This document shows, piece after piece, positions 1 to 64,000 of a stretch of 64,000 nucleotides of DNA. The number at the start of each line of letters is the position of its first letter. The first letter of the stretch is position 1. The stretch is from NCBI GenBank assembly GCA_015060015.1, contig SUZG01000001.1, positions 23,605 to 87,604 on the forward strand, read 5' to 3'. The position numbers were made by a program, and so were the translations under genes. The notes below the pieces were generated by a model. That model worked only from the letters and a program-made list of their open reading frames with translations. It had not been told where the DNA came from and did no database searches. Source of the DNA: Rikenellaceae bacterium. GTDB lineage: Bacteria > Bacteroidota > Bacteroidia > Bacteroidales > Rikenellaceae.

Positions 1-221
1 CCCTTATCGGCATCGAAGGCCACAGCCGGCAGCGGGCCGAAGTTATATCCGGTCTTGACAATCTCCTTCTTGGCAGGAGCCTCGGCGAGGGTCTGCTCGG
101 TAGCACTCTTTTCGGCGAGGGTCTGCTCAATGGAAGTCTGCTCGGCGTTCTCGCTTTGAGCAAAAGCCACATTACAGCACAGGGCCGTCAGCAGAATGGT
201 TACAATGTATCGTAATCTCAT
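1..221 (-). CDS. N-terminal part (truncated by window edge) of a secreted/outer-membrane protein, possibly Omp85/BamA-TamA-like surface antigen family
   Basis: Not in the ORF track. Read manually: ATG at 221 gives MRLRYIVTILLTALCCNVAFAQSENAEQTSIEQTLAEKSATEQTLAEAPAKKEIVKTGYNFGPLPAVAFDADKG..., open to the window edge. It has a Sec signal peptide (AFA-Q), and KTGYNFGPLPAVAFD resembles the start of Bacteroidales Omp85-like proteins. It lies 10 bp after the plsC stop on the same strand. Confidence 0.6.
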   Translation of the reverse strand, partial: MRLRYIVTILLTALCCNVAFAQSENAEQTSIEQTLAEKSATEQTLAEAPAKKEIVKTGYNFGPLPAVAFDADK

Positions 222-231
222 AATGTATGGG

Positions 232-1557
232 TTATTCGTTAAAAATCATCTCTCTTATCTTTGCATACTTCTCACGCAAAGGCTTATTGAGCAACAGTTT
301 GGTGTCGGAAATCATAATTCTCACCAGACGGTAGGTCTCGTGAGCCACAATAGGTGCAGGCAGAAGCAGCACTATAACCGGCAGAGCCCACTGCCAGGGC
401 AGGCAGACGAAGGCTATAATCGAGTAGATTATCATCAGCACAGGCCACAACACCAGATTTGCCAGATAGCGGATAGAGTTGCGGAAGGCATAGTCCTTCA
501 ACTTGGTGAAGAGGTATGCACACAGCAACTTGATAGGCAGAGTAAGCAGCGTAACGGGGATGTTATACGGCAGTTTGACTATCAGCACCAGCGTTTTCAG
601 CACTCGCGACCAGAAGGGATATTTTATAGATACCGACGAGAGGCTGATGTTGCTGGCCTTGCGTATCTGCGAAGCCTCGCGTCCCAGCGTCAGCAGGCGG
701 GCAGCCTTCTCGGGATTCTCCTCTTTGAGTTGCAGTATCTGCCTTACGGTCTCGTTGTTTGCCTCGAAATAGGCCTCCATACCACGCAGGCGGCGACCAT
801 GCTTGTTTATCTCATCGACGCGTTGCTGGACAACTGCAGCACAGATGTCGTAGGTGGCATCGTAGTCCTCGTCGTTGGGGATATAGAGGGTCGATTGCTG
901 CATACGCACAGCAAGCAGCTCCTTCATTGCATTCATCTGCTCCTGCGGTGTCATATCGCTGTGCGAAGCGGTGAACTCGCCCACATTGATAGGCTCGCCT
1001 ATCTGCACACGCACCGTGGAACGGAAGCGGAAGAAACTGCCATAACGCAGACCCACGGGAACGATATAGAGAGGCATATCGGGCATCATCTCCTGTGCCT
1101 GAAAGGCTATGCGGAAGATACCCTTCGACAGCGGCAGAGCCGAGTATTTTGTCTGATGCGTACCCTCGGGGAAGATGCAGAACGGCACCTTGTCACGCAG
1201 CACATCGACAGCCTTCTCTATCGTCTCGGTGTTCTTCTTCACCTCGTCGATGCCGTCACGCATACGCATAATGGGCATAATTTTCAGGAACGAAAATATC
1301 TTCGCCAGCAGCGGCTTCTTGAAAATATCGGCACGGGCAACAAAGACCTTCGCCTTCTTATCCATTGCCAGAACAACCAACGCATCCATCAGGGCGTTGG
1401 TATGGTTGGGTGCGTAGATTACAGCACCATCCTGCGGGATATTCTCGCGTCCCACATAGCGTATGCTGCGATAGGAGAGGCGTAGAACGAAATCCACATA
1501 GCGACGCAACAGATGATACCACCTGTTGTAGTCCTGAATCTTCTTCGGTTGAGCCAT
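232..1557 (-). CDS. 1-acyl-sn-glycerol-3-phosphate acyltransferase (PlsC-like) with C-terminal membrane extension
   Basis: Acyltransferase motifs NHTNALMD (HX4D), VFVARADIF and FPEGT; hydrophobic C-terminal helices. Confidence 0.85.
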   Translation of the reverse strand: MAQPKKIQDYNRWYHLLRRYVDFVLRLSYRSIRYVGRENIPQDGAVIYAPNHTNALMDALVVLAMDKKAKVFVARADIFKKPLLAKIFSFLKIMPIMRMRDGIDEVKKNTETIEKAVDVLRDKVPFCIFPEGTHQTKYSALPLSKGIFRIAFQAQEMMPDMPLYIVPVGLRYGSFFRFRSTVRVQIGEPINVGEFTASHSDMTPQEQMNAMKELLAVRMQQSTLYIPNDEDYDATYDICAAVVQQRVDEINKHGRRLRGMEAYFEANNETVRQILQLKEENPEKAARLLTLGREASQIRKASNISLSSVSIKYPFWSRVLKTLVLIVKLPYNIPVTLLTLPIKLLCAYLFTKLKDYAFRNSIRYLANLVLWPVLMIIYSIIAFVCLPWQWALPVIVLLLPAPIVAHETYRLVRIMISDTKLLLNKPLREKYAKIREMIFNE

Positions 1558-1560
1558 AAG

Positions 1561-2514
1561 CTAATCGTTGATAGGTGTTCGGCGGAAGATAAAGGCCACC
1601 GCAAGTCCCGAAATAATGTGCCAGATACCCCACCACGCCGTAATGATGAGCATACCGCCATAGTGGCCGTGCCATATCTCGGGCGGGAAGATAGCGGCAT
1701 TGAACAAGAGGATGAGTCCCAGACCGGAGTTCTGAATACCGGTCTCGATGGTGAGTGAACGGCGGTCGGCCGTAGGCACTTTCATCAGCGTTCCACCCAG
1801 ATAACCCGTTCCCAACGCACAGCCATTGTGGATAAAGACAATGATGACGATATAGAAGAGGTTATCGATGAAGAGTTGCCAGTTCTGCGAGAACGACACG
1901 GTAACCATCGCCAGGAAGAGCAGGATAGACAAGAACTGTGCCGGGCGTGTGATACGCTTTGTCGCATTGGGGAAGTAGCGTGCAAAGAGCAGACCCAGCA
2001 CGATAGGCACTCCCAGCAGCAGCAATATCTGCTCCAGCATAGGCATAAAGGGAATCACGAGGCGTGGTATGTCGCTATGGATGCTGATGATGCGGCTGTA
2101 CATCGTGCCCCAGAAGAAGAAGTTAAAGGGCGTCACCAACGGAGCAAAGGCTGTTGTTATGGCGGTCATGGAGACCGAGAGCTCGATGTTTCCCTTCGAC
2201 AGCGAAGAGATGAAGTTTGAGATGTTTCCGCCCGGACACGATGCCACCAGAATCATACCGAGGGCCACCATAGGGGTAATCCATTGGTTGAGCAGCAACA
2301 CCACCGCAAAGGTCACGGCGGGCAGACCCACCCACTGCAGGAACACACCCGTCAAAACAGACTTGGGACTCTTGAAAACATCTTTGAATGTCTGTGGCTT
2401 GATACCCAACGCCACGCCAAACATCACGAATGCGAGTATGATGTTCACAATGAACATACCTCCCTCACCAAAGTTAATGGTCAAACTATTCAGTCCTTCC
2501 AGTTGTTCTTTCAT
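1561..2514 (-). CDS. Bile acid:sodium symporter (BASS) family transporter
   Basis: Motifs MFGVALG, ASCPGGNISNF, SVSMTAITT and IETGIQNSGLG; about 9-10 TM helices. Start set at ATG 2514 (MKEQLEG); the ORF track extends to 2556. Confidence 0.9.
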   Translation of the reverse strand: MKEQLEGLNSLTINFGEGGMFIVNIILAFVMFGVALGIKPQTFKDVFKSPKSVLTGVFLQWVGLPAVTFAVVLLLNQWITPMVALGMILVASCPGGNISNFISSLSKGNIELSVSMTAITTAFAPLVTPFNFFFWGTMYSRIISIHSDIPRLVIPFMPMLEQILLLLGVPIVLGLLFARYFPNATKRITRPAQFLSILLFLAMVTVSFSQNWQLFIDNLFYIVIIVFIHNGCALGTGYLGGTLMKVPTADRRSLTIETGIQNSGLGLILLFNAAIFPPEIWHGHYGGMLIITAWWGIWHIISGLAVAFIFRRTPIND

Positions 2515-2680
2515 CTGAATACAAAATTTACCGAGCAGCCATTGTTGCCCACCCAAAGGGCAGCACGATGATGACTGCTTGTTGTAAATACTCCGTTAAC
2601 CTGGCCAATCACATTGCAGAAGGGGCCTACAAATGCCATTTTCTCCCGCTATTCGCGACATTTTTTGCTCTTGGCACGCA

Positions 2681-2688
2681 CAAATATA
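2681..2688 (-). promoter_or_regulatory. Bacteroidota sigmaA -7 box (TATATTTG) for BASS-plsC-OMP operon
   Basis: CAAATATA on + strand = TAnnTTTG on -, about 165 bp upstream of the BASS start. Confidence 0.55.
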
Positions 2689-3006
2689 CCAAAATTTATT
2701 ACAAAAACACTATTTCCGACCATAATATCTGCTCATTCCCAGCATAATATATACCGAATGGAGTGTTTTTGAATAAAAAGTGGCTGTAAAAATGGCTACA
2801 AAACAGGAGTATGTATAAGAGAATGTATAGAGGGCTATTTTGTGGAGATTGGCTGCTACGCAGACTGTGGTCTGCTTCGCTTAACGCCTTTCCCCATAGC
2901 TCGCCGCGGGGCCTGAACAAAAGAATCAGATTCGCAAGCAGTTGCTGTGCAACACTTTTTGTTATTATACCCTATGCTCTGCAAACAAGTTCGCAGCATA
3001 GGATAT

Positions 3007-3037
3007 AAAAACAAAAGGTGTCGAAAATCGACACCTT
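3007..3037 (-). terminator. Rho-independent terminator after tRNA-Glu
   Basis: Perfect 10-bp stem AAGGTGTCGA-aaa-TCGACACCTT followed on the - strand by a T-rich tract. Confidence 0.75.
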
Positions 3038-3057
3038 CTTGCTCATCTAATCTTTTG

Positions 3058-3129
3058 TAGTGGATAGGGGATTCGAACCCCTATGTCATGCGTGAGAGGC
3101 ATGTATCCTAGCCCTTAGATGAATCCACC
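3058..3129 (-). tRNA. tRNA-Glu (anticodon CTC)
   Basis: Minus strand reads GGTGGATTCATCTAAGGGCTAGGATACATGCCTCTCACGCATGACATAGGGGTTCGAATCCCCTATCCACTA. Acceptor stem GGTGGAT/ATCCACT, anticodon stem CATGC/GCATG with loop CT-CTC-AC, T-loop GGTTCGAATCC. No encoded CCA. A -7 box (TATATTTG) lies at 3145-3152. Confidence 0.95.
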
Positions 3130-3271
3130 GCTTGTTTCGTGGTGCAAATATAGAGCAAAAAAATGATTCTGCAAATTTTTTTGCAAAAAAAGTACATTTT
3201 TCTGCTCAAAACACTCTGAATGGCTCTCAAAAGGGCTTTTGAAAAGGCCCATTATGAGTTACTCGTTGGGG

Positions 3272-4591
3272 TTACTCGTTCAGGTATTCGAGGATATTGC
3301 CGCTAATCTGCTGCAACGAAATCTCGCACAGCTTGGCGTTATACTCCGCAGTAAGGATGCGTTCCTCGGCATCCAGAAGGCTCTTCTGTGCCTCACGCAT
3401 ATCGATACCCGCAAGGTTACCCAGCAGGTAGCGTTCCATAGCGATTTCGTAGTTCTCCTTCGCCGAGATAAGGTTCTGGGTCTCCAGCTTGATGACCTCC
3501 AGATTATTCTGGTAAGCCTGCCAGAAGTTGGCTAAATCGGCCATAAGAGCCAGCTGCAACTGCTCACGCGTATATTGTGCGTTCTCCACCTCGATACGGG
3601 CATTGCGTTGCTCGCGGCGGCGGTTACCATCAAAGATGGTAAAGCCGAGTTTCAAGCCCACATTTGGGCCGAGAGTTCCGCGGCTCTTGAACTCACCGCT
3701 ACCGAAATAGTTATGCGTATAGCCATACCCTGCCACGAGGTTCAGGTAGGGGTAGTTTCGCGATTTCAGGGCCTTCAAGTCGAGCTCCGAGATAGTCATA
3801 TTCCTGTCGGCAATGAGCAGCGACACATTCGTCGAGGCTGTCTGCTCGGCCAACGCATCCCACTTCAAGTGGTCATTCACCGTAATCACCGAGTCGCGGG
3901 CGGCACAACGCAGGTTGATGTCGTGGTTGCCCATCATCTCGTTCATACGGATACGCGATGCCGTAACCAGCTCCTGCTGCGTCATATACTGCGACGAGTC
4001 GGCATTGAAATCGACACGCGCCTGCAACACATCGAGGCGTGAGAAGCTACCGATACGGAATCTCTCCTCGGTGATACGCAGTCGTTCACGCGACAGAGAG
4101 ACCGCATAGCGATAGTTTTTCAGTCGTATGGTCTGCTGTATGAGGTTATAGTACTCGGCCGTAAGGTTGGCCACCAAGTCCTCGATAGCCAGACGGGTCT
4201 GCAACTCGCCCACCTGACGCATCTCCTGCAACTTCGAGTAGTTGGTACGCAGACGCAGACCGTCAAAGATAGTCCAGTTAAGCGACAGCCCCACATCGAG
4301 GCTCTGGTCGTAGGCTCCGTTGTTGGTAATCTTATCGCCGGTGACAGGTGTTGTTGTGGTGCGGTCGGTACTGCCGGCATAGCCTGCCGAGAGGTCCAGC
4401 GTGGGGAGCATACCCGCCGCAGCACGCGTAGCGTTATTCTCGCTGATACGAGCCTCGTTGCGTTGTATGAGGATTTCGTAGTTGTTCTCCAAGCCCTCCT
4501 CCAAGCACTCGCCGAGTGACATCACGCGATGCTGTGCCGAGGCCGTAGCAAAGGCTGCAACAGCCAGTATGATTGAAAGAAAATATCTCAT
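3272..4591 (-). CDS. TolC-family outer membrane efflux protein
   Basis: Signal peptide, MSLGECLEEGLENN start, LPTLDLSAGY and YPYLNLVAGY repeats, terminal LLDAEERILTAEYN; last gene of the RND operon. Confidence 0.9.
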   Translation of the reverse strand: MRYFLSIILAVAAFATASAQHRVMSLGECLEEGLENNYEILIQRNEARISENNATRAAAGMLPTLDLSAGYAGSTDRTTTTPVTGDKITNNGAYDQSLDVGLSLNWTIFDGLRLRTNYSKLQEMRQVGELQTRLAIEDLVANLTAEYYNLIQQTIRLKNYRYAVSLSRERLRITEERFRIGSFSRLDVLQARVDFNADSSQYMTQQELVTASRIRMNEMMGNHDINLRCAARDSVITVNDHLKWDALAEQTASTNVSLLIADRNMTISELDLKALKSRNYPYLNLVAGYGYTHNYFGSGEFKSRGTLGPNVGLKLGFTIFDGNRRREQRNARIEVENAQYTREQLQLALMADLANFWQAYQNNLEVIKLETQNLISAKENYEIAMERYLLGNLAGIDMREAQKSLLDAEERILTAEYNAKLCEISLQQISGNILEYLNE

Positions 4592-4602
4592 AATAACCTA
4601 AT

Positions 4603-7600
4603 TTATAGTCGCTTACTTCTGTCGGTTGATACATAAGAGTAGATTGCCGGCACGATATACAGCGTGAGGATAGTCGATACCAGCATACCTCCCACCACCG
4701 TAACACCCATAGCGATACGGCCGTTAGCACCCTCGCCCGTAGCCATAGTCAGGGGCAACAGACCAAGGATTGTCGAGGCACTCGTCATAAGGATAGGTCG
4801 CATACGCTGCAACGAAGCCTGCTCGATAGCCTCCATCTTGCCCAGACCCGACTCCTGCTTCTGGTTGGCGAACTCCACGATGAGGATACCGTTCTTCGCC
4901 ACCAGACCGATAAGCATAATGATACCAATCTGCGTGTAGATATTCATCGTCTGCCCCGTAGAGGCCATAAAGACCAACGCACCGGCGATAGCCAAAGGTA
5001 CGGTGAGCATGATGACCAGCGGGTCCTTGAAGCTCTCGAACTGTGCCGCCAGAATGAGGTAGATGAGCAGGATAGCCAGCAGGAAGGCGAACATAAGGCT
5101 TGATGAACTCTCGCGGAACTCCTTCGAGTCGCCCGTGAGGGCTGTGCGGAAGTCGTCGGGCAGCACCTCGGCGGCTATGCGGTCCATCTCATTCAGGCCG
5201 TCGCCGATGGTCTTGCCCTTGGCCAGACCTGCCGACACCGTTGCCGAGAGGAAGCGGTTGTAGTGGTAGAGCTGCGGCGGAGCCACATTCTCCTCCACCT
5301 GCACGAGGTTATCCATCTGTATCATCTCGCCGGCACTGTTTCTCAAATAGATGGATTTCAGGTCGGCGGGCTTGTTACGCTGCTGGCGGTTTATCTCGGC
5401 CAGAATCTCGTACTGCTTGCCGTTCATATAGAAGTAACCCATACGCTGACCACTCAATCCATATTGCAGCGTCTGTGCTATGTCGCGGGTCGAGACGCCC
5501 AACATATTGGCCTTGTCGCGGTTGATGTTGATGCGTGCCTCCGGCTTACTGAATTTGAGGTTCACATCGGCCATACGGAAGACATCACTCTCATATACCC
5601 TCTCCATAAACTTGGGCAACACCTCCTCCAAGCGTTCGATGGTTGTCGCCTGCAACACATACTGCACAGGCATACCGCCACGACGACCACCGAAGGTCGA
5701 TTGCTGACGCACGAAGGCACGGGCCTTGGTATGCTTGCCCACCTCGGAGGTTATCTGCTCGGCAATCTCCATCTGTGAACGCTTACGCGTCTGTATATCC
5801 TCCAAGGCTATCTGCACATTACCCTGACCGCTGCTCACACGGGCCGTAACATAACGCGACTCCGGCACAAGCGAATCCACTATGCTGTTGATATTCTCGG
5901 TATAGTCACGCAGGAACTCGTAGGTGGCACCCTCCGAGCCCTTGGTGCTGATGGTAATCTGCGAACGGTCCTCCAACGGAGCCAGCTCGGCAGGTATGGT
6001 AGCCCACAACCAGCCGATGACAACGAACATAGCCACCGACAGAGGTATAGCTATCCAGCGACAACGCAGGAAGCCCGCCAGCGTGCGGCTGTAAAAGTCG
6101 TTGAGCCACTCAAAGAAGGGCTCGGTCTTGGTGTAGAACCACGACTGCTTCTCCTGCTTAACGAGCAGCTTCGAGGCGAGCATAGGCGTCACGGTGAGGG
6201 CGGCGAAGGTAGAGATTATCACCGCACCCGATATCACGAGGCTGAACTCGATGAACAGTCGGCCCGTCATACCCTCCATAAAGACTATGGGGAAGAATAC
6301 CGCCAGCAGGGTTATAGATGTAGAGAGCACCGCAAAGAAAATCTCCTTTGCACCCTCGATACCCGCCTCGAAGGGCGACATACCCCTCTCGATGCGGATA
6401 TATATGTTCTCGGTCATAACGATAGCATCATCCACCACCAGACCCACCGACAGCACCACAGCCAGCATCGAGAGGACATTGATAGAGAAGCCCGCAAGGT
6501 ACATCAGGAAGAATGTACCAATCAACGATACGGGAATCACGATGCAGGGGATAAGCGTGATGCGGAAGTTACGCAGGAAGAGGAAGATGATGATAATCAC
6601 CAATATAAAGGCCTCATAGACGGTCTGCTTAACCTCGTCGATTGAGGCACGGATAAAGTGCGTATTGTCGAAGCCGTAGTTCAGCACCACATCTTCGGGC
6701 AAATCCTTACGCATCTGCTCAACGCGTTCATAGACAGCATCGGCAATCTCGATATGGTTGGCACCCGGCTGCGGCACAACAACGACACCCACCATAGGCA
6801 CGCCGTTCATCTTCATATAGCTGCGTGTATCCTGTGGGCCGAGCTCGGCACGGCCAATGTCACTGAGGCGTATGATACGGCTGTCACTCTGCTTGATTAC
6901 AAGGTCGTTGAACTCCTGCGAGGTGTGCATAAGACCCATCGTGCGAATGGTAAGCTCGGTGGTGTTACCCTCGATACTTCCCGACGGCAGCTCCACATTC
7001 TCCCTGTCCAGAGCACTCTTCACATCTACGGGCGTGATGCCATAGCCCGCCATCTTCGCCGGGTCGAGCCATATACGCATCGAGTAACGCTTCTCACCCC
7101 ATATCTGCACAGCACTCACATCGCTGATGGTCTGCAACTGCTCCTTGATTGTAAGGTCGGCAATCTCGCTTATCTCCAGCAGCGAACGCTTGTCACTCTG
7201 CACCGCCACCATAAGGATAGGCATAGCGTCGGCATCGGCCTTTGATACGGTGGGAGGGTCGCAGTCGCGAGGCAGCCAGCGCTGGGCACGCGACACCTTG
7301 TCACGCACGTCGTTGGCGGCGGTCTCCAAATCGACCGACAGCTCGAACTCCACCGTCACACGGCTCTGTCCCTGCGAGCTGACACTCGACAGCGAACGGA
7401 TGCCCGGGATACCGTTGATGTTCTGCTCCAACGGCTCGGTAATCTGATTCTCAATAACATCGGCATTGGCTCCGGGGTAGGAGCAGGTGACCGAGATGAT
7501 TGGGTTATCGACGCTGGGATACTCTCGCACACCCAACTGCTTGTAACCTATCATACCGAAGATTACAATTATCAGGGTGAGCACCGTGGCGAGTACCGGG

Positions 7601-7629
7601 CGTCGTATGCTGAGTTCCGAAATATTCAT
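4603..7629 (-). CDS. RND efflux permease (AcrB/AcrD/AcrF family)
   Basis: 1008 aa; SIRRPVLATVL start, LSVGLVVDDAIV, GIIMLIGLVAKNGILIVEFA and RMRPILMT motifs. Confidence 0.95.
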   Translation of the reverse strand: MNISELSIRRPVLATVLTLIIVIFGMIGYKQLGVREYPSVDNPIISVTCSYPGANADVIENQITEPLEQNINGIPGIRSLSSVSSQGQSRVTVEFELSVDLETAANDVRDKVSRAQRWLPRDCDPPTVSKADADAMPILMVAVQSDKRSLLEISEIADLTIKEQLQTISDVSAVQIWGEKRYSMRIWLDPAKMAGYGITPVDVKSALDRENVELPSGSIEGNTTELTIRTMGLMHTSQEFNDLVIKQSDSRIIRLSDIGRAELGPQDTRSYMKMNGVPMVGVVVVPQPGANHIEIADAVYERVEQMRKDLPEDVVLNYGFDNTHFIRASIDEVKQTVYEAFILVIIIIFLFLRNFRITLIPCIVIPVSLIGTFFLMYLAGFSINVLSMLAVVLSVGLVVDDAIVMTENIYIRIERGMSPFEAGIEGAKEIFFAVLSTSITLLAVFFPIVFMEGMTGRLFIEFSLVISGAVIISTFAALTVTPMLASKLLVKQEKQSWFYTKTEPFFEWLNDFYSRTLAGFLRCRWIAIPLSVAMFVVIGWLWATIPAELAPLEDRSQITISTKGSEGATYEFLRDYTENINSIVDSLVPESRYVTARVSSGQGNVQIALEDIQTRKRSQMEIAEQITSEVGKHTKARAFVRQQSTFGGRRGGMPVQYVLQATTIERLEEVLPKFMERVYESDVFRMADVNLKFSKPEARININRDKANMLGVSTRDIAQTLQYGLSGQRMGYFYMNGKQYEILAEINRQQRNKPADLKSIYLRNSAGEMIQMDNLVQVEENVAPPQLYHYNRFLSATVSAGLAKGKTIGDGLNEMDRIAAEVLPDDFRTALTGDSKEFRESSSSLMFAFLLAILLIYLILAAQFESFKDPLVIMLTVPLAIAGALVFMASTGQTMNIYTQIGIIMLIGLVAKNGILIVEFANQKQESGLGKMEAIEQASLQRMRPILMTSASTILGLLPLTMATGEGANGRIAMGVTVVGGMLVSTILTLYIVPAIYSYVSTDRSKRL

Positions 7630-7641
7630 ACTTGCAGGTTT

Positions 7642-8718
7642 TTACTCAACGACATCAAGTTTTACGGGCAGATCCTCACGCAACTGCAATGTGCCGGATG
7701 TGATAATCGTGTCGCCGACACTCAAACCCTCGACAATGTGTATGAGGGCATCGGTACGCAGTCCCGTCTTTACGGCTACGGAGTGAGCCTTGCCGTTGCG
7801 ATAGAGATAGACCTTGTCGATACCCATCTCCGGCACGATGGCCTCGGTGGGTATGGCTATGGCGTTGGGGATATCCTGCATACGGATACGTGCCGAGATG
7901 AAACGTCCCGGCATCAGGCGGCCATTGGTGTTGGGATAGGTGGCACGCACGGCGAGTGTGCGGGTCGCCATATCGACCTCCGACTCCTTGGCATAGACCG
8001 TAGCACGATAGGTGGTGTTCTGACCCTCAACGGTGAAGGTCAGCGGAGTGCCTATTTTTATCTGGTCGGCATATCTCTCCGGGATAAACATATCAATCTT
8101 CAATGGCGACACCTTCGTCAGCTTCGCCACCACAACATTCGGTGAGGCGTAGGCTCCCTCGCTGACATTACGCAGACCGATGATGCCATCAAACGGGGCA
8201 CGCAGCTCGGTGAGGGCGATGTTTGAGTTGATAATCTCTATCTCGGCATTGAGCTTCGCCAGCTCGGTGCGAGCCTGCTCGTAGGCCTCCTGACTCACCG
8301 CATCCTTCTCCAGCAGGGCACTATGACGATATACGCGGTCCTGTGCCAGCTTCAGCTGTGCCTCGTAGCGGGCCAGCTGTGCCACCATAGGCTTGTCGTT
8401 TACCTTCGCCAAGAGGTCGCCCTTACGCACAGCCGAGCCCTCCTTGAAGTTAATCTCCACAATCTTGCCCGAGGTCTCGAATGTGAGGTCCACCTCCTCG
8501 TCGGGGAGCAGGTTTCCCACCATTGCTATATCGTCGGTAAGGGTTTGCGTGCGGATAGCCAGGCCATTCACATTGAGAATCTTACGCTGCACTTTGCTCT
8601 TTGCGGCCGGTGCAGCCTCCTCGTTTGAGCCGTAGTGTGTAGTGTAGTATTTGTAGGCAGCTCCCACCAAACAGATGACAACAATCAGAATCGTTGTGAT
8701 AATCCATTTTCTCTTCAT
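7642..8718 (-). CDS. RND efflux periplasmic adaptor (membrane fusion protein)
   Basis: N-terminal TM anchor, lipoyl-like G..V..G.LL motif, LRAPFDGIIG and VDMATRT motifs. Confidence 0.92.
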   Translation of the reverse strand: MKRKWIITTILIVVICLVGAAYKYYTTHYGSNEEAAPAAKSKVQRKILNVNGLAIRTQTLTDDIAMVGNLLPDEEVDLTFETSGKIVEINFKEGSAVRKGDLLAKVNDKPMVAQLARYEAQLKLAQDRVYRHSALLEKDAVSQEAYEQARTELAKLNAEIEIINSNIALTELRAPFDGIIGLRNVSEGAYASPNVVVAKLTKVSPLKIDMFIPERYADQIKIGTPLTFTVEGQNTTYRATVYAKESEVDMATRTLAVRATYPNTNGRLMPGRFISARIRMQDIPNAIAIPTEAIVPEMGIDKVYLYRNGKAHSVAVKTGLRTDALIHIVEGLSVGDTIITSGTLQLREDLPVKLDVVE

Positions 8719-8905
8719 CGGGCAATTTTTTTAGTTCAACTTTTTGTTCGGTAAATCTCCGCAAAGATACTAAAAAGTATATAAAATAGGTATAGTTTTA
8801 CCTGCGACAAAGGGTGAAGTGGCAAAAAACGGCGGTGAAAAACTGTTTTCATCACAAAAGAATTTCGGCATTTGACAATTTCACTACAAGCGACCAACAA
8901 GCGAT

Positions 8906-8939
8906 AAAAAACCTGCCCGACCAAAAAAGGTCAGGCAGG
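8906..8939 (-). terminator. Rho-independent terminator of the oxidoreductase/DUF1080 operon
   Basis: CCTGCC-CGACC-A6-GGTCA-GGCAGG stem with an A-tract on the + strand side. Confidence 0.6.
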
Positions 8940-8981
8940 CTGTGTCGTTAATCTCTGTCGCTACGGCAGAGAGTTTCGCTT

Positions 8982-11765
8982 TTACAACTCCTTCACGCGT
9001 ACGTTGCGAAGCTTCATACCCTCGCCGTGACCGCAGAAACAGATATAACCCTTCTTGTTGAAAAGGCCGGGGTGGTTGTAACCATCGACCGTGTAGGGGT
9101 TCTTTTTGCCGCCATCGGGAGCCACATTGTGACCCTTGCAGGCCTTGCGGATATTGCCATCAACGATAACCTCGCCATCAACCGTAACGGTGATTTGGTC
9201 GCCCTTGATGCGAATCTCCTCCTCGTGCCATGTGCCGATGCCCTCCCACTTGATACGCTTGGCGGGAATGATACCATACACCGAGCCGTGTACCTGATGC
9301 TCTTTCAGGTTCTTGTAGATAGGTGCATCGTGGTGCAGGAGCTGAATCTCCATACCATAATAGGCGGCATCCTTGCCCATCTCGGCACGGATACCCACGC
9401 CGTTGTTCACGCCCTCGCGGTCGAAGCAGAACTCAAAGCGAAGCACGAAGTCGTCGTACTCTTTCAGCGTGTAGAGGTTACCCGTAGCACCATACGATGC
9501 GGTAACATACATATAGCCGTTGATAGGCTGATAAGCGGCCGTATTACCCTGCCACTTATCCATATTCACGCCATCAAACAGAAGCTCAAAGCCCTCGGCC
9601 TGCTCCTCGTCAGAGAGTGTAGCAACGATAGAGAAAGACTCCTTCTCCTTGTTCTCCGAGATGAACTTCTCGATATCCTTACGCTTATATACGGCGTCGC
9701 TGTCGTTGAGTGTAGCACCCACCTTCTCCAAGAGAGCCTTCACCTCGGCACTGTAATACTCCGGATGCTTGGTGGCAATCTCCATAACGGTATTGGCCGC
9801 CGCCTGTGCCGTAGCCTCGTCGTCCATATACTCGGCTGCGAGCATCATACCCTGATAGGTCTGCGTGCGAGAGATGGCACGCAGAGCCTTGTTCTTGTTG
9901 GGGGTCTTGGGGTTGAGCTCCAAAGCGGCACGATAGCGTGCGAACTTCTGCTCGCCATTGAGAGAGGCCGAAGCCTTCACAAGGTCGATATAGCGAGCCA
10001 CAGCGTGCTCCTTCAAGCCCTTGTTCTCCTGTGCAATCTTATACATCTGGTCGATAAGAGAGTCGTCGTTGATTGTGCAGAGGCTGGCAAAAGCCGAGTT
10101 CTCGACATTGCCGTTGTTGTAGCCCTCGATGATGGGAGCAATAGCCTCCTTGGCATCAGTAGCCGCAAGGATAGGATAGAACAGATGCACCTTGTCGGTC
10201 TTGCCCATCTTCGCCTCGATACGCTTCACCTGCTCGGCAGACGAGAGCTCCTTCAACGACTTGATGATAGCGTTGCTGACCGAGGTCTTGTCGCCCTTGC
10301 CGGCGATGAGCATCTCGCACAACGCATCGAAGTTCTGCTCGGCAGCAACCGTAGGCAGAGCCTTGACGGCAGCCTCGCAACCCTCACCGGCCATAGCCAG
10401 CACCTTGTCGGCAGCCTTCGTGATGCGACGCTTCTTCAAAATCTGCAATGCGGCAGCCTTTGAGTTGTCGTTACCCTCCAAGGCAGCCACCACAGCGTCG
10501 TCAATCTTACCATTGAAAGCGAGCAAAGTGGCGATAGCAGCATCGTAAACCTTGCCCTCGCCCTCCGTAGCGACCTCCGCCATAATAGCCTCCAAAGCCT
10601 TCTCGCCACCTATGCGGCCCGCAGCCTCGATAGCGGCAATGGCCACACAGTCGCAGTCGGAAGAGATATACTCGGCAACACTATCCACCTCACCCTCTGC
10701 GTGTGAAGCACCCAGATAGTTGAGGATATCGACCTTCGCCTCGTCAGAAGCCTTCGGCAGAGCCGCAGCAATAGCGGCATAGACCTTCTCATCGGCAAAC
10801 GAGTCAGCCGTAAGCAACGCACCATAGCGGTAGTCGCGGCTCTCATCCTTCAAGCCCTTGATGATTGTGGGCAGTACAGCGTCGCCATTCAGGCGAGAGA
10901 GGATATCCAGACCCTGCAGGCGGACATTGTTCTTTCCGACCTTCATCAGCTTCTTCGCACCCTTCTCTGCAAGATTGGGATTCTCGGCAACCAGACGGTT
11001 GAGAAGAGCCACATAAGAGCCATAGGCATCGGTAGCCTCGAAATTATAGCCCACACTCTTTGCCGCAGCCGACAGAACCTTCTCGGCATTCACGCCACCG
11101 CACGAAGCCAGGGCGTGATGAATCTGTGCTCGTTCATCATCGTTCTGTGCCTCCTTCAACCACAAAATCAGAAATTCCTCGGCTCCGGGGATATGCTGAT
11201 ATGAGGCAATCTGCGACAAAACAGACTTGTCGATGTTGTGTGCTCGCTGGAAAATATCCCATACCAACGCACCACTGCCATCAATCGCTGCCAGGGCGTG
11301 TACTGCATACTCCTTCAAATAGTCATCATTGAGCTGCTCGGCGAAGAACTCAACATCCTCCTTCGTAGCACAAATCTCCAAGGTCTGCATCAGGTAGGCC
11401 TTCAATACGGGAGCCTCCTCGGCGGCAAAAGCCTCCTTCAAACCCTCGCGGACAGCCTTACGCTGCTCGTCGCCGGCCTTGGTGACATAGGTGGCAACAC
11501 CACTCAATGCGTACTCCATAGGAGAGTTGTTCACTCCCTCCTTCGCCACCTGCAACATATCGGCAATCATCAGCACACCAGCCTTGCCCGTAGCAGCCAG
11601 CTCGGCCATCGTGTTGTTATAGATTTCGGGGGTCTCGGCAGGCAGCTGTGCCAGAGCATCCGCAACGATGGTCTCGGTCGTACGCTGACGAGCATCCTCC
11701 TGTGCATTGACAACCGCAAAGGGCATCAATGCCAACATTGTAATCAATAAAAATATCTTTTTCAT
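8982..11765 (-). CDS. Secreted HEAT-repeat protein with C-terminal DUF1080 (3-keto-disaccharide hydrolase/hydratase family) domain
   Basis: Signal peptide (VNA-Q), about 700 aa of Ala-rich helical repeats, then GFELLFDGVNMDKW...EYDDFVLRFEF...NNGVGIR...GMEIQLL...HGSVYG...GYICFCGHG. Confidence 0.85.
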   Translation of the reverse strand: MKKIFLLITMLALMPFAVVNAQEDARQRTTETIVADALAQLPAETPEIYNNTMAELAATGKAGVLMIADMLQVAKEGVNNSPMEYALSGVATYVTKAGDEQRKAVREGLKEAFAAEEAPVLKAYLMQTLEICATKEDVEFFAEQLNDDYLKEYAVHALAAIDGSGALVWDIFQRAHNIDKSVLSQIASYQHIPGAEEFLILWLKEAQNDDERAQIHHALASCGGVNAEKVLSAAAKSVGYNFEATDAYGSYVALLNRLVAENPNLAEKGAKKLMKVGKNNVRLQGLDILSRLNGDAVLPTIIKGLKDESRDYRYGALLTADSFADEKVYAAIAAALPKASDEAKVDILNYLGASHAEGEVDSVAEYISSDCDCVAIAAIEAAGRIGGEKALEAIMAEVATEGEGKVYDAAIATLLAFNGKIDDAVVAALEGNDNSKAAALQILKKRRITKAADKVLAMAGEGCEAAVKALPTVAAEQNFDALCEMLIAGKGDKTSVSNAIIKSLKELSSAEQVKRIEAKMGKTDKVHLFYPILAATDAKEAIAPIIEGYNNGNVENSAFASLCTINDDSLIDQMYKIAQENKGLKEHAVARYIDLVKASASLNGEQKFARYRAALELNPKTPNKNKALRAISRTQTYQGMMLAAEYMDDEATAQAAANTVMEIATKHPEYYSAEVKALLEKVGATLNDSDAVYKRKDIEKFISENKEKESFSIVATLSDEEQAEGFELLFDGVNMDKWQGNTAAYQPINGYMYVTASYGATGNLYTLKEYDDFVLRFEFCFDREGVNNGVGIRAEMGKDAAYYGMEIQLLHHDAPIYKNLKEHQVHGSVYGIIPAKRIKWEGIGTWHEEEIRIKGDQITVTVDGEVIVDGNIRKACKGHNVAPDGGKKNPYTVDGYNHPGLFNKKGYICFCGHGEGMKLRNVRVKEL

Positions 11766-11792
11766 CTTGTTTCCTGTTTTAGCGGTTACGGA

Positions 11793-13073
11793 TTATATTT
11801 TCCAGGGGCCACGCATCGGCTGGTCGATAAGTGCATTTGCCGCATCATCGTTGATGAACTGCAACTTAACGGGGTCAAACTCCAATGTGCGGTTCAGACG
11901 CAGGGCACACAGACCCATATTCACAACCGTAGAAGAACGGAATCCGTTGGCCTCGTTCAGGGCAAACTTCTCGCGTGTGCGGACACATTTCAGGAAGTCG
12001 GTGTTCTGTGGCTCGGGGTCGGGCAACTCTGCCAGCTTGTCCATAACATTGGGGATGGTGCAGCGGAAGCCCTGATAAACCTTACCCAGCGGGCCCTCGA
12101 TGTAGGGTGCTGTCGGGTCGCCGTGATCCTCGCCTTGGAGGATAATCTGACAACCGTCGTCGTAGGTGTAGGTAATCTTACGCCATGTACCGATAGCGTC
12201 GTGGTGCTGCTGCGGAGCATCCACCTCAACCTTCACGGGCGAGGTATGGTCCTTACCCAGAATATACTGCACAGGGTCGATGTAGTGCTGTCCCATATCG
12301 CCCAGACCGCCACCATCGTAGTCCCAATAGCCTCGGAAGGTCTGGTGTGTACGGTGCTCGTTGTAGGGTTTGTAGGGTGCAGGGCCCAACCACAGATCGT
12401 AGTCGAGATTGGCCGGTACGGGCTGCTCGACAAGGTTCTCCTTACCTACCCAGAAGAACTTCCAGTTGAAGCCCGTATGGCCGGAGATGGTAACCTTCAA
12501 GGGCCAGCCGAGCATACCGCTATCGACCAGTTTCTTCAAAGGCTCTACCGTAGTACCCAGACCGTAGAATGTATCCTTGAAGCGGAACCATGTATTGAGG
12601 CGGAAGACACGCTTGTTCTGCTCAACAGCCTCCATAACCTTCTTACCCTCGCCGATGGTGCGCGTCATAGGCTTCTCGCAGAAGATATCCTTACCCGCCT
12701 TGGCTGCCTCAACGGCCATAATACCGTGCCAGTGGGGAGGTGTTGCGATATGAACGATATCGACATTGGGGTCGTTGATAAGGTCGCGATAGAAGTGGTA
12801 GCTGTTTACCGTCTCGCCGAGGCGGCTCTTCGCCAACTCGACACCTCGTTTGAGGTGGTTACTGTCCACGTCACACATTGCCACAAGACGGCACTGCTCA
12901 TCGCTTGAGAAATGGAGGTTGCTCATACCGATACCACCCGTACCGATGATACCCTTTGTGAGCTGGTCGTTGGGGGCTATATGCCCTGCTCCTCCTAATA
13001 CGCGGCGAGGAATGATGGTCAAAGCGGCCAATCCTCCCAGCGTTTTGAGAAAATCTTTTCTTGTAATAGCCAT
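11793..13073 (-). CDS. Tat-exported Gfo/Idh/MocA-family oxidoreductase
   Basis: TRKDFLK Tat-like motif with IIPRRVLG, GIIGTGGIG Rossmann motif, IATPPHWH, CEKP and DMGQHYID. Start set at 13073 (MAITRK); the ORF track begins at 13100. Confidence 0.9.
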   Translation of the reverse strand: MAITRKDFLKTLGGLAALTIIPRRVLGGAGHIAPNDQLTKGIIGTGGIGMSNLHFSSDEQCRLVAMCDVDSNHLKRGVELAKSRLGETVNSYHFYRDLINDPNVDIVHIATPPHWHGIMAVEAAKAGKDIFCEKPMTRTIGEGKKVMEAVEQNKRVFRLNTWFRFKDTFYGLGTTVEPLKKLVDSGMLGWPLKVTISGHTGFNWKFFWVGKENLVEQPVPANLDYDLWLGPAPYKPYNEHRTHQTFRGYWDYDGGGLGDMGQHYIDPVQYILGKDHTSPVKVEVDAPQQHHDAIGTWRKITYTYDDGCQIILQGEDHGDPTAPYIEGPLGKVYQGFRCTIPNVMDKLAELPDPEPQNTDFLKCVRTREKFALNEANGFRSSTVVNMGLCALRLNRTLEFDPVKLQFINDDAANALIDQPMRGPWKI

Positions 13074-13188
13074 ATTTGTAATGTTTGAAGTTTTGTTCAT
13101 TATTCAACACCCGACAGAGTGTTTTTGACAAAAAGTGCAGTAAAGGTAGTGATTTATTGTCAGAATGACAATTTATACCCCGCTAAAC

Positions 13189-13219
13189 TTTGTCGGGCGT
13201 GATAATTTTCTTACATTTG
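13189..13219 (+). promoter_or_regulatory. Bacteroidota promoter for xerC (-33 TTTG 13189-13192, -7 TACATTTG 13212-13219)
   Basis: Both consensus boxes with a 19-bp spacer. Confidence 0.6.
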
Positions 13220-13293
13220 TGAGGCGTGGCGACAGTTTTCCGGGTTTCTCACACACTGCATTTCGCCCCGCAGACAGAAAACAAGAGCCTTGT

Positions 13294-14208
13294 ATGGATA
13301 ACCTGCAACTCATAGAACGCTTCACACTCTACCTCGCGGCAGAACGTCGTTACTCGCCCCTGACGGTGCGTAACTATCTGCGTGATATTGACGACTTTAT
13401 GGCGTGGGGCGAGAGGATGTCGGGCGGCGAGTTCTCTCTCGCGGAGGCTCGTGGCGAGGATATCCGCAGCTGGGAGCTCTACCTGGCCGATGAACGCCGC
13501 CTGAAACCGCAGTCGATAAATCGTGCTGTGGCATCGTTGCGGACTCTCTACAAATATATGTTGAGCAACGGCATTATCACAAAGGATATCTTCGTGAAGG
13601 TGAGTGCAATGCGTACCGCCAAGCGACTGCCTAAATTTGTGTCGCAGAACACTATGTCGGAGGTTGTGGAGGAGGTGCTGCGACTGCTGCGTGAGGGCGA
13701 GTGGCGTGAGAGGCGGGATGCCCTGCTGGTGCTGCTGCTCTACGCCTGCGGGCTGCGTCTGGCGGAGGTTGTGGGCATCGACAGAGGTGACTTCACTGAC
13801 GATTTTCACTCATTGCGGGTTCGCGGCAAGGGCGACAAGATGCGTATTGTGCCCCTCGTCGAGAGGGTACGTAGCGAGGTTTTGCGATATATTTCCGCAT
13901 TTTCTGCCGAAAAAATTTGCAAAAAAGATGAAAATGCACTATTTTTATCTCCACGTGGAGGTCGTATATCCCGCAGCGACGTACAACGCAGCGTGGCACG
14001 CCTTCTGCGGAGTTGTGGCGTGGATGGCAAATGCTCGCCTCACGTGTTGAGGCACACCTTCGCAACACATCTGCTGAATGACGGTGCCGACATACGCGAG
14101 ATACAGGAGCTGATGGGTCACACCTCACTCAATGCAACGCAGGTATATACCCACAACGATATAGCCTCGTTGCAACGAATATACGCCGAGGCCCACCCGC
14201 GAAAGTAG
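13294..14208 (+). CDS. xerC: Chromosomal tyrosine recombinase XerC/XerD
   Basis: YLAAERRYSPLTVRNY, LLYACGLRLAE (R), GKGDK (K), PHVLRHTFATH (HxxR) and MGH..TQVYTH (H, Y); adjacent to hpf as usual in Bacteroidota. Start set at ATG 13294, downstream of the promoter. Confidence 0.85.
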   Translation: MDNLQLIERFTLYLAAERRYSPLTVRNYLRDIDDFMAWGERMSGGEFSLAEARGEDIRSWELYLADERRLKPQSINRAVASLRTLYKYMLSNGIITKDIFVKVSAMRTAKRLPKFVSQNTMSEVVEEVLRLLREGEWRERRDALLVLLLYACGLRLAEVVGIDRGDFTDDFHSLRVRGKGDKMRIVPLVERVRSEVLRYISAFSAEKICKKDENALFLSPRGGRISRSDVQRSVARLLRSCGVDGKCSPHVLRHTFATHLLNDGADIREIQELMGHTSLNATQVYTHNDIASLQRIYAEAHPRK

Positions 14209-14313
14209 TGATATTCAGCAAGTTTTTCAGGGGAGGGGAGGGTGAGCTGAAAAGTGTTTAGGACAAGGCCGCAGGCCTACTATTATAGTGTTTAATTCTA
14301 AAATTTTAAGGCT

Positions 14314-14601
14314 ATGAACGTACAGATTCAGTCAGTGAAATTCGATGCCAGCTCGAAGTTGGTGGAATTCATCGAGAAAAAATTAGCCAAGTTGGACCGC
14401 GTGGCAGAGAATGCTACGGGAGTGGATGTTGTGTTGAAACTCGACAAGGATGATGAGCACGGTAACAAGATAGCAGTTGTTACTTTGCGAGTTCCCGGCG
14501 GAGATATCCGCGTAGAGGAGCAGGCTCGCACCTTTGAGGAGGCTATCGACAACGTAATGGATGTTATGAAGCGTCAGATTGAACGCCGCAAGGATAAGTA
14601 A
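14314..14601 (+). CDS. hpf: Ribosome hibernation promoting factor / ribosome-associated translation inhibitor RaiA
   Basis: MNVQIQSVKFDAS.KL..FIEKKLAKL...FEEAID short HPF fold. Confidence 0.9.
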   Translation: MNVQIQSVKFDASSKLVEFIEKKLAKLDRVAENATGVDVVLKLDKDDEHGNKIAVVTLRVPGGDIRVEEQARTFEEAIDNVMDVMKRQIERRKDK

Positions 14602-14624
14602 TCTTCAAAGGAGGAGTATCTCCT

Positions 14625-14667
14625 CACAAAAAAAGTCCGTCACTTTCGAGTGGCGGATTTTTTTGTG
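14625..14667 (+). terminator. Terminator after hpf (likely bidirectional)
   Basis: CACAAAAAAAGTCCGTCAC-tttcga-GTGGCGGATTTTTTTGTG. Confidence 0.75.
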
Positions 14668-14711
14668 GGAGGAGAGAGGGAGGATGATGCTGTAATGAAA
14701 GAATTAGATGA

Positions 14712-14817
14712 TAGGGAATTTAGTGAATTTAAGGAATTTAGGGAGATTAAGGAAAAACACTAAATTCACTAATTTCTCTAAATTCCCTAAACTCTCTAAA
14801 CTCCCTAATCTCCCTAA
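14712..14817. repeat. Head-to-head arrays of a degenerate 9-bp repeat (TAGGGAATT-like, then CTAAATTCC-like)
   Basis: tagggaatt tagtgaatt taaggaatt tagggagat taagga ... ctaaattca ctaatttct ctaaattcc ctaaactct ctaaactcc ctaatctcc ctaa. Confidence 0.85.
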
Positions 14818-14846
14818 AAAAAGAGCAGGAAAAACTCCTGCTCCTT
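14815..14846 (-). terminator. Terminator of the fumarate hydratase gene
   Basis: GAGCAGGA-aaaac-TCCTGCTC stem, followed by a T-run on the - strand, about 20 bp after the stop codon. Confidence 0.7.
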
Positions 14847-14867
14847 TAACTGCTCTGAACTGCCCTC

Positions 14868-16511
14868 CTACTTGCAGCAGGGAGTCCACGGCTTCAACTG
14901 CTTGAAGAAGTCGTTACCCTTGTCATCCACCAGAATAAAGGCGGGGAAGTTCTCAACCTTAATCTTCCATACAGCCTCCATACCCAGCTCGGGATACTCA
15001 ACACACTCGATATCCTTGATATTCTCCTGTGCCAGCAACGCCGCAGGGCCACCGATAGAGCCGAGGTAGAAGCCGCCGTGCTTCTGACAAGCGTCGGTAA
15101 CCTGCTGTGAACGGTTACCCTTGGCAATCATAATGAGTGAGCCGCCCTCCGCCTGAAAAGCATCGACATAGGGGTCCATACGCTGTGCCGTAGTGGGGCC
15201 CATAGAGCCGCAAGGCATACCCGCAGGGGTCTTGGCCGGACCGGCATAATATACGGGGTGCTTCTTGAAATATTCGGGCAGACCCTCGCCTGCATCGAGG
15301 CGTGCCTTCAACTTGGCGTGAGCAATATCGCGTGCCACGATGATAGTACCACTCAGGCTTACGCGTGTGGCTACGGGATACTTCGCAAGCTCCTTGCACA
15401 CCTCGCGGATAGGCTGGTCAAGGTCAATCTTCACGGCATCGCCCTCGCCCGCCTGACGCAGTGCCTCGGGGATAAGCTCGTATGGCTTGGTATCCATCTT
15501 CTCAATCCAAAGGCCATCCTTGTTGATTTTCGCCTTGATGTTACGGTCGGCCGAGCAGCTGACACCCATACCTACGGGGCAAGAGCCGCCGTGACGGGGC
15601 AGACGGATGACGCGAATATCGTGGCAGATATACTTACCGCCGAACTGTGCTCCCAGACCGATGCGATGAGCCTCCTCGGTGAGAATCTTCTCCAGCTCCA
15701 CATCGCGGAAGGCACGGCCTGTCTCGTCGCCTGTGGTGGGGAGGTTATCGTAGAAGTGGGTAGATGCCAACTTTACAGTCAGCAGGTTGCGTTCAACACT
15801 CGTACCGCCCACAACAAAGGCGATATGGTAGGGAGGACACGCCGCCGTACCCAGCGACTTAATCTTCTCTACACAGAAGGGAATCAGCTTCTCGGGGTTG
15901 AGCAGAGCCTTGGTCTCCTGATAGAGATAGGTCTTGTTGGCCGAGCCACCGCCCTTGGCGATGAAGAGGAACTTATACTCCATGCCCTCGGTAGCCTCGA
16001 TATCAATCTGTGCGGGTAGGTTGCAACGCGTATTGACCTCCTCGTACATCGTCAGCGGAGCATTCTGCGAGTAACGCAGATTCTCCTCGGTATAGACATT
16101 ATAGACACCGCGTGAGAGAGCCTCCTCGTCACAGAAGTCGGTCCATACACGCTGACCCTTCTCGCCGTGAATGATAGCCGTACCCGTATCCTGACAGATG
16201 GGCAGCTGACCCTTGCTCGCCACCTCGGCATTGCGAAGCATCGAGAGTGCTACATACTTGTCGTTGTCAGACGACTCGGGGTCGCTTAAAATCTTGGCTA
16301 CCTGTGCGTTGTGCGTGCGACGCATATTGAACGACACATCGTGGAAGGCCTGCTGTGTGAGGCGTGTGAGGGCCTCGGGTGACACCATAAGCACCTCCTT
16401 GCCGTTAAACTCGCTGACCGATACGCCCTCTTTTGTGAGCAAATAGTATTCGGTCTCATCTTTGCCCGTCTGGAACATCGGGGCATACTTAAATTCGGGA
16501 ACTCCTGCCAT
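14868..16511 (-). CDS. fumA: Class I [4Fe-4S] fumarate hydratase (FumA/FumB type); candidate mesaconase
   Basis: [52 protein letters not shown] and [12 protein letters not shown] motifs. Start set at 16511 (MAGVPEF); -7 box TATATTTG at 16557-16564. Confidence 0.93.
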
Positions 16512-16660
16512 AGTTTTATACAGTTTGATTTTCTGATTTTTGCACTTCAAAACATACAAATATACAACTTATCTGCGAGATGACAGCTACTTTTTTCACG
16601 CTTTTCTACTTTTTCGAAGAAAAAAAGCACTTTTTGGTTACACCTTTCTGAAAAAAAACA

Positions 16661-16668
16661 TAACTTTG
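16661..16668 (+). promoter_or_regulatory. -7 box (TAACTTTG) for the glutamate mutase operon
   Basis: Consensus TAnnTTTG 27 bp upstream of glmS, back-to-back with the fumarase promoter. Confidence 0.55.
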
Positions 16669-16694
16669 TAATAATGTTATAACATCTTGCAAAT

Positions 16695-17108
16695 ATGGAG
16701 AAAAAAACAGTTGTTATTGGAGTTATTGGTGCCGATGCTCACGCCGTTGGCAATAAGATTATCGATTTGACACTCTGCAATCACGGCTTCAATGTCGTGA
16801 ATCTTGGCGTGATGGTATCGCAGGAGGAGTTTATCGACGCTGCTGTCGAGACCTCGGCCGATGCTATTCTGGTATCATCACTTTACGGACACGGCGAGAT
16901 TGACTGTATGGGTCTTCGTCAGAAGTGCGACGAGGCAGGCCTGAAAAATATGCCTCTCTTTGTGGGTGGCAACCTCGTTGTGGGCAAGCAGAATTTCGAA
17001 GATGTGAAGGAGAGATTCCTCGCCATGGGCTTCGACTATGTATATGCCCCCAGCACCCCGATTGAGGAGACTATCGGCGACTTGAAGAAGCATTTGGGCT
17101 TGGAGTAA
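16695..17108 (+). CDS. glmS: Glutamate (methylaspartate) mutase subunit S, B12-binding
   Basis: [14 protein letters not shown] (DxHxxG cobalamin motif), [11 protein letters not shown] and [11 protein letters not shown]. Confidence 0.95.
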
Positions 17109-17142
17109 CAATTTGTGTTCGGAGTAACAACACTCACTGATT

Positions 17143-18540
17143 ATGAAATTTCTAACCGTTGATGTAGGCAGCACCTATACCAAGCTGACCGCTATCGACG
17201 CAACAACAAGGGAGATTCTCGGCACGGCACAGGCCTTCACCACCATCGAGAGTGATGTGATGCAGGGCTTCGAGTCTGCGTGGAAGCAACTCACCTCTCC
17301 GCACGAGGGCAATCCGTGTGCGGGCTTCGAGTATGACCAGTTGCTGGTATGCTCGTCAGCGGCAGGAGGCTTGAAGATGGTTGCTCTGGGTCTGGTTCCC
17401 GACCTTACGGCAAAGGCCGCCCGTACGGCAGCCTCAAATGCCGGAGCAAAGGTGGTCAAGACCTACGCTTACGAGATAAGCGGCAGCGAGCAGCAGGAGA
17501 TTTTCGACATAAACCCCGACCTTGTCTTGTTGTGTGGTGGTACGGATGGTGGCAACAGAGAGGTCATCGTCGCCAACGCGAGGCGTCTGGCAGCGATAGA
17601 CCGCCCCTTCACTACCATCGTGGCAGGTAACAAGAGTGCAACGGATGATATTCGTGCCATCTTCGGGGAGGCCCGCAAGGATGTGGTCATCACCGAGAAT
17701 GTTATGCCGCAGTTCAACAAGCTGAACATCGAGCCGGCACGCGACGCCATCCGACAGATCTTCATCGCCCGCATCATCGAGGCCAAGGGTCTGAATCGCC
17801 TGCAAGCGATGACTCCCCACAAGATTATCCCCACGCCGCTGGCCGTATTGCAGGCCTGCGAGCTATTGAGCCGAGGCACAGCCACACAACAGGGCTATGG
17901 CGACCTGCTCGCCGTAGATGTCGGTGGTGCTACGACTGATGTATATTCAATGGCGGCAGGCACTCCTACGGTGGACAACACGATGCTGAAAGGTCTGCCG
18001 GAGCCGTGGGCCAAGCGTACCGTTGAGGGTGACTTGGGTATGCGTTACAGCCTCACGCATGTCTTTGAGCAGCTGCCCGAAAGGGGGTTTCCTCAATATG
18101 AGGAGCAGATGAAGCGTGTGGGCGAGTGGGTCGAGAGATGCTCTTCGCAGCCCGACACCCTGGCACAGCCAGACTCGGAGGAGGAGAAGATTGAGGAGTT
18201 TCTCGGTCGTTCGGCCGTAGCGATGGCCGTAGAACGCCATTGTGGCCGCATAGCCGATGTATATACCCCGCTGGGGCTGATGCACACGCTGGAAGGCAAG
18301 GACCTGATGGATATCCCCGCCGTGGTGGGTATCGGAGGCGTGCTTCGCAACAGCCGCCACCCCGAGGAGATTCTCAAAGGCTCGCTTTATAATGTTATGC
18401 AGCCCGAATCAACCCGCCCCCACAACCCGAAGTTCTATCTCGACAGCCGCTATATATTCGCTGCGATGGGACTTCTGCGTATGGTGGATGAGGAGCTGGC
18501 GTGCGAGTTGTTGCTGCGTGAGACCACAGAGATTGGCTAA
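17143..18540 (+). CDS. glmL: Glutamate mutase accessory/reactivating protein GlmL (MutL)
   Basis: DVGSTYTK, CSSAAGGLKM, LCGGTDGGN, DVGGATTDVYS and KRTVEGDLGMRYS; lies between glmS and glmE. Confidence 0.92.
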   Translation: MKFLTVDVGSTYTKLTAIDATTREILGTAQAFTTIESDVMQGFESAWKQLTSPHEGNPCAGFEYDQLLVCSSAAGGLKMVALGLVPDLTAKAARTAASNAGAKVVKTYAYEISGSEQQEIFDINPDLVLLCGGTDGGNREVIVANARRLAAIDRPFTTIVAGNKSATDDIRAIFGEARKDVVITENVMPQFNKLNIEPARDAIRQIFIARIIEAKGLNRLQAMTPHKIIPTPLAVLQACELLSRGTATQQGYGDLLAVDVGGATTDVYSMAAGTPTVDNTMLKGLPEPWAKRTVEGDLGMRYSLTHVFEQLPERGFPQYEEQMKRVGEWVERCSSQPDTLAQPDSEEEKIEEFLGRSAVAMAVERHCGRIADVYTPLGLMHTLEGKDLMDIPAVVGIGGVLRNSRHPEEILKGSLYNVMQPESTRPHNPKFYLDSRYIFAAMGLLRMVDEELACELLLRETTEIG

Positions 18541-18602
18541 CGGAAAAATAGTCGGATATAGCGAAGATAAAAATGTAGAAAAAACGTTAAACTTAAATAG
18601 AT

Positions 18603-20063
18603 ATGGATAGAGAATTAAAAAACCAAAGGATTCCTGATGACGTCTTTATGAAAGAACGTGCCGAGGTGCTGCAACAGTGGCCTACGGGTAAGGAAGTTGA
18701 TTTTAAGGAGGCGGTAGATTATCAGCTCTCTATTGACAAGAGCAAGCGTTTTGGCGAGAAGCTGGCCAAGGCCGACAAGGAGGGTGTGACCCTCGTTCAG
18801 CCCCGTGCCGGTGTGGCTCTCTACCAGGAGCAGATTGAGTTGCTGCAATACCTGGAGAATGAGGGTGGTGCCGACCTTTTGCCCACAACCATCGACAGCT
18901 ACACCCGTCTGAACCGTTACAACGAGTGTCAGGTGGGTATCGAGAAGAGTCAGGCTTCGGGCCGTTCGATGCTCAACGGCTTCCCCGCAGTGAACTATGG
19001 TGCCAAGGTGTGCCGTATGGTTACATCAGCATTGAAGAATCCTGTGCAGGTGCGTCACGGTACGCCCGATGCTCGTCTTCTGACCGAGATTGCCATCGCC
19101 GGAGGTTTTACATCGTACGAGGGTGGCGGTATATCATACAACATCCCCTACTCGAAGAACCACTCTATCGAGCAGACCATCAAGTACTGGCAGTACACCG
19201 ACCGTCTGGTGGGTATGTACGAGGAGGCAGGCGTAAGCATCAACCGCGAGCCGTTTGGACCTCTGACCGGTACGCTTATTCCTCCCTGTATCTCTAACTC
19301 GGTGGCTATCATCGAGACCCTGCTGGCAGCAGCACAGGGCGTGAAGGATGTGACGGTAGGTTATGGCCAGTGCGGTAACCTTATTCAGGATGTTGCCGCT
19401 ATGCGTTCACTGGCGAAGCTCACACGCGAGTATCTCCACAAGTACGGCTACGACGATGTACGCGTGACAACCGTATTCCACCAGTGGATGGGAGGCTTCC
19501 CGCAGGACGAGTCAAAGGCGTTTGGTGTTATCTCGTGGGGTTCGGCTGCCGCTGCGTTGTCGAAGGCTACGAAGGTTATCGTAAAGACCCCGCACGAGGC
19601 TTATGGCGTACCTACCAAGGAGGCCAATGCGTGCGGTCTGCGTGCCACAAAGCAGGTTATCTCGATGCTTCGCGACCAGGATTTGCGTGAGATTCCGCTG
19701 GTTGTTATGGAGAGCCAGATTATCGAGTCGGAGGTGCGTTGCATTATGGACAGAGTCGAGGTATTGGGCAATGGCGATATCGCTGTGGGTACTGTGGCTG
19801 CCTTTGAGGCCGGCATCCTCGATATTCCGTTTGCTCCCAACCGTTTCAACGCAGGCAAGGTGTTGCCGGCACGCGACAACGACGGTGCTATCCGTATTCT
19901 GGAGATGGGCAACCTGCCATTCAGCAGCGACCTGCGTGACTTCCACCGTGAGAAGTTCGAGGAGAGAGCCCGTCAGGAGAAGCGTGAGGTGTCGTTGCAG
20001 ATGGTTATCGACGACGTGAGTGCTATCGAGAAGGGTGTGCTTGTGGGCCGTCCCAAATTGTAA
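18603..20063 (+). CDS. glmE: Glutamate (methylaspartate) mutase subunit E
   Basis: [67 protein letters not shown] and FHQWMGGFP. Confidence 0.96.
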
Positions 20064-20119
20064 TGGAGAGTATCAGAAGAGTATCTGAAGAGTATTAAAT
20101 CAAAAAAATATTGCATATT

Positions 20120-21358
20120 ATGAAGATTAAAAAAGTAGTTTGCTCTGCCGGTAAGACAGGCTTTTTCTTCGATGACCAGAAGGCTATCAAGGCAGGAGCA
20201 AAGAACGACGGTAACTTTTATGTTGGCGAGCCTATGACCGAGGGCTTCACATCTGTTCGCCAGATGGGCGAGTCTATCTCGGTGATGTTTGTCCTGGAGG
20301 ATGGTCAGGTTGCCTTTGGCGACTGTGCTGCTGTGCAGTATTCGGGTGCAGGTGGTCGTGACCCCTTGTTCCTGGCCGAGAACTTTATCCCCGTTATCGA
20401 GAAGGAGATTGCCCCCTTGTATGAGGGTCGCGACATCACCTCGTTCCGCGAGATGGCCGACATTGTGGATAAGATGGTATCACCCTCTACGGGCAAGGTG
20501 TATCACACCGCTATCCGCTACGGCGTGACACAGGCCTGCCTCGACGCTGTTGCCAAGAGCCAGCACAAGCTGATGGCCGAGGTTATCGCTGCGGAGTATG
20601 GCACCGAGGTAAGCGGTGAGATGATTCCTATCTTCACACAGTCGGGCGATGACCGCTATATGAACGCCGACAAGATGATTATGAAGGGTGCTGCCGTATT
20701 GCCCCACGCCCTGTTCAACCACGTTGAGGAGAAGGTGGGCTTGAAGGGCGAGAAGATTGAGGCGTATATCGAGTGGTTGCGTGACCGCGTAATCGCAAAG
20801 AAGCCTTTCGAGAACTACAACCCTATCTTCCATATCGATGTATATGGTACTCTGGGCCTGGTCTTCAATAACGACTTTGAGGCTATCGCCGAGTATATCG
20901 CAGGTCTGGCAAAGATTGCACAGCCCTTCCACCTCCGCGTTGAGGGTCCCGTAGATATGGGCGAGAAGCAGGCACAGATTGAGGCTCTGGCCGCTATCCG
21001 CAAGGCTTTGGAGGCTCGTGGCTCTGACGCCGAGATTGTTGCCGACGAGTGGTGCAACACCTTCGAGGATGTCATCGATTTCACAAAGGCAAAGGCGGGT
21101 CACATGGCACAGATCAAGACTCCCGACCTTGGTGGTATCAACAACTCTATCGAGGCTGTGCTCTACTGCCGCGAGAATGGTATGGGTGCATACCTGGGCG
21201 GTACCTGCAACGAGACCAACCGTTCGGCAGAGGTATGTGCTCACGTGGCAATGGCTACACACCCCAAGCAGTATCTGGCAAAGCCGGGTATGGGTGTAGA
21301 TGAGGGTTATATGATTGTCTTCAACGAGATGTCACGCATCCTCGCGTTGAGAAAATAA
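20120..21358 (+). CDS. mal: 3-methylaspartate ammonia-lyase
   Basis: MKIKKVVCSAGKTGFFFDDQKAIK, GDCAAVQYSGAGGRDPLF, HTAIRYGVTQA, IFTQSGDDRY, VADEWCNT, QIKTPDLGG and LAKPGMGVDEG. ATG at 20120; the ORF track begins at 20111. Confidence 0.96.
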   Translation: MKIKKVVCSAGKTGFFFDDQKAIKAGAKNDGNFYVGEPMTEGFTSVRQMGESISVMFVLEDGQVAFGDCAAVQYSGAGGRDPLFLAENFIPVIEKEIAPLYEGRDITSFREMADIVDKMVSPSTGKVYHTAIRYGVTQACLDAVAKSQHKLMAEVIAAEYGTEVSGEMIPIFTQSGDDRYMNADKMIMKGAAVLPHALFNHVEEKVGLKGEKIEAYIEWLRDRVIAKKPFENYNPIFHIDVYGTLGLVFNNDFEAIAEYIAGLAKIAQPFHLRVEGPVDMGEKQAQIEALAAIRKALEARGSDAEIVADEWCNTFEDVIDFTKAKAGHMAQIKTPDLGGINNSIEAVLYCRENGMGAYLGGTCNETNRSAEVCAHVAMATHPKQYLAKPGMGVDEGYMIVFNEMSRILALRK

Positions 21359-21376
21359 GATTAAATCAGAAAAGTT

Positions 21377-22750
21377 ATGAGTAACGAAAATAAGAGAGAG
21401 ATTCGCGTGCTGTCGCCCACAGCCATTCTCGGCTATGGCTTCCCCGAGGAGTCATTCATCGAGGGTATGCGTCGCAAGCCCGACGTGATTGCTGTGGATG
21501 CCGGCTCTACCGACCCGGGCCCATACTATCTGGGTGCCGGTTATTCGTTCACCGACCGCAACGCCGTAAAGCGTGACCTTGCGATTATGATTCCCGCAGC
21601 CTTGAAGGCCGGCATCCCCGTACTTATCGGTACGGCAGGTGGTAGCGGTGCTCGTCCTCACGTTGAGGAGACCGTAGGCATCATCCGCGAGATTGTCGAG
21701 GAGCAGAAGCTCCACTTCAAGATGGCAGTTATCCAGTCGGAGTTCGACAAGGAGTTCGTGAAGGAGAAGATTCGCAAGGGCGACATCGTACCTCTAGGCC
21801 CCGTTGCCGAGTTGAAGGAGGAGGATGTCGATGAGTCTATCCATATCGTGGCACAGATGGGCGAGGAGCCCTTCATCAAGGCTTTGGAGGAGGGTGCACA
21901 GGTTATCCTCGCCGGCCGCAGCTACGACCCGTGCGAGTTCTCGGCATTGGCTATCAGCCGAGGCTTCGACAAGGCTCTGGCGATACACATGGGTAAGATT
22001 TTGGAGTGTGCTGCCATCACGGCTCTGCCGGGCAGCGGTAGCGACTGTATGATGGGTACTTTGAAGGAGGAGAGCTTCGTTGTCGAGCCTCTGAACCCCA
22101 TCCGCAAGTGTACGGCTCTGTCGGTTGCTGCCCACTCACTTTACGAGAAGTCAAATCCCTACGTTCTGCCCGGCCCGGGTGGTGCTCTGGATTTGCACGA
22201 GACGAAGTTCAATCAGCTGAGTGACACACAGGTCGAGGTCAGTGGCACGAAGTTCATCCCCACCGAGGAGTACTTCGTCAAGCTGGAGGGTGTTCGCCGC
22301 GTGGGCTACCGCACAATGTCGCCTGCGGCTACACACGACCCCGTGATGATAAGCCAGATTGACACCGTTGTCGAGAAGGTACGCGAGAGAGTTATGGATA
22401 ACTTCCGCAACTCGGGTATGAAGGATTTCTACCTCGACTTCAAGATTTATGGCAAGAAGGGCGTGATGAATATGTTCCCCAAGACTCCCGACTCACAGAG
22501 TGACGAGCTTCTGATTATCATCGAGGCTGTGGCACCTACACAGGAGGAGGCCAACACCATCTGCGGCTTTGCACGTTCTACGATGCTGCACTATGGTTAC
22601 GAGGGTCGTATCTCTACCGCCGGAAACCTCGCGTTCCCATTCTCACCGAGTGACTGCAAGATGGGTGCTGTCTATGAGTTCAATGTGTATCACCTGATGC
22701 GTATCGAGGATACCTGTGCTCCATTCCCCATCACTTATACGGAGTTCTAA
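21377..22750 (+). CDS. Acyclic terpene utilization AtuA-family (DUF1446) protein, function unknown
   Basis: LSPTAILGYGFP, DAGSTDPGPYYLG, GTAGGSG, AQMGEEP, ILAGRSYDP and HMGKILECAA motifs. Confidence 0.8.
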   Translation: MSNENKREIRVLSPTAILGYGFPEESFIEGMRRKPDVIAVDAGSTDPGPYYLGAGYSFTDRNAVKRDLAIMIPAALKAGIPVLIGTAGGSGARPHVEETVGIIREIVEEQKLHFKMAVIQSEFDKEFVKEKIRKGDIVPLGPVAELKEEDVDESIHIVAQMGEEPFIKALEEGAQVILAGRSYDPCEFSALAISRGFDKALAIHMGKILECAAITALPGSGSDCMMGTLKEESFVVEPLNPIRKCTALSVAAHSLYEKSNPYVLPGPGGALDLHETKFNQLSDTQVEVSGTKFIPTEEYFVKLEGVRRVGYRTMSPAATHDPVMISQIDTVVEKVRERVMDNFRNSGMKDFYLDFKIYGKKGVMNMFPKTPDSQSDELLIIIEAVAPTQEEANTICGFARSTMLHYGYEGRISTAGNLAFPFSPSDCKMGAVYEFNVYHLMRIEDTCAPFPITYTEF

Positions 22751-22768
22751 ACAAAGGAAGGAGAAGCT

Positions 22769-23089
22769 ATGGCAAAACATAAGTTAATAGATATTGCCTC
22801 TGTCATCAGAAGCAAGAATTCGGGTCCTTACGAATTGACCTTTGATGTTATCTTCAAGGATTTCGAGACCTACGGAAAGGTGAAGGCTGCGAATGCTATC
22901 AACAAGGATAATTTCAGCGAGTTGTATGGCATCGACAAGAGTGATATTCTTCATCTGGTATATTTCGACCCTGCGAAGGCTGTCAAGGTTACCATCTGCC
23001 GTCCTATCCCCAGCGGTGCGTTGGGCGAGACCGACGTCTATGGAGCCCAGCAGCACGCCCCACTTATGGGCCTTGAGGTAGAGTTCTAA
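22769..23089 (+). CDS. DUF4387-family small protein (AtuA partner)
   Basis: LIDIASVIRSKNSGPYELTFDVIF...GETDVYGAQQHAPL. Confidence 0.8.
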   Translation: MAKHKLIDIASVIRSKNSGPYELTFDVIFKDFETYGKVKAANAINKDNFSELYGIDKSDILHLVYFDPAKAVKVTICRPIPSGALGETDVYGAQQHAPLMGLEVEF

Positions 23090-23110
23090 CTCTGCCCCGT
23101 CGCTATGTAA

Positions 23111-23149
23111 CAAAATGCCCGCCTGATGTCAGGCGGGCTTTGTTTGTTT
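23111..23149. terminator. Bidirectional terminator between the glm-mal operon and the convergent lipoprotein gene
   Basis: GCCCGCCTGA-tg-TCAGGCGGGC with A-rich and T-rich flanks. Confidence 0.8.
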
Positions 23150-23163
23150 AATGGACAGAGGGA

Positions 23164-23772
23164 TTACTCGGCTTCATCCCAATTTCGAGTGTAAGTTTGT
23201 TGTACTTTTTCAAGTTCTTCGGGCGTCATTCGCTTGTATGTTCCCAAACCATAGATATTTTTGGTAAATAACGCATTCGTTCCTATATATTCTATGCAGA
23301 CCATTGTATCGTCATCTAATTCAAGCAAACGGAACATCAGGATAGTATTATCTTTTATTCTTATAGCAGAATCCTCAAAAGCATAGTCATAATTGCAGTA
23401 TCCTTTGTCTTCGCCCGGCGGATAGGCAGAGGAAGATGTGTATTGGGTAAGAACTGTTTCATTTATGTAAAAATTATATGAACCTCCACCATCGCGACCT
23501 TCCCAAAAGTTTGCAACTTCTATATTACCATTATCAAAAATCTCGTGAAGATCAATTTGTTTCCAACCATAATTCTTTATTTCGGCTGTAAAAACATCCT
23601 CACTAATACCCTCAAAACTCTGACTATAACACTCTCCTTCCGAGTTAAACGTCAAATTATATTTTGTAGCCACTTCTGTCTCTGGCTCATTGGGAGGTGT
23701 TTGTGGGGTTGATTTATCCTCACACGCCACCATAGCTACTACGGCAAGCAGTGCCAAAAACATTTTTTTCAT
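23164..23772 (-). CDS. Hypothetical lipoprotein (AT-rich gene)
   Basis: MKKMFLALLAVVAMVA-C lipobox followed by an acidic Pro/Thr linker; the sequence is visibly more AT-rich than its neighbours. Confidence 0.75.
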   Translation of the reverse strand: MKKMFLALLAVVAMVACEDKSTPQTPPNEPETEVATKYNLTFNSEGECYSQSFEGISEDVFTAEIKNYGWKQIDLHEIFDNGNIEVANFWEGRDGGGSYNFYINETVLTQYTSSSAYPPGEDKGYCNYDYAFEDSAIRIKDNTILMFRLLELDDDTMVCIEYIGTNALFTKNIYGLGTYKRMTPEELEKVQQTYTRNWDEAE

Positions 23773-23912
23773 AGTAATTAGGTTTTTTTAATCTGATAAT
23801 CTTTCGTAAGAATTTCCATTCTCGCTTGCAAGTTAGTAATAAACAAGCAATTATGCAAATATTTTGACAAAAAGTGCTTGATAGCAACCAAAAAACCTAT
23901 TTTAGGGTTACA

Positions 23913-23958
23913 CCCCATTAACGCGGGTATACAAAAATATACCCGTGCTACTTGGGGA
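23913..23958 (-). terminator. Hairpin downstream of crcB (putative terminator)
   Basis: CCCCA..CGCGGGTATA-caaaaa-TATACCCGTG..TGGGG. Confidence 0.45.
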
Positions 23959-23998
23959 TGACAGAGAGGGATATTTCAAAACGAATCGAGCAAAACCT

Positions 23999-24370
23999 CT
24001 ACTTGGCGACCCAGCGGCCGAGGCAGACCATCACAAGACCCAGCACAAAGGTCAGGCCCGCATATAGCACAAACAGCAGCCAGTGGCGTTGCTCCAGCAT
24101 AAGATAGATATCGTCGGCAAACGACGAAAATGTGGTAAGGCCGCCGCAGAAGCCCGTAACGAGAAACAGATTCATAGCAGGCGACAGCATACCGCCCCTC
24201 TCGGCCCACGCCAGAAAGAGTCCTATCAGAAAACTGCCCACCATATTTACTATAAAGGTAGCCCACGGAAACAGCGAGGAGGTGACAACAGCACACATCT
24301 TACCCGTCAGAAAACGCAGGCAGGTACCCATAAAACCTCCCAAGCCTGCAAAAAACATCATTTTCAGCAT
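23999..24370 (-). CDS. crcB: Fluoride efflux channel CrcB/Fluc
   Basis: GLGGFMGTCLRF, FPWATFIVNMVGSFLIG and LVTGFCGGLTTFSSF. Confidence 0.95.
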   Translation of the reverse strand: MLKMMFFAGLGGFMGTCLRFLTGKMCAVVTSSLFPWATFIVNMVGSFLIGLFLAWAERGGMLSPAMNLFLVTGFCGGLTTFSSFADDIYLMLEQRHWLLFVLYAGLTFVLGLVMVCLGRWVAK

Positions 24371-24410
24371 ACTTTTCTTTGCTATTAAACTGCTGGTTTC
24401 TGTTCAAAAT

Positions 24411-24462
24411 CAGTGCCACGAGCCTACGCCACCCCGCATCACATTGGCACAGCTTTTGCCTA
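24411..24462 (-). promoter_or_regulatory. Candidate structured leader RNA of crcB (not the canonical fluoride riboswitch consensus)
   Basis: Minus strand TAGGCAAAAGCTGTGCCAATGTGATGCGGGGTGGCGTAGGCTCGTGGCACTG contains two overlapping alternative helices: GGCA/TGCC and GTGCCA/TGGCAC. Confidence 0.35.
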
Positions 24463-24487
24463 TCTACGGACATTATCAAACAAAAAA

Positions 24488-24640
24488 CGGAATTATATAG
24501 ATTAATGTTGTACTTCAAAAATGTATAGAGATTCTCACGCATTTGTTTTTTTCGTCACTCTGAGGGAGGCTTGCCGACCGTGAGAGTCTAAAAACAAATG
24601 CTCAGAATGACGTTTAACAACACTAAACTATATAATTCCG
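24488..24640. mobile_element. MITE-like element copy 1 (153 bp), IS1595-family-like ends, REP-like core
   Basis: Terminal inverted repeats match at 21/23 (24488-24510 CGGAATTATATAGATTAATGTTG; 24618-24640 CAACACTAAACTATATAATTCCG). Flanks ACAAAAAA/AAAAAAAA match at 7/8. The 86-bp core 24529-24614 is shared with copy 2. Confidence 0.75.
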
Positions 24641-24659
24641 AAAAAAAAGAGTTTTCACT

Positions 24660-24962
24660 ATGCATTTAACACCAAAAGAGCTTGACAAGTTGACGCTGCT
24701 GTCGTTGGGAATGATAGCAGAAAGACGATTGAAAAAGGGGCTGAAACTAAATCACCCCGAGGCCGTAGCCTACATAACCTCGGAAGCCATAGAGGGTGCT
24801 CGCGAGGGGATGACCGTAGAGCAGGTTATGAGCCGAGCGGCGAAGCTCCTCACACGAAAGGATGTGATGGAGGGCGTAGCCGATATGATTCAACTATTGC
24901 AGGTCGAGGCGGTATTCACCGACGGCTCACGACTTGTGAGTATTCACCACCCCATAAAATAG
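24660..24962 (+). CDS. ureA: Urease subunit gamma
   Basis: [11 protein letters not shown]...[14 protein letters not shown]...[18 protein letters not shown]. Confidence 0.96.
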
Positions 24963-24967
24963 CGACT

Positions 24968-25489
24968 ATGACAAAAGAGAAGAGTGCTGCACGCACAAAG
25001 GAGAGTGCGGCAGCGACAAACCCCAACAGCAAGGGGCTTTATCCCGCCGAGAAGGGTTTCCAGCCCACGAAAGCCACCCCGATAGGAGGTGTGGTGTTCG
25101 GACGGGGCGACATAACATACAACGAGGGACGACAGGTCATAACCCTCACGATACGCAACACGGGCGACAGACCCATACAGGTAGGCTCGCACTTCCACCT
25201 CTTTGAGGTGAACCGATATCTGGAATTTGACCGCAGGGCGGCCTTCGGCTACCACCTCAACATACCCGCCACAACGGCCATACGCTTTGAGCCGGGCGAC
25301 GAGAGGAGCATCGAGGCGGTGGCCTTCGCCGGAAAACGCCGCATAATAGGCTTCAACGGTCTTACCGAGGGGTATGCCGGCACGGAGGATAGCCCCACAT
25401 ACCTGCCCACAGAGCATCGTGCCATACACCGTATGCACAAGGCAGGATTCAGATGCAGCTGCAAGAAGTGTAACACTAAAAAAGAGTAA
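24968..25489 (+). CDS. ureB: Urease subunit beta with N- and C-terminal extensions
   Basis: [19 protein letters not shown] and [15 protein letters not shown]. Confidence 0.95.
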
Positions 25490-25491
25490 CT

Positions 25492-27210
25492 ATGGCAAAA
25501 CTTACGCGACAGGAGTACAACAACCTATTCGGCCCAACCGTAGGCGACAAGATTCGTCTGGGCGACACCGACCTCTATGTGGAGATAGAACGCGATATGC
25601 GTCGCTACGGCGACGAGGTGGTCTATGGCGGTGGCAAGACGCTGCGTGACGGTATGGGTCTGGCCAACACTGTAACATCGGAGCAGGGAGCTCTCGACAT
25701 AGTAATAACGAATGTGACAATCATAGATGCCATATTGGGTGTGGTGAAGGCCGACGTAGGCATAAAGGATGGCCGCATAGCGGGCATAGGCAAGGCGGGC
25801 AACCCCAACATTATGGACGGCGTGTCGCCCGAACTCGTCACGGGAGCCGCCACCGACGCCATATCGGGTGAGCATCTCATACTCACCGCCGGCGGTATCG
25901 ACTCACACGTTCACTTCGTATCGCCACAGCAGGCATACACAGCCCTGAGCAACGGCATAACGACACTCATAGGTGGCGGCATAGGCCCCTCGGACGGCAC
26001 AAACGGAACGACCATAACATCGGGACGCTGGTCCACCGAGCAGATGCTGCTCTCGGTGGAGGAGCTGCCTGTGAATGTGGGTCTGCTGGGCAAGGGTAAC
26101 TGCTCGGCGAAGCCTGCGATAAAGGAGCAGATTGAGGCGGGCGTATGCGGATTGAAGATTCACGAGGACTGGGGCTCAACACCCGAAGCCATACGCACAG
26201 CCCTGTCGGTGGCCGACAAGTATAATGTGCAGGTGGCCATACACACCGACACACTGAACGAGGCGGGATATGTCGAAGACACCATAGCCGCCATAGATGG
26301 CCGCACGATACACACCTACCACACCGAGGGTGCCGGCGGAGGACACGCCCCCGACCTGATGAAGGTGGCGTCGATGCCCTTCGTGCTGCCCTCATCGACA
26401 AACCCCACACTGCCCTTCGGCATAAACTCACAGGCCGAGTTGTTTGATATGATTATGGTGTGTCACAACCTCAACCCCAACATCCCGTCGGATGTAGCCT
26501 TTGCCGAGAGCCGCGTAAGGCCCGAGACACAGGCGGCAGAGAATGTGCTGCACGATTTGGGCGTATTGTCGATGGTGTCGTCCGACTCGCAGGCGATGGG
26601 CCGAGTGGGCGAGTCGTATATGCGTACATTCCAGATGGCTTCGTTTATGAAGAGTGCCTGCGGCCGCTTGGAGGAGGACTCGGCCGAGAACGACAACTTC
26701 CGCGTGCTGCGATACATAGCCAAGATAACGATCAACCCCGCCATAACATTCGGCGTGGCGGACTACATAGGCTCGGTCGAGAAGGGCAAGGTTGCCGACC
26801 TTGTGCTGTGGGAGCCGCAGTTCTTCGGTGCGAAGCCCAAGATGGTAATCAAGGGTGGCGTGATAAACTGGGCGAACATGGGCGATGCCAATGCCTCACT
26901 GCCCACGCCACAGCCCTGCCTCTATCGCCCGATGTTCGGTGCTTTTGGCGGTGCTATGCCGGCGAGCTGCATATCGTTTGTGTCGCAGGCGGCCTGCCGG
27001 AACGGCATTGCCGAACATTTGGGTCTGCGTCGTCAGGTGCTGCCCGTACGCCGCACACGCCAGCTCTCGAAGGGCGATATGGTACGCAACGGAGCAACGC
27101 CACGCATAGATGTCAATCCGGAGAGTTTCGAGGTGATGGTAAATAACATACACGCCTACGTGAAGCCGGCCGAGAGATTTCCGCTGTCGCAACTCTATTG
27201 GTTTGGGTAG
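25492..27210 (+). CDS. ureC: Urease subunit alpha
   Basis: [13 protein letters not shown]; Ni ligands DSHVH, LKIHED (carbamylated Lys), [13 protein letters not shown], flap MVCHNL and SSDSQAMGR. Confidence 0.98.
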
Positions 27211-27211
27211 T

Positions 27212-27772
27212 ATGATAGTCTGCGACACTATTCTGGGCAACATCCACGACGAGGAGTGGGCCGCACGCCTCGCAGCGTACAGCATAGAGGAGATTATGCT
27301 CGACCAATGGACGGCACAGAAGAGCCGTTTTATGGTTCATGCCGCCGATGGCGAGGAGTATGCCGTAACGCTGCAACGCAACACGCGGCTGCAAGATGGC
27401 GACATAATACACTGCGACGAGGCGACTCTTCGCCTCACTGTTGTGCGGATGGACCTCAACGAGGTGATGGAGATTGACCTTTGTCAGCTGCTGGACGAGC
27501 AGCCCGACGACATAATACATACGGCCGTTGCTCTCGGTCACTCCCTCGGCAACCAGCACTGGCCCGCAGTGGTCAAGGGGTGCAAAGTATATGTGCCACT
27601 GACGGTGGACAGGAAGGTTATGGCGAGTGTTATGCGTACGCACAACTTCGACAACATAACATTCTCGTTCCGCAACGGCAAGGAGATTATACCCTACCTC
27701 TCGCCGCACGAACTGCGGCGTCTGTTTGGCGGGGATGAGCATAACGAACATCACACGCACGATGAGAGATAA
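27212..27772 (+). CDS. ureE: Urease accessory protein UreE (Ni chaperone)
   Basis: LDQWTAQKSRF, RLQDGDII and LGHSLGNQHWPAVV; short His tail EHNEHHTH. ATG at 27212. Confidence 0.9.
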   Translation: MIVCDTILGNIHDEEWAARLAAYSIEEIMLDQWTAQKSRFMVHAADGEEYAVTLQRNTRLQDGDIIHCDEATLRLTVVRMDLNEVMEIDLCQLLDEQPDDIIHTAVALGHSLGNQHWPAVVKGCKVYVPLTVDRKVMASVMRTHNFDNITFSFRNGKEIIPYLSPHELRRLFGGDEHNEHHTHDER

Positions 27773-28496
27773 CCGCCCCACCGCAGAGGTTGTGATGCGT
27801 CTGCTGCAACTCTCGGACTCGGCCCTGCCCATAGGCACATTCTCCTTCTCGAACACGCTGGAGAGTGCTGTGGAGTGGGGCGTGGTGGGCGACAGGGAGT
27901 CGCTGCAAGAGTATTGCTCCGAGCTTTTACGGGTGGTGGCACTGACCGATGGTGTGGCGGCTCTGCACGCACTCAAAGCCTGTAACAGAGCCCGTTATGA
28001 CGATATTCTGCGAGCCGACAAACTGCTCTTTTGCAGCAAAGCATCCGACGAGGCCCGTCTGATGACGCAGCGTATGGGGCGAAAACTCGCAGAGTTGGGG
28101 GTGGCACTCGCAACATCTGAAAACAACCCCACCGAGGAGCATAAGGCCTCTGCAACGATACTACGCTGGCACGACGACATACGCAGCGGAAAAGCCGCAG
28201 GGTGCTGTGCCGTATCGCAGGGCATCATAGCCTCCACATTCGGTATCGGCGAGGAAGCTTTGTTCGCCTCGCTATGCTACTCGGCGGCGATGATGATACT
28301 CTCGGCGGCACTGCGGTCGATGCGTGTGACGCACATCGTCACGCAGCAGATTATCGGCGAGATATGCCACCTCGCAGAGCCTCTGCTTGCAGAAGCGAGA
28401 GGTCTTACCGTAGAGGATATGCAGAGCTTCGCCTTGGAGTATGATATTATGGCTTCACTCCACGAAAAGGGAGATAAGCGTTTGTTTATGAACTGA
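27762..28496 (+). CDS. ureF: Urease accessory protein UreF
   Basis: [24 protein letters not shown]...[11 protein letters not shown]. Start is uncertain (27726, 27735 or 27762). Confidence 0.9.
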
Positions 28497-28503
28497 TTGG
28501 ACA

Positions 28504-29145
28504 ATGAACACAACTTGCAGAATAGGCATAGGCGGGCCCGTAGGGTCGGGCAAGACCGCCATAATAGAGGCCATAACGCCTCGCCTGCTTGATGCCGGCC
28601 ACCGCGTGCTGATTATCACCAACGATGTGGTAACAACCGAGGATGCACAGCACGTCAGGCGTATGTTGAAGGGTATTTTGGTCGAGGAACGTATCATTGG
28701 CGTAGAGACGGGTGCCTGCCCCCACACAGCCGTAAGAGAGGACCCCTCGATGAATCTGGCCGCCGTAGAGGAGATGGAGAGTCGCTTCCCCGATGGTGAT
28801 GTGGTGCTGATTGAGTCGGGTGGCGACAACCTGACACTCACATTCAGCCCCGCACTTGTCGATTTCTTTATCTATGTGATAGATGTGGCGGCGGGCGACA
28901 AGATTCCACGCAAGGATGGGCCGGGGATATCGCACTCCGACATACTCGTAATCAACAAATTTGACCTCGCACCATATGTCAATGCCGACCTCGACGTTAT
29001 GCGTCGTGACTCAAAGGCGATGCGTGGCAACAAACCCTTCGTTTTCACGAACTGTATGACGGGCGAGGGCATAGCCGAGCTTACCGAGATGATACGGCGT
29101 ATGGCTCTGCTCGACCACATAACACCCTCACGGAACGATGATTAG
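28504..29145 (+). CDS. ureG: Urease accessory GTPase UreG
   Basis: [24 protein letters not shown] and NKFD. Confidence 0.96.
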
Positions 29146-30103
29146 CGATTGGCACAAGGCCGACAACGACACCAACACTCCGCACAATGCCGACACCAAC
29201 ACTCCGCACGAGGTGCTGCGTTACATCAGTCCGACACCCTACGCCCGACTCGGCACGACGGGCAAGTCGGGTTTTCTGCGGCTCGGCTTCGAGTGCGACG
29301 CCAGCGGGCGGACAATACTTCGCGACTGGGAACGCCGCGTGCCACTCATCGTGCAGCAGGCTCTCTACTTCGACGAGCAGTTGCCCGATATGGCGTGTGT
29401 CTATATACTCTCGTCGGGAGGCCCCAACCTCGATGGCGACCGCTACGAGCAACTATTCACGCTGCGACGCGGAGCAATGGTACACCTCTCGACGGGTGCC
29501 GCCACGAAGATTGCCGAGATGCGTCACAACTACTCCTCGCTGCGGCAACATATACGCCTGGAAGAGGGCTCCTATCTGGAGTATCTGCCCGAGCCGGTGA
29601 TACCCTGCCGGCACTCGCGTTACATATCCGACACGCAGATAACCATAGCTCACTCGGCGGTGTTGCTCTATGGCGAGATATACCTCCCCGGACGGCGACA
29701 CTACGGGCGTGGCGAGAGGTTTGAGTATGACCTGCTGTCGGTGGCTATGCGTGTAGAGAGGGAGGATGGCGAACTGCTCTTTCGCGAGAAATTTACAGTT
29801 GAACCACACCGACACCACCCGCAGCGGAGAGGTGCTATGGGAGAATACGAGATATTTGCCAATGTGGTGCTTATAGCCGATGAGCCGATAGCCGACGACA
29901 TATATAACGCCACCACGCCCGCAATAGACCACGCCGAGGAACTGCTCTACGGCATCACGCGGCTGCCCAACCACTGCGGCGTGCAGCTCAAGGTGCTGGG
30001 CAACAGCACCGACAAGGTAAAACGGCTGGTGCGTCACTTTGCATCGCGAGTGAGGCAGAGGGTGAAGCACAAGCCTTTGAGAGATGATTTTGTTTGGAGA
30101 TAA
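29138..30103 (+). CDS. ureD: Urease accessory protein UreD
   Basis: [39 protein letters not shown] and [16 protein letters not shown]. Confidence 0.9.
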
Positions 30104-30112
30104 ATTACTGAT

Positions 30113-31156
30113 ATGGAAGAGATTAAGACATTAGAAGCGGAGTCTGCGGAGCAGACCACCCGCAGCGTGATAGACGAACTTCTACGGGGTGCCGGGCAGG
30201 TGATGTTTCAGAATAATGTATGGACCGGACTGTTCTTCCTGATAGCCATATTCTGGGGCTCGCTGCGTGAGGGCGAGATGATGGTGGCGTGGGGAGCATT
30301 GCTCGGTCTTGCGACATCGTCGGTTACGGGCCACATCTTGCGACTCCCCGCCGCCGACGGCCGTCAGGGGTTGTGGGGCTTCAACGGCATATTGGTCGGC
30401 TGTGCCTTTCCGACATTTTTAGGCGAAACGACAGGTATGTGGATAGCCCTTATAATATGTGCTGCGATGACTACCTGGGTGAGGTCGGGGCTGAACAATG
30501 TGATGGCTCCGTGGAAGGTGAACTCCTTCACCTTTCCCTTTGTGCTTTGCACCTGGATATTCCTCCTCGCTGCACGAGCCATGCAGGGCATACCCATCGA
30601 CGATATGTCCACGCCCTCGCTACCCTCGCACTTCACCTCGCTATCGACAATTCCGCCATTGCACCTGCTGGAATATTGGCTCAAAGGCGTGGCACAGGTC
30701 TTTCTGATTAACTCGTGGGAGGCGGGTCTGCTCATACTGATAGGTCTGGCGGCGAATGACCGCTGGGCGGCATTGTGGGCGGCGATAGGCTCTGCTGTGG
30801 CGTTGCTCTGTGCCATAGCGTTCCGGGCCGCAGGCAACGATGTGGCAGGAGGCCTGTATGGATTCAGCCCCGTACTCACTGCCATAGCCCTCGCCACAGT
30901 CTTCTACAAACCCAACTGGCGGTCGGCACTATGGTCGCTGATGGGCATCATAGTAACGGTCTTTGTGCAGGCGGCGATGAATATTGTTATGCAGCCGATA
31001 GGCATACCCACCCTCACAGGCCCCTTCTGCGTGGCGACGTGGTTGTTCCTGCTGCCTATGATACGCCTCGACTATCAGACCGAGCTGGACCACTCGAACT
31101 GGAGTGTCGAGAACAAGCCGCACCTCGCACGACACAGCTCAAAAAAGCCGAAATAA
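30113..31156 (+). CDS. Urea transporter (UT/Yut/UreT family)
   Basis: Duplicated halves GAGQVMFQNN..TGLFF / GVAQVFLINS, GLWGFNG / GLYGFSP and LTGPFCVATW. Confidence 0.92.
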   Translation: MEEIKTLEAESAEQTTRSVIDELLRGAGQVMFQNNVWTGLFFLIAIFWGSLREGEMMVAWGALLGLATSSVTGHILRLPAADGRQGLWGFNGILVGCAFPTFLGETTGMWIALIICAAMTTWVRSGLNNVMAPWKVNSFTFPFVLCTWIFLLAARAMQGIPIDDMSTPSLPSHFTSLSTIPPLHLLEYWLKGVAQVFLINSWEAGLLILIGLAANDRWAALWAAIGSAVALLCAIAFRAAGNDVAGGLYGFSPVLTAIALATVFYKPNWRSALWSLMGIIVTVFVQAAMNIVMQPIGIPTLTGPFCVATWLFLLPMIRLDYQTELDHSNWSVENKPHLARHSSKKPK

Positions 31157-31221
31157 TAGGATTTCTCCAAATGATATTACTCCTGTTCCGAAGAGTTTCC
31201 AACGATTAAAAAACTTACGTT

Positions 31222-32211
31222 ATGCATATGTCAGACGCCCTTATCTCGCCCTCAGTAGCTGCTGTGGCGGGAGTTGTGGCTGTGAGCCTCATAGCCGTAG
31301 CCATACAGAATTGCACTGCAAAAGCCTCAACACTCAACCCCGCACGCCGCGAGTATCTCTTTCCGCTTATGGGCGTGCTGGGGGCATTCATCTTCGCCGC
31401 ACAGATGATAAACTTCACGATTCCCGGCACGGGGTCAAGCGGTCATATCGTGGGAGGCATACTGCTTGCCGCCATACTCGGCCCCTGGCCCGCCTTCCTG
31501 ACACTATCGTCGGTGCTGATTATTCAGGCTCTGATATTTGCTGATGGCGGCATTCTGGCTCTCGGCTGCAACATAATAAATATGGCGGCTATGTCGTGCC
31601 TCGTCGCCTACCCCATATTTTTCAGAACGCTGGTATGCCCCAACGCCTCTGCGGCGAGGATAAGTGCAGCCTCCATCATCGCCTCTGTCATCGCCCTGAT
31701 GCTGGGTGCGGCAGCTCTGTCGGCCGAGACAGCTCTGTCGGGCGTGGCAGCACTCCCCATGCGGCAGTTTCTGGTCTATATGGTCGTCATACATCTCGTC
31801 ATAGGCTTCGGCGAGGGTATCGCTACGGCCGCCGTTCTCGCCATTGTGAGGCACTACCGCCCCGATATACTCTTCGAGAACAACCTCGGCACGACAAGGC
31901 CTACCGTCGCACGCCGTACGGCACGCGTCATATCACTCTTTGCCATTGCCGCCCTCATCATCGGAGCATCGTTCTCGTGGGTCGCTTCGTCAAAGCCCGA
32001 CGGCTTGGAGTGGTCTATCGAAAAGGTGGCCGACAATACGACACTCGCCAACCCCGACACCCACTATCACCGCATAGCGGCACAGATGCAGGAGCAGACG
32101 GCTCTGATGCCCGACTACGACACCTCGCTGGCGGGCATACTGGGTAGCGGAGCTATCATTCTGGGGGTCTTTGTCATAGCCTATATATTCCGTTATCAGC
32201 CCCGACGATGA
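31222..32211 (+). CDS. cbiM: ECF-type Ni/Co transporter substrate component, CbiM/NikM fused to PDGLE (NikN-like) domain
   Basis: N-terminal MHMSD, FAAQMINF, GSSGHIVGG, QALIFADGGILALGCN and C-terminal SKPDGLEWS. Confidence 0.9.
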   Translation: MHMSDALISPSVAAVAGVVAVSLIAVAIQNCTAKASTLNPARREYLFPLMGVLGAFIFAAQMINFTIPGTGSSGHIVGGILLAAILGPWPAFLTLSSVLIIQALIFADGGILALGCNIINMAAMSCLVAYPIFFRTLVCPNASAARISAASIIASVIALMLGAAALSAETALSGVAALPMRQFLVYMVVIHLVIGFGEGIATAAVLAIVRHYRPDILFENNLGTTRPTVARRTARVISLFAIAALIIGASFSWVASSKPDGLEWSIEKVADNTTLANPDTHYHRIAAQMQEQTALMPDYDTSLAGILGSGAIILGVFVIAYIFRYQPRR

Positions 32212-33008
32212 GCCGGCGGCTATACGAGGCTCTGCATCTGATAGATGCCACAGAGCATACAGCACGCCAGAAAACGCCCCTTGCACAGATAGATGCGAGG
32301 GCGAAGATGGTCGTGCTGCTCACATTTCTGCTCACGATGCTCTCGCTGCCCGTCGAGAGGCTCTCCGAGCTGATGCTCTTTGCCATATATCCAATCACTA
32401 TGGCGGCAGCTGCCGGTATTGGCTATGGTCAGCTGCTGCGACGGTCACTCATCATCATACCCTTCGTGGCCCTCATAGCTCTGCCCAACATCCTCTATCA
32501 GCGTGAGCCTGTGCTGGTGGAAGGTGGCGTGGTCATCACGCGTGGCTGGATAACACTCCTCGCAATCACTCTGCGAGGCGTACTCGCAGTGCAGGGCGTG
32601 GTGGTGATGATAGCCTCTACGGGTCTTTATGGCACTTGTCGGGCGATGCAGAGGCTGGGAGTGCCATATATTCTGGCCTCGCAGATATATCTCACACTGC
32701 GTTACATACGCCTGATGGTCGAGCAGGCTCTCCACCTGCAACAGGCTGTGGAGTCGCGTCTGTTTAGTCGCAAAACCCTGCCGCTGACACTCTGGGCAAG
32801 GCTTACGGGGCGGCTTCTCCTCCTCTCCATTGGGCGGGGCGAGGCTGTGGGGCGTGCTATGGCCTCGCGAGGCTTTGTCGGGCAGATGCCACAACTACCC
32901 TACCACCACACCAGACGATGGCGACGAAGGGACAGCGTTTATCTTGTGGTGTGGTGCTGCACGCTGCTCTGCCTGCGTGTGCTGCACTTCGCCGAGATGA
33001 TTTTTTAG
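32208..33008 (+). CDS. cbiQ: ECF transporter transmembrane T component (CbiQ/NikQ)
   Basis: DARAK, LTLRYI, ESR and RGEAVGRAMASRGF (T-component Ala/Ser-Arg-Gly motifs). Confidence 0.88.
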   Translation: MSRRLYEALHLIDATEHTARQKTPLAQIDARAKMVVLLTFLLTMLSLPVERLSELMLFAIYPITMAAAAGIGYGQLLRRSLIIIPFVALIALPNILYQREPVLVEGGVVITRGWITLLAITLRGVLAVQGVVVMIASTGLYGTCRAMQRLGVPYILASQIYLTLRYIRLMVEQALHLQQAVESRLFSRKTLPLTLWARLTGRLLLLSIGRGEAVGRAMASRGFVGQMPQLPYHHTRRWRRRDSVYLVVWCCTLLCLRVLHFAEMIF

Positions 33009-33011
33009 TTT

Positions 33012-33154
33012 CGGAATTATCTATTTTAGGCTTGTTGCTAAAAAATAGATTCTCACGCATTTGTTTTTCGTCACTCTGAGAGAGGCTTGCCGACCGTGAG
33101 AGTCTAAAAACAAATGCTCAGAATGACGTTACAAGCCTAAATGATATAATTCCG
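33012..33154. mobile_element. MITE-like element copy 2 (143 bp) inserted between cbiQ and cbiO
   Basis: TIRs match at 21/24 (33012-33035 CGGAATTATCTATTTTAGGCTTGT; 33131-33154 ACAAGCCTAAATGATATAATTCCG). Perfect 8-bp direct duplication TTTAGTTT at 33004-33011 and 33155-33162. Core 33047-33130 differs from copy 1 only in T-run length (5 vs 7) and one G/A substitution. Confidence 0.82.
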
Positions 33155-33168
33155 TTTAGTTTTATGCT

Positions 33169-33906
33169 ATGCACCACTACCTGACATTCAATGACATACA
33201 CTTCCACTACCCCCACGCCGAGGAGGCTCTGCGGGGTGTGTCGTTCACGCTGCACCACGGCGAGCACGTCGCCATAGCAGGTGCTAACGGAGCCGGCAAA
33301 TCGACCCTGCTGATGCTCTGCAACGGCCTGCTGATGCCCACCTCGGGATGGGTCGATGTGGGAGGCGTGAGGCTCACCGAGCAGAGCCTGCAAACCATTC
33401 GCCAGCAGGTGGGGCTTATCTTTCAGGATGCCGACAATCAGCTCTTTATGCCTACCGTCGAGGAGGATATTGCCTTCGGGCCGTCACTTATGCACCTCAC
33501 CGACGAGGAGGTCGCAACACGCACCTCGCAGGCGATGCACGAGGTAGGCATCGAGCATCTGCGGGGGCGTGAGCCGCACTCATTGTCGGGTGGCGAGAAG
33601 CGGCGTACAGCCATAGCTACGGTGCTGGCGATGACACCCTCCATTCTGCTGCTTGACGAGCCTACGACAGGTCTTGACCCCAGATCGCGGCGGCAGCTGA
33701 TAGCGTTGCTGCGGAGCTTCCGGCACACGATGCTCATAGCCACGCACGATATGGATATGATAGCCGACCTCTGCCCCCGCACGATACTTCTGAACGAGGG
33801 TGTGGTGGCGGCAGATGCACCTACGGAGAAGATTTTTGACGATGCTTCACTGCTGGAAAGGTGCGGATTGGAGAGGCCCCTATCGTGGCAGGCGAGGGAG
33901 TTTTAA
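33169..33906 (+). CDS. cbiO: ECF transporter ATPase (CbiO/NikO)
   Basis: GANGAGKST, FQDADNQLFMPTVEEDIAFGP, LSGGEKRR and LLDEPT. Confidence 0.93.
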   Translation: MHHYLTFNDIHFHYPHAEEALRGVSFTLHHGEHVAIAGANGAGKSTLLMLCNGLLMPTSGWVDVGGVRLTEQSLQTIRQQVGLIFQDADNQLFMPTVEEDIAFGPSLMHLTDEEVATRTSQAMHEVGIEHLRGREPHSLSGGEKRRTAIATVLAMTPSILLLDEPTTGLDPRSRRQLIALLRSFRHTMLIATHDMDMIADLCPRTILLNEGVVAADAPTEKIFDDASLLERCGLERPLSWQAREF

Positions 33907-34440
33907 GAGTCGGTCACAGCGGTCGATGACCCACAGCAGAACCACGCCGACAAGCACTCCCGCCGCCGACTCGAACAGTCGCAGGGCACAGTTTGTCAGG
34001 GGGTTCATATCGGGTTCTATCTGCGTGATTAGCAGGATGATGATAAGCGTGATGGTGGCTATGCGGCTCTTCGTGTAGATGCCTATCATCATACACAGCA
34101 TCTCCAGCAGAAACACCGCACACAACATTCCGAAGATGGTGAAATGAAACAGTTTAAGATAGATGTAGCCGATAACCACGCCGATAAACGTTCCCAGCGT
34201 ACGCATCCACGCAGGACGCAGGGCATCGCGGTAGTTGCCCGACTGCAAGACGATGACCACCGAGGTACACGAAAGCAGTGCTCCCATCCACTGCGACACC
34301 CGATGAAACGAACCTGTAACATATACGCCCACAAGGTAGGCGACATAGATTCCGACACACGAGGTGAGCAGCACCACGATATTTATACGCGAGAAGGCCC
34401 TCGCAAGGGCAGAGTAAAGCGTAGAGAGGATAGTTTTCAT
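33880..34440 (-). CDS. FUSC-like / aromatic acid exporter family membrane protein
   Basis: WMGALLSCTSVVIV, RTLGTFIGVVIG, IATITLIII and CALRLFESAAGVLVG; overlaps the cbiO 3' end by 27 bp. Confidence 0.75.
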   Translation of the reverse strand: MKTILSTLYSALARAFSRINIVVLLTSCVGIYVAYLVGVYVTGSFHRVSQWMGALLSCTSVVIVLQSGNYRDALRPAWMRTLGTFIGVVIGYIYLKLFHFTIFGMLCAVFLLEMLCMMIGIYTKSRIATITLIIILLITQIEPDMNPLTNCALRLFESAAGVLVGVVLLWVIDRCDRLLKLPRLPR

Positions 34441-34483
34441 AGCGTAAAGTTTATTGCATCAGAGGCAATAAACGAGCCGAAAA

Positions 34484-34567
34484 CGAGATGAAAGATAAAA
34501 GATGAAAGAGCAAAGAGTTGTGACTCTAAATATCTTTCCTCTTTGCTCTTTTATCTTTACTCTTGTT
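34484..34567. repeat. Inverted arrays of a 7-bp repeat (AAAGAnn, then TCTTTnn)
   Basis: aaagata aaagatg aaagagc aaagagt ... tctttcc tctttgc tctttta tctttac tcttgtt. Confidence 0.75.
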
Positions 34568-35987
34568 TCACGTCGCAGACCTTCGTGAGGCCTCTCTCCG
34601 CGGCTAACTTCTCCATCAGAGCATACGCCTCGTCGTAGTCGTTGCGTATCTCGCCATCGAGAATGGCATTCTTGATTATCTCCTTCATCTCGCCGATGAT
34701 GTTGCATGGCTGCAAGGCGTAGCACTTCATAATGATATCGCCCGTGATGGGGGGCTGGAAGTTGCGGATACGGTCGCGTTCCTCCAAATCCTTCATCTTG
34801 CGACGCACCAGCTCGAAGTTGGCAAGATAACGCTTCACCTTGGCATCAATGCCCGATGTGATGTCGGCCTCGCACAGCGTCATCAGCTTTTCCACATCGT
34901 CGCCCGCCTCAAACAACAGACGCCTTACGGCCGAGTCGGTGACCATATCCTCGGACAGGATAATGGGTCGCAGATGCAGATAGACCATCTTCTGCACGAA
35001 CTTCATAGGCTCGCCCAACGGCAGTTTCAGGCGGCGGAAGATATCGCGTACCATCTTCGAGCCGACAACCTCGTGCTGGTGGAACGTCCAGCCTATATTC
35101 TTGTCGTAGGCCTTCGTCAGCGGCTTGGCTATGTCGTGCAGCACAGCCGCCCAGCGTAGCCACAAATCGTCACTTCGGCGTGCCACATTATCCAGCACTT
35201 TCAGCGTGTGGCGGAAGTTATCCTTATGGGCGTGGTTGCCCACCCTCTCAACGCCGCACAGGCGTTCCATCTCCGGAAAAATCAACTCCAGCAGACCCGT
35301 CAGATGCAGCAGGTCGAAGCCGATAGAGGGCACAGGCGAGAGAACTATCTTATTGAGTTCCACCTGAATACGCTCCTTCGACACTATCTTGATGCGTTCC
35401 TTGTTGCGGGCGATGGCATCGAAGGTCTCCTCCTCGATATCGAAGCCCAGCTGCGTGGCAAAGCGTATGGCTCGCATCATACGCAGGGGGTCGTCCGAGA
35501 AGGTTATATCGGGGTCGCAGGGCGTACGGATAATGCAGTCCTCCAGGTCGTACATACCCTCAAAGGGATCCACCAGCTCGCCAAACCTATCGCCGTTCAG
35601 ACACCACGCCATAGCGTTTATGGTGAAGTCGCGGCGACGCTGATCATCCTCCAGCGAGCCCGGCTCAACGGTCGGCTTGCGAGAGTCGTGGGTATAGGAC
35701 TCCTTGCGGGCCCCCACAAACTCAACCTCCGTACCTCCGGCACGCACCATAGCCGTTCCGAAGGTCTTGAATACCGACACCTTGCCCCGCACCTCGCGAC
35801 CCAGAGCCTCGGCAACCTCTATACCGCTGCCCACAACCACGACATCGATGTCAGTCGAGGGGCGACGCAGATAGTAGTCACGCACATAGCCGCCCACGAC
35901 ATAGGCCTCAACGCCGAGCCTATCGACGATGGCGGATATCTTGCGGAAGATGGGGTTTGAGAGTGCTTTATTATCGTTCATCGGCAT
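34557..35987 (-). CDS. cca: CCA tRNA nucleotidyltransferase with HD domain
   Basis: VVGGYVRD, DIDVVV, DQRRRDFTINA, DDPLRMMRAIRFA and LHDIAKP. Confidence 0.93.
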   Translation of the reverse strand: MPMNDNKALSNPIFRKISAIVDRLGVEAYVVGGYVRDYYLRRPSTDIDVVVVGSGIEVAEALGREVRGKVSVFKTFGTAMVRAGGTEVEFVGARKESYTHDSRKPTVEPGSLEDDQRRRDFTINAMAWCLNGDRFGELVDPFEGMYDLEDCIIRTPCDPDITFSDDPLRMMRAIRFATQLGFDIEEETFDAIARNKERIKIVSKERIQVELNKIVLSPVPSIGFDLLHLTGLLELIFPEMERLCGVERVGNHAHKDNFRHTLKVLDNVARRSDDLWLRWAAVLHDIAKPLTKAYDKNIGWTFHQHEVVGSKMVRDIFRRLKLPLGEPMKFVQKMVYLHLRPIILSEDMVTDSAVRRLLFEAGDDVEKLMTLCEADITSGIDAKVKRYLANFELVRRKMKDLEERDRIRNFQPPITGDIIMKCYALQPCNIIGEMKEIIKNAILDGEIRNDYDEAYALMEKLAAERGLTKVCDVKQE

Positions 35988-36033
35988 CGTCTTTACGCTG
36001 TTTTACATTGCTTTACGCTATCGCACCGTGACA

Positions 36034-36750
36034 CTATCGCACAAGGCAACGGCGGTATAGTTGAACGGTATTTTCCAGACCGAGATAGAGTGCATCGGCG
36101 ATGAGGGCGTGACCGATGGATACCTCGTCACACCACGCTATGCGTTCGGCAAAATATTTCAGATTTTCGAGGCTCAAATCGTGACCTGCATTCAGACCCA
36201 GACCCACCCTGCGGGCAGCCTCGGCAGCCTCCACATAGGGAGCAATAGCAGCCTCACGGTCAGCCTTATAGCCTGCGGCATAGGCCTCCGTATAGAGCTC
36301 CACGCGTTGCGTGCCGCACGCCGCAGCCGCCTCGACCATCTCGACCACAGGATCGACAAAGATAGAGGTGCGTATGCCGGCATCGTTGAAGCGGGCACAT
36401 ATATCACGCAAAAACTCGGCATTGCGAATGGTATCCCAGCCGGCATTCGAGGTGATAGCGTCCTCGGCATCGGGGACAAGCGTAACCTGTGCGGGGCGTA
36501 CCTCCATAACCAGATCGACGAAGCTCGGAATGGGGTTACCCTCGATGTTCAGCTCGGTGGAGATGGCCGCCTTCAACTCTCGCACATCGGAGTAGCGTAT
36601 GTGGCGGGCATCGGGACGCGGATGCACGGTGATACCCTCGCCGCCAAAGCGTTCGATATCGAGTGCCGCCTTCAACAGATTGGGCACATCGCCGCCGCGT
36701 GAATTGCGTAGTACGGCAATCTTATTTACGTTTACACTTAACTTTGTCAT
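36034..36750 (-). CDS. pdxJ: Pyridoxine 5'-phosphate synthase
   Basis: [45 protein letters not shown] and VSIGHALI. Confidence 0.96.
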
Positions 36751-36758
36751 AAAATCGT

Positions 36759-36766
36759 TATATTTG
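36759..36766 (+). promoter_or_regulatory. -7 box (TATATTTG) for nadK
   Basis: Consensus TAnnTTTG in the pdxJ/nadK divergent intergenic region. Confidence 0.5.
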
Positions 36767-36832
36767 CATCATAGTTGGTCGTCAAAAGATTTTTTGACGA
36801 TGTAAAGTTACTTATTTTTTTTGACGAAGAGG

Positions 36833-37711
36833 ATGAAAATCTTACTTTTTTCCCGTCCGCAGGTAAAACTCACTGCCGACGACATCGACAAACTCTTCTC
36901 ACTCGTTGAGAATCACGGTTTTAGCTACGCCATAAACAGCGAGTTCGCCGCTATGGTGCAGTCGCTGACATCCCGCACCATAGCCCCCGAGGCGATATAC
37001 GAGGGCGAGGTGGAGTGCGACGATGAGGATGCTCTGATGCTCTGCTGCGGAGGCGATGGTACGCTGCTCGAAGGTGTGCATCGTCTGAAAAATAAGTCGA
37101 TAGCCATAGCTGCCATCAACTTCGGACATCTGGGATTTCTCACAGCCGCCACACGCGAGGGTATAGAGGAGTTGTTTGCCGACATCGCAGAGCATAGGCT
37201 GCGTATCGAGAGTCGTTCGATGCTCGCCATAGAGGGCATACGTCAGGCAGGCGGTGTGGTGACGGCTCTGAACGAGGTGGCGGCACAGCGTCTGGAGGCT
37301 ACAATGCTCAACATCGAGGCGAGTGTGAACGGGCAGACCGTAGCACATTACAACGGCGATGGCGTGATTGTCGCAACACCCACAGGCTCAACAGCTTACT
37401 CATTGAGTGCGGGAGGCCCTGTCGTGGCACCTGCCTGCGGTTGTTTCCTCCTTACGCCGCTGGCTCCGCACAACTTCGGAATGCGTCCCGTAGTGGTCCC
37501 CGACACAGCAGAGATTATGCTCGACATAACGGCTCGTCACGGCGAGGCGATGCTCTCGATAGACAACCGCACATACCGCATCGGCGAGGGCGAGAAAATC
37601 ACTATCCGCAAGGCCGCAGAGTCGGTTTTATTGGTACTGCCACACAATATATCGTTCTACGAGACGTTACATAGCAAGATGATGTGGGATACCGACATCC
37701 GCAACCGGTAA
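36833..37711 (+). CDS. nadK: NAD kinase
   Basis: GGDGTLL, INFGHLGFL, ALNEV, GDGVIVATPTGSTAYSLSAGGP and TPLAPH. ATG at 36833; the ORF track starts at TTG 36821. Confidence 0.95.
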   Translation: MKILLFSRPQVKLTADDIDKLFSLVENHGFSYAINSEFAAMVQSLTSRTIAPEAIYEGEVECDDEDALMLCCGGDGTLLEGVHRLKNKSIAIAAINFGHLGFLTAATREGIEELFADIAEHRLRIESRSMLAIEGIRQAGGVVTALNEVAAQRLEATMLNIEASVNGQTVAHYNGDGVIVATPTGSTAYSLSAGGPVVAPACGCFLLTPLAPHNFGMRPVVVPDTAEIMLDITARHGEAMLSIDNRTYRIGEGEKITIRKAAESVLLVLPHNISFYETLHSKMMWDTDIRNR

Positions 37712-37852
37712 CTTTATCGCAGATAAAAAGAGCAAAAAAATGCTAAAAACGGCTTCTGGCCAGATAATATTCTCGCCTGAAAGTCGTTTTTATGTATAAA
37801 AACGGGAAAATACTTTATTTTCCCACTAAAATTACCTACATTTGCCGATTGT

Positions 37853-38566
37853 ATGAACGCAGAGAGAAAAATACCGCAGCACCTCGCCCTCATTATGGAC
37901 GGCAACGGCCGTTGGGCTACGCTTCGTGGAAAGCAACGCAGCGAGGGTCACATAGCAGGTATGGAGGCTCTGCGAACAACCGTACGCAATGCCGCCGAGA
38001 TGGGTGTGAAGTACCTCACCGTCTATGCCTTCTCGACCGAGAACTGGGGTCGCCCGCAGGAGGAGGTCGATGCTCTGATGGAGCTTATATGCAAGGGCGT
38101 GGAGATGGAGTCGGCACAGCTCATCGAGAACGGCATCAAGGTAATAGCCATTGGCGACAGAAGCCGCTTCTCGGCAAAGGTGCGTGAGGCTATCGGCAAG
38201 ATTGAGCAGATGACGGCACAGGGTGAACAGATGACACTCATCCTTGCCCTGAACTACTCGTCACGCAGTGAGCTTACAACGGCCGTAAAGAGCATAGCCG
38301 AGAGGGTGAAGCGTGGCGAGTTGCAGTGTGAGGCGATTGACGAGAGCCTTATCTCGGAGGCACTCTATACGGCTGCGATACCCGACCCCGACCTGATTAT
38401 CCGCACCAGCGGAGAGTGTCGGTTGAGTAACTTCCTGCTCTGGCAGGCATCGTATGCCGAGCTGTACTTTACCGAGGTGTTGTGGCCCGACTTCGACCGC
38501 AAGGCGTTGGAGGAGGCGTTGGAGGCGTACGCAAAGCGTGACAGACGCTACGGATTGGTGAAATAG
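37853..38566 (+). CDS. uppS: Isoprenyl transferase (undecaprenyl diphosphate synthase)
   Basis: PQHLALIMDGNGRWA, YAFSTENWGRP and DLIIRTSGECRLSNFLLWQ. Confidence 0.96.
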   Translation: MNAERKIPQHLALIMDGNGRWATLRGKQRSEGHIAGMEALRTTVRNAAEMGVKYLTVYAFSTENWGRPQEEVDALMELICKGVEMESAQLIENGIKVIAIGDRSRFSAKVREAIGKIEQMTAQGEQMTLILALNYSSRSELTTAVKSIAERVKRGELQCEAIDESLISEALYTAAIPDPDLIIRTSGECRLSNFLLWQASYAELYFTEVLWPDFDRKALEEALEAYAKRDRRYGLVK

Positions 38567-38601
38567 AGGTAAAACAGATTTGACTGGAAACTTTTAGATA
38601 G

Positions 38602-41193
38602 ATGAAATACCTGATTAACAGACTTATAGCGACAACAGCAATACTGCTCTTTGCGGTGTTGCCCTCTGTTGCTCAAAATGTAACGACAAACGGCAGTGCG
38701 GAGGCAGCCGCATCAGATACACAGGCACAGGAGAGGCGTGAGGAGTTCAAGCAGACTCTCTTCGATGCCAACACTCCCGTAGTGAAGATGGAGGGCGAGC
38801 CTCGCCTCTACTACATTCGCGATGTGAATGTGAACGGCGTGGAGCATCTCGACAAGAATCAGCTGCGTATCTCGGCGGGTCTTATCCCCGGCGACTCGAT
38901 ATATCTGCCGAGTGACTATATCTCGAACTCTATCGCCCGTCTGTGGAATCAGCGTTATTTCTCGGATGTGAAAATCGGTGCTACGATTGACGGCGACAGC
39001 CTCGATGTGGAGATTTTCCTCAAAGAACGCCCACGAGTATATAACTGGAGCTTCGCCGGCGAGGGTATCGGCCGTTCAAAGCAGAAGGATTTGGAGGAGC
39101 AGCTCAAATTAAAACGAGGTACCGAGCTCTCGGACTATGTGATTGACAAGAACGAGAAGCTCATCAAGAAGCACTTCTCGGATAAGGGTTTCCGCAATGT
39201 GGAGGTGACGACAGTCGTCGAGAATGACTCGCTGATTGACAACGCTGTGAATGTGACATTCAACATCGCCCGCAACGACAAGGTGCGAATCGGCGAAATC
39301 ACCTTCTCGGGCAACGAGCAGTTTGACGACAAGCGTCTGCGTAAGACCTTCAAGAAGACACACCAGAAGTCCATCAACTTCCTGCGTAACACCAAGTTCA
39401 AGGAGGAGGACTACAAGGAGGACAAGAACCTCCTGCTCGACTTCTACAACTCGCGAGGCTACCGCAACGCGACAATCCTCTCGGACTCAATCTACAAGAT
39501 TGGCAACAACCGCATAGGCATACACCTCGATGTGGCCGAGGGCGAGAAGTTCTATATCCGCGATGTGAAGTGGGTGGGTAACTCGGTATATGAAACCGAC
39601 TACCTGCAACGCTTCTTCAGCGTCAAGAAGGGCGACGTGTACGACAAGAAGTCGATGCACAAGCGTCTGGGCGTGGGTCGCGAGGTGGACCCCGAGCAGC
39701 AGTCGGTATCGAGCTTCTACCAGAACAGCGGTTACCTGATGTCACAGATTGACCCTACGGAGGTTGTCGTAGGCAAGGACTCTATCGATATGGTTATCAA
39801 CATCTTCGAGGGTAAGCCCTTCACCATCAACGAGGTAGGCATCTCGGGTAATGTGCGTGTCGATGATGAGGTTATCCGCCGCGAGCTGGCTATCTACCCG
39901 GGTATGCTGTACGACCGTTCGCTGTTGATGTACACGCTGCGTCAGCTGATGGGTATGGGTCACTTCGACCCCGAGGCGTTGCAGCCCGACGTGCAGCCCG
40001 TGAGTGACGAGCTGGTGAATGTGAACTTCCCGCTGACCGAGCAGGCCAGCGACCAGTTCAACATCGCCGGTGGTTGGGGCTCAGGCTCGTTTGTGGGTTC
40101 GGTAGGTATCACGCTGAACAACCTCTCGACGCGTAACCTCTTCAAGAAGGGAAAATGGACTCCCTACCCTATGGGACAGAATCAGCGTCTTTCAATATCG
40201 GGACAGACCAACGGTACTTACTATAAGGCTATCTCGGCGAGCTTCACCGACCCGTGGGTGGGTGGTCGCAAGCCTAACTCGCTGACAATATCGGCACACT
40301 GGTCGGAGCAGAACGACGCATACTATATCTGGCAGTCGGCGACGATGTACTTCCGTACGCTGGGTATCGCCGCAGGTCTGGGTAAGCGTCTGAAATGGCC
40401 CGACCCCAACTTCACACTCTACTTGGAGGCTCAATATCGCCGCTACGCCCTCAACAACTGGGACTACTTCATCATGAAGGATGGTGTGGCGAATGAGGTG
40501 TCGGTGAAGGTGGCATTCTCGCGTTCGACAGTCGATCAGCCCATCTACCCGCGTAGAGGCTCGGAGTTCTCGTTCGTGGGTACTTTCACACCACCCTACT
40601 CGGCGTGGGACGGCCGCGATTACAGCGACCAGACGATGTCCGACAAGGTGCGTTACAAGTGGATTGAGTATCACCGCTGGCAGTTGAAGGCCCGCTGGTT
40701 CCAGACTCTCTCGCGTGACGAGAAGCTGGTCCTGATGGCTGGTGCCGAGATGGGATTCTTGGGTCACTACAACAAGCATAAGCTCTCGCCGTTCCAGCGT
40801 TTTGAGGTCGGTGGTGACGGTATGAGTGGATACACTATCTATGGTGTGGATATCATCGGTCTGCGTGGTTATGAGGATGGTGCTTTGGATCCCGTAGGAA
40901 GTAATTATTCTATGGCATACAATAAATATACTATGGAGTTACGTTATCCTGTTATACTGAAGCCTTCATCGCAGATTTTCGTACTCGGCTTCCTGGAGGG
41001 TGGTAACGGTTTCGCCTCGTGGAGAGATTTCTCGCCCTTCAAGATTAAGCGTTCAGCCGGTTTCGGCGTGAGAATCTATCTGCCGGTGGTTGGTCAGCTG
41101 GGTCTCGACTGGGGTTGGGGATTTGATGCACCCGCAGGCGGCACAAAACGCAGCGGAAGCCAGTTCCACTTCACTATGGGCCAGTCATTCTAA
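38602..41193 (+). CDS. bamA: Outer membrane protein assembly factor BamA
   Basis: POTRA repeats, EQASDQFNIAGGWG, LRGYEDG and C-terminal GQLGLDWGWGFD...FTMGQSF; conserved uppS-bamA-skp order. Confidence 0.94.
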   Translation: MKYLINRLIATTAILLFAVLPSVAQNVTTNGSAEAAASDTQAQERREEFKQTLFDANTPVVKMEGEPRLYYIRDVNVNGVEHLDKNQLRISAGLIPGDSIYLPSDYISNSIARLWNQRYFSDVKIGATIDGDSLDVEIFLKERPRVYNWSFAGEGIGRSKQKDLEEQLKLKRGTELSDYVIDKNEKLIKKHFSDKGFRNVEVTTVVENDSLIDNAVNVTFNIARNDKVRIGEITFSGNEQFDDKRLRKTFKKTHQKSINFLRNTKFKEEDYKEDKNLLLDFYNSRGYRNATILSDSIYKIGNNRIGIHLDVAEGEKFYIRDVKWVGNSVYETDYLQRFFSVKKGDVYDKKSMHKRLGVGREVDPEQQSVSSFYQNSGYLMSQIDPTEVVVGKDSIDMVINIFEGKPFTINEVGISGNVRVDDEVIRRELAIYPGMLYDRSLLMYTLRQLMGMGHFDPEALQPDVQPVSDELVNVNFPLTEQASDQFNIAGGWGSGSFVGSVGITLNNLSTRNLFKKGKWTPYPMGQNQRLSISGQTNGTYYKAISASFTDPWVGGRKPNSLTISAHWSEQNDAYYIWQSATMYFRTLGIAAGLGKRLKWPDPNFTLYLEAQYRRYALNNWDYFIMKDGVANEVSVKVAFSRSTVDQPIYPRRGSEFSFVGTFTPPYSAWDGRDYSDQTMSDKVRYKWIEYHRWQLKARWFQTLSRDEKLVLMAGAEMGFLGHYNKHKLSPFQRFEVGGDGMSGYTIYGVDIIGLRGYEDGALDPVGSNYSMAYNKYTMELRYPVILKPSSQIFVLGFLEGGNGFASWRDFSPFKIKRSAGFGVRIYLPVVGQLGLDWGWGFDAPAGGTKRSGSQFHFTMGQSF

Positions 41194-41389
41194 CCCGGGG
41201 GCAGAGGGGCAGAGTGTTTTCCGGCGGAGGAGCAAGTGGTTTTCCAATGGCGGAGCAAGAAGTTTTTGGCGGCGGAGCAAAGTTAATACCTTCGAGAGCA
41301 GGCAAGGGCTTTGTTGATAAGGTGGAGATATTGGGATTTTGGAATTATTTGTGTATATTTGTATTAGTAACCATAAAACTATTTGGCTT

Positions 41390-41899
41390 ATGAAACGATT
41401 GATTTTAGCGGTGGCCCTTATGCTGGGCATCACAACGGTTTCGGCACAGAACTTTGCCGTAGTAGATAGCGAGAAGATTTTCAAGTCAATAGCAGCATAC
41501 AACGAAGCTATTACAGAGCTTGACAAGCTGGCCGAGCAGTATCAGGAGGCTGTGGATGCCCGATTTGAGCAGGTTGAGAACCTCTATAACGCCTATATGG
41601 ATCGTCGCGAGACCCTCTCGGAGGCGTCACAGAAGGCCAACGAGGATAACATCCTGAAAAAGGAGCAGGAGGCACAGGAGTATCAGGAGTCGTTGTTCGG
41701 CACCGAGGGCGAGCTGATGAAGAAGCGTCTGGAGCTTATCCAGCCCATCCAGCAGAAGGTGTTTGCCGCAATCGAGGAGTATGCCGCAGCGAAGGGTATC
41801 GATATGATTATCGACACGGCACAGAACGCCACGATGCTCTACCACTCGGCAAAGGCCGACCACACACAGGCGGTGATTGACCTCTTGAAGACGAAATAA
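41390..41899 (+). CDS. skp: OmpH/Skp family periplasmic chaperone
   Basis: Signal peptide, QNFAVVDSEKIF and LIQPIQQKVFAAIE; -7 box TATATTTG at 41354-41361 supports the ATG at 41390. Confidence 0.9.
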   Translation: MKRLILAVALMLGITTVSAQNFAVVDSEKIFKSIAAYNEAITELDKLAEQYQEAVDARFEQVENLYNAYMDRRETLSEASQKANEDNILKKEQEAQEYQESLFGTEGELMKKRLELIQPIQQKVFAAIEEYAAAKGIDMIIDTAQNATMLYHSAKADHTQAVIDLLKTK

Positions 41900-41932
41900 T
41901 GAAGAGATAACTATACACACTAATAAAAAATT

Positions 41933-42475
41933 ATGAAAAACGTATTGAAACTAACCCTTGCGGTTGTTATGGTGATGTGCTCTACATCACTTTTCGCACA
42001 GAAGTTCGGTCGCATCAACTCACAGGAGATTTTTGCAAGTATGCCCGAGACAAAGACTGCCGAGACAGAGTTGCAGGCCTATGCACAGGAGTTGAGCGCA
42101 CAGATTGAGACTCTTCAAGTTGAGTTCAACACCAAGTATCAGGAGTATCAGAAGAATGAGGCTACCTGGAACGAGTCTATCAAGCAGCTTAAAAACAAAG
42201 AATTGGTTGATATCGACAACCGCATCCGCGAGTTCCAGCAGATGGCACAGCAGGATATGATGAAGAAGCAGGAGGAGTTACTGGCTCCCATCCGCGACAA
42301 GGCTACAAACGCTATCAACGAGGTGGCAAAGGCTGGTGGCTACATCTTCGTATATGATGTTACCACAGGTGCTATGGCATACCTCGACGAGGCAGTGGTT
42401 ACCGACCTCGGCCCCGCAGTGCGTACAAAGTTGGGTATTACAGAGCCCGTTGCAAGCACAGCTCCCGCGAAGTAA
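41933..42475 (+). CDS. skp: OmpH/Skp family periplasmic chaperone (second paralog)
   Basis: QKFGRINSQEIFASMPE and LLAPIRDKATNAINEVAK.GGYIFVYD. Confidence 0.9.
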   Translation: MKNVLKLTLAVVMVMCSTSLFAQKFGRINSQEIFASMPETKTAETELQAYAQELSAQIETLQVEFNTKYQEYQKNEATWNESIKQLKNKELVDIDNRIREFQQMAQQDMMKKQEELLAPIRDKATNAINEVAKAGGYIFVYDVTTGAMAYLDEAVVTDLGPAVRTKLGITEPVASTAPAK

Positions 42476-42503
42476 TCGCCCGAAAGATTTTAAGTTAAAC
42501 AAT

Positions 42504-42540
42504 AACAAAGGGCTGCCAAGTGATTGGTAGCCCTTGTTGT
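42504..42540. terminator. Bidirectional terminator
   Basis: AAGGGCTGCCAA-gtga-TTGGTAGCCCTT between convergent genes. Confidence 0.75.
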
Positions 42541-42576
42541 ATATAAATATAGGTGTCGTTACGACTGACCTGACCC

Positions 42577-43374
42577 CTACCCTCTGACAAAGTCAAGCAG
42601 AGCCTCGGCACACGCCTCGGGTTGCTCGATAAAGCCCATGTGTCCCGAATTGTCGAGCCACGCAACACTCGCCTGCGGATGGGCAGCAACCATAGCCTCG
42701 GCAACCTCAACGGGGATATAGTTATCCATACGCCCCAAGATAAAGAGCTGACGCACAGCCGACTGACGCAACATATCGTTCTGGTCCTTGCGGAGAATCA
42801 TACCCTCCAACAGTGCCACGATGCCCTCATCGTCGGTGATATGCACCTGCTCGACCAAGTCGTCGATATAATCTCTCAAACGGCGGCGATTCTGCTCGGC
42901 AAAGCCCGCCGCAGGGGCTACCGAAGCCAGCATATCCTTCTTGCCCGCCTGCACCAGAGCTATCTCGCGGCGGCGATTCTCCACCTTCTCGGCCGTATCG
43001 GCATTGGGAGTCGAGGAGAGCAACACCACGCCGTCAAGCCTCTCGGGATACTTCTCGCAGAAGGCCAGCGAGATATAGCCACCCATAGAGTGCCCCACCA
43101 GCGTTATGCGTTCCACGCCCATAGCATCGAGCATATCGTGCAGCACATCGGCCATCAACTCCATAGTGTGCTTCTCGGCCACCACATCCGACACGCCGTG
43201 ACCGGGGATATCGACCGTGATGACACGCACCGAAGGCGTGAGCAACGGCAAGAAATCGTCCCACACATACATTGACTCCAAATAGCCGTGCAGCAACACG
43301 ACACACTTATCGCCCTTTCCGGAGTCGGCAACGTGCAACATCGCCGGGCCCGCCATAATAAAGTTCTCTTTCAT
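42577..43374 (-). CDS. Alpha/beta fold hydrolase
   Basis: [14 protein letters not shown], nucleophile GHSMGG and SGHMGF. Start set at 43374 (MKENF). Confidence 0.9.
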
Positions 43375-43597
43375 CTGTTTGTTGGTTTTTCTGTCGGTAA
43401 AATTAGCGATTTTTTCGCAATGTACCACATTTTGCACGGCGAGAAAAGAGTGGTGTGCGACAGGTTTATTTGTGATAAAAAATGGTTATTCTGTTTATTT
43501 TCTGCGAATTTTAGGATAATTAGCAGCAATTTGAACTATCTTTACAAAGAGTTAAATTTACATTTGCCAATTTTACTAATCTCAAAAACAAAAAACA

Positions 43598-43840
43598 ATG
43601 ACACCTGATTTTGCGTGGAAAATAATGTTACAACTTATGCCCACTATGCTGTTGGCCGGATATTACTTATTTTCGATATTATTCCACAACTTTAATGTCA
43701 AGTGGCGTGAGATATTTACTTTCGCCTTTTGGAAAAATCTCGTATACAGCGTGCGGGTGTGGCTTGAATTGTTGGGAGGCATCTTGTTTCTGTATTGGTC
43801 GTACCATAATCTTTGCAATTTTTTGGAGGCCAACTTATAA
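43598..43840 (+). CDS. Small hypothetical membrane protein (80 aa, AT-rich)
   Basis: Two hydrophobic segments; own -7 box TACATTTG at 43559-43566; A-rich Bacteroidota-type translation start region. Confidence 0.5.
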   Translation: MTPDFAWKIMLQLMPTMLLAGYYLFSILFHNFNVKWREIFTFAFWKNLVYSVRVWLELLGGILFLYWSYHNLCNFLEANL

Positions 43841-43959
43841 ATAGACGGACTTTATCAGTGGGCAATCAGCGTGCAATCGGCAGGCGAGAATAAAAAACGG
43901 AACTGCCGATGCAGAACGCACCGACAGTTCCTCCCTCAACTAATACAATTATCTTGCAA

Positions 43960-45042
43960 CTATAAAGCTGCCAACTTTGAAATAATGGCCTGCATCTCGC
44001 CATACTGGCTCTCCATACTCTGCAACAGCTTGTACTGTGCACGAGTGCGAACAAGGTTGTGGTCGGCATAAGCCGTCTTGTAGTACTTGTCGCCATCGAT
44101 GTAGTCCATCAGAAAACGCAACACCTGCTCAAAGGTGATGTAGCGGCCCGAGAAGGCCAGCCAATCAAGCTCACTCTGAGTCATCGTGGCACGCTGCTCC
44201 GAGAGGTAACCCTCGGCATAGGCCCGGAACATATCGAGGCTCATCCCGACATTGTCCAGACACTTATCATCTTCGGCTCCCGTATTGGTGTAGGAACGAA
44301 TAGCATCGCCAAAGTCGTTCAGCGAGGTGGAGCTCATAACCGTATCGAGGTCGATGGCACACAACACCTTGCCTGTGGGTTTGTCGAAGAGTATATTGCT
44401 GATTTTTGTGTCGTTATGTGTAACGTGTGTGGGAATGGTGCCATTCTCGACCAGAGCCCAGAACGACATCATCTCCTCGCGGCGGGCCTCAATCCACGAA
44501 ATCTCCTCCTGCACCTCCTTGACGCGGCCAACGGGGTCGGCAGCGATAGTGGCGTCCCACTGCTGGAAACGCCAGCGGATATTATGAAAACCCTTGATAG
44601 TCTCGTTCAGCGGCTTGTCGAAGTCCGAGAGCAGAGCCTGAAAACGGCCGATGCCCACACCACCCTGATAGGCCAGCTCCACAGAGTCGGCACGGTCGTA
44701 GCTCAACGTGTCGGCGATGAAGAGGCATACAGCCCAGAAGTTACCCTCATCCTCGACATAGAGCTTGCCATCCTTGGCAGGGATGACCGTCAGCGTCTCA
44801 CGCATAGGGTCCTCAACCTTTGACTTTATATGCTCGGTAACGGCCTTGATATTATCCATCATACCCGGCACATCAGGGAAGACAACGTGGTTTTTGCGTT
44901 GCAGGATGTAGTCGGGAGCGTCGCCCTCGGTACGCACGACAAAAGTATCGTTGATGAAACCCTCGCCGAGAGGCTTGATGCTCTCAATGACACCCTCAAT
45001 AGCAAACTGTGCGGCAATAGCCAGCAATTTTTCGTTATTCAT
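43960..45042 (-). CDS. Aminoglycoside-phosphotransferase-family kinase (N-acetylhexosamine 1-kinase/MdsC-like)
   Basis: LGEGFINDTF, YILQR.NH, catalytic HNDTKISNILFD and IDLDTVM. Confidence 0.85.
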   Translation of the reverse strand: MNNEKLLAIAAQFAIEGVIESIKPLGEGFINDTFVVRTEGDAPDYILQRKNHVVFPDVPGMMDNIKAVTEHIKSKVEDPMRETLTVIPAKDGKLYVEDEGNFWAVCLFIADTLSYDRADSVELAYQGGVGIGRFQALLSDFDKPLNETIKGFHNIRWRFQQWDATIAADPVGRVKEVQEEISWIEARREEMMSFWALVENGTIPTHVTHNDTKISNILFDKPTGKVLCAIDLDTVMSSTSLNDFGDAIRSYTNTGAEDDKCLDNVGMSLDMFRAYAEGYLSEQRATMTQSELDWLAFSGRYITFEQVLRFLMDYIDGDKYYKTAYADHNLVRTRAQYKLLQSMESQYGEMQAIISKLAAL

Positions 45043-45057
45043 AGTTTTTGTTTTTCT

Positions 45058-45588
45058 CTATACAAAATCAATCTCGCAGGGCCATACCACTGCATCCTCG
45101 ATGGCACGATGCGGCATCGTCACCACCATCTGCACGCCGCGGGCGTTGCTCCTCAGCCCCATAGCCGTCAGCGGCACCACTATCACATACCACCGCTTAT
45201 GCCCACTCTGGAAGCTGAAATAGCGTATCTCCTTACGGTCCACACCCTTGAAGTAGATGTGTGCATCGCTGCCCAACTCAATCTCCCTCTCGCCGTTGTC
45301 AATCTCTAACGAGAATGTCTCCGCATAGGCTTCGGCATCGGGCTCTATACTCTCGCCGTCAAAGTCGCCACAAGAGACCTCGAACATGGCGGTAAAGGCC
45401 GTATCGGAGTGGGCTATGCGTAGCAATGCATCGTTGCACACCACACCCTCCTCCTCACTCTGCGGGCCCAGCGGCATAACCTTATCACGCAACACCAATC
45501 GCAACTCGTCATCGTGCAGGCACTCCAAGTTACGGACAAAACAGACCTCGTAGTGGTATCTGTTATGTTTGTTTTTCGTGGCGTTCAT
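45058..45588 (-). CDS. Hypothetical protein, weak resemblance to CBM9-like carbohydrate-binding family
   Basis: Co-oriented 15 bp upstream of the kinase; RIAHSD...F.V and IVVPLTAMGL patterns are only suggestive. Confidence 0.5.
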   Translation of the reverse strand: MNATKNKHNRYHYEVCFVRNLECLHDDELRLVLRDKVMPLGPQSEEEGVVCNDALLRIAHSDTAFTAMFEVSCGDFDGESIEPDAEAYAETFSLEIDNGEREIELGSDAHIYFKGVDRKEIRYFSFQSGHKRWYVIVVPLTAMGLRSNARGVQMVVTMPHRAIEDAVVWPCEIDFV

Positions 45589-45658
45589 CGCTGAAAACAG
45601 AGGTTTGTTGTTTTTACAAGTAACAACGCGAATTCAAAAATAACACATAATGATGAAA

Positions 45659-45704
45659 AACGCAAGTTTTTTTCACAACAACGCAAGTTTTTTTCATAAC
45701 TTTG
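45659..45704 (+). promoter_or_regulatory. Promoter (-7 TAACTTTG 45697-45704) preceded by a 17-bp direct repeat with 21-bp period
   Basis: AACGCAAGTTTTTTTCA at 45659-45675 and 45680-45696. Confidence 0.6.
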
Positions 45705-45797
45705 TGATTATATATGTAAAAAAATCGCCAGCAGGTGTAGTTTTCAGTGCCCTTGCAGCGACTAATTAAGAGAGTGTATTTTTAACAAAACGATAAA

Positions 45798-46724
45798 ATG
45801 AACTTACTATCTGTAAAAAACATTACCAAACATTATTCGGGTCACACCGCCCTCAGCGATGTGTCGCTGGATGTGCCACAGGGCTCTATCTATGGCCTGC
45901 TGGGACCCAATGGTGCCGGTAAATCGACACTTATACGTGTCATCAACCGTATCACGATGCCCGACGAGGGTAGCGTCATCTTCGATTCACACCCCATCAC
46001 CAATGAGGATATCTACCAGATTGGCTACCTGCCCGAGGAGAGAGGCCTCTACAAGAAGATGAAGGTGGGCGAGCAGGCCCTCTTCTTCGCACGCCTCAAA
46101 GGACTCTCACGCAAGGATGCCCTGAAAGCCCTCAAAGAGTGGTTCGTACGCTTCGGCATCGAGTCGTGGTGGGACAAGAAGGTGGAGGACCTGTCGAAGG
46201 GTATGGCCCAGAAGGTGCAGTTTATCACTACCGTACTGCACCGCCCCAAGCTGCTCATCTTCGACGAGCCCTTCTCTGGTTTCGACCCCATCAACGCCAA
46301 CCTGTTGAAGCAGGAGATTCTGCGTCTCAGGGACGAGGGTGCTACGGTGATTTTCTCGACTCACAACATGGCCTCGGTGGAGGAGATTTGCGACCATATC
46401 ACGCTGATTAACAAGTCGAAGAACATCCTGTCGGGCTCGGTGGATGAGGTGCGTCGCCGCTTTGGTGAGAATGTCTTTGAGCTGACCTATGGCGGAGTAT
46501 CGGCCGAGGAGATGCAGCAACTGTTGCAGCCCATTGCCGATGTTTTGAGTATGACCCCCATTGCCGACTCGCCCTACGATATCTGCCGCGTGAGGTTGAA
46601 CGACGGCGTGCAGGTGCGTGATGCCATAGCGAAGGTGAACGATGCCGTTGAGCTGCGTTCGTTCCGCGAGGTTATCCCGAGTATGAACGAGATATTTATC
46701 CGTGCCGTAGAGGGTTCGTTGTAA
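45798..46724 (+). CDS. ABC-2 type transporter ATP-binding protein (NatA/YhaQ-like, DUF4162 C-terminus)
   Basis: GPNGAGKST, GYLPEERGLY, LSKGMAQK and IFDEPFSG. Confidence 0.93.
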   Translation: MNLLSVKNITKHYSGHTALSDVSLDVPQGSIYGLLGPNGAGKSTLIRVINRITMPDEGSVIFDSHPITNEDIYQIGYLPEERGLYKKMKVGEQALFFARLKGLSRKDALKALKEWFVRFGIESWWDKKVEDLSKGMAQKVQFITTVLHRPKLLIFDEPFSGFDPINANLLKQEILRLRDEGATVIFSTHNMASVEEICDHITLINKSKNILSGSVDEVRRRFGENVFELTYGGVSAEEMQQLLQPIADVLSMTPIADSPYDICRVRLNDGVQVRDAIAKVNDAVELRSFREVIPSMNEIFIRAVEGSL

Positions 46725-46742
46725 ATTCAACCGACGCACGAA

Positions 46743-46870
46743 GCAAGGGCAGAGGGCAATTTTATTTGCACTATGCCTTGCAAGAAGGAGGAAAAGCCGA
46801 CCTTGTGTCGGATTAAAATTCAAAATTATTTGGCTGATGCCAAACCGAGAGTAATCAAACTTGTTTGAAT
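46743..46870. repeat. Cluster of short inverted repeats (REP-like) inside the ABC operon
   Basis: GCAAGGGCA..TGCCTTGC, CCGAC..GTCGG, TTTGGC-tgat-GCCAAA and TCAAAC-tt-GTTTGA. Confidence 0.5.
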
Positions 46871-46903
46871 TGCAGATTTAATCAAAGAGTAGCATTAAAG
46901 ATT

Positions 46904-48220
46904 ATGAACAAGATAAAGATAATTATTGCTCGTGAGTTCAACGAGCATGTGAGAAACAAGACCTTCATCATCACCACGATACTGATGCCGGTGCTGATGA
47001 TTTTGATGATGGCGACACCAACGCTTATAATGCTCTTCGCAACGGGCGATGAGAAGGAGTTGCTGGTGATTGACGAGAGTGGTCTGATGGCCGAGAAGCT
47101 GGAGAATACCGACGAACTGCGTTTCACGCCCACCGACCTCTCCTTGTCGGAGGCTCGTGCCAACACCGAGGTCTTCGGCGTGCTGTGGATAGGTCAGAAC
47201 ATTGTCGATGAGCCTACGCAGGCACAGCTCTACACCAACTCTTCGTCATCAATGTCGATGGAGGAGAACATATCGTCACAGATTGAGAAGGTGGTTGAGA
47301 AGGAACGCCTGAGCCGTTACAATATCGACAACCTTGAACAGATAATGAAGGATGTGGAGGCCAATGTGGTGCTGACGACCTATCGCAATGACCAGACCTC
47401 GGAGTCAGGCGAAGCCGAGGAGGCTACATCGTCGGGAGTCGCTTATATGCTGGGTCTGGTGCTGGGTATGATTCTCTATATGTTCCTCATCATCTACGGC
47501 TCGATGGTGCTTGCCTCGGTCATCGAGGAGAAGAGCAGCCGCGTGCTGGATGTGCTGGTGTCAAGTGTCAGCCCCTTCCAGCTCCTGATGGGTAAGATTC
47601 TGGGTGTGGCATCGGTTGCCATTACGCAGGTAGCTATATGGGCTGTGCTGGTGTGCGGTATAGGTGGTGCTGTGCTGCCGGCCCTTATGCCCGACGACAT
47701 TATGCAGACCGTGGAGGCTGTGCAGGCTGGTCAGATGACCACCATTGAGGCCGACATCGACGCCGATATGCTCTCGGCACTCTCGTTTGCCACCAATACG
47801 GGCAAGTTGGTGATGCTGTTCGTCTATCTGGTGTTGTTCATTCTGGGTGGCTTCCTGCTCTACTCGGCTATGTTTGCCGCCGTAGGCTCGGCTGTCGATA
47901 CGCAACAGGATGCTTCACAGTTGCAGACACCCATTATGATACCCATTATATTGGCTATCTTTATGGCTATGGCCGTCTTCAATGACCCCAACTCGTCGCT
48001 GGCCTTCTGGGGCTCGATTATCCCCTTCACATCGCCTGTGGTGATGATGGCACGCATACCTTTCGATATCCCCACATGGCAAATATGGTTCTCGCTGGCG
48101 ATACTCTATGCTTCGGTCGTAGGCGTGACGTGGGTGGCCGGCAAGGTCTATCGCGTGGGTATCTTTATGCACGGCAAGAAGCCTTCGTTCAAGGAGTTGT
48201 GGCAGTGGATTAAGCAGTAG
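46904..48220 (+). CDS. ABC-2 type transporter permease (NatB/YhaP-like)
   Basis: IIAREFNEHVR.K.FII, VIEEKSSRVLDVL, LLMGKILG and IPFTSPVVMMARI. ATG at 46904. Confidence 0.92.
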   Translation: MNKIKIIIAREFNEHVRNKTFIITTILMPVLMILMMATPTLIMLFATGDEKELLVIDESGLMAEKLENTDELRFTPTDLSLSEARANTEVFGVLWIGQNIVDEPTQAQLYTNSSSSMSMEENISSQIEKVVEKERLSRYNIDNLEQIMKDVEANVVLTTYRNDQTSESGEAEEATSSGVAYMLGLVLGMILYMFLIIYGSMVLASVIEEKSSRVLDVLVSSVSPFQLLMGKILGVASVAITQVAIWAVLVCGIGGAVLPALMPDDIMQTVEAVQAGQMTTIEADIDADMLSALSFATNTGKLVMLFVYLVLFILGGFLLYSAMFAAVGSAVDTQQDASQLQTPIMIPIILAIFMAMAVFNDPNSSLAFWGSIIPFTSPVVMMARIPFDIPTWQIWFSLAILYASVVGVTWVAGKVYRVGIFMHGKKPSFKELWQWIKQ

Positions 48221-48226
48221 CGTAAG

Positions 48227-49252
48227 ATGCTTCATTTCGAAAATGACTATATGGAGGGTGCTCACCCTCTGATTCTGGAACGACTCGCCGCAACCAATAT
48301 GCAGCAGTGCGTAGGCTACGGCTGTGACGAGGTGTGCGAGTCGGCACGAAGTAAGATTCTCTCGGCGTGCGGCCTTACCGATGGTGAGGTACACTTTCTG
48401 GTGGGCGGCACGCAGACCAACGCTACGGTCATTCGAGCCTTGCTACGCCCCTACGAGGGTGTCATCGCTGCCGATACGGGCCACATAGCCCTGCATGAGG
48501 CGGGTGCTATCGAGGCCGGAGGACACAAGGTGCTGACCATACCGCACCGCAACGGCAAGCTCTCGGCCGAGGCTGTCGATGCCTATATCGAGGCGTTCCG
48601 CCGTGACGAGGCGTGGGACCATATGGTGTGGCCGGGGATGGTCTATATCTCGCAACCCACCGAGTATGGCACGATATACTCGCTGGCGGAGTTGGAGGCT
48701 CTCTCGGCAGTGTGTCGCAAGTGGGAGATACCCCTCTTTGCCGATGGTGCGAGGTTGGGCTATGGTCTTATGGCGGAGGGCAGTGATGTGACCTTGAAGG
48801 ATTTGGCTCGCCTGTGCGATGTGTTTTACATCGGTGGCACGAAGGTCGGGGCAATGTTCGGCGAGGCGGTGGTTATTCCACGAAAGGGCTTCATCCCGCA
48901 CTTCTTCACCACCATCAAGCAGAGTGGAGCCCTGCTGGCCAAGGGTCGTATGCTGGGCGTGCAGTTTGATGTGCTGTTCACCGACGATTTATATTTCAAG
49001 ATTGCCCGCCACGCCATAGAGCAGGCCACACGACTGCGTGAGGCTCTGGTGGCGAAGGGTTTTCAGACATACTATTCCTCGCCGACAAATCAGATATTCT
49101 TTGTGCTCGATGAGGAGCAGTTGCAGCATCTGCGTCGCGTAACATCGTTCAGCGAGTGGGAGCATCTCGACGACGGGCGTACGGTTGTGCGTCTTGCCAC
49201 CAGCTGGGCCACCCGCCCCGAGGATGTCGAGAGGCTGATAGCGGAGTTGTAA
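48227..49252 (+). CDS. ltaE: Low-specificity L-threonine aldolase (PLP)
   Basis: FENDYMEGAHP, FLVGGTQTN, HEAGAIE, DGARLGY and IGGTK (PLP lysine). Confidence 0.88.
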   Translation: MLHFENDYMEGAHPLILERLAATNMQQCVGYGCDEVCESARSKILSACGLTDGEVHFLVGGTQTNATVIRALLRPYEGVIAADTGHIALHEAGAIEAGGHKVLTIPHRNGKLSAEAVDAYIEAFRRDEAWDHMVWPGMVYISQPTEYGTIYSLAELEALSAVCRKWEIPLFADGARLGYGLMAEGSDVTLKDLARLCDVFYIGGTKVGAMFGEAVVIPRKGFIPHFFTTIKQSGALLAKGRMLGVQFDVLFTDDLYFKIARHAIEQATRLREALVAKGFQTYYSSPTNQIFFVLDEEQLQHLRRVTSFSEWEHLDDGRTVVRLATSWATRPEDVERLIAEL

Positions 49253-49267
49253 ACAAATGAATAGATA

Positions 49268-49300
49268 GAAAAAGAGCAAGGAAAAACCTTGCTCTTTTTT
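49268..49300. terminator. Bidirectional terminator
   Basis: AAAGAGCAAGG-aaaaa-CCTTGCTCTTT. Confidence 0.8.
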
Positions 49301-49333
49301 ATTCGGTATATAGTTTGGTGTTTTAAGCACCGG

Positions 49334-49390
49334 CTTATCTCTTATCTTTGCTCTTTTCTCTTTGCTCTTTTCTCTCTCCTATCCTCTTAT
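49334..49390. repeat. Pyrimidine-rich 7-bp tandem repeat
   Basis: cttatct cttatct ttgctct tttctct ttgctct tttctct... Confidence 0.65.
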
Positions 49391-49960
49391 CCTCACCACC
49401 TGCTCGCGAGGCATCTCGTAGCCCTTGGGTAGTGTTATGCGTAGCAGGTGCTTGGTGCTGACGCCACGACCCTCTTTAAGTGCCGGTTGCCAGCGTGGAG
49501 CCTCCGCCATAGCCTTCTCTATGCGACGCAGCAGACGCTTGTCCGAGGCCTCCAGCACATCGGTCGTTGCCACCGAGCCATCCTCGGCCAGCGTGAACGA
49601 TATAATCACGCGTGCCACGCCATCCATCACACCCCACTTCACCCGCTCGGCGATGTAGGCACTGTAATTGAGCTCCTCGCCATCGACCACGAAGCGTGCC
49701 GGCGTGTCGTAACGCAGCGTAATCAGCACCACGCCATTTGACGCCTCGACGCCATACTCGGCAATGGTCTGCTCGTCGATTGTGAGCAGCTGGTTATCAA
49801 CGATATCCTCGGGAGCAATCTTACGCACCTGCTCCTCCGACATTCTCTCGCCATTTACGATGTAAAGGGGCGTACGGCTGCGACTTTGTGCCGTAGCGGA
49901 CAGAGTAACCACGCCGAGACACATCGCAAGAATTATGCGGCTTAAAATCGAAATTTTCAT
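49379..49960 (-). CDS. Secreted protein: TBDR plug-like segment fused to TonB C-terminal domain
   Basis: Signal peptide (ATA-Q); PLYIVNG...IAPEDI...YGVEASNGVVLIT; then RVIISFTLAEDGSV...APRWQPA..EGRGV. Confidence 0.75.
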   Translation of the reverse strand: MKISILSRIILAMCLGVVTLSATAQSRSRTPLYIVNGERMSEEQVRKIAPEDIVDNQLLTIDEQTIAEYGVEASNGVVLITLRYDTPARFVVDGEELNYSAYIAERVKWGVMDGVARVIISFTLAEDGSVATTDVLEASDKRLLRRIEKAMAEAPRWQPALKEGRGVSTKHLLRITLPKGYEMPREQVVRIRG

Positions 49961-50046
49961 AGTGCAAATATAATGCTTCCCCCATAAAACGCAAAGAACA
50001 CCATTGTTTATTATCCTCGCAGACGATTTATTATCCTCGCAGAAAC

Positions 50047-50078
50047 AAAAAACCGGCCACCCCGAAGGATGGCCGGTT
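50047..50078 (-). terminator. Terminator of the left susC/susD operon
   Basis: AACCGGCCA...TGGCCGGTT stem with an A-tract on the + side. Confidence 0.75.
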
Positions 50079-50106
50079 GAAAGATTATCAAATCAAATTC
50101 TAACCA

Positions 50107-51597
50107 CTACAATGGATTCTGATCTGCGTCAGTGATGTATGGATTAGAGTTGATCTCAGAAGAAAGAGGAATCTGGAAAGTAAACAACTTACCAGCAGCC
50201 TGAACAACCTTATCAATATGGTTGCCAGAATCTGTACGGTCAATACCTACGTTGAAACGCTTGTTGGTATACCACTCGTGACCCTCACCCCACAACTCGA
50301 TACGGCTCTGCAAGTGAATCTCCTTCAAGAGCTCATCGCCTGTCTTCGATGACTTAGTGTAACCACTATCACGCTTTGACACCAAGTCGAACAAAGTCTG
50401 CTGTGCAGCAGCTGCCTGATTGTTGCGAGCCTCAGCCTCGGCCTTCAAGAGGTAAGCCTCTGAAAGACGGAAGAAAATCTCGTCAGTCTCCCATGTAGGA
50501 TGATCAAACTTTGTAGAAACGTAAGCGGGACGTTCGTACGACTTACCATCGTTAACATTAACAACCGGACCTGACTCCTTTACGAAATTCTTCTTACGAT
50601 AGTCGGTATCGGGAATCTGGTTGTAAAGACGGTCATCGATACAAATATAGATGCCTTGGTTAGAACCGTTATTGTCGAGAATAGATGGAGATGTCCAAGC
50701 AGAGAAAGCTTTGTTACCATTTGATGTAGAGATTGCCCAATCATAACCAAAAATAGTCTCCGGATATGATACATCGAGGAATCCTCCTGTATACTGCTCC
50801 TCATTCATCAATGAGTAACCAGATGCGATAACAGCTTCAGCAGCAGTAACGGCATCATCATACTCTCCGATAGTTACGCATACGCGAGCCAAAATCATAT
50901 TGGCAACATCCTGATCAATATCAGCGATTGTCTCCTGTGGATTGTAAGCATTCTCCTCGAACAATGTGACAGCTGACTCCAAGTCGCCCTTAATCTGAGC
51001 ATAAACCTCGGTTGAAGGAGTACGACCCATAGCACCACCTACAGTCAGATGGAGAGGTACACCGGCCTTATCCTTACCACCATGCATATAGTCATCCTGA
51101 TAGAGGTACATCAAGTTGTAGTAAGCCAAAGCACGATAGGTCAATGCCTGTGCCTTATAGATGGCTGCCGCACCTGTTACATCAGCAGGAATAAGATCCA
51201 AAATCTGGTTTGCCTTGTAAACCATCTTGTAGTAGAGGCTCCAACGACCAGAAGTGAAAGAGTCGGTCTGACGACGAAGATTAATCAACGCATACTGATC
51301 TGCATACCAGTTGGTATTGTTACTTAAAACCATATCATTACCCTGCATATCCATTTCCAAGCCCCAGCATGCATAACCGATATCCTCGGTACCGCTGTCA
51401 GGAGCTGCCGAATGGAGGAAACTGATAGCAGACTGCATCATAGGAGCCAAAACCTTGTCGGCATCCTTCTTAATAAGCTCTTGGAGCTGCTCATCAGATA
51501 TTGAGCTACCTGCGGGATCAACATCGAGAGCATTAGCACATGATCCAAAGAGCATCGTTACGGCAATAGCCGCCAAATATAATATATTCTTTTTCAT
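50107..51597 (-). CDS. RagB/SusD family lipoprotein (left pair)
   Basis: Lipobox LFGS-C, ALTYRALAYYNL, FRLSEAYLLKAEA and RIELWGEGHEW. Confidence 0.93.
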   Translation of the reverse strand: MKKNILYLAAIAVTMLFGSCANALDVDPAGSSISDEQLQELIKKDADKVLAPMMQSAISFLHSAAPDSGTEDIGYACWGLEMDMQGNDMVLSNNTNWYADQYALINLRRQTDSFTSGRWSLYYKMVYKANQILDLIPADVTGAAAIYKAQALTYRALAYYNLMYLYQDDYMHGGKDKAGVPLHLTVGGAMGRTPSTEVYAQIKGDLESAVTLFEENAYNPQETIADIDQDVANMILARVCVTIGEYDDAVTAAEAVIASGYSLMNEEQYTGGFLDVSYPETIFGYDWAISTSNGNKAFSAWTSPSILDNNGSNQGIYICIDDRLYNQIPDTDYRKKNFVKESGPVVNVNDGKSYERPAYVSTKFDHPTWETDEIFFRLSEAYLLKAEAEARNNQAAAAQQTLFDLVSKRDSGYTKSSKTGDELLKEIHLQSRIELWGEGHEWYTNKRFNVGIDRTDSGNHIDKVVQAAGKLFTFQIPLSSEINSNPYITDADQNPL

Positions 51598-51618
51598 ATT
51601 TTATACCCTCCTTTAATT

Positions 51619-54600
51619 TTACAAGTTAAGTGTCAAACCAAATGTAAATGTGCGTGCCTGCGGGAAGTTTACGAATGCTGTGCCTGTGTAACCTGCACGA
51701 GGATCGAAACCGTCGTGAGCAGTGATGAAGCACAAGTTATCAGCATTGAAGAATACTCGCAATGACTGCAAACCGATCTTTGAAGTCCACTTCTTGGGCA
51801 ATGTATAACCAACATTTACGTTCTTCAGATTGAAGTAAGAAGCCTTACGATACAATGCATCGCATCTTGAAGAACCAAAGTCCCAAACACCATTGTAGAT
51901 AACACGTGGGTACTCTGCATTAGGATTCTCGGGAGTCCAAGTATTACCTGCCAAGTCGTCAGATACGGCAAAACCGGGACGCCAAACCTCGTACAAGTTA
52001 GCAGAAGCAGCATCCCACTGAAGACCACCCAACTGATAAGCAGCTGCTACGGTCAAATCGAAGCCCTTCCACTGGAAAGTAGTGCGGATACCACCTACGA
52101 TATCGGGCATTGCATCACCAATCTCATACTGTGAAGCCTCAGCGTAGTTCTCGGTAAGCTCGTCGCCGATAACATTACCGTTCTCGTCCTTAATCTGCTT
52201 CCAGAACTGCTCGTTACCATTCTCAGGATTAACGCCTGCATACTTGAACAAATAGAGGTTGTAGTATGACTTACCCTCGCCACGAAGGAATGCACCTGAT
52301 ACATAGTTACCACCGAGTGCGGGGTTACCCAACTCTGCGGGGAAGTCGATCAACTTGTTCTGCGACATAGCACCGTTAATGCTGATGTTCCAGTATACAT
52401 TCTTTGTCTTGATAAGATCAACTGTTACATCAAACTCGAAACCAGAGTTCTCCAATACACCTACATTCTCCAAGCGTGAAGACAAACCTGTTGAAGATGG
52501 AGTAGGACGGCTCCAGATAAGATCATGAGTACGACGGTTATAGTAATCCAAAGTACCATAAACGCGATCCCACAAACGGAAGTCAACACCTACATCGACC
52601 TGCTTGTTCTTCTCCCAGCTAAGATTACGGTTACCGATTGTTGACTGTGAGATAGTAGGCTGGCCATTCAACTCACCGATACCCCAAAGGTTTGTATAGG
52701 GATAAGCAGAGCTCAAACGGTTACCAGAAACACCATAGGTAGCACGCAAACGAAGGTCATTTACCCAAGTAGCGTTCTCCATCCACTTCTCATTGTTAAT
52801 CTTCCAAGAAGCACCCACTGACCAGAAGTGACCCCACTTGTCATACTTAAACATTGAGGTACCATCGTAACGATAAGAAGCTGATACGGTATAACGATCA
52901 TCGTAGGTATAGTTTGCACGAGCAAAGTAACCCTCGATAGCAGTCTTAACAGTTGAAGAGGTAGAACCATCCTCCAATGGAGTGATAGCGTTACCCAACT
53001 CAGGAATACCCGGGTAGAATACGTTCTTCTTGTAAGCATCAACTGTTACATCCTCGTCCTTGCTGAACTCGTGACCAATCATTGCATCAACAACATGTAC
53101 CTTGTTGATCTTCTTGTGGTAAGACAACATCTGCTGAGTATTCAACGACATATAGTTGTTCATAACCTTCTCAACGATACCGTTCCAAGATGGGTCAGCA
53201 GCTGTACCATACTCATTGTTAGAGTAATAAGTAGCAGCAGCATATACATTGTCCAATGTAATGTTTGCAGTGAACTTGAAATCCTTCAAGAAAGTGATAT
53301 CAACATAAGCGTTTGCAAAGAGGTTATCACGAATCTGATTGTTAATGTCGTGAGTGAATGACTGATAAGGGTGAGCAGAGTTCATAGAGTTGAAGATATC
53401 CAGACCTGGTCCATAAACAGAGGTTGTTGTACCCATACCATTCTCATAAACCTTATTACCATTCTCATCCAAGATGATGTTACCTTGCGGGTCGCGTGCA
53501 TAGTAAGGCACCAAAGGTGACTGCCAAGCAGTCCAAAGGAATGCGTTACCAGTGTTAGCAGCACCACCGAAACCAGGGTTATCGGTATCACGACGTGTGT
53601 AGGCGATGTTAGTACCCAGCTTCATCCACTTTGTAACCTGTGCATTTACGGCAGCACGAGCTGAGAAACGCTTGAACGCAGACATGATAATGTAAGAAGG
53701 ATCCTCCAAGAAACCTCCTGATACATAGTAATCAACACGGTCGTTACCACCACTTACACTCAAAGTGTACTCCTGACGGAACTGCTGAGTAAAGAGATAA
53801 TCGTCGTAGTTATCATAGTAGAGCAACTTTGCGTCCTTGTGGATCTTACCTGTTGTAGGATCAATAGGAGTAGACATACCCTCAGGAATAGAATAAGGCA
53901 TATATCTTCTGAGCATTGTTGACAGGTTGCCTTGTGCCAAGCCGTGAGCACGAGCAGCGTCGCCACCATAGCCATCAAGACCATAGTTATACAAGCCCAA
54001 GTAGAAGTGCTCGATATACTGAGCAGGGTCCATTGTATGGTGCTCCTCTACACCAATCTCGTTCCAACCCCACTTACCCTCGAAGGTAATGTTGGCTTTC
54101 TGATTGCGAGCACCCTTCTTTGTAGTTACGAATACGACACCATTCGCTGCACGAGCACCATACAATGCGTTTGCAGCAGCATCCTTTGATACTACAACTG
54201 ACTCGATGTCAAGAGGGTTGATAGTTGTAAGTGATGATGAATAAGGTACACCATCAACAACAATCAACGCACCTGTGTTACCATTGATAGAACCGACACC
54301 ACGAATAAGAATAGAAGCATCGGTACCTGGCTGACCTGTTGTGCTGTAAGACTGAATACCCGGAACAGCACCCTCCAAGGCCTTAGTAACGGTTGATACA
54401 GTCATCTTCTGAAGGTCCTTGGCGGTAACGGCTGCAACCGAACCGGTCATATCCTTCTTCTTAACCTCACCGAAGGTCTGAACGACAACCTCATCAATGG
54501 CTTGAAGGTTCTCCTTCAACACAACGTTAAAAGAGGTTTTGCCGGCAACCTCAATACGCTGGGCCTCATAACCGATGAACGATACTAACAAAGTACCATT

Positions 54601-54804
54601 AGCGGGGGCCTGCAATACGAAATCACCATCCACATTAGTTGTAACACCGATATTAGTGCCTTCAACGAATACGGTAGCACCTACGACAGGAGCACCAGCT
54701 GAATCGACAACCGTACCGGTCACTTTCTGATTCTGAGCCATTGCCATAGCAACCACGCCCAGAACAGCTACGATAGAAAGTACAATTTTCCTAACCATAA
54801 GCAT
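51619..54804 (-). CDS. SusC/RagA family TonB-dependent transporter (left pair)
   Basis: CarboxypepD_reg-like N-terminus, GQPGTDASILIRG, INPLDIESVVVSKDA..ALYGARAANGV, LSWEKNKQ and PQARTFTFGLTLNL. Confidence 0.95.
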   Translation of the reverse strand: MLMVRKIVLSIVAVLGVVAMAMAQNQKVTGTVVDSAGAPVVGATVFVEGTNIGVTTNVDGDFVLQAPANGTLLVSFIGYEAQRIEVAGKTSFNVVLKENLQAIDEVVVQTFGEVKKKDMTGSVAAVTAKDLQKMTVSTVTKALEGAVPGIQSYSTTGQPGTDASILIRGVGSINGNTGALIVVDGVPYSSSLTTINPLDIESVVVSKDAAANALYGARAANGVVFVTTKKGARNQKANITFEGKWGWNEIGVEEHHTMDPAQYIEHFYLGLYNYGLDGYGGDAARAHGLAQGNLSTMLRRYMPYSIPEGMSTPIDPTTGKIHKDAKLLYYDNYDDYLFTQQFRQEYTLSVSGGNDRVDYYVSGGFLEDPSYIIMSAFKRFSARAAVNAQVTKWMKLGTNIAYTRRDTDNPGFGGAANTGNAFLWTAWQSPLVPYYARDPQGNIILDENGNKVYENGMGTTTSVYGPGLDIFNSMNSAHPYQSFTHDINNQIRDNLFANAYVDITFLKDFKFTANITLDNVYAAATYYSNNEYGTAADPSWNGIVEKVMNNYMSLNTQQMLSYHKKINKVHVVDAMIGHEFSKDEDVTVDAYKKNVFYPGIPELGNAITPLEDGSTSSTVKTAIEGYFARANYTYDDRYTVSASYRYDGTSMFKYDKWGHFWSVGASWKINNEKWMENATWVNDLRLRATYGVSGNRLSSAYPYTNLWGIGELNGQPTISQSTIGNRNLSWEKNKQVDVGVDFRLWDRVYGTLDYYNRRTHDLIWSRPTPSSTGLSSRLENVGVLENSGFEFDVTVDLIKTKNVYWNISINGAMSQNKLIDFPAELGNPALGGNYVSGAFLRGEGKSYYNLYLFKYAGVNPENGNEQFWKQIKDENGNVIGDELTENYAEASQYEIGDAMPDIVGGIRTTFQWKGFDLTVAAAYQLGGLQWDAASANLYEVWRPGFAVSDDLAGNTWTPENPNAEYPRVIYNGVWDFGSSRCDALYRKASYFNLKNVNVGYTLPKKWTSKIGLQSLRVFFNADNLCFITAHDGFDPRAGYTGTAFVNFPQARTFTFGLTLNL

Positions 54805-54855
54805 TAATTTTTGTAAGTTTGTAAACTTTGTGTATTTACCTTTTTAATAAAAAAA
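54759..54855 (-). repeat. Left arm of 97-bp perfect inverted repeat (5' UTR + first 15 codons of left susC)
   Basis: Reverse complement matches 56763-56859 base for base. Confidence 0.95.
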
Positions 54856-55040
54856 CACAACACTGACCCTATGCTGCTACAAGCCTTCCGAAAAGATAAA
54901 AATTAGTGGCGTAGAGGCGGTTTCTATTACTAAATGCACCAGCGATTATTAATGGTAAATATCACAAAAACAACCGGTTATAATCGCAAATAGCTTATTG
55001 TACGTCAACGTGCGATTACTAACTACAAATCATTACTACT

Positions 55041-56291
55041 ATGAAAAATTGTTTTAGAATTACGTTTTATCTCAAACAAAATTCCCCTTTGTCTGACGGA
55101 ACGTGTCCCATCATGTGTCGTATATCTATTGCGGGAGAGAAATGCGTTTTAGCAACCCACTTATCGCTGAAAAAGAAGCTTAAATGGGTAGTATCGAAAC
55201 AACAGGTGGCAGGCAGAAGCGATGAGGCCTGCCGAATAAACAAGTTACTGGATAAAGTACGCTACGGGCTCTATGAGGCATATATAGATGTATTGAAAGG
55301 TTCGGAAAATCCTTCGCCGCAAGCTGTTCGCAGTCGTTTCTTGGGCGAGACGAGAGAACAAATGGGGTTAGTGGCATTTTTTCGGCATCACAACAATGAA
55401 TTTAAGCGTATGGTTGGCATATCTCGCAGCGAGAATACTTTGCATAAATATCAATATGTATGCAATCACTTGGCGGCGTTTATAGAAAAGCAAAAAGCGA
55501 CTCCCGACATACCTATATATAATATAGGATACGATTTTATCTGCGATTTTCATCGCTATCTGCTCAAGGAGGTAGGTTGCAGCACCAATACAGTGTGGAT
55601 TTATATGACGGCTTTGAAGCGTATTCTTCACATAGCGATAGGTCAGGGTCTGCTTTCAACAAACCCATTTTCGGGCTACCACCTACCCTTTCGGCAGCAG
55701 CACAGAAACTTCTTGATGCGTGAGGAGTTGCAACGGCTAACCAAACTGCATCCCGACACCCCCATACAACGTATTGTGTTGGATGCCTTCCTCTTCGGAT
55801 GCTTTACAGGGCTATCCTATTCCGATATAAAACGCTTCACGATGGATAATGTGATTTTTAGTAACGGGCAGATGTCCATCACCATTCATCGAACAAAGAC
55901 TTTGACTCCAGTCGAGATGCCATTGCTCAGCCTCCCCTCATCGATAGTGCAAAATTACGGATGCTCATCCTCTGTGCCACTATTCAAACTCCCCTCAAAC
56001 TACTATTGCAATAGGGTGTTGAGGCAACTATTGCCAATGGTGGGCATAACACGTCGCATAACATTCCACTCGGCTCGCCACACCTTTGCAACTACGATTG
56101 CACTCTCCAACGGCATCCCCTTGGAGGTGGTGAGTGCTATGTTGGGACATAGATCCATAAAAACAACCCAGATTTATGCCCGTGTACAACAATCAACCAT
56201 CCACCAGGTCCTGCAACGGGTGTCAGGCGAGATAAATACCTACTACTGCGAGGGTTTGCAGCCACCACAACGACGCGAGATACGGATATAA
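55041..56291 (+). CDS. Bacteroidota site-specific tyrosine recombinase (Arm-DNA-binding + SAM-like + catalytic domains); putative DNA invertase
   Basis: ITFYLK...CPIMCRISI arm domain, SENTLHKY SAM domain, FGCFTGLSYSD, RTKT, FHSARHTFATT and MLGHRSIKTTQIYA. Confidence 0.92.
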   Translation: MKNCFRITFYLKQNSPLSDGTCPIMCRISIAGEKCVLATHLSLKKKLKWVVSKQQVAGRSDEACRINKLLDKVRYGLYEAYIDVLKGSENPSPQAVRSRFLGETREQMGLVAFFRHHNNEFKRMVGISRSENTLHKYQYVCNHLAAFIEKQKATPDIPIYNIGYDFICDFHRYLLKEVGCSTNTVWIYMTALKRILHIAIGQGLLSTNPFSGYHLPFRQQHRNFLMREELQRLTKLHPDTPIQRIVLDAFLFGCFTGLSYSDIKRFTMDNVIFSNGQMSITIHRTKTLTPVEMPLLSLPSSIVQNYGCSSSVPLFKLPSNYYCNRVLRQLLPMVGITRRITFHSARHTFATTIALSNGIPLEVVSAMLGHRSIKTTQIYARVQQSTIHQVLQRVSGEINTYYCEGLQPPQRREIRI

Positions 56292-56722
56292 CATAGCCAA
56301 AACGAGGGTTTTCTCACTAACAAAACTAAAAAACAGGGTGCCAACTCTCGCAAAACATAACATTGGTTTGCATATATATTCTCCAAAATGGAATTTTTAT
56401 CGCCTTTGGAAGATAAAGAGAATCTTGCGTGCCACAACACCTTCAAAAAATAAATAAAAAAGGGATAAAGAAGCCTATCACACGAGTAGAAAAGTATAGA
56501 ATTTGTCATTTTTTGGCTATAAATTGATATTTTTACTGCCCAAATTGGCACAATTTATAACTTAAATGACTTATTGCTGTGAGATTTTTTAAGGGCTGAC
56601 AAGAAAATGCTTACACTTTTTACGTTTTTCAACATTTCTGATTAAAAACAATACGACAAAGTGCCTATTATATCAAAAAGTGTTATTTATTACAAATTAT
56701 TATTAATTTAATGTTAATTTTT

Positions 56723-56754
56723 TTTGCTTGTTATAAATATAAAGGTTATCTTTG
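56723..56754 (+). promoter_or_regulatory. Consensus Bacteroidota promoter (-33 TTTG 56723-56726, 20-bp spacer, -7 TATCTTTG 56747-56754) driving the right susC/susD
   Basis: Both boxes at canonical spacing, immediately inside the right inverted repeat. Confidence 0.8.
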
Positions 56755-56762
56755 CGAATGTA

Positions 56763-56859
56763 TTTTTTTATTAAAAAGGTAAATACACAAAGTTTACAAA
56801 CTTACAAAAATTAATGCTTATGGTTAGGAAAATTGTACTTTCTATCGTAGCTGTTCTGG
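56763..56859 (+). repeat. Right arm of 97-bp perfect inverted repeat (5' UTR + first 15 codons of right susC)
   Basis: TTTTTTTATTAAAAAGGTAAATACACAAAGTTTACAAACTTACAAAAATTAATGCTTATGGTTAGGAAAATTGTACTTTCTATCGTAGCTGTTCTGG. Confidence 0.95.
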
Positions 56860-59800
56860 CAGTGAGCTTCGCAGCCCTTGCACAGAACAAGCAAGTGAGT
56901 GGTACGGTAACTAATTCAGACGGTTTGGCTGTCGCTGGTGCAACTGTTATCGTTGAGGGCACAACAAACGGAGTTATTACCGACACTAATGGTGCATTTA
57001 ATTTGTCTGCACCCGCAAACGGTACACTCGTAGTTTCTTTCCTCGGTTATGAGGAGGAGTCTATTCCCGTTGCAGGCAAGACAAGCATCAACGTAGTTTT
57101 GAAGACTGCCTCTGAGAAGCTCGACGAGGTTACAGTCGTTGCTTTCGGCACAAAGCGTAAGCAGGATATCGTAGGTTCTGTGGCAACTGTTAAGGAGGGT
57201 CTTATCAGCAACTCACAGGCTACATCAGTATCTGCTGCTTTGGAGGGTGCCGTTGCAGGTTTGCAGGTCTTCACATCATCAGGTCAGCCCGGTTCTGACT
57301 CATCAATCCTCTTGCGTGGTGTTGGTTCTTTGGATGGTAGCAACAGTGCTTTGATCGTTGTTGACGGTGTGCCTTTCAATGGCTCATTGTCAGACTTGAA
57401 CCCCGCCGACATCCAGTCAATCACCGTATCAAAGGACGCCGTATCTAACTCATTGTACGGTTCACGTGCTGCCGGTGGTGTGGTTATGGTAACTACAAAG
57501 CGTGGTTCTAACGACCGCATTCAGATTAACTTCACAGGTAACTGGGGTGTTACAAGCCGTGCTTACAAGGATTACGACATGGTAACCGATCCGGGTGAGT
57601 TCTATGAGTTGACATGGTATGGTATCCGTAACTCAGAGTGGGCAAAGAACGAGCATGATCTTGCTGCCGCTAATGCTTATGCAACAGATGCTTTGCTTGG
57701 TGAAGTAGGTAACTACAACGCATTCATCATTCCAGAGGGCGAGCCTTTGGTAGGTCTTGATGGTAAGTTGAACCCCAATGCTCGTGCTCGTTACAACGAC
57801 TCATTTGCTGATGCATTGTTCGATACATCATTCCGTCAGGAGTATCAGGTATCTGCAGCCGGTGGTTCAGACAAGTCTGACTACTATGTATCATTGAGCT
57901 ACCTTGATAACGACTCTTACGTTATCGGTTCAGACTTCACTCGTTTGACTACACGTGTTAATCTTAACACTCAGCTCCGTAAGTGGTTGCGCGTAGGTGC
58001 TAACCTCTCTTACTCAAAGACAGATCAGAATGGTGTTCAGGAGAGCACAAGTGCTGCTTCTAACCCATTTGACGTTGCTCGTGGCTGGGCTCCTATCTAC
58101 CCCGTACACGCATACGATGCAGAGGGTAACTTGAAGTACAACGTTGACGGTACTCCTATGTACGATGCTGGTACAGGTCAGACTGACGGTACTATTTCTC
58201 GTCCTACTGCAACCAACCAGAACGTTGTTTGCTCTATGTTGGAGGATGTTCGTAACGCTGAGTCACACAACCTTGCTACTCGCTTGTTCGCAGAGATTAA
58301 GTTCCTGAAGGACTTCACTTTCACTGCTAACTACGCTTACGACTACTCTCACTCTTTCCAGACTGTTTACTATACTCCTACTATCGGTGATGGTCAGTCA
58401 TTCCAGGGTCGTAGTACAAAGTATTCAGGTTCAGGTACTACTACCAACTTCAACCAGATTTTGGCTTACAACAAGATCGTTGGCGAGCACAATATATCTG
58501 CAAAGATTGGTCACGAGTACTATGTATATAAGGGTAGAGGTTTCGAGGGTCAGAAGACTCGTTTCTTTGATCCTATGAACCACGAGCTTATCAATGGTGG
58601 TCAGATGGAGTATATCACATCTTCTACCTCACACCACAACATCGAGGGTTACTTCGCTATGGCAGACTACAACTATGGTAGCAAGTACTATTTGTCAGCT
58701 GCTTATCGTCGTGACGGTACATCTCGTTTCTTGCAGCGTTGGGGTAACTTCTGGTCAGTAGGTGCTGGCTGGCGAATCTCAAAGGAGAAGTGGATGGAGA
58801 ACGCAACGTGGGTTAACGACTTGAAGATCCGTGCATCTTATGGTACACAGGGTAATGAGAATGGTAACCTGGGTTACACTCCTTATCAGGACTTGTGGTC
58901 AGTAACCTGGGATGGTTCACAGCTCGCATACTCTCCTGCATTCTACGGTAACCCCGATTTGACTTGGGAGAAGCAGGCTACTGTTGACGCAGGTATCGAC
59001 TTCCGTTTGTGGAATCGCGTATCAGGTTCTATTGAGTACTACTACCGTAAGACCGATGATATGCTCTTCCAGGTTCCGAAGTCAATCGCTTCAGGTCGTC
59101 CTTACAACTGGGAGAACCTCGGTGCTATGTCAAACCAGGGTGTTGAGTTCGAGGTAACTGTTGATTTGGTTAAGACTCGCAAGGTTAACTGGTCTGTAAC
59201 TTTGGTAGGTGCTCACAACACTAACAAGTTGCTCACTCTTCCCGAGGAGAATCGTGCAGATGGTATCGTAGCTGGTCAGTTCAAGCGTATGGAGGGTAAG
59301 AGTATCTATGAGTACTACACTTACCGCTATGCAGGTATGAACGAGCAAGGTCAGCCTCAGTGGCACGGCTTCCAGCGTGATGATGAGGGTGAGTATGTTC
59401 TCGACGAGGCAGGTAACAAGATCCCTGCAATCTCTACTAACTACTCTTACGCTGAGAAGGAGTACATTGGCAAGGTTGCTACTCCCGATTTGACTGGTGG
59501 TTTGAGCACTACATTCAAGTGGAACGGTATCGATGTTAACATCGCAACTGCATTCCAGATTGGTGGTTGGGCATATGACTCTTCTTATGTTGGTGAATTG
59601 AGCCAATCATTCTATGTTGGTCACCACCGCGATATGTGGAAGACTTTCAACCCCGAGACTATGGAGGGTAAGTATCCTATCTGGAACGCTAACGATTCTG
59701 TTAACACCTATACTAAGGCATCTGATGCACACCTTATCAGTGCTTCTTACTTCAGCTTGCGTAACGTAACTATCGGTTACTCATTCCCCAAGAAGTGGAT

Positions 59801-59972
59801 GCAGAAGTTGGGTATCGGTGGTATCCGTGTATATGTAACAGGAGATAACCTCGCTTTGTGGTCTAAGCGTCAGGGATTTGACCCACGTGTATCTGTAAGC
59901 GGTGGAAACAGTGGTTTCAGTGGTTATGCTCCTTTGCGTGTAATCTCTGGTGGTATTAACCTTACATTCTAA
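56814..59972 (+). CDS. SusC/RagA family TonB-dependent transporter (right pair)
   Basis: GQPGSDSSILLRG, LNPADIQSITVSKDA..SLYGSRAAGGV, LTWEKQ and APLRVISGGINLTF. Confidence 0.95.
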   Translation: MLMVRKIVLSIVAVLAVSFAALAQNKQVSGTVTNSDGLAVAGATVIVEGTTNGVITDTNGAFNLSAPANGTLVVSFLGYEEESIPVAGKTSINVVLKTASEKLDEVTVVAFGTKRKQDIVGSVATVKEGLISNSQATSVSAALEGAVAGLQVFTSSGQPGSDSSILLRGVGSLDGSNSALIVVDGVPFNGSLSDLNPADIQSITVSKDAVSNSLYGSRAAGGVVMVTTKRGSNDRIQINFTGNWGVTSRAYKDYDMVTDPGEFYELTWYGIRNSEWAKNEHDLAAANAYATDALLGEVGNYNAFIIPEGEPLVGLDGKLNPNARARYNDSFADALFDTSFRQEYQVSAAGGSDKSDYYVSLSYLDNDSYVIGSDFTRLTTRVNLNTQLRKWLRVGANLSYSKTDQNGVQESTSAASNPFDVARGWAPIYPVHAYDAEGNLKYNVDGTPMYDAGTGQTDGTISRPTATNQNVVCSMLEDVRNAESHNLATRLFAEIKFLKDFTFTANYAYDYSHSFQTVYYTPTIGDGQSFQGRSTKYSGSGTTTNFNQILAYNKIVGEHNISAKIGHEYYVYKGRGFEGQKTRFFDPMNHELINGGQMEYITSSTSHHNIEGYFAMADYNYGSKYYLSAAYRRDGTSRFLQRWGNFWSVGAGWRISKEKWMENATWVNDLKIRASYGTQGNENGNLGYTPYQDLWSVTWDGSQLAYSPAFYGNPDLTWEKQATVDAGIDFRLWNRVSGSIEYYYRKTDDMLFQVPKSIASGRPYNWENLGAMSNQGVEFEVTVDLVKTRKVNWSVTLVGAHNTNKLLTLPEENRADGIVAGQFKRMEGKSIYEYYTYRYAGMNEQGQPQWHGFQRDDEGEYVLDEAGNKIPAISTNYSYAEKEYIGKVATPDLTGGLSTTFKWNGIDVNIATAFQIGGWAYDSSYVGELSQSFYVGHHRDMWKTFNPETMEGKYPIWNANDSVNTYTKASDAHLISASYFSLRNVTIGYSFPKKWMQKLGIGGIRVYVTGDNLALWSKRQGFDPRVSVSGGNSGFSGYAPLRVISGGINLTF

Positions 59973-59997
59973 TTAACAGTAACCTTAAAAACAGATA

Positions 59998-61611
59998 ATG
60001 CTTATGAAAAAGATATTTTTAATCTTGGCGGCAGGTGTTGCAGTAACACTTACGTCTTGTCTTAAGGACGCAGAGGTTACAGCTTACTTGACTCCGGATT
60101 CAAAGAACGAGATCGCATCTGCAGATCCCGGTAAGATTTTTGATGCCGCTGTAGCCGGTATCTATACAGACATCCAAAGTTATGTTTATTCTAACCAGCA
60201 GCACAACAACTTTGGTCAGAAGAGTTTTGACTACCTTTCATCACTGTTGGGTAACGACTTGATTATGACAGGCCGTTTCGGTATGAGTTTGTATCACTAT
60301 CAGTTGTCTTCTTGGTCAGACACCCAGTATTGGTTTGTTGAGAACCGTTGGAGAGAGCACTACAACCATATTTCAAACGCAAACTCTATCCTTGGCTCTA
60401 TCTCAGCTGATGAGACCAATCCTGAGGTTTTGAAGTATAAGGCTTATGCACAGACTGCTCGTGGTTATGCATACCTGCACCTCTCTTACCTCTTTGGTGT
60501 ACCTTACTATATGGGTGCCGAGGGTACTGCTTGGGGTATGAACACCAAGTACTCTGGTTCTAACGCCGATGCTCCTTGTGTACCTATCATCAAGGAGGAT
60601 ACTCAGGGTGACCAGCCTCGTGCAACTGTAGGTCAGGTATTTGAGCTTATCGTTAGCGATTTGACAGCTGCTTATGAGTTCTTCGATGCTAATGGTATGC
60701 TTATGACAGCAACTCCTACCGACTTTGATGGTTTGGTAGCAGCTAACTACTTGATGCGTGCTCATATGATTATGCACAACTGGACTGAGGCCGAGCAGTA
60801 TGCAAAGATTATCGTTGATACAGCTCCTATAGCATCTGCTGCTGATTTGATGCAGGGCTTTAGCGATATCTCTCTTCCTAACGTCATCTTTGGTTGCGAT
60901 ATTACTGCCGATAACACTACCACCTATATGTCATACTTCTCACAGATGGATATGTTCGGTGATGGTTATGCAGGTATTGGTGTATGGCGTGCAGCTGATG
61001 CTCGTTTGATGTCTAACATCCCTACAACCGATATCCGTCGTGACTGGTTCGTATGTCCTGATAACCACGCCAAGTTGAGTGCAGAGTTGGGCTTGTACCC
61101 AATTCCGTACTACACAGAGGGTCCATCACCTGCTAACTTCCCTATGTATCAGGCTTGTAAGTTCATTGGTGCAGGTCGTGCTAATGTTGTTGACGGTTAT
61201 GGCGATGGCTGGCACCTCGGTGACTACATCTACTTGCGTTCAGAGGAGGCACACTATTGCTTGGCTGAGATCTATGCTCACCAGAACAACTTGGATGGTG
61301 CTATCAAGGTATTGGAGGATCTTACCAAGATTCGTAACGCAGAGTACGCTTATGCAGGTGCGAAGACAAAGGCAGATGTTATCTCTGAGATTATCCTTCA
61401 GAAGCGTATCGAGTTCTGGGGTGAGGGTCTTGAGCATATCGACAACCGTCGTTTGAACATCCCTGTTACTCGTAACTACGAGGGTAGCAACCACCTTGCT
61501 GCTTGTGCTTACAATATTGGTCAGGAGGATCCACGTTTCGTATATATGATTCCTATCGCCGAGATCGAGGCTAACTCAATGATCGATGAGGAGGATCAGA
61601 ATATGCACTAG
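59998..61611 (+). CDS. RagB/SusD family lipoprotein (right pair)
   Basis: Lipobox TLTS-C, AQTARGYAYLHL, YLRSEEAHYCLAE and KRIEFWGEG. Confidence 0.93.
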   Translation: MLMKKIFLILAAGVAVTLTSCLKDAEVTAYLTPDSKNEIASADPGKIFDAAVAGIYTDIQSYVYSNQQHNNFGQKSFDYLSSLLGNDLIMTGRFGMSLYHYQLSSWSDTQYWFVENRWREHYNHISNANSILGSISADETNPEVLKYKAYAQTARGYAYLHLSYLFGVPYYMGAEGTAWGMNTKYSGSNADAPCVPIIKEDTQGDQPRATVGQVFELIVSDLTAAYEFFDANGMLMTATPTDFDGLVAANYLMRAHMIMHNWTEAEQYAKIIVDTAPIASAADLMQGFSDISLPNVIFGCDITADNTTTYMSYFSQMDMFGDGYAGIGVWRAADARLMSNIPTTDIRRDWFVCPDNHAKLSAELGLYPIPYYTEGPSPANFPMYQACKFIGAGRANVVDGYGDGWHLGDYIYLRSEEAHYCLAEIYAHQNNLDGAIKVLEDLTKIRNAEYAYAGAKTKADVISEIILQKRIEFWGEGLEHIDNRRLNIPVTRNYEGSNHLAACAYNIGQEDPRFVYMIPIAEIEANSMIDEEDQNMH

Positions 61612-61633
61612 GATTAAATCCTAATACATCTTC

Positions 61634-61667
61634 AAGAGTATCGCCTGCGGGCGGTACTCTTTTTTTT
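61634..61667 (+). terminator. Terminator of the right susC/susD operon
   Basis: AAGAGTATCGCC-tgcg-GGCGGTACTCTT + T-run. Confidence 0.85.
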
Positions 61668-61829
61668 GTGCATCGGGATTATGAACGGATGCGTTTTGCA
61701 ACAGATTGAAATATATGGCCATTACGACGAGGAGTAGAACAAAATGTTCTTTTTACTATATTTTTTGATACTGTATTGTAGATTTTGACACAAAAATATT
61801 ATATTTGTGTTACGAAAAACTTTTGTTGG

Positions 61830-63866
61830 ATGAAAAGAGAGAAACAAATTTTGCCAATCGTCGCACAGGACGAGTGGCTACAACCTGTCGCTGACCGCAT
61901 TGAGGATAGGCACAACCGCTACAAGGCCCGCATGACAGACATCGAGTCGCAGGCCGGCTCGATAGTCGATTATGCCAACGGACACCACTTCTACGGCTGG
62001 CAATGGGACGACACATTGCAGGGCTGGTGGTTCCGCGAGTGGCTGCCCGAAGCCTACGATGTATTCATCTTCGGCGACTTCAACTCATGGCAACGCACAC
62101 AGCTACGCCTCGACAAGGGCGAGAATGGCGTGTGGAGCATCTTCCTGCCCGAAGCGATGTATGGCCATCTGTTGCAGCACGGCTCACTCTACAAGCTGCA
62201 TATTCACGGCAAGAACGGCTGGCACGACCGCATACCCGCCTACGCGAAGCGTGTGGTGCAGGACGAGGCCACGAAGAACTATACGGCCCAATTCTGGAAT
62301 GAGAAGCCCTACGAGTGGCATGACGAGGAGTTCGACATCGCGAATGTGGGCGAGCTGCTCATATACGAGGCTCACGTCGGTATGGCACAGGAGAAGGAGG
62401 GTGTCGGCACCTACAACGAGTTCACCGACATCGTGCTGCCCCGCATCAAGGCTGCCGGCTACAACGCCGTACAGCTTATGGCCATAGCCGAGCACCCCTA
62501 CTACGGCTCGTTTGGCTATCACGTCGCCAACTTCTTTGCCCCCTCGTCACGCTTTGGTACGCCCGAGGAGCTGAAACACCTCATAGACACAGCTCACTCG
62601 ATGGGTATAGCAGTGATTATGGACCTGGTACACGCCCACTATGTGAAGAACCTCAACGAGGGTATCGCCTCGCTGGATGGCTCCGACCACCACTACTCAA
62701 AGGCCGGCGATGCGGGCTATCAGAAGTATTGGGACTCGATGATTTTCGACTACGGCAAGGGTGGCGTGGAGCATTTCCTTCTGTCAAATGTGAAATACTG
62801 GTTGGAGGAGTATCACTTCGACGGCTACCGCTTTGACGGCGTAACCTCTATGCTCTATTACCACCGAGGATATATCGACTTCGATGCTCGCGAGAAGTTC
62901 TTTGACGAGGGTGTCGATCTGGACGCTGTGACCTACCTCACGCTGGCAAATCATCTGGTACACGAGCTGAAACCTACGGCGGTGACCATCGCCGAGGATG
63001 TGAGTGGTATGCCGGGCAGCTGCTCGCCGATAAAGGATGGCGGTATGGGCTTCGACTATCGTTTGGGTATGGCTATACCCGACTTCTGGATTAAGATGCT
63101 GAAGGATACGCCCGACGAGGATTGGAATATCTGGGAGATGTGGAGTGTGCTGACAAACCGCCTGCCGAGTGTCCGCACGGTGGCCTATGCCGAGTCGCAC
63201 GACCAGGCTTTAGTGGGCGACAAGACCATTGCGTTCCGCCTGCTGGACAAGCTGATGTACGACTCGATGGACCGCAAGACGGAGAGTATGATAGTCGATA
63301 GAGGTATGGCTCTGCACAAGATGATACGCCTGATAACCATCACTACGGGCGGCGAGGCCTACCTCAACTTTATGGGTAACGAGTTCGGCCACCCCGAGTG
63401 GATTGACTTCCCTCGCGAGGGTAACGGCTGGTCATACTCGCACGCACGCCGTCAGTGGTCGCTTGCCGACAACGAGGAGCTGCGTTACCAGTATCTCGCC
63501 GAGTTTGACCGAGCAATGATTGCTCTGGTGCGTAACACCCACCTGCTCTCGGACGGCTACCCCTACAACCTGCTTATGGACGAGCAGAACAAGACTATGG
63601 TCTATTCGCATCGCGACCTTATATTTATCCTCAACTGGCACCCCACCGCCTCGATACCCAACTACGAGCTGCCTGTGGGCGAGCCGGGCAAGTATGTGTC
63701 GATACTCACCACCGAGGAGGCACGCTTCGGCGGCCTGCAACGACAGCAGGTGGGCGAGGAGTTCTTCACCTTCAACTTCGAGTGTGAGGATGGCTGCGTG
63801 CAGCCGCGACTGCAAATCTATAACACCTCGCGTTCGGCTCTCGTGCTGAAAAAGATTGCCGAGTAG
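61830..63866 (+). CDS. glgB: 1,4-alpha-glucan branching enzyme (GH13)
   Basis: FREWLPEA, IYEAHVGMAQE, HPYYGSFGYHV, MDLVHAH, FDGYRFDGVTSM, IAEDVSG, YAESHDQA and LNFMGNEFGHPEWIDFPR; -7 box TATATTTG at 61800-61807 supports ATG 61830. Confidence 0.94.
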   Translation: MKREKQILPIVAQDEWLQPVADRIEDRHNRYKARMTDIESQAGSIVDYANGHHFYGWQWDDTLQGWWFREWLPEAYDVFIFGDFNSWQRTQLRLDKGENGVWSIFLPEAMYGHLLQHGSLYKLHIHGKNGWHDRIPAYAKRVVQDEATKNYTAQFWNEKPYEWHDEEFDIANVGELLIYEAHVGMAQEKEGVGTYNEFTDIVLPRIKAAGYNAVQLMAIAEHPYYGSFGYHVANFFAPSSRFGTPEELKHLIDTAHSMGIAVIMDLVHAHYVKNLNEGIASLDGSDHHYSKAGDAGYQKYWDSMIFDYGKGGVEHFLLSNVKYWLEEYHFDGYRFDGVTSMLYYHRGYIDFDAREKFFDEGVDLDAVTYLTLANHLVHELKPTAVTIAEDVSGMPGSCSPIKDGGMGFDYRLGMAIPDFWIKMLKDTPDEDWNIWEMWSVLTNRLPSVRTVAYAESHDQALVGDKTIAFRLLDKLMYDSMDRKTESMIVDRGMALHKMIRLITITTGGEAYLNFMGNEFGHPEWIDFPREGNGWSYSHARRQWSLADNEELRYQYLAEFDRAMIALVRNTHLLSDGYPYNLLMDEQNKTMVYSHRDLIFILNWHPTASIPNYELPVGEPGKYVSILTTEEARFGGLQRQQVGEEFFTFNFECEDGCVQPRLQIYNTSRSALVLKKIAE

Positions 63867-63890
63867 CAAGGCTGCAACGTGTTGATACTG

Positions 63891-63921
63891 TGCGGGTGGG
63901 GCTTCTCACCCGCATTTTTTT
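63891..63921 (+). terminator. Terminator after glgB
   Basis: TGCGGGTG-gggcttct-CACCCGCA + T7. Confidence 0.85.
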
Positions 63922-64000
63922 GGTCGGAACAGAGGGTGGTACGAGGCAGGGAGGCTCTCGCGACCATTCTTTGCAAAAAAAATCAACAATTATTAAATTT

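Follow-up and report, generated by a model that had tools for sequence, protein, structure and literature searches.

A probable CmlAB-type citramalate lyase in the methylaspartate operon of an Alistipes-type member of the Bacteroidales

How citramalate is cleaved by organisms equipped with glutamate mutase and methylaspartase but lacking a CitDEF-type lyase was raised as an explicit question in 2015 (PMC4682846), and it has since been answered by structures of CmlAB and by metabolic engineering with the cmlAB genes. The same question is posed by the locus described here, in a 64-kb stretch of Bacteroidales DNA (hereafter, the window), where a gene of the AtuA/DUF1446 family and a DUF4387 gene follow those for glutamate mutase and 3-methylaspartate ammonia-lyase. 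Kronen & Berg saw a DUF1446 gene downstream of mal in an enterobacterial cluster and left the fate of citramalate open; they also pointed out that the label '3-methylaspartate ammonia-lyase' carried by the DUF1446 protein has no known basis (PMC4682846). Whole-word searches of the literature on CmlAB and its two families found only that study and a 2026 preprint (10.64898/2026.01.16.699985) to be relevant.

Six plus-strand ORFs between positions 16695 and 23089 encode, in this order, GlmS, GlmL, GlmE, Mal, the AtuA-family protein and the DUF4387 protein (Table 1). They are separated by short gaps of 34, 62, about 50, 18 and 18 nt, as befits the single operon described in the initial annotation. 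The gene for GlmS comes first in the conserved operon, and mal has another possible start, a TTG codon at 20111. GlmL and Mal both score above the cutoffs of equivalog models (NF040745 accessory_GlmL, 599.8 bits for a cutoff of 475, and TIGR01502, 594.6 bits for a cutoff of 286, respectively). The DUF4387 protein reaches 139.4 bits, the Pfam cutoff being 27, and the AtuA-family protein 72.7 bits for a cutoff of 22.8, the latter match covering just part of the profile (positions 59-207 of 437). An Rfam scan upstream of the operon revealed no cobalamin or other riboswitch. No counterpart of the operon was detected by megablast among 5,426 E. coli genomes, the window being of Bacteroidales and not of enterobacterial origin. 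An integrase gene (13165-14208) was considered as a mark of a mobile island. This idea was dropped because the integrase and the next gene, coding for a ribosome hibernation factor, occupy the same place in three independent contigs (L001-L003) with identical cmlA genes; there is no other sign of a mobile element.

Table 1. Features of the methylaspartate locus, in window coordinates
Feature	Coordinates	Strand	Evidence
Fused class I (Fe-S) fumarate hydratase, candidate mesaconase	14868..16511	-	Pfam Fumerase, E 3e-78; Fumerase_C, E 1.6e-83
glmS, B12-binding small subunit of glutamate mutase	16695..17108	+	Pfam B12-binding, E 3.7e-14
glmL/mutL, accessory (reactivating) protein of glutamate mutase	17143..18540	+	Pfam MutL, E 5e-166
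glmE, catalytic subunit of glutamate mutase	18603..20063	+	Pfam Met_asp_mut_E, E 1.5e-223
mal, 3-methylaspartate ammonia-lyase	20120..21358	+	Pfam MAAL_N and MAAL_C
cmlA ortholog, AtuA/DUF1446 family, putative citramalate lyase large subunit	21377..22750	+	PF07287; 457 aa
cmlB ortholog, DUF4387, putative citramalate lyase small subunit	22769..23089	+	PF14330, E 6.5e-41; 106 aa
Intrinsic terminator hairpin closing the operon	23117..23138	+	9-bp stem, 8 G-C pairs, 4-nt loop, T-rich tail

The strong terminator previously placed at 23111-23149 was located by a terminator scan within that range, as a hairpin that begins 27 nt past the cmlB stop codon and is followed by TTTGTTTGTT. It is bidirectional, with its other side turned towards a convergent ORF at 23164-23772. 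Gut metatranscriptome contigs cross the mal-cmlA junction (19701-21663 and 21304-21614) as well as the cmlA-cmlB junction. RNA-derived contigs stop at 23121 and 23145, and contig depth is zero across 23262-23598. As assembled contigs that possibly contain DNA, these data weakly back the operon and its terminator.

A Pfam scan of the roughly 50 substantial ORFs of the window detected no CitD, CitE, CitF, CoA-transferase or HMGL-like domain, which bears out the earlier statement that citrate or citramalate lyase, CoA-transferase and HMG-CoA-lyase-like genes are absent from it. The same ORFs contain no domains of the citC, citX and citG activation genes. Likewise, no domains typical of atu neighbours, i.e. 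geranyl-CoA carboxylase subunits, acyl-CoA dehydrogenase or enoyl-CoA hydratase, are found in the 64 kb.

The identity of the pair is suggested by two PDB entries, 9ERQ and 9EVF, in which an AtuA-like chain is named 'Citramalate lyase, subunit A (cmlA)' and a DUF4387 chain 'subunit B (cmlB)'. Entry 9EVF, released on 2025-10-08, is entitled 'Citramalate lyase - ADP - pyruvate complex'. In phmmer searches of the PDB, residues 7-446 of the AtuA-family protein align with residues 3-439 of 9erq_A/9evf_A (E 4e-153, 513 bits), and the identity to 9erq_A is 56% over 434 columns, full length. The DUF4387 protein matches 9erq_B, also over its full length (residues 3-106, E 1e-27, 49.5% identity). The AlphaFold2 model of the window CmlA (pLDDT 89.4) superimposes on 9evf_A with a TM score of 0.91 (Foldseek, E 1.6e-63). 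That chain is the only PDB neighbour with an E value below 1e-3; the further matches (E at least 0.01, TM at most 0.18) are uninformative, and the fold therefore yields no independent clue to the mechanism. In a comparison of 104 near-full-length family members, drawn from the 150 top-scoring of 2454 sequence clusters, every position conserved in 95% or more of them (D46, G48, P49, G91, G180, R181, D184, E257, E304 and others) is kept both in the window CmlA and in 9erq_A.

What CmlAB does in vivo is reported in the preprint, in which free citramalate is described as being split directly into pyruvate and acetate by means of the Raoultella planticola genes (10.64898/2026.01.16.699985). Growth on mesaconate and labelling of acetyl-CoA required the cmlAB plasmid; the cmlAB strains, whose genes were received as a gift, grew only on mesaconate and not on racemic citramalate (10.64898/2026.01.16.699985). 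We thus propose, with a probability of about 0.9, that the window pair is the CmlAB ortholog of an Alistipes-type member of the Bacteroidales. CmlAB, a citramalate lyase made of two subunits, would need neither CoA nor an acyl carrier protein. This assignment is based on homology and predicted fold, on the pairing of the two subunits, on the structure of the operon and on conserved synteny. The lyase activity is attributed from depositor names in the PDB and one preprint, both of which concern homologs, and an identity of 56% might allow a shift in specificity. The initial annotation had proposed an undescribed citramalate(-CoA) lyase. Citramalate cleavage agrees with the names of 9ERQ and 9EVF and with the preprint, but 'undescribed' no longer applies given the release date of 9EVF: the enzyme is already known, and the Alistipes pair is an uncharacterised ortholog of a known enzyme.

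With GlmS, GlmE, GlmL, Mal and an adjacent mesaconase candidate, all recognised by Pfam or NCBIfam models, the window holds the parts of the methylaspartate pathway. The mesaconase candidate, a class I fumarase gene divergent from glmS, is an obvious one that the initial annotation had not mentioned. Its best NCBIfam match is a class I fumarate hydratase subfamily (956.7 bits, under the cutoff of that model), and the same arrangement is found in the closely related loci L006-L011. Hydration of mesaconate has been described for the class I fumarases FumA, FumB and FumD (PMC4682846). Glutamate would be converted to 3-methylaspartate by GlmS/GlmE, with GlmL keeping the mutase active, and Mal would then release ammonia to form mesaconate. 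The fumarase would hydrate the latter to (S)-citramalate, and CmlA with CmlB would cleave (S)-citramalate to pyruvate and acetate. The pathway appears complete because the divergent fumarase can supply the mesaconase step, and if CmlAB indeed cleaves (S)-citramalate, it replaces the clostridial CitDEF-type complex.

We surveyed synteny at 80 species-level loci. The gene order is well conserved, with mal immediately preceding cmlA in about 66 of 69 informative loci (Bacteroidales, Treponema, Defluviitaleaceae and Enterobacteriaceae), cmlB immediately following cmlA in about 76 of 78, and glmE present at 58 of 59. In many Bacteroidales the operon extends into split class I fumarase genes, and cmlAB therefore lies between mal and the mesaconase genes. 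This synteny weighs against the possibility that the pair is a CmlAB paralog with another substrate, such as (R)-citramalate, malate, citrate or another 2-hydroxy-dicarboxylate, rather than an isofunctional citramalate lyase. Such a shift would be compatible with identities of only 56% and 49.5% to the structurally characterised enzyme, with the size of the AtuA family (2454 representatives at 50% clustering, whose identity falls off smoothly between 55% and 34%, without a clear break at the edge of the orthologs), and with a few genomes in which cmlAB is found apart from glm and mal (L025, L062, L065). Nevertheless, the linkage to mal throughout the survey, the position of the window pair 18 nt downstream of mal in the gene order of the enterobacterial type locus, and the fact that the upstream enzymes can deliver only (S)-citramalate make a different substrate improbable.

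Some UniRef and NCBI names of family members mention acyl-CoA transferases ('predicted acyl-CoA transferase/carnitine dehydratase'), and the classical proposal of AtuA as an HIHG-CoA lyase involves a CoA ester, so that dependence on CoA, in the form of a citramalyl-CoA lyase or of a CoA-transferase, might be envisaged. However, the homolog was crystallised with ADP and pyruvate and not with CoA, free citramalate is cleaved directly to pyruvate and acetate according to the preprint (10.64898/2026.01.16.699985), and genes for a CoA-transferase or ligase are absent from both the window and the enterobacterial locus. The '-CoA' variant of the earlier proposal is accordingly not favoured, and we regard any CoA-dependent activity as very improbable. 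Least probable of all is a role at another step or a non-catalytic one, whether as a second methylaspartate ammonia-lyase, a mesaconate hydratase or a regulatory or accessory protein: many records do label the AtuA-like protein '3-methylaspartate ammonia-lyase', but this is the label for which Kronen & Berg knew of no basis (PMC4682846), MAAL and enolase-superfamily domains are absent from the protein, and those steps are already accounted for by a genuine mal and by the class I fumarase.

If the pair is a CoA-independent citramalate lyase, the question arises of what a nucleotide contributes to the reaction. Since the homolog was crystallised with ADP together with pyruvate, a nucleotide may be bound at or near the active site. 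The carbanion of acetate cannot be stabilised on a free carboxylate, and for this reason the nucleotide may serve as a carboxylate activator. Its likeliest role would be to activate the C4 carboxylate transiently, for instance by forming an acyl phosphate whose phosphate later goes back to ADP, with no net use of ATP. Alternatively, the nucleotide might be purely structural or allosteric.

The putative citramalate lyase of the window might also inform on the AtuA family at large; a relative is encoded in at least 578 species-level genomes. Of the 150 best family representatives, 19 carry DUF4387 fused to the AtuA-like domain, and such natural fusions suggest that the pairing is ancient. In most Bacteroidales operons, an unannotated P-loop protein, missing from the window, is encoded immediately after cmlB; a Walker A motif was its only recognisable feature, with no Pfam, NCBIfam or PDB relative. 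The copy at L030 (11793-12737) is 314 residues long. It is tempting to speculate that the family as a whole, perhaps with Pseudomonas AtuA among its members, consists of C-C lyases that are assisted by a nucleotide and take free 3-hydroxy-acids, dispensing with CoA and acyl carrier protein, that genomic context dictates the substrate of each, and that the P-loop protein is an accessory factor dispensable in the lineage of the window. This idea, to which the ancient pairing and the residues conserved in at least 95% of the 104 members gave rise, is a tentative one that we consider rather doubtful. If true, the window pair would stand as a single example of a far larger class.

The window adds gut Alistipes to the bacteria that probably use this solution to citramalate cleavage, and the survey extends it to numerous Bacteroidales of the mouth and gut (Prevotella, Porphyromonas, Tannerella, Dysgonomonas, Petrimonas), to some Treponema and to Defluviitaleaceae. 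It follows that these organisms can be annotated as glutamate fermenters with a complete methylaspartate pathway. In Pfam, NCBIfam release 20 and RefSeq (September 2026), the proteins are called 'AtuA family', 'DUF4387' or, wrongly, '3-methylaspartate ammonia-lyase', and NCBIfam has no model for CmlA or CmlB. Because of these outdated names, pathway reconstructions from gut microbiomes will miss the citramalate cleavage step.

Among known systems, the Pseudomonas gene cluster for acyclic terpene utilisation (atu) encodes AtuA, which shares its Pfam family, PF07287, with the window protein. The latter fits that profile only partly, compared with its 513 bits to CmlA, and atu-type neighbours are absent. 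In the utilisation of mesaconate or itaconate, (S)-citramalyl-CoA lyase and succinyl-CoA:citramalate CoA-transferase likewise break down the citramalate skeleton to pyruvate and a C2 unit (PMC4682846, Fig. 2). Unlike CmlAB, that lyase acts on a CoA ester, yields acetyl-CoA, belongs to HpcH/CitE-like families and needs the CoA-transferase; neither an HpcH/CitE-like (S)-citramalyl-CoA lyase nor a CoA-transferase is encoded in the window. In Clostridium tetanomorphum, a CitDEF-type citramalate lyase complex (Buckel & Bobi 1976, cited in PMC4682846) shares with CmlAB the reaction, the position in the pathway and the kind of gene cluster. The proteins themselves are unrelated, and CitDEF requires an acyl carrier subunit that bears an acetyl-thioester prosthetic group, as well as the activation genes citC, citX and citG.

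The closest counterpart is CmlAB of the Enterobacteriaceae, to whose clade the crystallised CmlA belongs. At locus L085, which encodes a protein with 94% identity to the crystallised chain, the order is glmS-mutL-glmE-mal-AtuA-DUF4387-gltP-cobA-LTTR. The enterobacterial operon thus runs on into gltP and cobA, whereas that of the window stops at its terminator; the window also differs by its Bacteroidota, Alistipes-type origin and by its mesaconase candidate, a divergent fused class I fumarase. Both systems combine an AtuA/DUF1446 large subunit with a DUF4387 small subunit of nearly the same lengths (456 and 105 residues in the enterobacterial enzyme, 457 and 106 in the window), and both have the core order glmS-glmL-glmE-mal-cmlA-cmlB.

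At the level of sequence, the PDB search settles the identity of the AtuA-like/DUF4387 pair, whose proteins are predicted to be the citramalate lyase subunits CmlA and CmlB. The 457-aa AtuA-family protein matches chains 9erq_A/9evf_A over residues 7-446 (E 4e-153; 56% identity over 434 columns), and the 106-aa DUF4387 protein matches 9erq_B (E 1e-27; 49.5% over 103 columns), whose entry name combines 'DUF4387 domain-containing protein' with 'Citramalate lyase, subunit B (cmlB)'. An AlphaFold2 model of the larger protein, built from a 40-sequence alignment (mean pLDDT 89.4, pTM 0.87), superposes with a TM of 0.91 on 9evf_A, from the entry entitled 'Citramalate lyase - ADP - pyruvate complex' (released 2025-10-08). 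For this model, the search yielded no second PDB chain at E < 1e-3, and the fold family thus has one PDB representative. The initial annotation had proposed that the pair supplies the missing citramalate lyase, and the PDB matches, the fold and synteny bear this out. The enzyme is not undescribed, as had also been supposed, since its structures became public in October 2025 and it already serves as a tool.

In 2015, Kronen and Berg noted a DUF1446 gene after mal in Enterobacteriaceae and Dictyoglomus, often mis-annotated as methylaspartate ammonia-lyase. In the same study, citramalate proved not to be a substrate of the citrate, isocitrate and methylisocitrate lyases of E. coli, and the authors concluded that 'the fate of (S)-citramalate ... 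is still unclear' (PMC4682846). More recently, an E. coli acetyl-CoA auxotroph was reported to grow on mesaconate only with a cmlAB plasmid, with mesaconate label recovered in acetyl-CoA of the cmlAB strain; racemic citramalate gave no growth of the cmlAB-dependent auxotroph (10.64898/2026.01.16.699985). The citramalate lyase activity of CmlAB rests on this preprint and on the names given by the PDB depositors. Our own analysis contributes homology, fold, subunit pairing, operon structure and synteny, and we consider it very probable (about 90%) that the two window genes encode an isofunctional citramalate lyase.

Listing the ORFs and scanning them against Pfam and NCBIfam recovered the ORFs, families and gene order of the operon as initially described, and a terminator scan placed a hairpin 27 nt after the cmlB stop codon. 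From glmS to cmlB, the intergenic gaps are 34, 62, ~50, 18 and 18 nt.

Features of the glm-mal-cmlAB operon and its immediate flanks
Feature	Position	Strand	Evidence
Fused class I fumarate hydratase	14868-16511	divergent from glmS	Pfam/NCBIfam
glmS	16695-17108	+	B12-binding domain (Pfam)
glmL/mutL	17143-18540	+	NCBIfam GlmL equivalog, 599.8 bits vs cutoff 475
glmE	18603-20063	+	Met_asp_mut_E, E 1.5e-223
mal	20120-21358	+	TIGR01502, 594.6 bits vs cutoff 286
cmlA (AtuA-family ORF)	21377-22750	+	PF07287, 72.7 bits; profile positions 59-207 of 437 only
cmlB (DUF4387 ORF)	22769-23089	+	PF14330, E 6.5e-41
Terminator hairpin	23117-23138		9-bp stem, 8 G-C pairs, T-rich tail
202-codon ORF	23164-23772	-	lipoprotein-like N-terminus MKKMFLALLAVVAMVAC

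Four gut metatranscriptomes yielded contigs that cover the operon. These bridge the mal-cmlA junction (19701-21663 and 21304-21614) and the cmlA-cmlB junction, end at 23121 and 23145, and leave zero depth across 23262-23598. These data hint at one transcript that terminates at the hairpin, weakly, because the assembled contigs may contain DNA. In the iron-limitation transcriptome of Prevotella intermedia OMA14, PIOMA14_II_0010-12, a methylaspartate ammonia-lyase and adjoining AtuA-family genes, shift together 2.2- to 2.5-fold (PMC10434189), as expected if mal and cmlAB are co-regulated in this oral Bacteroidales species.

The search for other lyases took in every substantial ORF of the window (~50), using direct Pfam scans and precomputed families on identical contigs. 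No CitD, CitE, CitF, CoA-transferase or HMGL-like domain was found by Pfam in these ORFs across the 64 kb, and the earlier statement that no other citramalate-cleaving gene lies in the window was correct. The initial annotation left the divergent fumarate hydratase unmentioned. FumA, FumB and FumD, which are class I fumarases, convert mesaconate to (S)-citramalate by hydration (PMC4682846), and this gene is a natural mesaconase candidate.

On its 5' side, the operon is flanked by a tyrosine recombinase, a ribosome hibernation factor and an RND efflux system, and on its 3' side by a strain-variable 202-codon ORF, crcB, a complete urease cluster with a urea transporter, and CbiMQO. The 202-codon ORF, without a match in Pfam/NCBIfam scans, sits where GC is low (0.457 over 22001-24000), is missing from the otherwise near-identical contig L002 and is omitted by a metatranscriptome contig that jumps from 23145 to 23999; all this suggests an insertion between the terminator and crcB that varies among strains. 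The urease cluster (24660-33906, +), right after crcB, comprises ureA, ureB, ureC, ureE, ureF, ureG and ureD, the urea transporter (PF03253) and a CbiM/CbiQ/ABC ATPase transporter, whose cargo is probably nickel. Its location beside the operon places two ammonia-releasing systems next to each other in this Alistipes-type genome. Antisense within the urease alpha-subunit gene, an Rfam 5_ureB_sRNA match (25642-25942, -; 57.4 bits vs gathering score 40) may merely echo the conserved urease coding sequence underlying that Helicobacter antisense RNA family.

When one genome per GTDB species was scanned, at least 578 genomes had a relative, the nearest being an Alistipes sp. MAG (97%). The best 80 are mostly Bacteroidales (Alistipes, Prevotella, Hoylesella, Porphyromonas, Tannerella, Dysgonomonas, Petrimonas, Proteiniphilum, Paludibacter), together with one Treponema, two Defluviitaleaceae and one Elusimicrobiota MAG. 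By tblastn with the window proteins, mal is directly 5' of cmlA in 64 of the 69 loci with sufficient upstream sequence, the others being left out of this count. cmlB is directly 3' in 75/78 loci and overlaps cmlA by 1 nt in one more; glmE is found in 58/59 loci and glmS in 57/59. Two of the five loci missing mal (L017, L029) do possess it, dropped by the distance filter only. The genuine exceptions are a Porphyromonadaceae isolate (L025), an Elusimicrobiota MAG (L062) and a Prevotellaceae MAG (L065), with cmlA, usually cmlB, and unrelated housekeeping genes as neighbours, no glm or mal being nearby. These copies may receive citramalate from elsewhere or act on another substrate. In many Bacteroidales, class I fumarase genes, split into Fumerase N- and C-terminal domains, extend the operon beyond cmlB, so that cmlAB stands between the genes for the mesaconate-making and mesaconate-hydrating enzymes. 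With 56% identity to the crystallised chain, the window pair might be a paralog of shifted specificity, a possible reading against which the mal linkage argues.

Searched exhaustively at E <= 1e-3, 1.84 billion cluster representatives yielded 2454 AtuA-like members. Among the best 150, 19 are natural fusions with a C-terminal DUF4387 domain, which lends independent support to a two-subunit enzyme. The window protein keeps all positions conserved at >= 95% across 104 near-full-length members (D46, G48, P49, G91, G162, G180, R181, D184, E257, E304, G310, G359).

Acetate release by retro-aldol cleavage from a free carboxylate is chemically unfavourable, and the classical enzymes therefore work through activated esters: in CitDEF an acetyl-thioester carried by an acyl carrier protein, in citramalyl-CoA lyase a CoA ester. 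That ADP and pyruvate are bound together in CmlAB suggests transient carboxylate activation, with a putative role for ADP. The C4 carboxylate of citramalate would be activated via phosphoryl transfer and the phosphate handed back to ADP, with no net ATP use; net ATP synthesis from the near-equilibrium cleavage of citramalate is thermodynamically implausible. Alternatively, the nucleotide might be structural or allosteric. A CoA-dependent enzyme is disfavoured by the crystal ligands, by the absence of CoA-transferase/ligase genes from the window and the enterobacterial locus, and by the preprint, which describes (S)-citramalate cleavage to pyruvate and acetate by CmlAB without CoA (10.64898/2026.01.16.699985).

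In many public records, the AtuA-like protein appears as '3-methylaspartate ammonia-lyase' or as 'predicted acyl-CoA transferase/carnitine dehydratase'. The former label is baseless, because the protein carries neither a MAAL nor an enolase-type domain and its gene is preceded by a genuine mal. Neither subunit is covered by a model in NCBIfam release 20, and 'citramalate lyase' was not found among the family records examined (E. coli RefSeq, clusters), including RefSeq of September 2026. What is new here is minor: a Bacteroidales ortholog with activity predicted by homology, the spread in gut and oral Bacteroidales, and this annotation lag.

A ~314-aa protein with a Walker A motif (GDAGSGKS; L030:11793-12737 in Hoylesella marshii) is encoded directly 3' of cmlB and 5' of the split fumarase genes in 55/80 species loci, those of Treponema and Defluviitaleaceae among them. 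Its gene is absent from this position in the window's Alistipes lineage, and, apart from the P-loop, searches of Pfam, NCBIfam and the PDB gave no relatives. The protein may have an accessory function in the pathway, either in B12 handling or with the nucleotide-binding lyase.

Crystallised CmlA shares 92-94% identity with cluster representatives of Citrobacter, Klebsiella, Salmonella and E. coli, and by this similarity is a member of the enterobacterial clade. The gene order glmS-mutL-glmE-mal-AtuA-DUF4387-gltP-cobA-LTTR is found on a contig encoding a protein with 94% identity to the PDB chain. The window pair has every trait of CmlAB open to sequence tools, and fits neither CitDEF nor the Pseudomonas atu system. 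The enterobacterial CmlAB locus has the same core gene order as the window, which is also that of the cluster drawn by Kronen and Berg.

Follow-up and report, generated by a model that had tools for sequence, protein, structure and literature searches.

In the analysed window, a 64,000-nt stretch of a Rikenellaceae contig, a gut Alistipes carries two MITE copies within its urease/nickel-transporter operon. According to the Pfam matches of the called genes and the list of ORFs, this operon contains ureA-ureB-ureC-ureE-ureF-ureG-ureD, a urea transporter gene, cbiM, cbiQ (32208–33008) and cbiO (33169–33906); both insertions left the neighbouring ORFs undamaged. The features at the two sites are as follows.

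24480–24487, no strand: left target-site duplication of copy 1, ACAAAAAA
24488–24640, plus strand: MITE copy 1, 153 nt with type-1 arms, located in the ureA leader, 19 nt before the start codon ATG (24660)
24488–24511, plus strand: left terminal inverted repeat of copy 1, CGGAATTATATAGATTAATGTTGT
24617–24640, plus strand: right terminal inverted repeat of copy 1, ACAACACTAAACTATATAATTCCG
24641–24648, no strand: right target-site duplication of copy 1, AAAAAAAA
24660–33906, plus strand: host operon with both insertions
33004–33011, no strand: left target-site duplication of copy 2, TTTAGTTT, including the cbiQ stop codon TAG (33006–33008)
33012–33154, plus strand: MITE copy 2, 143 nt, type-2 arms, exactly at the cbiQ-cbiO junction
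33012–33035, plus strand: left terminal inverted repeat of copy 2, CGGAATTATCTATTTTAGGCTTGT
33131–33154, plus strand: right terminal inverted repeat of copy 2, ACAAGCCTAAATGATATAATTCCG
33155–33162, no strand: right target-site duplication of copy 2, TTTAGTTT

Both copies start with CGGAATTAT and end with ATAATTCCG, exactly at the boundaries given by an earlier sequence-only reading of this DNA, which had also described the duplications correctly: TTTAGTTT is found on both sides of copy 2 (8/8), and ACAAAAAA and AAAAAAAA, which flank copy 1, agree at 7/8 positions. The left arm of copy 1 is complementary to its right arm at 22/24 positions, and its first 12 nt are the same as the end of the autonomous element in locus L077. 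The two copies were alignable over their full length. Their 24-nt arms shared only ~75% identity, whereas the 84-nt core differed by one substitution and a 2-nt indel in a T-run; core words of 18 and 22 nt had 2 occurrences in the window, versus 0.03 and 0.00 expected from shuffles. No credible ORF was found inside either copy, as had been claimed, and no terminator-like site was present in either.

Both sites were found unoccupied in related sequences, including the single TTTAGTTT between cbiQ and cbiO that the earlier reading had proposed as a check. This arrangement, with a single TTTAGTTT lying between the stop codon of cbiQ and the start of cbiO, was observed in L011–L015, where the unoccupied site reads GATGATTTTTTAGTTTTATGCTATGCACC. 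At the copy 1 site, 153+8 bp upstream of ureA were missing in L017, L018, L021 and L022, and in L021 and L022 a 16-nt ATCA..GAG stretch had the exact length expected without these 153+8 bp. Copy 1 was also missing in contigs of RNA runs X25 and X7, in which position 24479/80 is joined to 24643. The flanking genes of filled and empty strains were 97.3–99.0% identical at the nucleotide level, and their CbiO and UreA proteins were identical. In run X7 the copy 1 site was empty, yet separate contigs joined cbiQ to the MITE and the MITE to cbiO; the two copies are polymorphic independently of each other. Empty alleles were common within the same species.

A search for further copies, which had likewise been suggested, was productive. 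The core 22-mer gave nine matches across three Alistipes MAGs (5, 3 and 1), and more copies were detected in Rikenellaceae metagenome contigs. These copies lay at unrelated intergenic sites, beside unrelated genes and in both orientations, and their duplications were mostly A/T-rich 8-mers agreeing at 7/8 or 8/8 positions (8/8 for copy 2, L006, L027 and L007; 7/8 for copy 1, L001, L005, L009 and L054). Mismatched pairs of left and right flanks, used as the baseline, agreed at a mean of 2.6/8 positions and reached at least 7/8 in 1.5%. In gut metagenomes, the depth of the core was 37–45 times higher than that of the flanks (900–1100x versus 24–26x in metagenome X1), and assemblies were interrupted within the core. 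Chimeric arm combinations were observed in L024 and L027, indicating that recombination also shapes the MITE family.

Pfam analysis of the called genes, which span almost all of the window, detected no DDE transposase and only two tyrosine recombinases, in agreement with the sequence-only reading. That reading had also pointed to an IS1595 transposase with the same ends as the partner to look for; elements with these ends and perfect 8-bp duplications were indeed found, but none came from any Alistipes genome. The hosts that could be assigned were Parabacteroides, a Prevotellaceae-like bacterium, one high-GC member of the Bacteroidales and Akkermansia. The loci examined from Alistipes MAGs (~70 kb) and from metagenomes (~230 kb) contained no cognate transposase, and the L061-type transposase allele (at least 85% nucleotide identity) was absent from four runs with the window strain. 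The cognate elements are 'transporter' IS of 2.3–4.5 kb containing a transposase and passenger genes; the cargo, which in most is of restriction-modification type, comprises methyltransferase/specificity subunits of RM type or an enzyme resembling Eco57I. L061 was found by a DNA scan with the arm pattern, and the remaining elements independently by protein homology. Each of the latter had both ends and a perfect 8-bp duplication: AAGATTTT in L062, ATAATCTT in L064, TTTATTTT in L065/66/67/69, TTTCATTA in L073, AACGAAAA in L074–76 and AAGTTTTT in L077. The transposases scored 125–182 bits against NCBIfam NF033547 ('IS1595 family transposase'; cut-off, 75) and show the pattern D..D..E(+7 K); the intact ones, P0168 and P0178 (311–313 aa), contain Zn_ribbon_IS1595 and a full DDE_Tnp_IS1595 domain.

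The 24-nt ends of the cognate elements match the MITE ends, and the arms match IS1595 element ends over 22–25 nt. The left arm of copy 2 was 100% identical over 25 nt (MITE positions 2–26) to the right end of L066, a Parabacteroides-type IS1595 element (blastn E 2.4e-9), so that 25 of the first 26 positions agree, and it matched the right end of L062 at 24/25 positions. In type-2 copies, the left arm resembles the IS right end in particular. When both copies were compared with six complete autonomous elements by blastn, only the terminal ~25 nt were shared. The cognate ends, CGGAATT, fit CGGnnTT, the consensus of the ISNha5 group in ISfinder, and the subgroup may be ISNha5/ISNwi1.

The interior of the elements is a pair of REP-like units, which the earlier reading had missed. 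One CGTC-tagged REP-like hairpin unit lies inside the stem-loop of another, and together they make up the core.

24529–24612, plus strand: conserved core of copy 1, 84 nt
24529–24539 (AGATTCTCACG) and 24601–24612 (CTCAGAATGACG): outer REP-like unit of copy 1, reverse orientation, split
24540–24552 and 24590–24600: extended stem of the outer unit of copy 1
24553–24589: inner CGTC-tagged unit M of copy 1
33047–33128, plus strand: conserved core of copy 2
33047–33057 and 33117–33128: halves of the outer unit of copy 2
33058–33068 and 33106–33116: stem of copy 2
33069–33105: inner unit M of copy 2

A unit consists of an unpaired CGTC, a 5-bp stem (AYTCT/AGART) with A as its first base (the N type begins AT), a conserved internal loop (GAG / CGTG), a second stem-loop, whose length varies, and a CT tail. 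A unit may sit within another's loop, pointing either way, and owing to this nesting the whole element is predicted to be able to fold as one long imperfect hairpin. Predicted folding was much stronger than in shuffles, with z -5.8 and -6.0 for the two copies, and compensatory changes were present in the stems. REP-like units were also found free in Rikenellaceae genomes, and as inverted doublets and clusters; no Y1/HUH gene was located beside the unit clusters examined. Judged by its sequence, the core appears not to be IS-derived.

The ends, the duplications, the empty sites, the copies at unrelated sites and the cognate IS1595 elements were all observed, and the copies very probably represent a non-autonomous MITE family moved in trans by an IS1595-family DDE transposase. 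The empty sites, other copies and cognate elements support the mobilization in trans that the sequence-only reading had envisaged. Several observations count against it: such a transposase is missing from the window and from the Alistipes MAG and metagenome loci examined, the assigned hosts of the autonomous elements do not include Alistipes, the L061-type allele is absent from the four runs mentioned, many transposase copies are truncated or frameshifted, the MITE has only the terminal ~25 nt in common with the IS elements, and conservation is stronger in the core than in the arms, an uncommon feature if a MITE is purely selfish. The orientation of both copies, sense to the operon, and their location in the leader and at the junction of functionally linked genes would also suit a conserved cis-regulatory RNA, that is, a riboswitch-like leader of the urease/nickel operon fixed in place and duplicated within it, as would folding far better than shuffles and the compensatory changes in the stems. 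However, near-identical strains are empty at both sites, the element is found in either orientation next to unrelated genes of other genomes, the 8-bp duplications and IS1595 ends argue for transposition, and no Rfam family matches the elements. We consider such an RNA barely conceivable; a fixed one is ruled out by the empty alleles at both sites. It is also very improbable that the REP-like units drive the spread as a REPIN-like doublet handled by a single-strand HUH/RAYT-type enzyme, with the IS1595-like ends incidental. The occurrence of the CGTC-tagged units free, as inverted doublets and in clusters, the stronger conservation of the core and the earlier description of REP dimers within longer palindromes (PMC3733652) are consistent with this, but the filled and empty alleles diverge precisely at the CGG...CCG ends and differ by an 8-bp duplication as well, HUH enzymes act without such duplications, the arms match IS1595 element ends over 22–25 nt, the unit clusters examined have no Y1/HUH gene beside them, and CGTC REPs are reported without a dedicated transposase (PMC3733652).

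Internal deletion of one IS copy, with leftover IS sequence as the interior, is the usual origin of most bacterial MITEs, and both arms resemble IS ends, the type-2 left arm especially the IS right end. This origin is nevertheless unlikely here, given that the blastn comparison with the six autonomous elements showed nothing past the terminal ~25 nt and that interior modules occur in many loci without arms and in none of the IS loci. Co-option, in which an outward promoter or an RNA-stability/processing hairpin alters ureA or cbiO expression, is compatible with the MITE reading and is possible but doubtful. An outward sigma70-like -35/-10 pair (ATGACG, 16–18 nt, TATAAT; 10/12) at the right end of both copies and the predicted long hairpin point to it, as do metatranscriptome contigs joining copy 2 to both the cbiQ-side and the cbiO-side neighbour genes, a contig-level observation to which DNA may have contributed. 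On the other hand, the sigma70 scan falls outside Bacteroidetes promoters, whose consensus differs, empty alleles are common within the same species, and contig depth is no gauge of expression.

For the MITE family, the transposase would recognise the ~24-nt terminal inverted repeats (consensus CGGAAyTATnyAnTTTAGkCTTGy) and cut an A/T-rich target with an 8-bp stagger, and gap repair would generate the 8-bp duplication. The autonomous partners supplying the transposase would be the 2.3–4.5 kb 'transporter' IS with the same ends. The window copies are independent recent insertions from arm subfamilies type 1 and type 2.

Classical hairpin MITEs in operons include Correia/NEMIS (Neisseria), RUP (S. 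pneumoniae) and ERIC/IRU (enterobacteria); the Correia duplication is TA. The present elements resemble them in being ~100–160 bp, non-coding, intergenic and A/T-rich, with terminal inverted repeats, apparent co-transcription with neighbours, presence/absence polymorphism among strains and many copies per genome, but differ in the identified parent family (IS1595), the Alistipes host and the REP-like core, and from Correia in the 8-bp duplication. IS1595-family insertion sequences with passenger genes were reportedly called 'transporter IS' by Siguier, Gagnevin and Chandler in 2009. The cognate elements share with these the Zn-ribbon and DDE_Tnp_IS1595, the 8-bp duplications and passenger genes downstream of the transposase, and the MITE matches the cognate elements in its 24-nt ends and duplication length; in contrast, the window elements lack any coding content and have an interior with no relation to the IS. 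The RM-type or Eco57I-like cargo differs from transcription regulators, the only type of ISNha5 passenger cited in PMC11891212. The CGTC-tagged REP super-family, known from five phyla including Bacteroidetes (Di Nocera, De Gregorio and Rocco 2013, PMC3733652), has one 8–9 bp stem, a 4–5 nt loop and a CCA-like tail. The core units share its unpaired CGTC start, a stem from A, inverted dimers and clusters in intergenic DNA and the lack of an adjoining transposase gene, but have a 5-bp stem, an internal loop, a second stem-loop, a CT tail and nesting. REPIN/RAYT systems of Pseudomonas and enterobacteria are similar as intergenic inverted doublets of short hairpins foldable as one larger hairpin; however, REPINs carry the tag GTAG, not CGTC, and depend for their movement on a single-copy RAYT, with no duplication of the target, whereas here no RAYT turned up and the ends and duplications of the window elements are of DDE type.

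No description of the family was found in the literature or Rfam; it is apparently undescribed, as the sequence-only reading had supposed. An IS1595-family transposase probably acted in Alistipes, and the copies may affect urease or nickel-transporter expression. The MITE is an ordinary kind of element, and its core, which may have a function, is an unusual, highly conserved hairpin repeat.

In the window, the operon that holds the two MITEs consists of ureABC-EFGD, a urea transporter gene and cbiM-cbiQ-cbiO, in that order. The coordinates and shared ends assigned to both copies in the sequence-only reading were exact when the sequence was re-read:

24488–24640, + strand: MITE copy 1, 153 nt, bounded by CGGAATTAT and ATAATTCCG
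33012–33154, + strand: MITE copy 2, 143 nt, bounded by CGGAATTAT and ATAATTCCG

The target duplications were also as claimed, with TTTAGTTT on either side of copy 2 (8/8) and the pair ACAAAAAA (left) and AAAAAAAA (right) flanking copy 1 (7/8). Only spurious overlapping ORFs were observed in the 153- and 143-nt copies, in agreement with the claim that neither encodes a protein, and a Pfam search of the called genes of the window detected no DDE transposase, as had also been stated. The terminal 9 nt form perfect inverted repeats in both copies, and the 24-nt arms are complementary at 22/24 positions in copy 1 and at about 21/24 in copy 2. The copies can be aligned end to end. Words of 18 and 22 nt from the core, the 84-nt interior of the element, each occurred twice in the window, compared with 0.03 and 0.00 times in shuffled sequences, and the core was 98–100% identical between copies whose arms were ~75% identical. 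The G+C content of the elements is 36–38%, against 52% for the window, the sequence of which is identical to a 266,746-bp contig from an ENA gut metagenome assembly.

Mobility was examined by a look-up of the exact CbiO and UreA proteins of the window in public assemblies. In five contigs obtained with CbiO, cbiQ and cbiO are separated by 9 nt, versus 160 nt in the window, and the junction reads ...GATGATTTTTTAGTTTTATGC... with a single TTTAGTTT, which is the empty site that the sequence-only reading had proposed to look for. Four contigs obtained with UreA lacked the 153 bp of the element and 8 bp more ahead of ureA. In the flanking genes, these empty-site strains shared 97.3–99.0% identity with the window. 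The copy 1 site was also empty in contigs of two metatranscriptome runs (joint 24479/80 to 24643). In one of these runs, X7, other contigs spanned the cbiQ–element and the element–cbiO junctions; provided that the X7 contigs derive from a single strain, the two insertions took place independently. Among copies with both ends readable, the 8 nt on the two sides agreed in most cases, at 8/8 positions in four copies and at 7/8 in five, whereas mismatched flank pairs, used as a control, agreed at a mean of 2.6/8 positions and reached 7/8 or more in 1.5% of cases. The duplicated targets are A/T-rich 8-mers (e.g., AAATTCTT, TAATGTAA, AATTATTT and AAATAAAA), consistent with strictly intergenic insertion in a G+C-rich genome. 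A fixed cis-regulatory RNA or riboswitch was excluded, because the sites are empty in conspecific strains and the position is not conserved. A Rfam search of the window and three further loci gave no match to the element at the gathering threshold and no significant one at E up to 10, where the noise comprised snoRNA-like matches and RAGATH-13 at E 3.3.

A genome scan with the 22-nt core word, in which each species was represented by one genome, addressed the question of further copies and yielded nine in three Alistipes MAGs (5, 3 and 1), every one at a different site. A metagenome scan with the central module added 36 loci, and the proteins encoded next to them clustered with Alistipes and Rikenellaceae proteins. 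In gut metagenomes holding the window strain, the core was read at 37–45 times the depth of its flanks, a ratio that sets a ceiling on the copy number per genome, since other Alistipes species add to the depth, and contigs terminated inside the core. The arms fall into two subfamilies, type 1 (...TATATAGTTTAGTGTTGT, as in copy 1) and type 2 (...TATCYATTTTAGGCTTGT, as in copy 2), and the chimeric copies at loci L024 and L027 indicate that copies also recombine with each other. Locus L001 (~3195–3218, read on the − strand) has an isolated type-1 end of 14 nt, CGGAATTATATAAT, with a complete type-2 copy 6 nt downstream; this solo end may be a remnant of an earlier insertion at that A/T-rich spot. 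Other solo arm-like matches in the loci and in the window (e.g., 13887–13897) were attributable to chance. A blastn search of PLSDB plasmids and INPHARED phages with the MITE and a 41-nt arm returned nothing relevant.

Elements carrying both these ends and a transposase were reached through viral contigs, a scan of which gave a single match with the type-2 arm (locus L061) and none with the type-1 arm. The element closed by the L061 arm encodes the C-terminal portion of an IS1595 transposase and, after it, an N6-methyltransferase and an HsdS-like protein; the transposase fragment matched Pfam PF12762 (E 3.4e-20) and NCBIfam NF033547 (77 bits; cut-off, 75). A protein search with this fragment found 168 relatives, the contexts of which supplied complete elements that measure 2,269 to 4,538 bp and match CGGAAyTATnyAnTTTAGkCTTGy at either end. 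The 8-bp duplications expected of the IS1595 family were perfect in all six independent complete elements:

L062: duplication AAGATTTT
L064: duplication ATAATCTT
L065/66/67/69: duplication TTTATTTT
L073: duplication TTTCATTA
L074–76: duplication AACGAAAA
L077: duplication AAGTTTTT

The left arm of copy 2 agrees with the right end of a Parabacteroides-type element at 25/26 positions, and type-1 arms share their first 12 nt with the L077 end. The ends, CGGAATTAT, fit the ISfinder consensus of both ISNha5 (CGGnnTT) and ISNwi1 (ggnnatTAT), a lead to a possible subgroup assignment. The transposases scored 125–182 bits on NF033547 (cut-off, 75). Intact versions of 311–313 aa contain the N-terminal zinc ribbon and the full ISXO2-like DDE domain expected of the family (proteins P0168 and P0178 match PF12760 and, from end to end, PF12762), and alignment with IS1016 showed that D, D and E(+7 K) are retained, the third acidic residue lying within GIESFW. 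Several transposase genes (P0067, P0046 and P0081; loci L062 and L065–L072) share a break immediately ahead of the third catalytic residue; the downstream part can be read in another frame, and intact 311–313-aa versions occur in the same 90% clusters. The common break could stem from shared decay, or else from a frameshift that is recurrent or programmed.

The partners (L062 3916–7831, L061, L064, L065–L070, L073 and L074–L079) are transporter IS elements of the IS1595 family, and their restriction-modification-like cargo varies. Their passenger genes encode a methyltransferase plus a specificity subunit, a fused methyltransferase, an Eco57I-like protein of 1,099 aa, or small proteins including a SocA_Panacea protein. 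The hosts that could be identified were a Parabacteroides sp., Akkermansia, a Prevotellaceae-like bacterium and a high-G+C member of the Bacteroidales. The Akkermansia copy has a G+C content of 37% between flanks of 58%, and its transposase is 93–100% identical to that on a Bacteroidales-type integrative element, which together indicate recent transfer between phyla.

The cognate IS1595 transposase sought by the sequence-only reading was thus found with MITE ends in other gut taxa, and none was recovered from Alistipes. Candidates for an autonomous element in that genus proved to reside in Akkermansia, a 'Bacteroidales bacterium' and a Prevotellaceae-like host. The L061 transposase segment was absent from four sequencing runs with the window strain (X1, X2, X7 and X10), an all-against-all ORF comparison of the loci revealed no multi-copy transposase, and tblastn with an approximate IS1016 transposase sequence detected IS1595 genes in plasmids, none of them from Bacteroidales. 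As a whole, the matching ends, the duplications and the IS1595 transposases establish the MITE family and its mechanism via partners outside Alistipes. The proposal of a non-autonomous IS1595-type family mobilized in trans is supported by the empty sites, the other copies and the IS1595 elements with matching ends; a transposase source inside Alistipes is presumptive.

Only the terminal ~25 nt are common to the MITE and the autonomous elements. The core of the MITE contains two REP-like hairpin units, M, CGTCACTCTGAG-GGAG-(mini hairpin)-CGAC-CGTGAGAGTCT, and N, AGATTCTCACG-(hairpin CA...TG)-CTCAGAATGACG. N is the reverse complement of a unit of M's design in which T/A replaces C/G at one stem position. 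This position covaries within units (C:G, 43; T:A, 14; exceptions, 2); the C:G class was preselected by the search pattern, and in the T:A class, which was not, 14/15 agree. An M-type inner hairpin was also seen in a T:A unit. The closing pair of the mini hairpin was complementary in 26/27 distinct variants, and the long stem B:B' showed two compensatory double changes, in L039 and L046. Module sequences and covariation together define the unit as a hairpin with an unpaired CGTC head and a 5-bp stem (AYTCT/AGART), followed by a conserved internal loop (GAG/CGTG) and a variable second stem-loop. Units in Alistipes/Rikenellaceae loci have the form CGTC-AYTCT...AGART-CT, and those in JDSF/JDSG arrays are tagged AGTC instead. 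In the MITE, the M unit is nested within the loop of an N unit, which is reversed and has its second stem lengthened to 11–13 bp; L007 and L041 carry the outer unit in the opposite orientation. The whole element, arms included, is predicted to form a single long, imperfect hairpin (−47 kcal/mol; z about −6).

Other accounts of the core were weighed against this nested arrangement. A ribozyme was rejected, since the invariant nucleotides of the hammerhead, hairpin and hatchet classes, compared by eye, were missing, in agreement with Rfam. Three mutually exclusive crossing helices had been considered, and were dropped for the simpler nested-unit reading, which is backed by the C:G to T:A covariation. 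The idea of an invertible switch arose because the outer halves of L007 and L041 are reversed; no inversion joints were found in read-derived contigs, and nested units explain the arrangement more simply.

Units also occur without arms, as N-spacer-M (a predicted four-way junction), M-spacer-N, singles and clusters. These free units lie between housekeeping genes in either orientation, with dimers in both orientations, and all examined but one were intergenic; no recombinase or transposase gene was present beside them in the loci examined. In the window, M and N units are confined to the two MITEs. The JDSF/JDSG contigs (L029 501–935, L044 and L052) carry AGTC-headed M-type units in arrays, 170–230 nt apart, interleaved with other inverted-repeat modules (GTCATTGCGAGG...TCGCAATGAC and GAAGCAATCT...AAGATTGCTTC), and one neighbor protein clusters with a protein of a 'Denitrovibrio sp.' MAG. 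A/T-rich intergenic palindromes of the window (34481–34568, 14712–14789 and 49336–49388) contain short AAAGAGCAAAGA-type and GAATTTAGGGAATTTAG-type motifs, which also flank free M/N units in Rikenellaceae metagenome contigs. Such sharing suggests that short intergenic repeats act as 'bricks' of a broader mosaic in the Rikenellaceae lineage.

The CGTC-tagged REP super-family has been described in five phyla including Bacteroidetes, without a dedicated transposase and sometimes within longer palindromes (PMC3733652). The core units resemble it in being palindromic with an unpaired CGTC at one end and in being dispersed, extragenic, often arranged as inverted dimers and free of an adjacent transposase. 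However, described CGTC REPs have a single 8–9-bp stem starting with AT, a 4–5-nt loop and a CCA-like tail (PMC3733652), whereas the core units have a 5-bp stem, an internal loop, a variable second stem-loop and a CT tail. We treat the core units as relatives of this super-family, the closest described thing, rather than as members of it. One reading, which we regard as rather unlikely, is that transposase-less CGTC-tagged REP-like units were captured between IS1595 ends, so that the core is the real passenger and spreads via a borrowed DDE transposase. If true, this would give a concrete answer to how CGTC REPs without their own enzyme are mobilized, and the core would be near-invariant owing to a function of its units, at the host level or in RNA/DNA structure, and not because transposition requires it.

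In the host operon, the ORFs remained intact after both insertions. Copy 2 restored the original sequence ahead of cbiO and kept the cbiQ stop codon within its left TTTAGTTT duplication; copy 1 duplicated the A-rich leader, so that the ureA ATG still has 19 nt of native sequence in front of it. Terminator-like sites were predicted in neither copy. Copy 2 was joined to both neighboring genes in transcript-derived contigs, so that read-through is likely, and it would lengthen the transcript by about 150 nt of strongly folding RNA. An outward sigma70-like −35/−10 pair is present at the right end of both copies, a match that carries little weight because Bacteroidetes promoters differ from this consensus. 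Elsewhere in the operon, Rfam matched 5_ureB_sRNA, a Helicobacter antisense sRNA, at 25642–25942 on the − strand (57 bits; gathering score, 40). The match lies antisense in the 5′ part of ureC and thus most likely reflects conserved urease coding sequence, not an sRNA gene.

Two other features of the window were observed. A low-G+C insertion/deletion of ~846 bp (~23150–23995), located between a DUF4387 gene and crcB, carries a 202-aa lipoprotein-like ORF (23164–23772, − strand) with no Pfam match. It is present in the window and in L018 and missing from L017 and L021, and neither inverted ends nor a duplication was seen. A tyrosine recombinase gene (55041–56291) lies between two divergent SusC/SusD pairs (50107–61611) and is bracketed by 106-nt inverted repeats (54754–54859 and 56759–56864; 97% complementary), with weaker inverted similarity running through both susC genes. 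This layout resembles that of an outer-membrane locus of the invertible or shufflon type in Bacteroidales.

The suggestion that the family was probably undescribed held up, in that literature searches by topic and by sequence strings yielded nothing on it. The MITE family is not described in the literature searched, and the kind of element is already well known; the less ordinary parts are the nested REP-like core, conserved above the ends, and the cognate transporter IS with defense-type cargo. Ends common to the MITE and to IS1595 transporter elements with restriction-modification-type genes link the family to such cargo, and the presence of the partners in several Bacteroidales and in Akkermansia points to gut traffic between phyla. 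The family also breaks short-read Alistipes assemblies at every copy. REP-like CGTC units inside a DDE-type MITE constitute a natural case through which the spread of such units becomes experimentally approachable. For the host, which belongs to a common gut genus, these are recently active, strain-variable insertions in its urease/nickel-uptake operon; the filled and empty alleles serve as strain markers and could differ in urease expression.

What the first reader, a model, noticed from the sequence alone, without database searches (positions are those of the whole stretch)
24488..24640. Inner TIR halves differ between the two copies yet stay self-complementary within each copy
Seen: beyond the shared first 9 bp, copy 1 arms read ATAGATTAATGTTG / CAACACTAAACTAT and copy 2 arms read CTATTTTAGGCTTGT / ACAAGCCTAAATGAT. 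Each left arm pairs with its own right arm (21/23 and 21/24) but not with the other copy's arms, while the 84-86-bp cores are nearly identical. Inference: a near-identical cargo inside divergent but internally matched ends is not simple MITE drift. It suggests either that the core is itself mobile and lands between different IS-end pairs, or that pairing of the arms (a large ssDNA/RNA stem) is selected or regenerated on each insertion.
Basis: partly seen in the sequence, partly recalled or inferred. Interest (0 to 1): 0.65.

Follow-up and report, generated by a model that had tools for sequence, protein, structure and literature searches.

The report
Alistipes MITE with two arm variants
The two ~150-bp repeats are recently inserted copies of a small non-coding jumping element (a MITE) of gut Alistipes. 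Their "matched but different" ends are two inherited variants of one end sequence, not ends rebuilt or strongly selected in each copy. The middle of the element is unusually well conserved.

Summary
Copy 1 (24488-24640) and copy 2 (33012-33154) share a core that differs by 1 substitution in 82 bases plus a 2-T length difference. Their 24-nt arms differ at 10 of 48 positions, and each copy's arms pair 22/24 and 21/24.

"Does not pair with the other copy's arms" is overstated, because cross-pairing is 18-20/24. The arms are two variants of one homologous terminal inverted repeat. They differ by one dinucleotide changed on both arms (TG to GC) plus uncompensated changes.

The element is a genuine MITE with 8-bp AT-rich target duplications. 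Both sites are exactly empty in strains with identical UreA and CbiO proteins.

Across 16 full copies from about 24 insertion sites:
- Own-arm pairing is barely better than pairing with another copy's arm (85.0% vs 82.7%; 19.25 vs 18.6 of 24).
- Arm asymmetries are inherited through separate insertions.
- G·T and A·C mismatches are equally common.
- One end-chimera and copies with swapped arms exist.

So pairing is not regenerated at insertion, and per-copy selection for pairing is weak at best.

"Not simple drift" stands: arms diverge about 8 times more than the core (0.21 vs 0.027, r=0.08). The core folds as a nested rod whose apex stem covaries.

The parts
24488..24640 (+). MITE copy 1 (type-1 arms), 153 bp, between crcB (minus strand) and ureA. 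It ends 19 nt before the ureA ATG.
   Evidence: The site is empty in L029, L030, L033 and L034 and filled in L028, L031, L032 and L035. Contigs that skip the element were also seen in runs X10, X25 and X26.
24480..24487 (.). Left copy of the target-site duplication of copy 1 (ACAAAAAA). The right copy is 24641-24648 (AAAAAAAA), a 7/8 match.
   Evidence: The empty sites read ...ATCAYAAAAAA(AA)GAG.
24488..24511 (+). Left 24-nt terminal inverted repeat of copy 1: a 9-nt conserved terminus CGGAATTAT plus a 15-nt inner half.
24512..24528 (+). Type-1 left spacer. In most type-1 copies it forms a small side hairpin (TACC-N8-GGTA). It is shorter (11 nt) in type-2 copies.
   Evidence: Alignment. The hairpin is read directly from the sequences.
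24529..24612 (+). Conserved 84-nt core. Segments: A 24529-24539, B 24540-24552, C 24553-24564, apex 24565-24578, A' 24579-24589, B' 24590-24600, C' 24601-24612. The consensus fold is a nested rod: AUUCU/AGAAU, a 12-bp B/B' helix, ACUCU/AGAGU, tandem G·A, and a 2-4-bp apex stem with a tetraloop or triloop.
   Evidence: (RNAalifold consensus).
24617..24640 (+). Right 24-nt terminal inverted repeat of copy 1.
33012..33154 (+). MITE copy 2 (type-2 arms), 143 bp, inserted in the 9-nt gap between cbiQ and cbiO.
   Evidence: The site is empty in L036 and L038-L042 and filled in L037.
33004..33011 (.). Left copy of the perfect 8-bp target-site duplication TTTAGTTT of copy 2. The right copy is 33155-33162.
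   Evidence: Empty alleles carry a single TTTAGTTT.
33012..33035 (+). Left TIR of copy 2. It carries the type-2 dinucleotide GC at arm positions 19-20 and the patch CTAT at positions 10-13.
33047..33128 (+). Core of copy 2, 82 nt. It differs from the copy-1 core by 1 substitution and two fewer T.
33131..33154 (+). Right TIR of copy 2. It carries the matching GC at positions 19-20. Its patch reads ATCA in reverse complement, which does not pair with the left arm's CTAT.

Best explanation
Shown:
- Both repeats are copies of a ~145-153-bp MITE family of Alistipes. Each has a 24-bp terminal inverted repeat with an invariant 9-bp tip (CGGAATTAT). Each makes an 8-bp AT-rich target duplication.
- Both copies inserted recently. 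Conspecific strains with identical UreA and CbiO proteins have exactly empty sites.
- The two arm types are inherited variants (subfamilies) of one TIR. In each subfamily both arms carry the same dinucleotide at positions 19-20, TG in type 1 and GC in type 2. The remaining differences are unpaired.
- Arms are copied faithfully at transposition, mismatches included. Afterwards they drift at about the rate of the flanking DNA.
- Arms, spacers, apex and core reassort between copies. There is one chimera and two copies in which the arms are swapped relative to the interior.

Inferred:
- A DDE transposase supplied in trans moves the element. The 8-bp duplication and the CGGnnTT..TAT tip point to an IS1595-type enzyme.
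- The few changes present on both arms arose by occasional arm-to-arm copying. Two routes are plausible. One is template switching within this long quasi-palindrome. The other is recombination between the two inverted arms, which also flips the interior.
- These changes were then inherited by all descendants of that master copy.
- The near-identical core reflects constraint on the copies that keep proliferating, and/or homogenisation by gene conversion between copies.
For: MITE status:
- Perfect 8-bp duplications in W2, L005, L010, L012, L015, L017 and L025, and 7/8 in several others.
- Exact empty sites at both loci. Contigs that skip the ureA-side copy were also seen in other runs.
- About 24 distinct intergenic insertion sites in at least 3 Alistipes species plus gut metagenomes.
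- Orientation relative to the downstream gene is 13 same and 13 opposite.
- Summed k-mer depth over the core is about 40 times that of the flanks in one metagenome. This is not a copy number.

Arms:
- 85.0% of cells pair, against 82.7% after shuffling right arms among copies. Nine cells changed on both sides, against 4.5 expected.
- Own-arm match is 19.25/24, against 18.6/24 with other copies' arms. The W1 left arm pairs 24/24 with the L017 right arm but only 22/24 with its own.
- Type-2 left arms at five sites (W2, L001, L005, L008, L010) all carry CYAT. The type-2 right arms (W2, L001, L005) all carry ATCN instead. L015 and L025 share the same G·T mismatch at different sites.
- G·T mismatches number 16 and A·C 14.
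- L010 has a type-2 left arm and a type-1 right arm, with a perfect duplication.
- In L018 each arm matches the opposite type-2 arm of the standard layout, and the L021 right arm carries the left-arm CTAT patch.
- 248 of 903 site pairs show all four gametes.

Rates at orthologous insertions:
- Arms plus spacers: 8 differences in 192 nt. Flanks: 62 in 1671 nt (p=0.69).
- Core: 2 differences in 247 nt (p=0.013 against flanks).

Precedents: quasi-palindrome template switching is an established bacterial mutation mechanism (PMC7202029). Subtypes and inversion are reported for the Correia MITE (PMC10969869).
Against: - No autonomous IS with these ends was found, so the transposase family is inferred only.
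- The arm-to-arm copying step is inferred from patterns, not observed.
- Pairing in own arms is slightly above the shuffled value (4/500 shuffles reach it). Four to six pairs have compensated changes. Weak selection for pairing is therefore not excluded.
- The copies were found through exact 20-21-mers inside the core. This biases the sample towards young or conserved cores, although segments A, B and C were never part of a pattern.
- One orthologous pair (L006/L026) ends at a metagenome contig end and could be a chimeric assembly.
- The cause of the core's conservation is unresolved.
Confidence: 0.6

Rival explanations
1. The whole element functions as a long hairpin in RNA or single-stranded DNA. 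It could be a target for a double-strand RNase, or it could modulate mRNA stability. Arm pairing would then be kept by selection, as an extension of the structured core.
For: - The element folds into one rod: -47 to -63 kcal/mol, z-scores -5.8 and -6.7.
- The apex stem truly covaries: GG/CC, GC/GC, CG/CG, GGGC/GCCC, GGGU/ACCC and GGAC/GUCC. Plus-strand loops include CUUG, GACA and GUAA.
- In L021 and L027, ACUCU/AGAGU becomes ACGCU/AGCGU.
- Arms contain 4-6 pairs with compensated changes.
- The isolated core folds 2-4 kcal/mol better on the plus strand in 14 of 18 copies.
- Contigs carrying the element occur in metatranscriptomes.
Against: - Own-arm pairing is barely better than pairing with a random arm.
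- G·T (16) and A·C (14) mismatches are equally common in the arms.
- Orientation relative to genes is random, 13:13.
- Recently moved copies carry mismatched arms (W1 22/24, W2 21/24).
- A chimera with 13/24 arm pairing keeps a perfect duplication (L010).
- The outer core helices never vary, so they give no covariation support.
- RNA depth over the element is no higher, relative to flanks, than DNA depth.
Confidence: 0.2
2. The two arm types are adapted to two different but related transposases. Each MITE subfamily keeps both ends matched to its own enzyme's binding specificity.
For: - The type-defining dinucleotide lies at TIR positions 19-20, away from the conserved cleavage tip, and is the same on both arms.
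- Both subfamilies inserted recently in one lineage.
- Types segregate by genome in the two MAGs: three type-1 copies in one and two type-2 copies in the other.
Against: - No IS was found.
- The chimera L010 (type-2 left arm, type-1 right arm) has a perfect 8-bp duplication. This suggests mixed ends can still be moved, unless it arose by conversion in place.
- Independent birth from two IS variants would not give an identical core.
Confidence: 0.15
3. The core is itself a mobile or separately propagating module that enters pre-existing pairs of IS ends.
For: - Cores or core modules occur without recognisable arms in L016, L004b and L006b.
- Arms occur with most of the core deleted in L018.
- Core and arm histories are incongruent.
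Against: - Armless cores are degenerate or rearranged and show no recognisable arms of their own.
- The two arm types are homologous variants of one TIR (38/48 identical).
- The spacers that differ between types travel with the arms.
- Copies found through a core pattern almost always carry arms.
Confidence: 0.05

Closest known systems
MITEs derived from IS1595-family insertion sequences (8-bp duplication)
   Same: Small non-coding element with terminal inverted repeats and an 8-bp AT-rich target duplication. It has many dispersed intergenic copies, and insertions are polymorphic between strains. From memory, the terminus CGGAATTAT resembles the ISfinder end consensus of the ISNha5 (CGGnnTT) and ISNwi1 (ggnnatTAT) groups.
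   Different: No partner IS or transposase was found here. The interior is much better conserved than the inner TIR, which is the reverse of what is usual for MITEs.
Correia elements (CREE/NEMIS) of Neisseria
   Same: About 100-150 bp. They come in subtypes and have been reported to invert (PMC10969869). They have rod-like transcripts that RNase III cleaves at the TIRs, and they often sit just upstream of genes (PMC10969869). That the subtypes are left/right TIR variants in various combinations is my recollection, not taken from that review.
   Different: Correia elements duplicate a TA dinucleotide, not 8 bp. They belong to a different host phylum and are unrelated in sequence.
ERIC/IRU sequences of enterobacteria
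   Same: Imperfect palindromes of about 127 bp, intergenic, and conserved across species more than expected. From memory, compensatory changes are reported in Wilson and Sharp 2006. ERIC elements affect mRNA decay (PMC10969869).
   Different: ERIC elements lack an 8-bp duplication and defined DDE-type ends, and little recent mobility is documented for them. The Alistipes copies are demonstrably recent insertions.
REP/REPIN elements mobilised by RAYT transposases
   Same: Hairpin modules with covarying stems that can occur as inverted doublets. L004b carries two core modules in inverted orientation.
   Different: REPINs make no target duplication and have no terminal inverted repeats of the DDE kind. 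This element has both.
Quasi-palindrome template-switch mutagenesis (a mechanism, not a family)
   Same: This is a known way by which imperfect inverted repeats acquire complementary, often multi-base changes in a single event (PMC7202029). It fits the dinucleotide present on both arms and the arm alleles that appear on either side.
   Different: It was not observed here. It is inferred from sequence patterns only.

Membership tests
MITE (non-autonomous DDE-transposon derivative) | Short (<300 bp) and non-coding | tested here: met
   The elements are 142-169 bp. No gene-length ORF spans any copy, and the only ORFs over W1 and W2 are short mechanical ones that overlap neighbouring genes.
MITE (non-autonomous DDE-transposon derivative) | Terminal inverted repeats | tested here: met
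   24-nt arms with 85% of cells paired across 16 copies. Tip positions 8-9 are invariant.
MITE (non-autonomous DDE-transposon derivative) | Target-site duplication of fixed length, confirmed by empty sites | tested here: met
   The 8-bp duplication is perfect in 7 copies. Empty alleles carry a single copy of TTTAGTTT at cbiQ-cbiO.
MITE (non-autonomous DDE-transposon derivative) | Multiple dispersed copies and insertion polymorphism | tested here: met
   About 24 insertion sites. Filled and empty alleles exist at both window sites.
MITE (non-autonomous DDE-transposon derivative) | A related autonomous IS with the same ends | not testable with these tools
None was found in the fetched loci, plasmids, phages or viral contigs.
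IS1595-family derivative | 8-bp target duplication | tested here: met
   This feature is not exclusive: IS6, ISL3, IS66 and IS256 also give 8 bp (from memory).
IS1595-family derivative | Ends matching a subgroup consensus, and a DDE_Tnp_IS1595 transposase partner | not tested
   The end consensus is recalled from ISfinder, and the source paper is not held. No transposase sequence was obtained.
REP/REPIN with RAYT | No target duplication and no DDE-type TIRs | tested here: not met
   An 8-bp duplication and 24-nt TIRs are present.
Cis-regulatory structured RNA (riboswitch or leader) | Fixed orientation and position relative to the regulated gene | tested here: not met
   13 copies share the downstream gene's orientation and 13 are opposite.
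Cis-regulatory structured RNA (riboswitch or leader) | Match to a curated RNA family | tested here: not met
   Rfam gave no hit at gathering scores. The best E-value over the element was 1.1, which is chance level.
Correia-like element | TA target duplication | tested here: not met
   The duplication here is 8 bp.

The most novel reading that the evidence does not exclude
The 82-84-nt core is a functional structured module, in RNA or single-stranded DNA. It would be kept almost invariant by purifying selection across Alistipes species. It would ride on interchangeable IS1595-like arms that are free to drift, swap and flip. The cargo, not the ends, would then be the conserved and selected part of this mobile element.
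Probability: 0.2. Interest if true: 0.6.

Novelty: new member of a known kind. Interest (0 to 1): 0.3.

Why it matters
- The work documents an active, apparently undescribed MITE family in a common gut genus. One copy landed 19 nt upstream of the urease operon. Another split the cbiQ-cbiO junction of the linked nickel/cobalt importer. Strains with and without each insertion exist, which is a ready-made natural experiment on urease and nickel-uptake expression.
- "Covarying" inverted-repeat arms seen in only two copies can be a subfamily effect. With 16 copies the signal nearly vanishes.
- The open question is why the interior of a MITE is held more constant than its transposase-binding ends and than the neighbouring coding DNA.

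Tried and rejected
No full copy census or IS search in the window's own genome was possible.
- Rfam: nothing on the element.
- Plasmid and phage collections: no copy. A 53-nt left-end query gave only chance hits.
- Viral contigs: four scans (core 21-mer, type-1 arm, type-2 arm, gapped core module) gave nothing or chance hits in coding DNA.
- Parent IS in the fetched loci: every other CGGAATTAT-like site lies in coding sequence by chance.
- Hammerhead-like reading of CUGAGGA...GAC: rejected. The position equivalent to A14 is C, and no stem I can form in cis. This is from sequence inspection and general knowledge of the hammerhead core.
- Intrinsic terminator: rejected. The inner hairpin is preceded by a U-run and followed by an A-run, and these simply extend the helix.
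- The non-nested A-B-C/A'-B'-C' topology as a pseudoknot: rejected. The helices abut without linkers. The consensus and minimum-energy folds are the nested rod.
- Metatranscriptomes: the strain in those samples has the empty ureA site, so they say nothing about this copy's transcript.
- Literature: no paper on an Alistipes MITE was found. The ISfinder end table could not be read.

Full report
**What is there**

The window holds two copies of one element. W1 lies at 24488-24640, between crcB (minus strand) and ureA. W2 lies at 33012-33154, between cbiQ and cbiO.

Each copy has four parts:
- a 24-nt left arm;
- a spacer (17 nt in W1, 11 nt in W2);
- an 82-84-nt core;
- a 24-nt right arm after a 2-4-nt spacer.

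The cores differ by one substitution and two T. The nine outermost bases (CGGAATTAT / ATAATTCCG) occur nowhere else in the window, against 0.45 expected. Both copies fold far better than shuffled sequence, with z-scores of -5.8 and -6.7. Own-arm complementarity is 22/24 for W1 and 21/24 for W2.

**It is a mobile element and it moved recently**

W2 is flanked by a perfect TTTAGTTT duplication, and W1 by ACAAAAAA/AAAAAAAA. I looked up contigs that encode exactly the same UreA and CbiO proteins:
- Six contigs have cbiQ and cbiO 9 nt apart and read ...GATTTTTTAGTTTTATGC, with a single TTTAGTTT.
- Four contigs have an empty crcB-ureA spacer.
- Others carry the same insertions as the window.
- One assembly, GCA_045585935.1, is empty at both sites.

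Contigs that skip the ureA-side copy also appear in further public runs. Both arm types have therefore transposed recently within one species.

**Family**

- Genome scan: 5 true copies in two Alistipes MAGs, plus 2 chance hits.
- Metagenome scan: 20 copies.
- A profile search of the fetched loci added a few degenerate copies.

In all there are about 24 distinct insertion sites, and three of them are sampled twice as orthologous pairs. All are intergenic. Thirteen are co-oriented with the downstream gene and thirteen are opposite. Perfect 8-bp AT-rich duplications flank W2, L005, L010, L012, L015, L017 and L025. In one gut metagenome that holds the window's strain, summed k-mer depth over the core is about 40 times that of the flanks. 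That figure is not a copy number, but it indicates many copies.

Rfam, plasmid, phage and viral collections have nothing. The element meets every MITE criterion I could test. Its partner IS could not be looked for. Assignment to an IS1595-type transposase rests on the 8-bp duplication and on end consensus sequences that I recall from ISfinder. It is a lead, not a result.

**The arms**

Aligned, the two arm types are clearly one homologous TIR (38/48 identical). Type 1 reads CGGAATTAT-ATAG-TTTAG-TG-TTGT on both arms. Type 2 reads ...TTTAG-GC-TTGT on both arms. The type-2 left arm has CYAT at positions 10-13, where the right arm has ATCN in reverse complement. The W1/W2 contrast therefore reduces to one dinucleotide changed on both arms plus uncompensated differences. 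Cross-pairing is 18/24 and 20/24, not absent.

Across 16 full-length copies from different sites:
- 85.0% of arm cells form pairs, against 82.7% when right arms are dealt out at random among copies. Nine cells changed on both sides, against 4.5 expected. Four of 500 shuffles reach the observed pairing. By the tool's own caveat, related sequences reach such values without any structural constraint.
- Own-arm match averages 19.25/24, against 18.6/24 with other copies' arms. The W1 left arm fits the L017 right arm perfectly (24/24) but its own only 22/24.
- Mismatches are G·T 16 times and A·C 14 times, so neither strand is favoured as RNA.
- The same asymmetries recur at different insertion sites. 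Type-2 left arms at five sites all carry CYAT, and the type-2 right arms at W2, L001 and L005 all carry ATCN instead. L015 and L025 share the same G·T mismatch. Arms are therefore copied as they are, not rebuilt from one another at insertion.
- W1 and W2 are themselves recent insertions with mismatched arms, so perfect pairing is not needed for mobility.

**Reassortment**

- L010 joins a type-2 left arm to a type-1 right arm (13/24 pairing) and still has a perfect duplication.
- The allele GATTAATG sits on the left arm in W1 and L024 but on the right arm in L017 and L010.
- In L018 the right arm is the reverse complement of the type-2 left arm (22/24, including the CTAT patch). Its left arm matches the type-2 right arm (22/24). 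The arms are thus swapped relative to the interior. The L021 right arm shows the same left-arm CTAT patch.
- 248 of 903 informative site pairs show all four gametes.
- At the orthologous pair L006/L026, the right arm of one copy carries alleles common elsewhere in the family. This suggests conversion from another copy.

Recombination between the element's own inverted arms flips the interior. Template switching in quasi-palindromes is a known mechanism (PMC7202029). Inversion of Correia elements is reported (PMC10969869). These are adequate known mechanisms for the few changes found on both arms. I infer them; I did not observe them.

**The core**

The "A-B-C / A'-B'-C'" cross-complementarity noted by another first-stage note is real, but the consensus fold is a fully nested rod. 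From outside to inside it consists of:
- the arms;
- AUUCU/AGAAU;
- a 12-bp B/B' helix;
- ACUCU/AGAGU with a G·U pair;
- tandem G·A;
- a short apex stem.

Only the inner part varies, and it varies with compensation:
- The apex stem appears as GG/CC, GC/GC, CG/CG, GGGC/GCCC, GGGU/ACCC and GGAC/GUCC.
- The loops include CUUG, GACA, GUAA, AUUG, UCU, AUC, AUU and AAC.
- In L021 and L027, ACUCU/AGAGU becomes ACGCU/AGCGU.

The outer helices never vary. In part this is because B' and C' were fixed by my search word.

Segments A, B and C were never part of a search word, yet they diverge by only 0.027 on average. The arms diverge by 0.21, and the two measures are uncorrelated (r=0.08). At three orthologous insertions:
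- Core: 2 differences in 247 nt.
- Arms plus spacers: 8 in 192 nt.
- Flanks: 62 in 1671 nt.
- Core against flanks gives p=0.013, and arms against flanks gives p=0.69.

The arms thus behave like neutral flanking DNA after insertion, while the core is held constant. I cannot tell whether this reflects constraint on the proliferating master copies, conversion among the many identical cores, or a host-level function. Caveats:
- Copies were ascertained through the core.
- The numbers are small.
- One pair ends at a metagenome contig end.

**Verdict on the reading**

Both proposed mechanisms fail in their strong form. The core does not hop between different IS-end pairs, and the arms are not regenerated. 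The arms are, at most, weakly selected to pair.

The best account is an ordinary, active MITE with two arm subfamilies, occasional arm-to-arm copying and inter-copy recombination, and an unusually conserved rod-shaped interior. A large census of prokaryotic MITEs lists more than 80,000 distinct MITEs in Bacteroidota genomes (PMC11602168). This family may therefore already sit in a catalogue, but I found no description of it.

Noticed in passing
window 25642-25942 (-): Rfam gathering-level hit to 5_ureB_sRNA (RF02514; 57.4 bits, E=2.8e-12), antisense inside the urease alpha-subunit gene. It may only reflect conserved urease coding sequence rather than a real antisense RNA in Alistipes.
   Followed up: no
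window 50275-61434: A nested series of inverted repeats (I1-I6). It includes 106-nt arms that are 97% complementary at 54754-54859 and 56759-56864, with weaker arms extending outwards over about 11 kb. This looks like a large inverted duplication of paralogous genes.
   Followed up: no
L001 3173-3200 (minus-strand view, just upstream of the full copy): The sequence ACGGAATTATATAATTTTCTT looks like a left tip joined directly to a right tip, with nothing between. It could be an arm pair without a core or an excision or deletion remnant. It abuts a full type-2 copy.
   Followed up: partly
L017 4968-5136 (-) and L014: Variant copies carry an extra hairpin (CGTTGCTGAAAAAAGTAACG in L017) inserted between segments A' and B'. 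This turns the rod into a three-way junction. L019 has an insert of about 110 nt at the same place.
   Followed up: partly
L004 2862-3010 (-): Two core hairpin modules lie in inverted orientation, without B/B' and without arms. The arrangement resembles a REP doublet.
   Followed up: partly
L006 5884-6078 versus L026: The same insertion site occurs in two genomes whose upstream DNA differs by about 10-30% per 100 nt. The element and the last 42 nt before it are nearly identical (5/146 and 1/42). Possible causes are a transferred or converted patch, strong constraint, or a chimeric metagenome contig.
   Followed up: partly
window 24641-24662 and 33155-33171: Both insertions sit 14-19 nt before a start codon (ureA, cbiO). 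The whole rod hairpin is likely to be in the leader or inter-cistronic RNA of the urease and nickel/cobalt-uptake genes in strains that carry it.
   Followed up: no
window 24546 region (T-run of segment B): The T-run between B and C varies from 4 to 7 T among copies, and within metagenomes. It is a slippage-prone tract that changes the length of the B/B' helix.
   Followed up: no

Follow-up and report, generated by a model that had tools for sequence, protein, structure and literature searches.

The question raised by this locus is why two different susC genes that point away from each other should begin with the same sequence, and what part is played by the recombinase gene that separates them. 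The preliminary description had read the arrangement as a DNA inversion switch that toggles between two SusC/SusD pairs. Based on the layout of the locus in the window, by which we mean the whole 64,000-nucleotide stretch of DNA that was analysed, and on the behaviour of homologous cassettes in related genomes, we propose that it is quite probably a site-specific DNA inversion switch of an uncultured Alistipes species (Rikenellaceae) from the animal gut. The taxonomic placement and the picture of the family come from a scan of the genome collection for the susC 5' motif, which took the place of a scan with the recombinase protein; the latter returned no relative from this collection, which is made up of representative genomes and lacks the species.

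The 97-bp inverted identity claimed earlier was recovered as an exact repeat (Table 1), and at 97% identity it extends to 106 nt (54754-54859 / 56759-56864). Each arm consists of 51 nt of 5' UTR followed by 15 codons and one base (MLMVRKIVLSIVAVL) of one of the two divergent susC genes. A 51-nt piece of the repeat has two exact copies in the window against 0.00 expected from 100 shuffles, and no other substantial inverted repeat within 6 kb was found in the whole 64-kb window. The possibility, raised in the preliminary description, that this identity arose in assembly can be rejected: across this locus the window agrees at 99.99-100% identity with three assemblies from ENA and two contigs from JGI, and the short contig formed by the repeat is, in six runs, covered about twice as deeply as the sequence on either side (e.g. 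82 versus 39). The source samples comprise runs X1-X6, the ENA samples ERZ27248314/-326/-457 and the JGI samples 3300018475 and 3300018493. In six runs the segment between the arms likewise emerges as a contig of its own, of 1967 nt. As previously claimed, it contains nothing besides the gene for a tyrosine recombinase and AT-rich spacer DNA.

Table 1. Positions in the window of the features that make up the locus
Feature	Position	Strand	Remarks
Left SusD-like lipoprotein gene, 496 aa	50107..51597	-	Pfam SusD-like_3 and SusD_RagB
Left SusC-like TonB-dependent transporter gene, 1061 aa	51619..54804	-	Full-length TIGR04056, 767 bits
Left arm, exact inverted repeat	54759..54855	-	5' UTR and codons 1-15 of left susC
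Left proposed crossover core, TTTTTTTATTAAAAA (reading towards left susC)	54841..54855		Mirror of 56763-56777
Invertible segment, 1907 bp	54856..56762		Holds the recombinase gene with its upstream region, the AT-rich spacer and the promoter
Tyrosine site-specific recombinase gene, 416 aa	55041..56291	+	Pfam PF17293, PF13102, PF00589
AT-rich non-coding spacer, 20-35% G+C	56292..56722		
Predicted Bacteroidota-type promoter, TTTG-N20-TATCTTTG	56723..56754	+	Pattern scans; reads out via right arm
Right arm, exact inverted repeat	56763..56859	+	First 15 nt are the proposed crossover core
Right proposed crossover core, TTTTTTTATTAAAAA	56763-56777		Starts right arm
Right SusC-like transporter gene, 1052 aa	56814..59972	+	Full-length TIGR04056, 757 bits; promoter-joined at present
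Right SusD-like gene, 537 aa	59998..61611	+	Pfam SusD-like_3; co-transcribed with right susC

On either side of the segment a full-length SusC/RagA gene is followed by a SusD-like gene; the left SusC displays the CarboxypepD_reg, Plug and beta-barrel domains, and the two pairs are 41% identical in SusC and 27% in SusD. Both susC reading frames are complete, each with its own copy of the identical start and signal peptide, and both match the full-length family model, which upholds the earlier statement that both are intact and suggests that the promoterless left copy is under maintenance. Across assemblies the left pair is 100% conserved.

The recombinase combines an N-terminal arm-DNA-binding, a SAM-like core-binding and a catalytic domain (Arm-DNA-bind_5, Phage_int_SAM_5 and Phage_integrase, all above Pfam cut-offs), and its FHSARH, LGH and QIY motifs align with HVLRH, LGH and QIY of XerA (5hxy). 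Both the reading frame and these alignable catalytic motifs (HxxR, H, Y) are intact. The region of the first catalytic arginine and the beta-hairpin lysine, which lies outside the alignments made, reads FTGLSYSD, with a serine at a position that is arginine in many members of the family; the CTnDOT integrase bears the same substitution. At the NCBIfam cut-offs the protein belongs to no family.

A single full promoter of the Bacteroidota type is predicted in the region by sequence match, with TTTG as its -33 element (56723-56726), a 20-nt spacer and TATCTTTG as its -7 element (56747-56754). Located within the segment, it stops 8 nt short of the right arm and faces the right pair; a pattern scan of the 200 nt upstream of the left susC gave no TTTG-N18-22-TAnnTTTG. 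A predicted promoter between inverted repeats, which faces outward through one arm and has no counterpart on the other side, is the layout of an inverton. The TTTG/TAnnTTTG pattern was used in place of a sigma-70 promoter and terminator scan, which performed at chance level and relies on a consensus unsuited to Bacteroidota. No promoter was identified for the recombinase gene, and Rfam has no family in the switch region, spacer included.

The transcripts of a close strain are consistent with this one-sided arrangement. The metatranscriptomes (X49-X52) derive from a strain about 4% divergent from the window, which may lack the left pair, and the contig depths quoted are a poor measure of expression. 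The right susC/susD pair is covered by continuous RNA contigs at depths of about 27-110 in X49-X51 and about 1-13 in the low-depth X52. Depth is 0 in the bin that ends at 56767 and 27-42 in the next (4 in X52), and coverage continues past the right susD to about 61630, where it stops. For the left pair, which the RNA strain may lack, there is essentially no RNA, just patchy matches about 7% divergent, and the coverage of the recombinase gene is 0.

We then turn to the homologous cassettes, two of which were found in both orientations between unchanged flanks in Alistipes; their recombinases are 46% and 43% identical to that of the window. For the first (P0013), the flanks of the two versions (L008 and L009) are 99.7-99.96% identical and the middle 1.8 kb is inverted, with breakpoints within a 14-bp TTTTTATATTAAAA; 20-nt UTR stretches that differ between the arms stay with their own susC. 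The second (P0035; L134 versus L135) is inverted in the same manner with just 21 bp shared (ATGGACTTTTTATTTTAAAAA). A search of sequencing runs for the first cassette, with the genome-collection equivalents of L008 (L019 and L110), recovered the other orientation in X27, X28 and X42, both reciprocal flipped junctions in X36, where the second orientation may be that of another strain, and a minor flipped junction in X25 (depth 9.4 versus 33.7) whose reciprocal was not seen. These homologues testify to inversion in nature, among strains if not necessarily within a clone.

The T-run/A-run motif at these breakpoints also marks where the repeat ends on its inner side in seven other paired loci. In the window, as in six of nine further pairs, the inner boundary begins at this core and a -7 box precedes it by 7-9 nt on exactly one arm; two further loci (L007 and L058) have the same one-arm layout with a -33 element off the strict pattern. 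The layout is also found, with an imperfect repeat of 73 nt, in the genome of a cultured relative (GCA_900083545.1; LT559262.1:177047-192366, locus L133). This promoter geometry (TAnnTTTG, 7-9 nt, T/A core) recurs in 33 unique Alistipes arms, and the left susC, which is promoterless here, has in another genome (L048) an orthologue of 77% identity that adjoins a promoter of the window type. Many homologous recombinase genes occur on contigs of 1.6-2.1 kb, one of which (L014) carries the same 30 nt, in inverted orientation, at its two ends.

In light of these observations, we posit the following mechanism. A 1.9-kb cassette, which carries one outward promoter and its own tyrosine recombinase gene, lies between two divergent and complete susC/susD operons; the recombinase would pair the two copies of a core of about 15 bp (TTTTTTTATTAAAAA), one on the inner side of each arm, and thereby invert the cassette. 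Neither susC would part with its UTR, its start codon or its signal peptide. As the promoter and the recombinase gene alone would change sides, each cell would transcribe the left pair or, with the cassette oriented as in the window, the right pair, and most likely makes one transporter or the other, so that the either/or reading of the preliminary description stands as the best explanation. The same holds for its proposal that promoter and invertase gene flip together, for which the promoter in the segment, the intact reading frames, the catalytic motifs, the inverting homologues and the one-sided RNA all speak, although flipping was unseen at this locus. We part from that description over the point of exchange, which it had placed anywhere in the inverted repeat: given the homologue breakpoints in a 14-21-bp core and the same core in the window, the crossover is probably site-specific, most likely at the T-run/A-run core at the inner repeat edge, in the 5' UTR. 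The repeat is as long as described and does extend into the signal-peptide codons, but neither property appears necessary for recombination, since homologues invert while sharing just 14-21 bp. That the window copy flips, that its own recombinase flips it at this strand-exchange point, and that the cell benefits are what we infer from the above; the likely benefit would be bet-hedging over transporters that are exposed at the surface, whether against attack by phages or antibodies or to take up different nutrients.

No flipped copy of the window locus itself was found. Four independent assemblies (L001, L128/L130, L132 and L131) all have the window orientation, as do all spanning contigs inspected after exact-protein look-ups with the recombinase and both SusC proteins. 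In a related strain in which an SNP splits the repeat (X12), a single configuration is present at a depth of about 20. The runs holding the locus were searched at the level of k=31 contigs; these end at the perfect 97-bp repeat and are blind to orientation. A 46-nt repeat piece had 0 matches in the metagenome collection, which is evidently without the source organism, and the source organism is likewise absent from the raw-read run X45. Two apparent signs of inversion were discarded: a joint on opposite strands in X18 (54495/56860) is best read as a paralogous susC of which the part encoding the signal peptide maps to the opposite arm, and the loose ends around the repeat in X1-X6 are other susC genes with a conserved 5' end, none of which reads ATACATTCGCAAAGATAACC, the continuation expected after the repeat at the flipped left junction.

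The single orientation in the four assemblies and, by inference, in RNA could mean that the architecture derives from a switch of which this copy no longer flips, or flips too rarely to matter, the right pair simply being expressed and the perfect repeat being kept through gene conversion or shared 5'-end requirements. Part of the repeat could indeed be accounted for in this manner, as nucleotide-level conservation of the MLMVRKIVL start extends to more than 100 Alistipes susC genes without an adjoining recombinase, and the differing arm identity between strains of a homologous locus suggests gene conversion. We nevertheless regard such a relic as rather unlikely. Assemblies report the majority state, from which a minority of a few percent would escape; furthermore, the recombinase has kept its reading frame and motifs, the two core copies are identical, and the promoterless left pair is full-length and invariant across assemblies.

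It is a good deal less probable that RecA-dependent homologous recombination over the repeat flips the segment, with the recombinase a bystander or serving some other role. A perfect identity of 97 bp would suffice for exchange, and inversion of the sap locus of Campylobacter fetus needs RecA and long homology and no dedicated recombinase; yet the homologous cassettes invert with just 14 or 21 bp shared and with breakpoints exactly in the conserved core, and the recombinase gene has been kept inside the cassette across many Alistipes loci. Least probable of all is a small mobile element that entered between the two susC genes, with the recombinase as its integrase and the repeats as its ends, for despite a domain architecture of Bacteroidota integrases, a best PHROG match to an integrase family and the modular replacement of the recombinase and one pair in related genomes, the segment holds no other mobility gene, the repeats coincide with the 5' ends of the susC genes, the neighbourhood consists of ordinary chromosomal genes, and the natural variation is in-place inversion between unchanged flanks rather than presence versus absence.

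As an inversion switch the locus joins a known type. SusC/SusD inversion switches have already been published, one of them with a local tyrosine recombinase (10.1101/521070; PMC9881135; PMC13064476), and the window locus is a well-built further case with modest architectural variation. The closest comparison is the 'PUL shufflon' BT1040-BT1046 of B. thetaiotaomicron with its local tyrosine recombinase BT1041 (Porter et al. 2020; 10.1101/521070). There, recombination picks the operon that owns the sole active 5' end among three partners, two of which are 5'-truncated; expression depends on an ECF sigma factor, and a recombinase mutant is locked (10.1101/521070). The crossover falls inside the coding sequence, in a site of 7 bp with imperfect direct repeats on either side, and carries an anti-sigma contact domain with it (10.1101/521070). 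The two systems, whose recombinases are compared here by layout rather than by sequence, have in common a local tyrosine recombinase among susC genes, recombination sites, proposed ones in the window, at the susC 5' ends, and a single active 5' end that passes, or in the window would pass, from operon to operon. In the window, however, both susC genes are complete, the cassette carries a housekeeping-type promoter, the recombinase gene would invert with it, and the crossover, by homology with breakpoints in the 5' UTR of the homologues, would fall outside the coding sequence.

SusC/RagA is also an 8.9-fold enriched target of gene-altering programmed inversions, near which integrase and SusD genes are enriched, and one such SusC locus was confirmed by long reads (NZ_CP012938.1; Milman et al. 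2023, PMC9881135). This class is defined by change of the coding sequence, unlike the window, where coding sequences are expected to remain unchanged. In B. fragilis a global recombinase, Tsr0667, inverts SusC/SusD loci (Nakayama-Imaohji et al. 2009, via PMC9881135 and PMC12632263); in these secondary accounts one remote enzyme serves about a dozen loci, including simple promoter inversions by susC/susD. Phase variation of SusC/SusD through inversion by a tyrosine recombinase would be shared with those loci, but loci of the window type each encode their own recombinase. The Tsr0667 repeat motif is reportedly AGTYYYN4GDACT; in this form it occurs in neither arm, even with one mismatch, and its count over the whole window is at chance. 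The Tsr0667-type NCBIfam model is absent from the recombinase's matches even at E<=10 in release 20, which we assume to include it. In the invertible promoters reported in 2019, as is proposed for the window, inversion between repeats changes the orientation of a consensus promoter towards a susC/susD operon; those ON/OFF devices span a few hundred bp, have short repeats and leave the recombinase outside, as against a proposed either/or choice between two operons, a 1.9-kb segment that contains the recombinase gene and a 97-bp repeat.

Parallels are likewise seen beyond Bacteroidota. The H-segment of Salmonella contains the gene for the serine recombinase Hin and an outward promoter, and is ON/OFF for one operon; the window has both elements within the segment, but with a tyrosine recombinase and a proposed either/or outcome. 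At sap, a single invertible promoter between oppositely oriented homologues with conserved 5' ends makes an either/or choice, as proposed for the window, which differs in its dedicated recombinase.

More tentatively, the window may be one copy of a modular promoter-and-recombinase device found throughout the genus Alistipes, and its position perhaps also a hotspot where strains come to differ through the replacement of whole SusC/SusD pairs and recombinases or through their move to the other side. In line with this, a right-type pair adjoins the window's left flank in one genome (L036); in another (L003) the right pair is 88% identical, the recombinase just 57% and the left pair different; and in L007 and L058 the same amylase flank adjoins other pairs. 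If so, the limits of the device would be set by a T-run/A-run core site of about 15-21 bp that is new to the literature, and at several chromosomal susC/susD loci the device would be served by a recombinase clade without a curated family. The literature searched holds no description of phase-variable SusC/SusD loci in Alistipes, to which, in the guts of livestock, poultry and humans, the phenomenon would now extend from Bacteroides. The general picture of gut Bacteroidales varying their surface through DNA inversion is unchanged. Gut Bacteroidota take up nutrients chiefly through SusC/SusD complexes, which are also major surface antigens and targets of phages, and the present locus is an unusually clean case, with two complete transporters (41% and 27% identity), one promoter, a dedicated recombinase and a short candidate core. 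This simplicity, which might also lend itself to a compact two-state genetic switch in Bacteroidota, makes it well suited to asking how this recombinase clade recognises its site and whether phage, antibody or diet selects for alternating SusC/SusD expression.

Two divergent susC genes flanking only a tyrosine recombinase gene and an AT-rich stretch, together with a 97-bp inverted identity over their 5' ends, were the basis of the preliminary description, and both features are borne out. TIGR04056, the full-length SusC/RagA model, recognises both SusC proteins, which share 41% identity; the two SusD proteins share 27%. The arms are exact reverse complements, comprising 51 nt of 5' UTR and the first 15 codons (MLMVRKIVLSIVAVL) of both susC genes, and the inverted-repeat match reaches 106 nt at 97%. 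A 51-nt piece of the repeat occurs exactly twice in the window against a chance expectation of none, and no second comparable inverted repeat within 6 kb was found across the 64-kb window. Contigs of three ENA assemblies and two JGI metagenomes match the window at 99.99-100% identity across the repeat, and a short contig of the repeat alone has about twice its neighbours' depth in six runs; these independent assemblies and the doubled depth rule out the assembly artefact that had been raised as a source of the identity. Two JGI contigs, 78 kb and 186 kb long, break off at the repeat or just within it (L129 ending at window 54855, L131 starting at window 56737), even though an assembler using k>97 could get through; such ends fit unresolved branching, possibly from mixed orientations, and are not evidence by themselves.

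Features of the switch region and selected neighbours, in window coordinates
Feature	Position	Strand	Remarks
Urease alpha-subunit gene	25492-27210		Pfam Urease_alpha and Amidohydro_1
Left susC	51619-54804	-	followed by a susD-like gene
Left arm	54759-54855		97 bp
ATGCTTATGGTTAGRAAARTTGTACT, left copy	54779-54804
TAAGTTTG, left arm	54814-54821	+	-7 consensus match, pointing inwards
Core, mirrored copy	54841-54855		innermost 15 nt of repeat
Recombinase gene	55041-56291		416 aa; Arm-DNA-bind_5, Phage_int_SAM_5, Phage_integrase
Spacer			430 bp, 20-35% G+C
Promoter, TTTG	56723-56726	+	-33 element
Promoter, TATCTTTG	56747-56754	+	-7 element
Right arm	56763-56859		97 bp
Core TTTTTTTATTAAAAA	56763-56777		innermost 15 nt of repeat
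TAAGTTTG, right arm	56797-56804	-	-7 consensus match, pointing inwards
ATGCTTATGGTTAGRAAARTTGTACT, right copy	56814-56839
Right susC	56814-59972	+	followed by a susD-like gene
CBM48/alpha-amylase-family gene	61785-63866		downstream of right pair

The remaining gene content of the window is that of an ordinary chromosome, with an RND efflux operon, fumarase, urease, BamA and a CCA-adding enzyme; the ORFs beside the urease alpha-subunit gene may complete a urease cluster. No Rfam family matched the switch region, and metatranscriptome coverage shows no co-transcription of the CBM48/alpha-amylase-family gene with the right pair. The window-bearing runs are faecal and gut metagenomes; the exact species is absent from the species-representative genome collection. 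Alignment of the recombinase with XerA (PDB 5hxy) pairs its FHSARH, LGH and QIY with the catalytic HxxR, H and Y. The position of the first arginine in many family members reads TGLSYSD; the CTnDOT integrase carries the same serine at this position. No NCBIfam model matched the protein at cut-off, none of the matches was a Tsr0667-type model, and the Tsr0667 repeat motif had no match in the window arms.

The housekeeping promoter of Bacteroidota consists of TTTG at -33 and TAnnTTTG at -7. The sole full match in the region, TTTG-N20-TATCTTTG, lies inside the cassette, stops 8 nt short of the right arm and is hence predicted to read through into the right susC/susD pair in the window orientation. 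No comparable match was found upstream of the left susC, and from the sequence the left pair would be without a promoter in this orientation. TAnnTTTG occurs 46 times in the whole window against 24.8 expected, a count reached in none of 100 shuffles, and this excess agrees with Bacteroidota promoter usage. A promoter for the recombinase gene was not found; the TAAGTTTG of the left arm points towards this gene, 220 nt away, with no matching -33 element, and TAAGTTTG could, speculatively, serve as an orientation-independent recombinase promoter.

Relatives of the recombinase number in the thousands; identity to the nearest is 43-57%, and those that carry a name, few in number, come from Alistipes. 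Strikingly many lie on 1.6-2.1-kb k=31 contigs, the expected outcome for a gene bracketed by inverted repeats. All relatives whose surroundings were examined (families P0002, P0004, P0013, P0035 and P0075, with P0075 coming from a complete isolate genome) keep the layout of a reverse-strand SusD-SusC pair, a forward recombinase and a forward SusC-SusD pair, and in two of them the cassette occurs in both orientations. In P0013 (46% identical), contigs L008 and L009 have flanks 99.7-99.96% identical but in opposite order around the recombinase, with the central 1.8 kb collinear; their switch point falls within the 14-bp TTTTTATATTAAAA, which precedes the susC start codons by about 40 nt, and the 20 nt after it differ between the arms and remain with their own susC. 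In P0035 (43% identical), contigs L134 and L135 are likewise inverted, their sites share only the 21 bp ATGGACTTTTTATTTTAAAAA, and the UTRs and signal peptides of the two susC genes are entirely different. At contig level, runs X27, X28 and X42 hold the P0013 locus in one orientation and X36 holds the other, with both reciprocal junctions at depths of 10.3 and 11.6; the mixture of orientations in X36 may reflect two strains. Run X25 holds the majority orientation and a 46-nt contig in which promoter and core are linked to the UTR of the other susC (depth 9.4 against 33.7 for the majority), the reciprocal minor junction not being seen among its contigs. Thus the P0013 cassette exists in both states in nature and within single samples, an observation that falls short of showing switching within a clone.

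Ten two-arm loci (the window, L007, L008, L009, L041, L042, L051, L058, L064 and L096) were compared. In all except L064 arm identity starts at the same T-run/A-run motif, and in none is a promoter-like motif present on both arms. The window and six others have a full promoter match on one arm, ending 7-9 nt before this core; L007 and L058 have the same layout with a -33 element that misses the strict pattern. The arrangement TAnnTTTG-CAGtTGTA-TTTTTAyaTTAAAA recurs in 33 of 114 unique Alistipes susC upstream regions; where sequence suffices, nine promoter arms lie just downstream of the 3' end of a recombinase gene and twelve non-promoter arms face a recombinase 5' end. The preliminary description allowed a crossover anywhere in the repeat; this must be revised, as the homologue switch points fall in a 14-21-bp core matching the window's innermost 15 nt. 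By homology, we place strand exchange at the TTTTTTTATTAAAAA core, and most likely the recombinase would need only this core and not the other 82 bp of identity in the UTR and signal peptide. That identity probably reflects a shared 5' end and homogenisation between the arms, because over 100 susC genes of Alistipes have the same start down to the nucleotides. The start in question, ATGCTTATGGTTAGRAAARTTGTACT (MLMVRKIVL), was found in 110 stretches (L018-L127) of the species-representative collection, those listed all being from Alistipes/Rikenellaceae MAGs, mostly of ruminant, other animal and human guts, except for one 1.9-kb contig binned as Clostridia. Its conservation extends to synonymous positions; most of these susC genes have no adjacent recombinase, and, of the arms with enough sequence, 53 lack both the promoter/core arrangement and a nearby recombinase. 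At the P0013 locus (L019:6236-6348) the arms are identical over 113 nt in run X26 and differ at 17 positions in X27, X28 and X42, which suggests strain-varying gene conversion that could also account for the window's identical 97 bp. In X26 the 113 nt form the perfectly inverted ends of one 2079-nt cassette contig, an unexpected length of repeat for a k=31 contig to run through. One Alistipes contig (CAJUMU010000002.1, MGBC143807; L064:3045-5097 and L095:2868-2893) bears three nearby susC 5' ends with the same UTR, two of them with the T/A core, and may be a three-partner shufflon and not a two-way toggle.

The either/or switch with a recombinase in the middle, as first described, stands in outline, given homologues in both orientations and a promoter in the cassette, but flipping was not seen at this copy. 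All repeat-crossing assemblies (L001, L128/L130 and L132) are in the window orientation, as is L131, which reaches 26 nt beyond the repeat; another JGI contig terminates right at the repeat, and k=31 contigs are blind to orientation across it. A related strain with a one-SNP arm difference also shows a single configuration. In four metatranscriptomes (X49-X52) containing a strain about 96% identical, continuous RNA contigs from about 56819 to about 61630 cover the right susC and susD (depth about 27-110 in X49-X51, about 1-13 in X52), and none falls on the recombinase or spacer. Left-pair RNA is confined to patchy matches, about 7% divergent, which probably belong to other organisms. This pattern would be that predicted for right ON and left OFF, provided that these samples have the left pair and the window orientation. 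The main alternative, that the window copy is locked or switches very rarely, would fit the single orientation and appears unlikely to us. The left pair is full-length and perfectly conserved across assemblies, and its 77% identical orthologue in Alistipes genome L048 immediately follows such a promoter and core, which indirectly supports use of the left pair. We regard an inversion switch at this locus as probable.

In Alistipes sp. RGIG216, a pair with 81% identity to the right pair of the window (L036:481-8000 against 56517-61670) adjoins 91% identical (nucleotide) homologues of the window's left-flank genes (47659-50016, a TonB_C protein and a beta-eliminating lyase), so that the two pairs have swapped places relative to the chromosome. 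At another locus (L003:5522-12841 against 56703-62608), identity to the window from 56703 on is 81-88% over promoter, right pair and amylase flank, while the recombinase is only 57% identical as protein and the left pair is different, which looks like modular replacement within the locus. These cases hint, tentatively, that the cassette might also be a hotspot for SusC/SusD pair exchange.

SusC/SusD variation by DNA inversion is already established: the B. thetaiotaomicron BT1040-46 locus encodes a recombinase of its own, BT1041, at its centre (10.1101/521070), and in a domain-wide survey inversion targets were 8.9-fold enriched for SusC/RagA, one case being confirmed by long reads (PMC9881135). 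The window locus would operate in the manner of these systems. It appears to lie outside the Tsr0667 regulon, having a different enzyme, a different site and a local instead of a global recombinase; nor is it a coding-sequence shufflon of the B. thetaiotaomicron type, since neither ORF is truncated and exchange would take place in the UTR. The description that suits it best is that of an invertible promoter set apart by two features: targets on both sides, which make it an either/or and not an ON/OFF device, and a recombinase encoded within the invertible DNA, as in Salmonella Hin. Campylobacter fetus sap has a similar either/or logic with shared 5' ends. No account of the arrangement turned up in the literature searched for Alistipes in combination with invertons or SusC, which is no proof of absence. 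The probable switch is useful and tidy, and would not surprise a specialist; its architectural twist is modest, its core is a candidate new site, and the arrangement is widespread in Alistipes.
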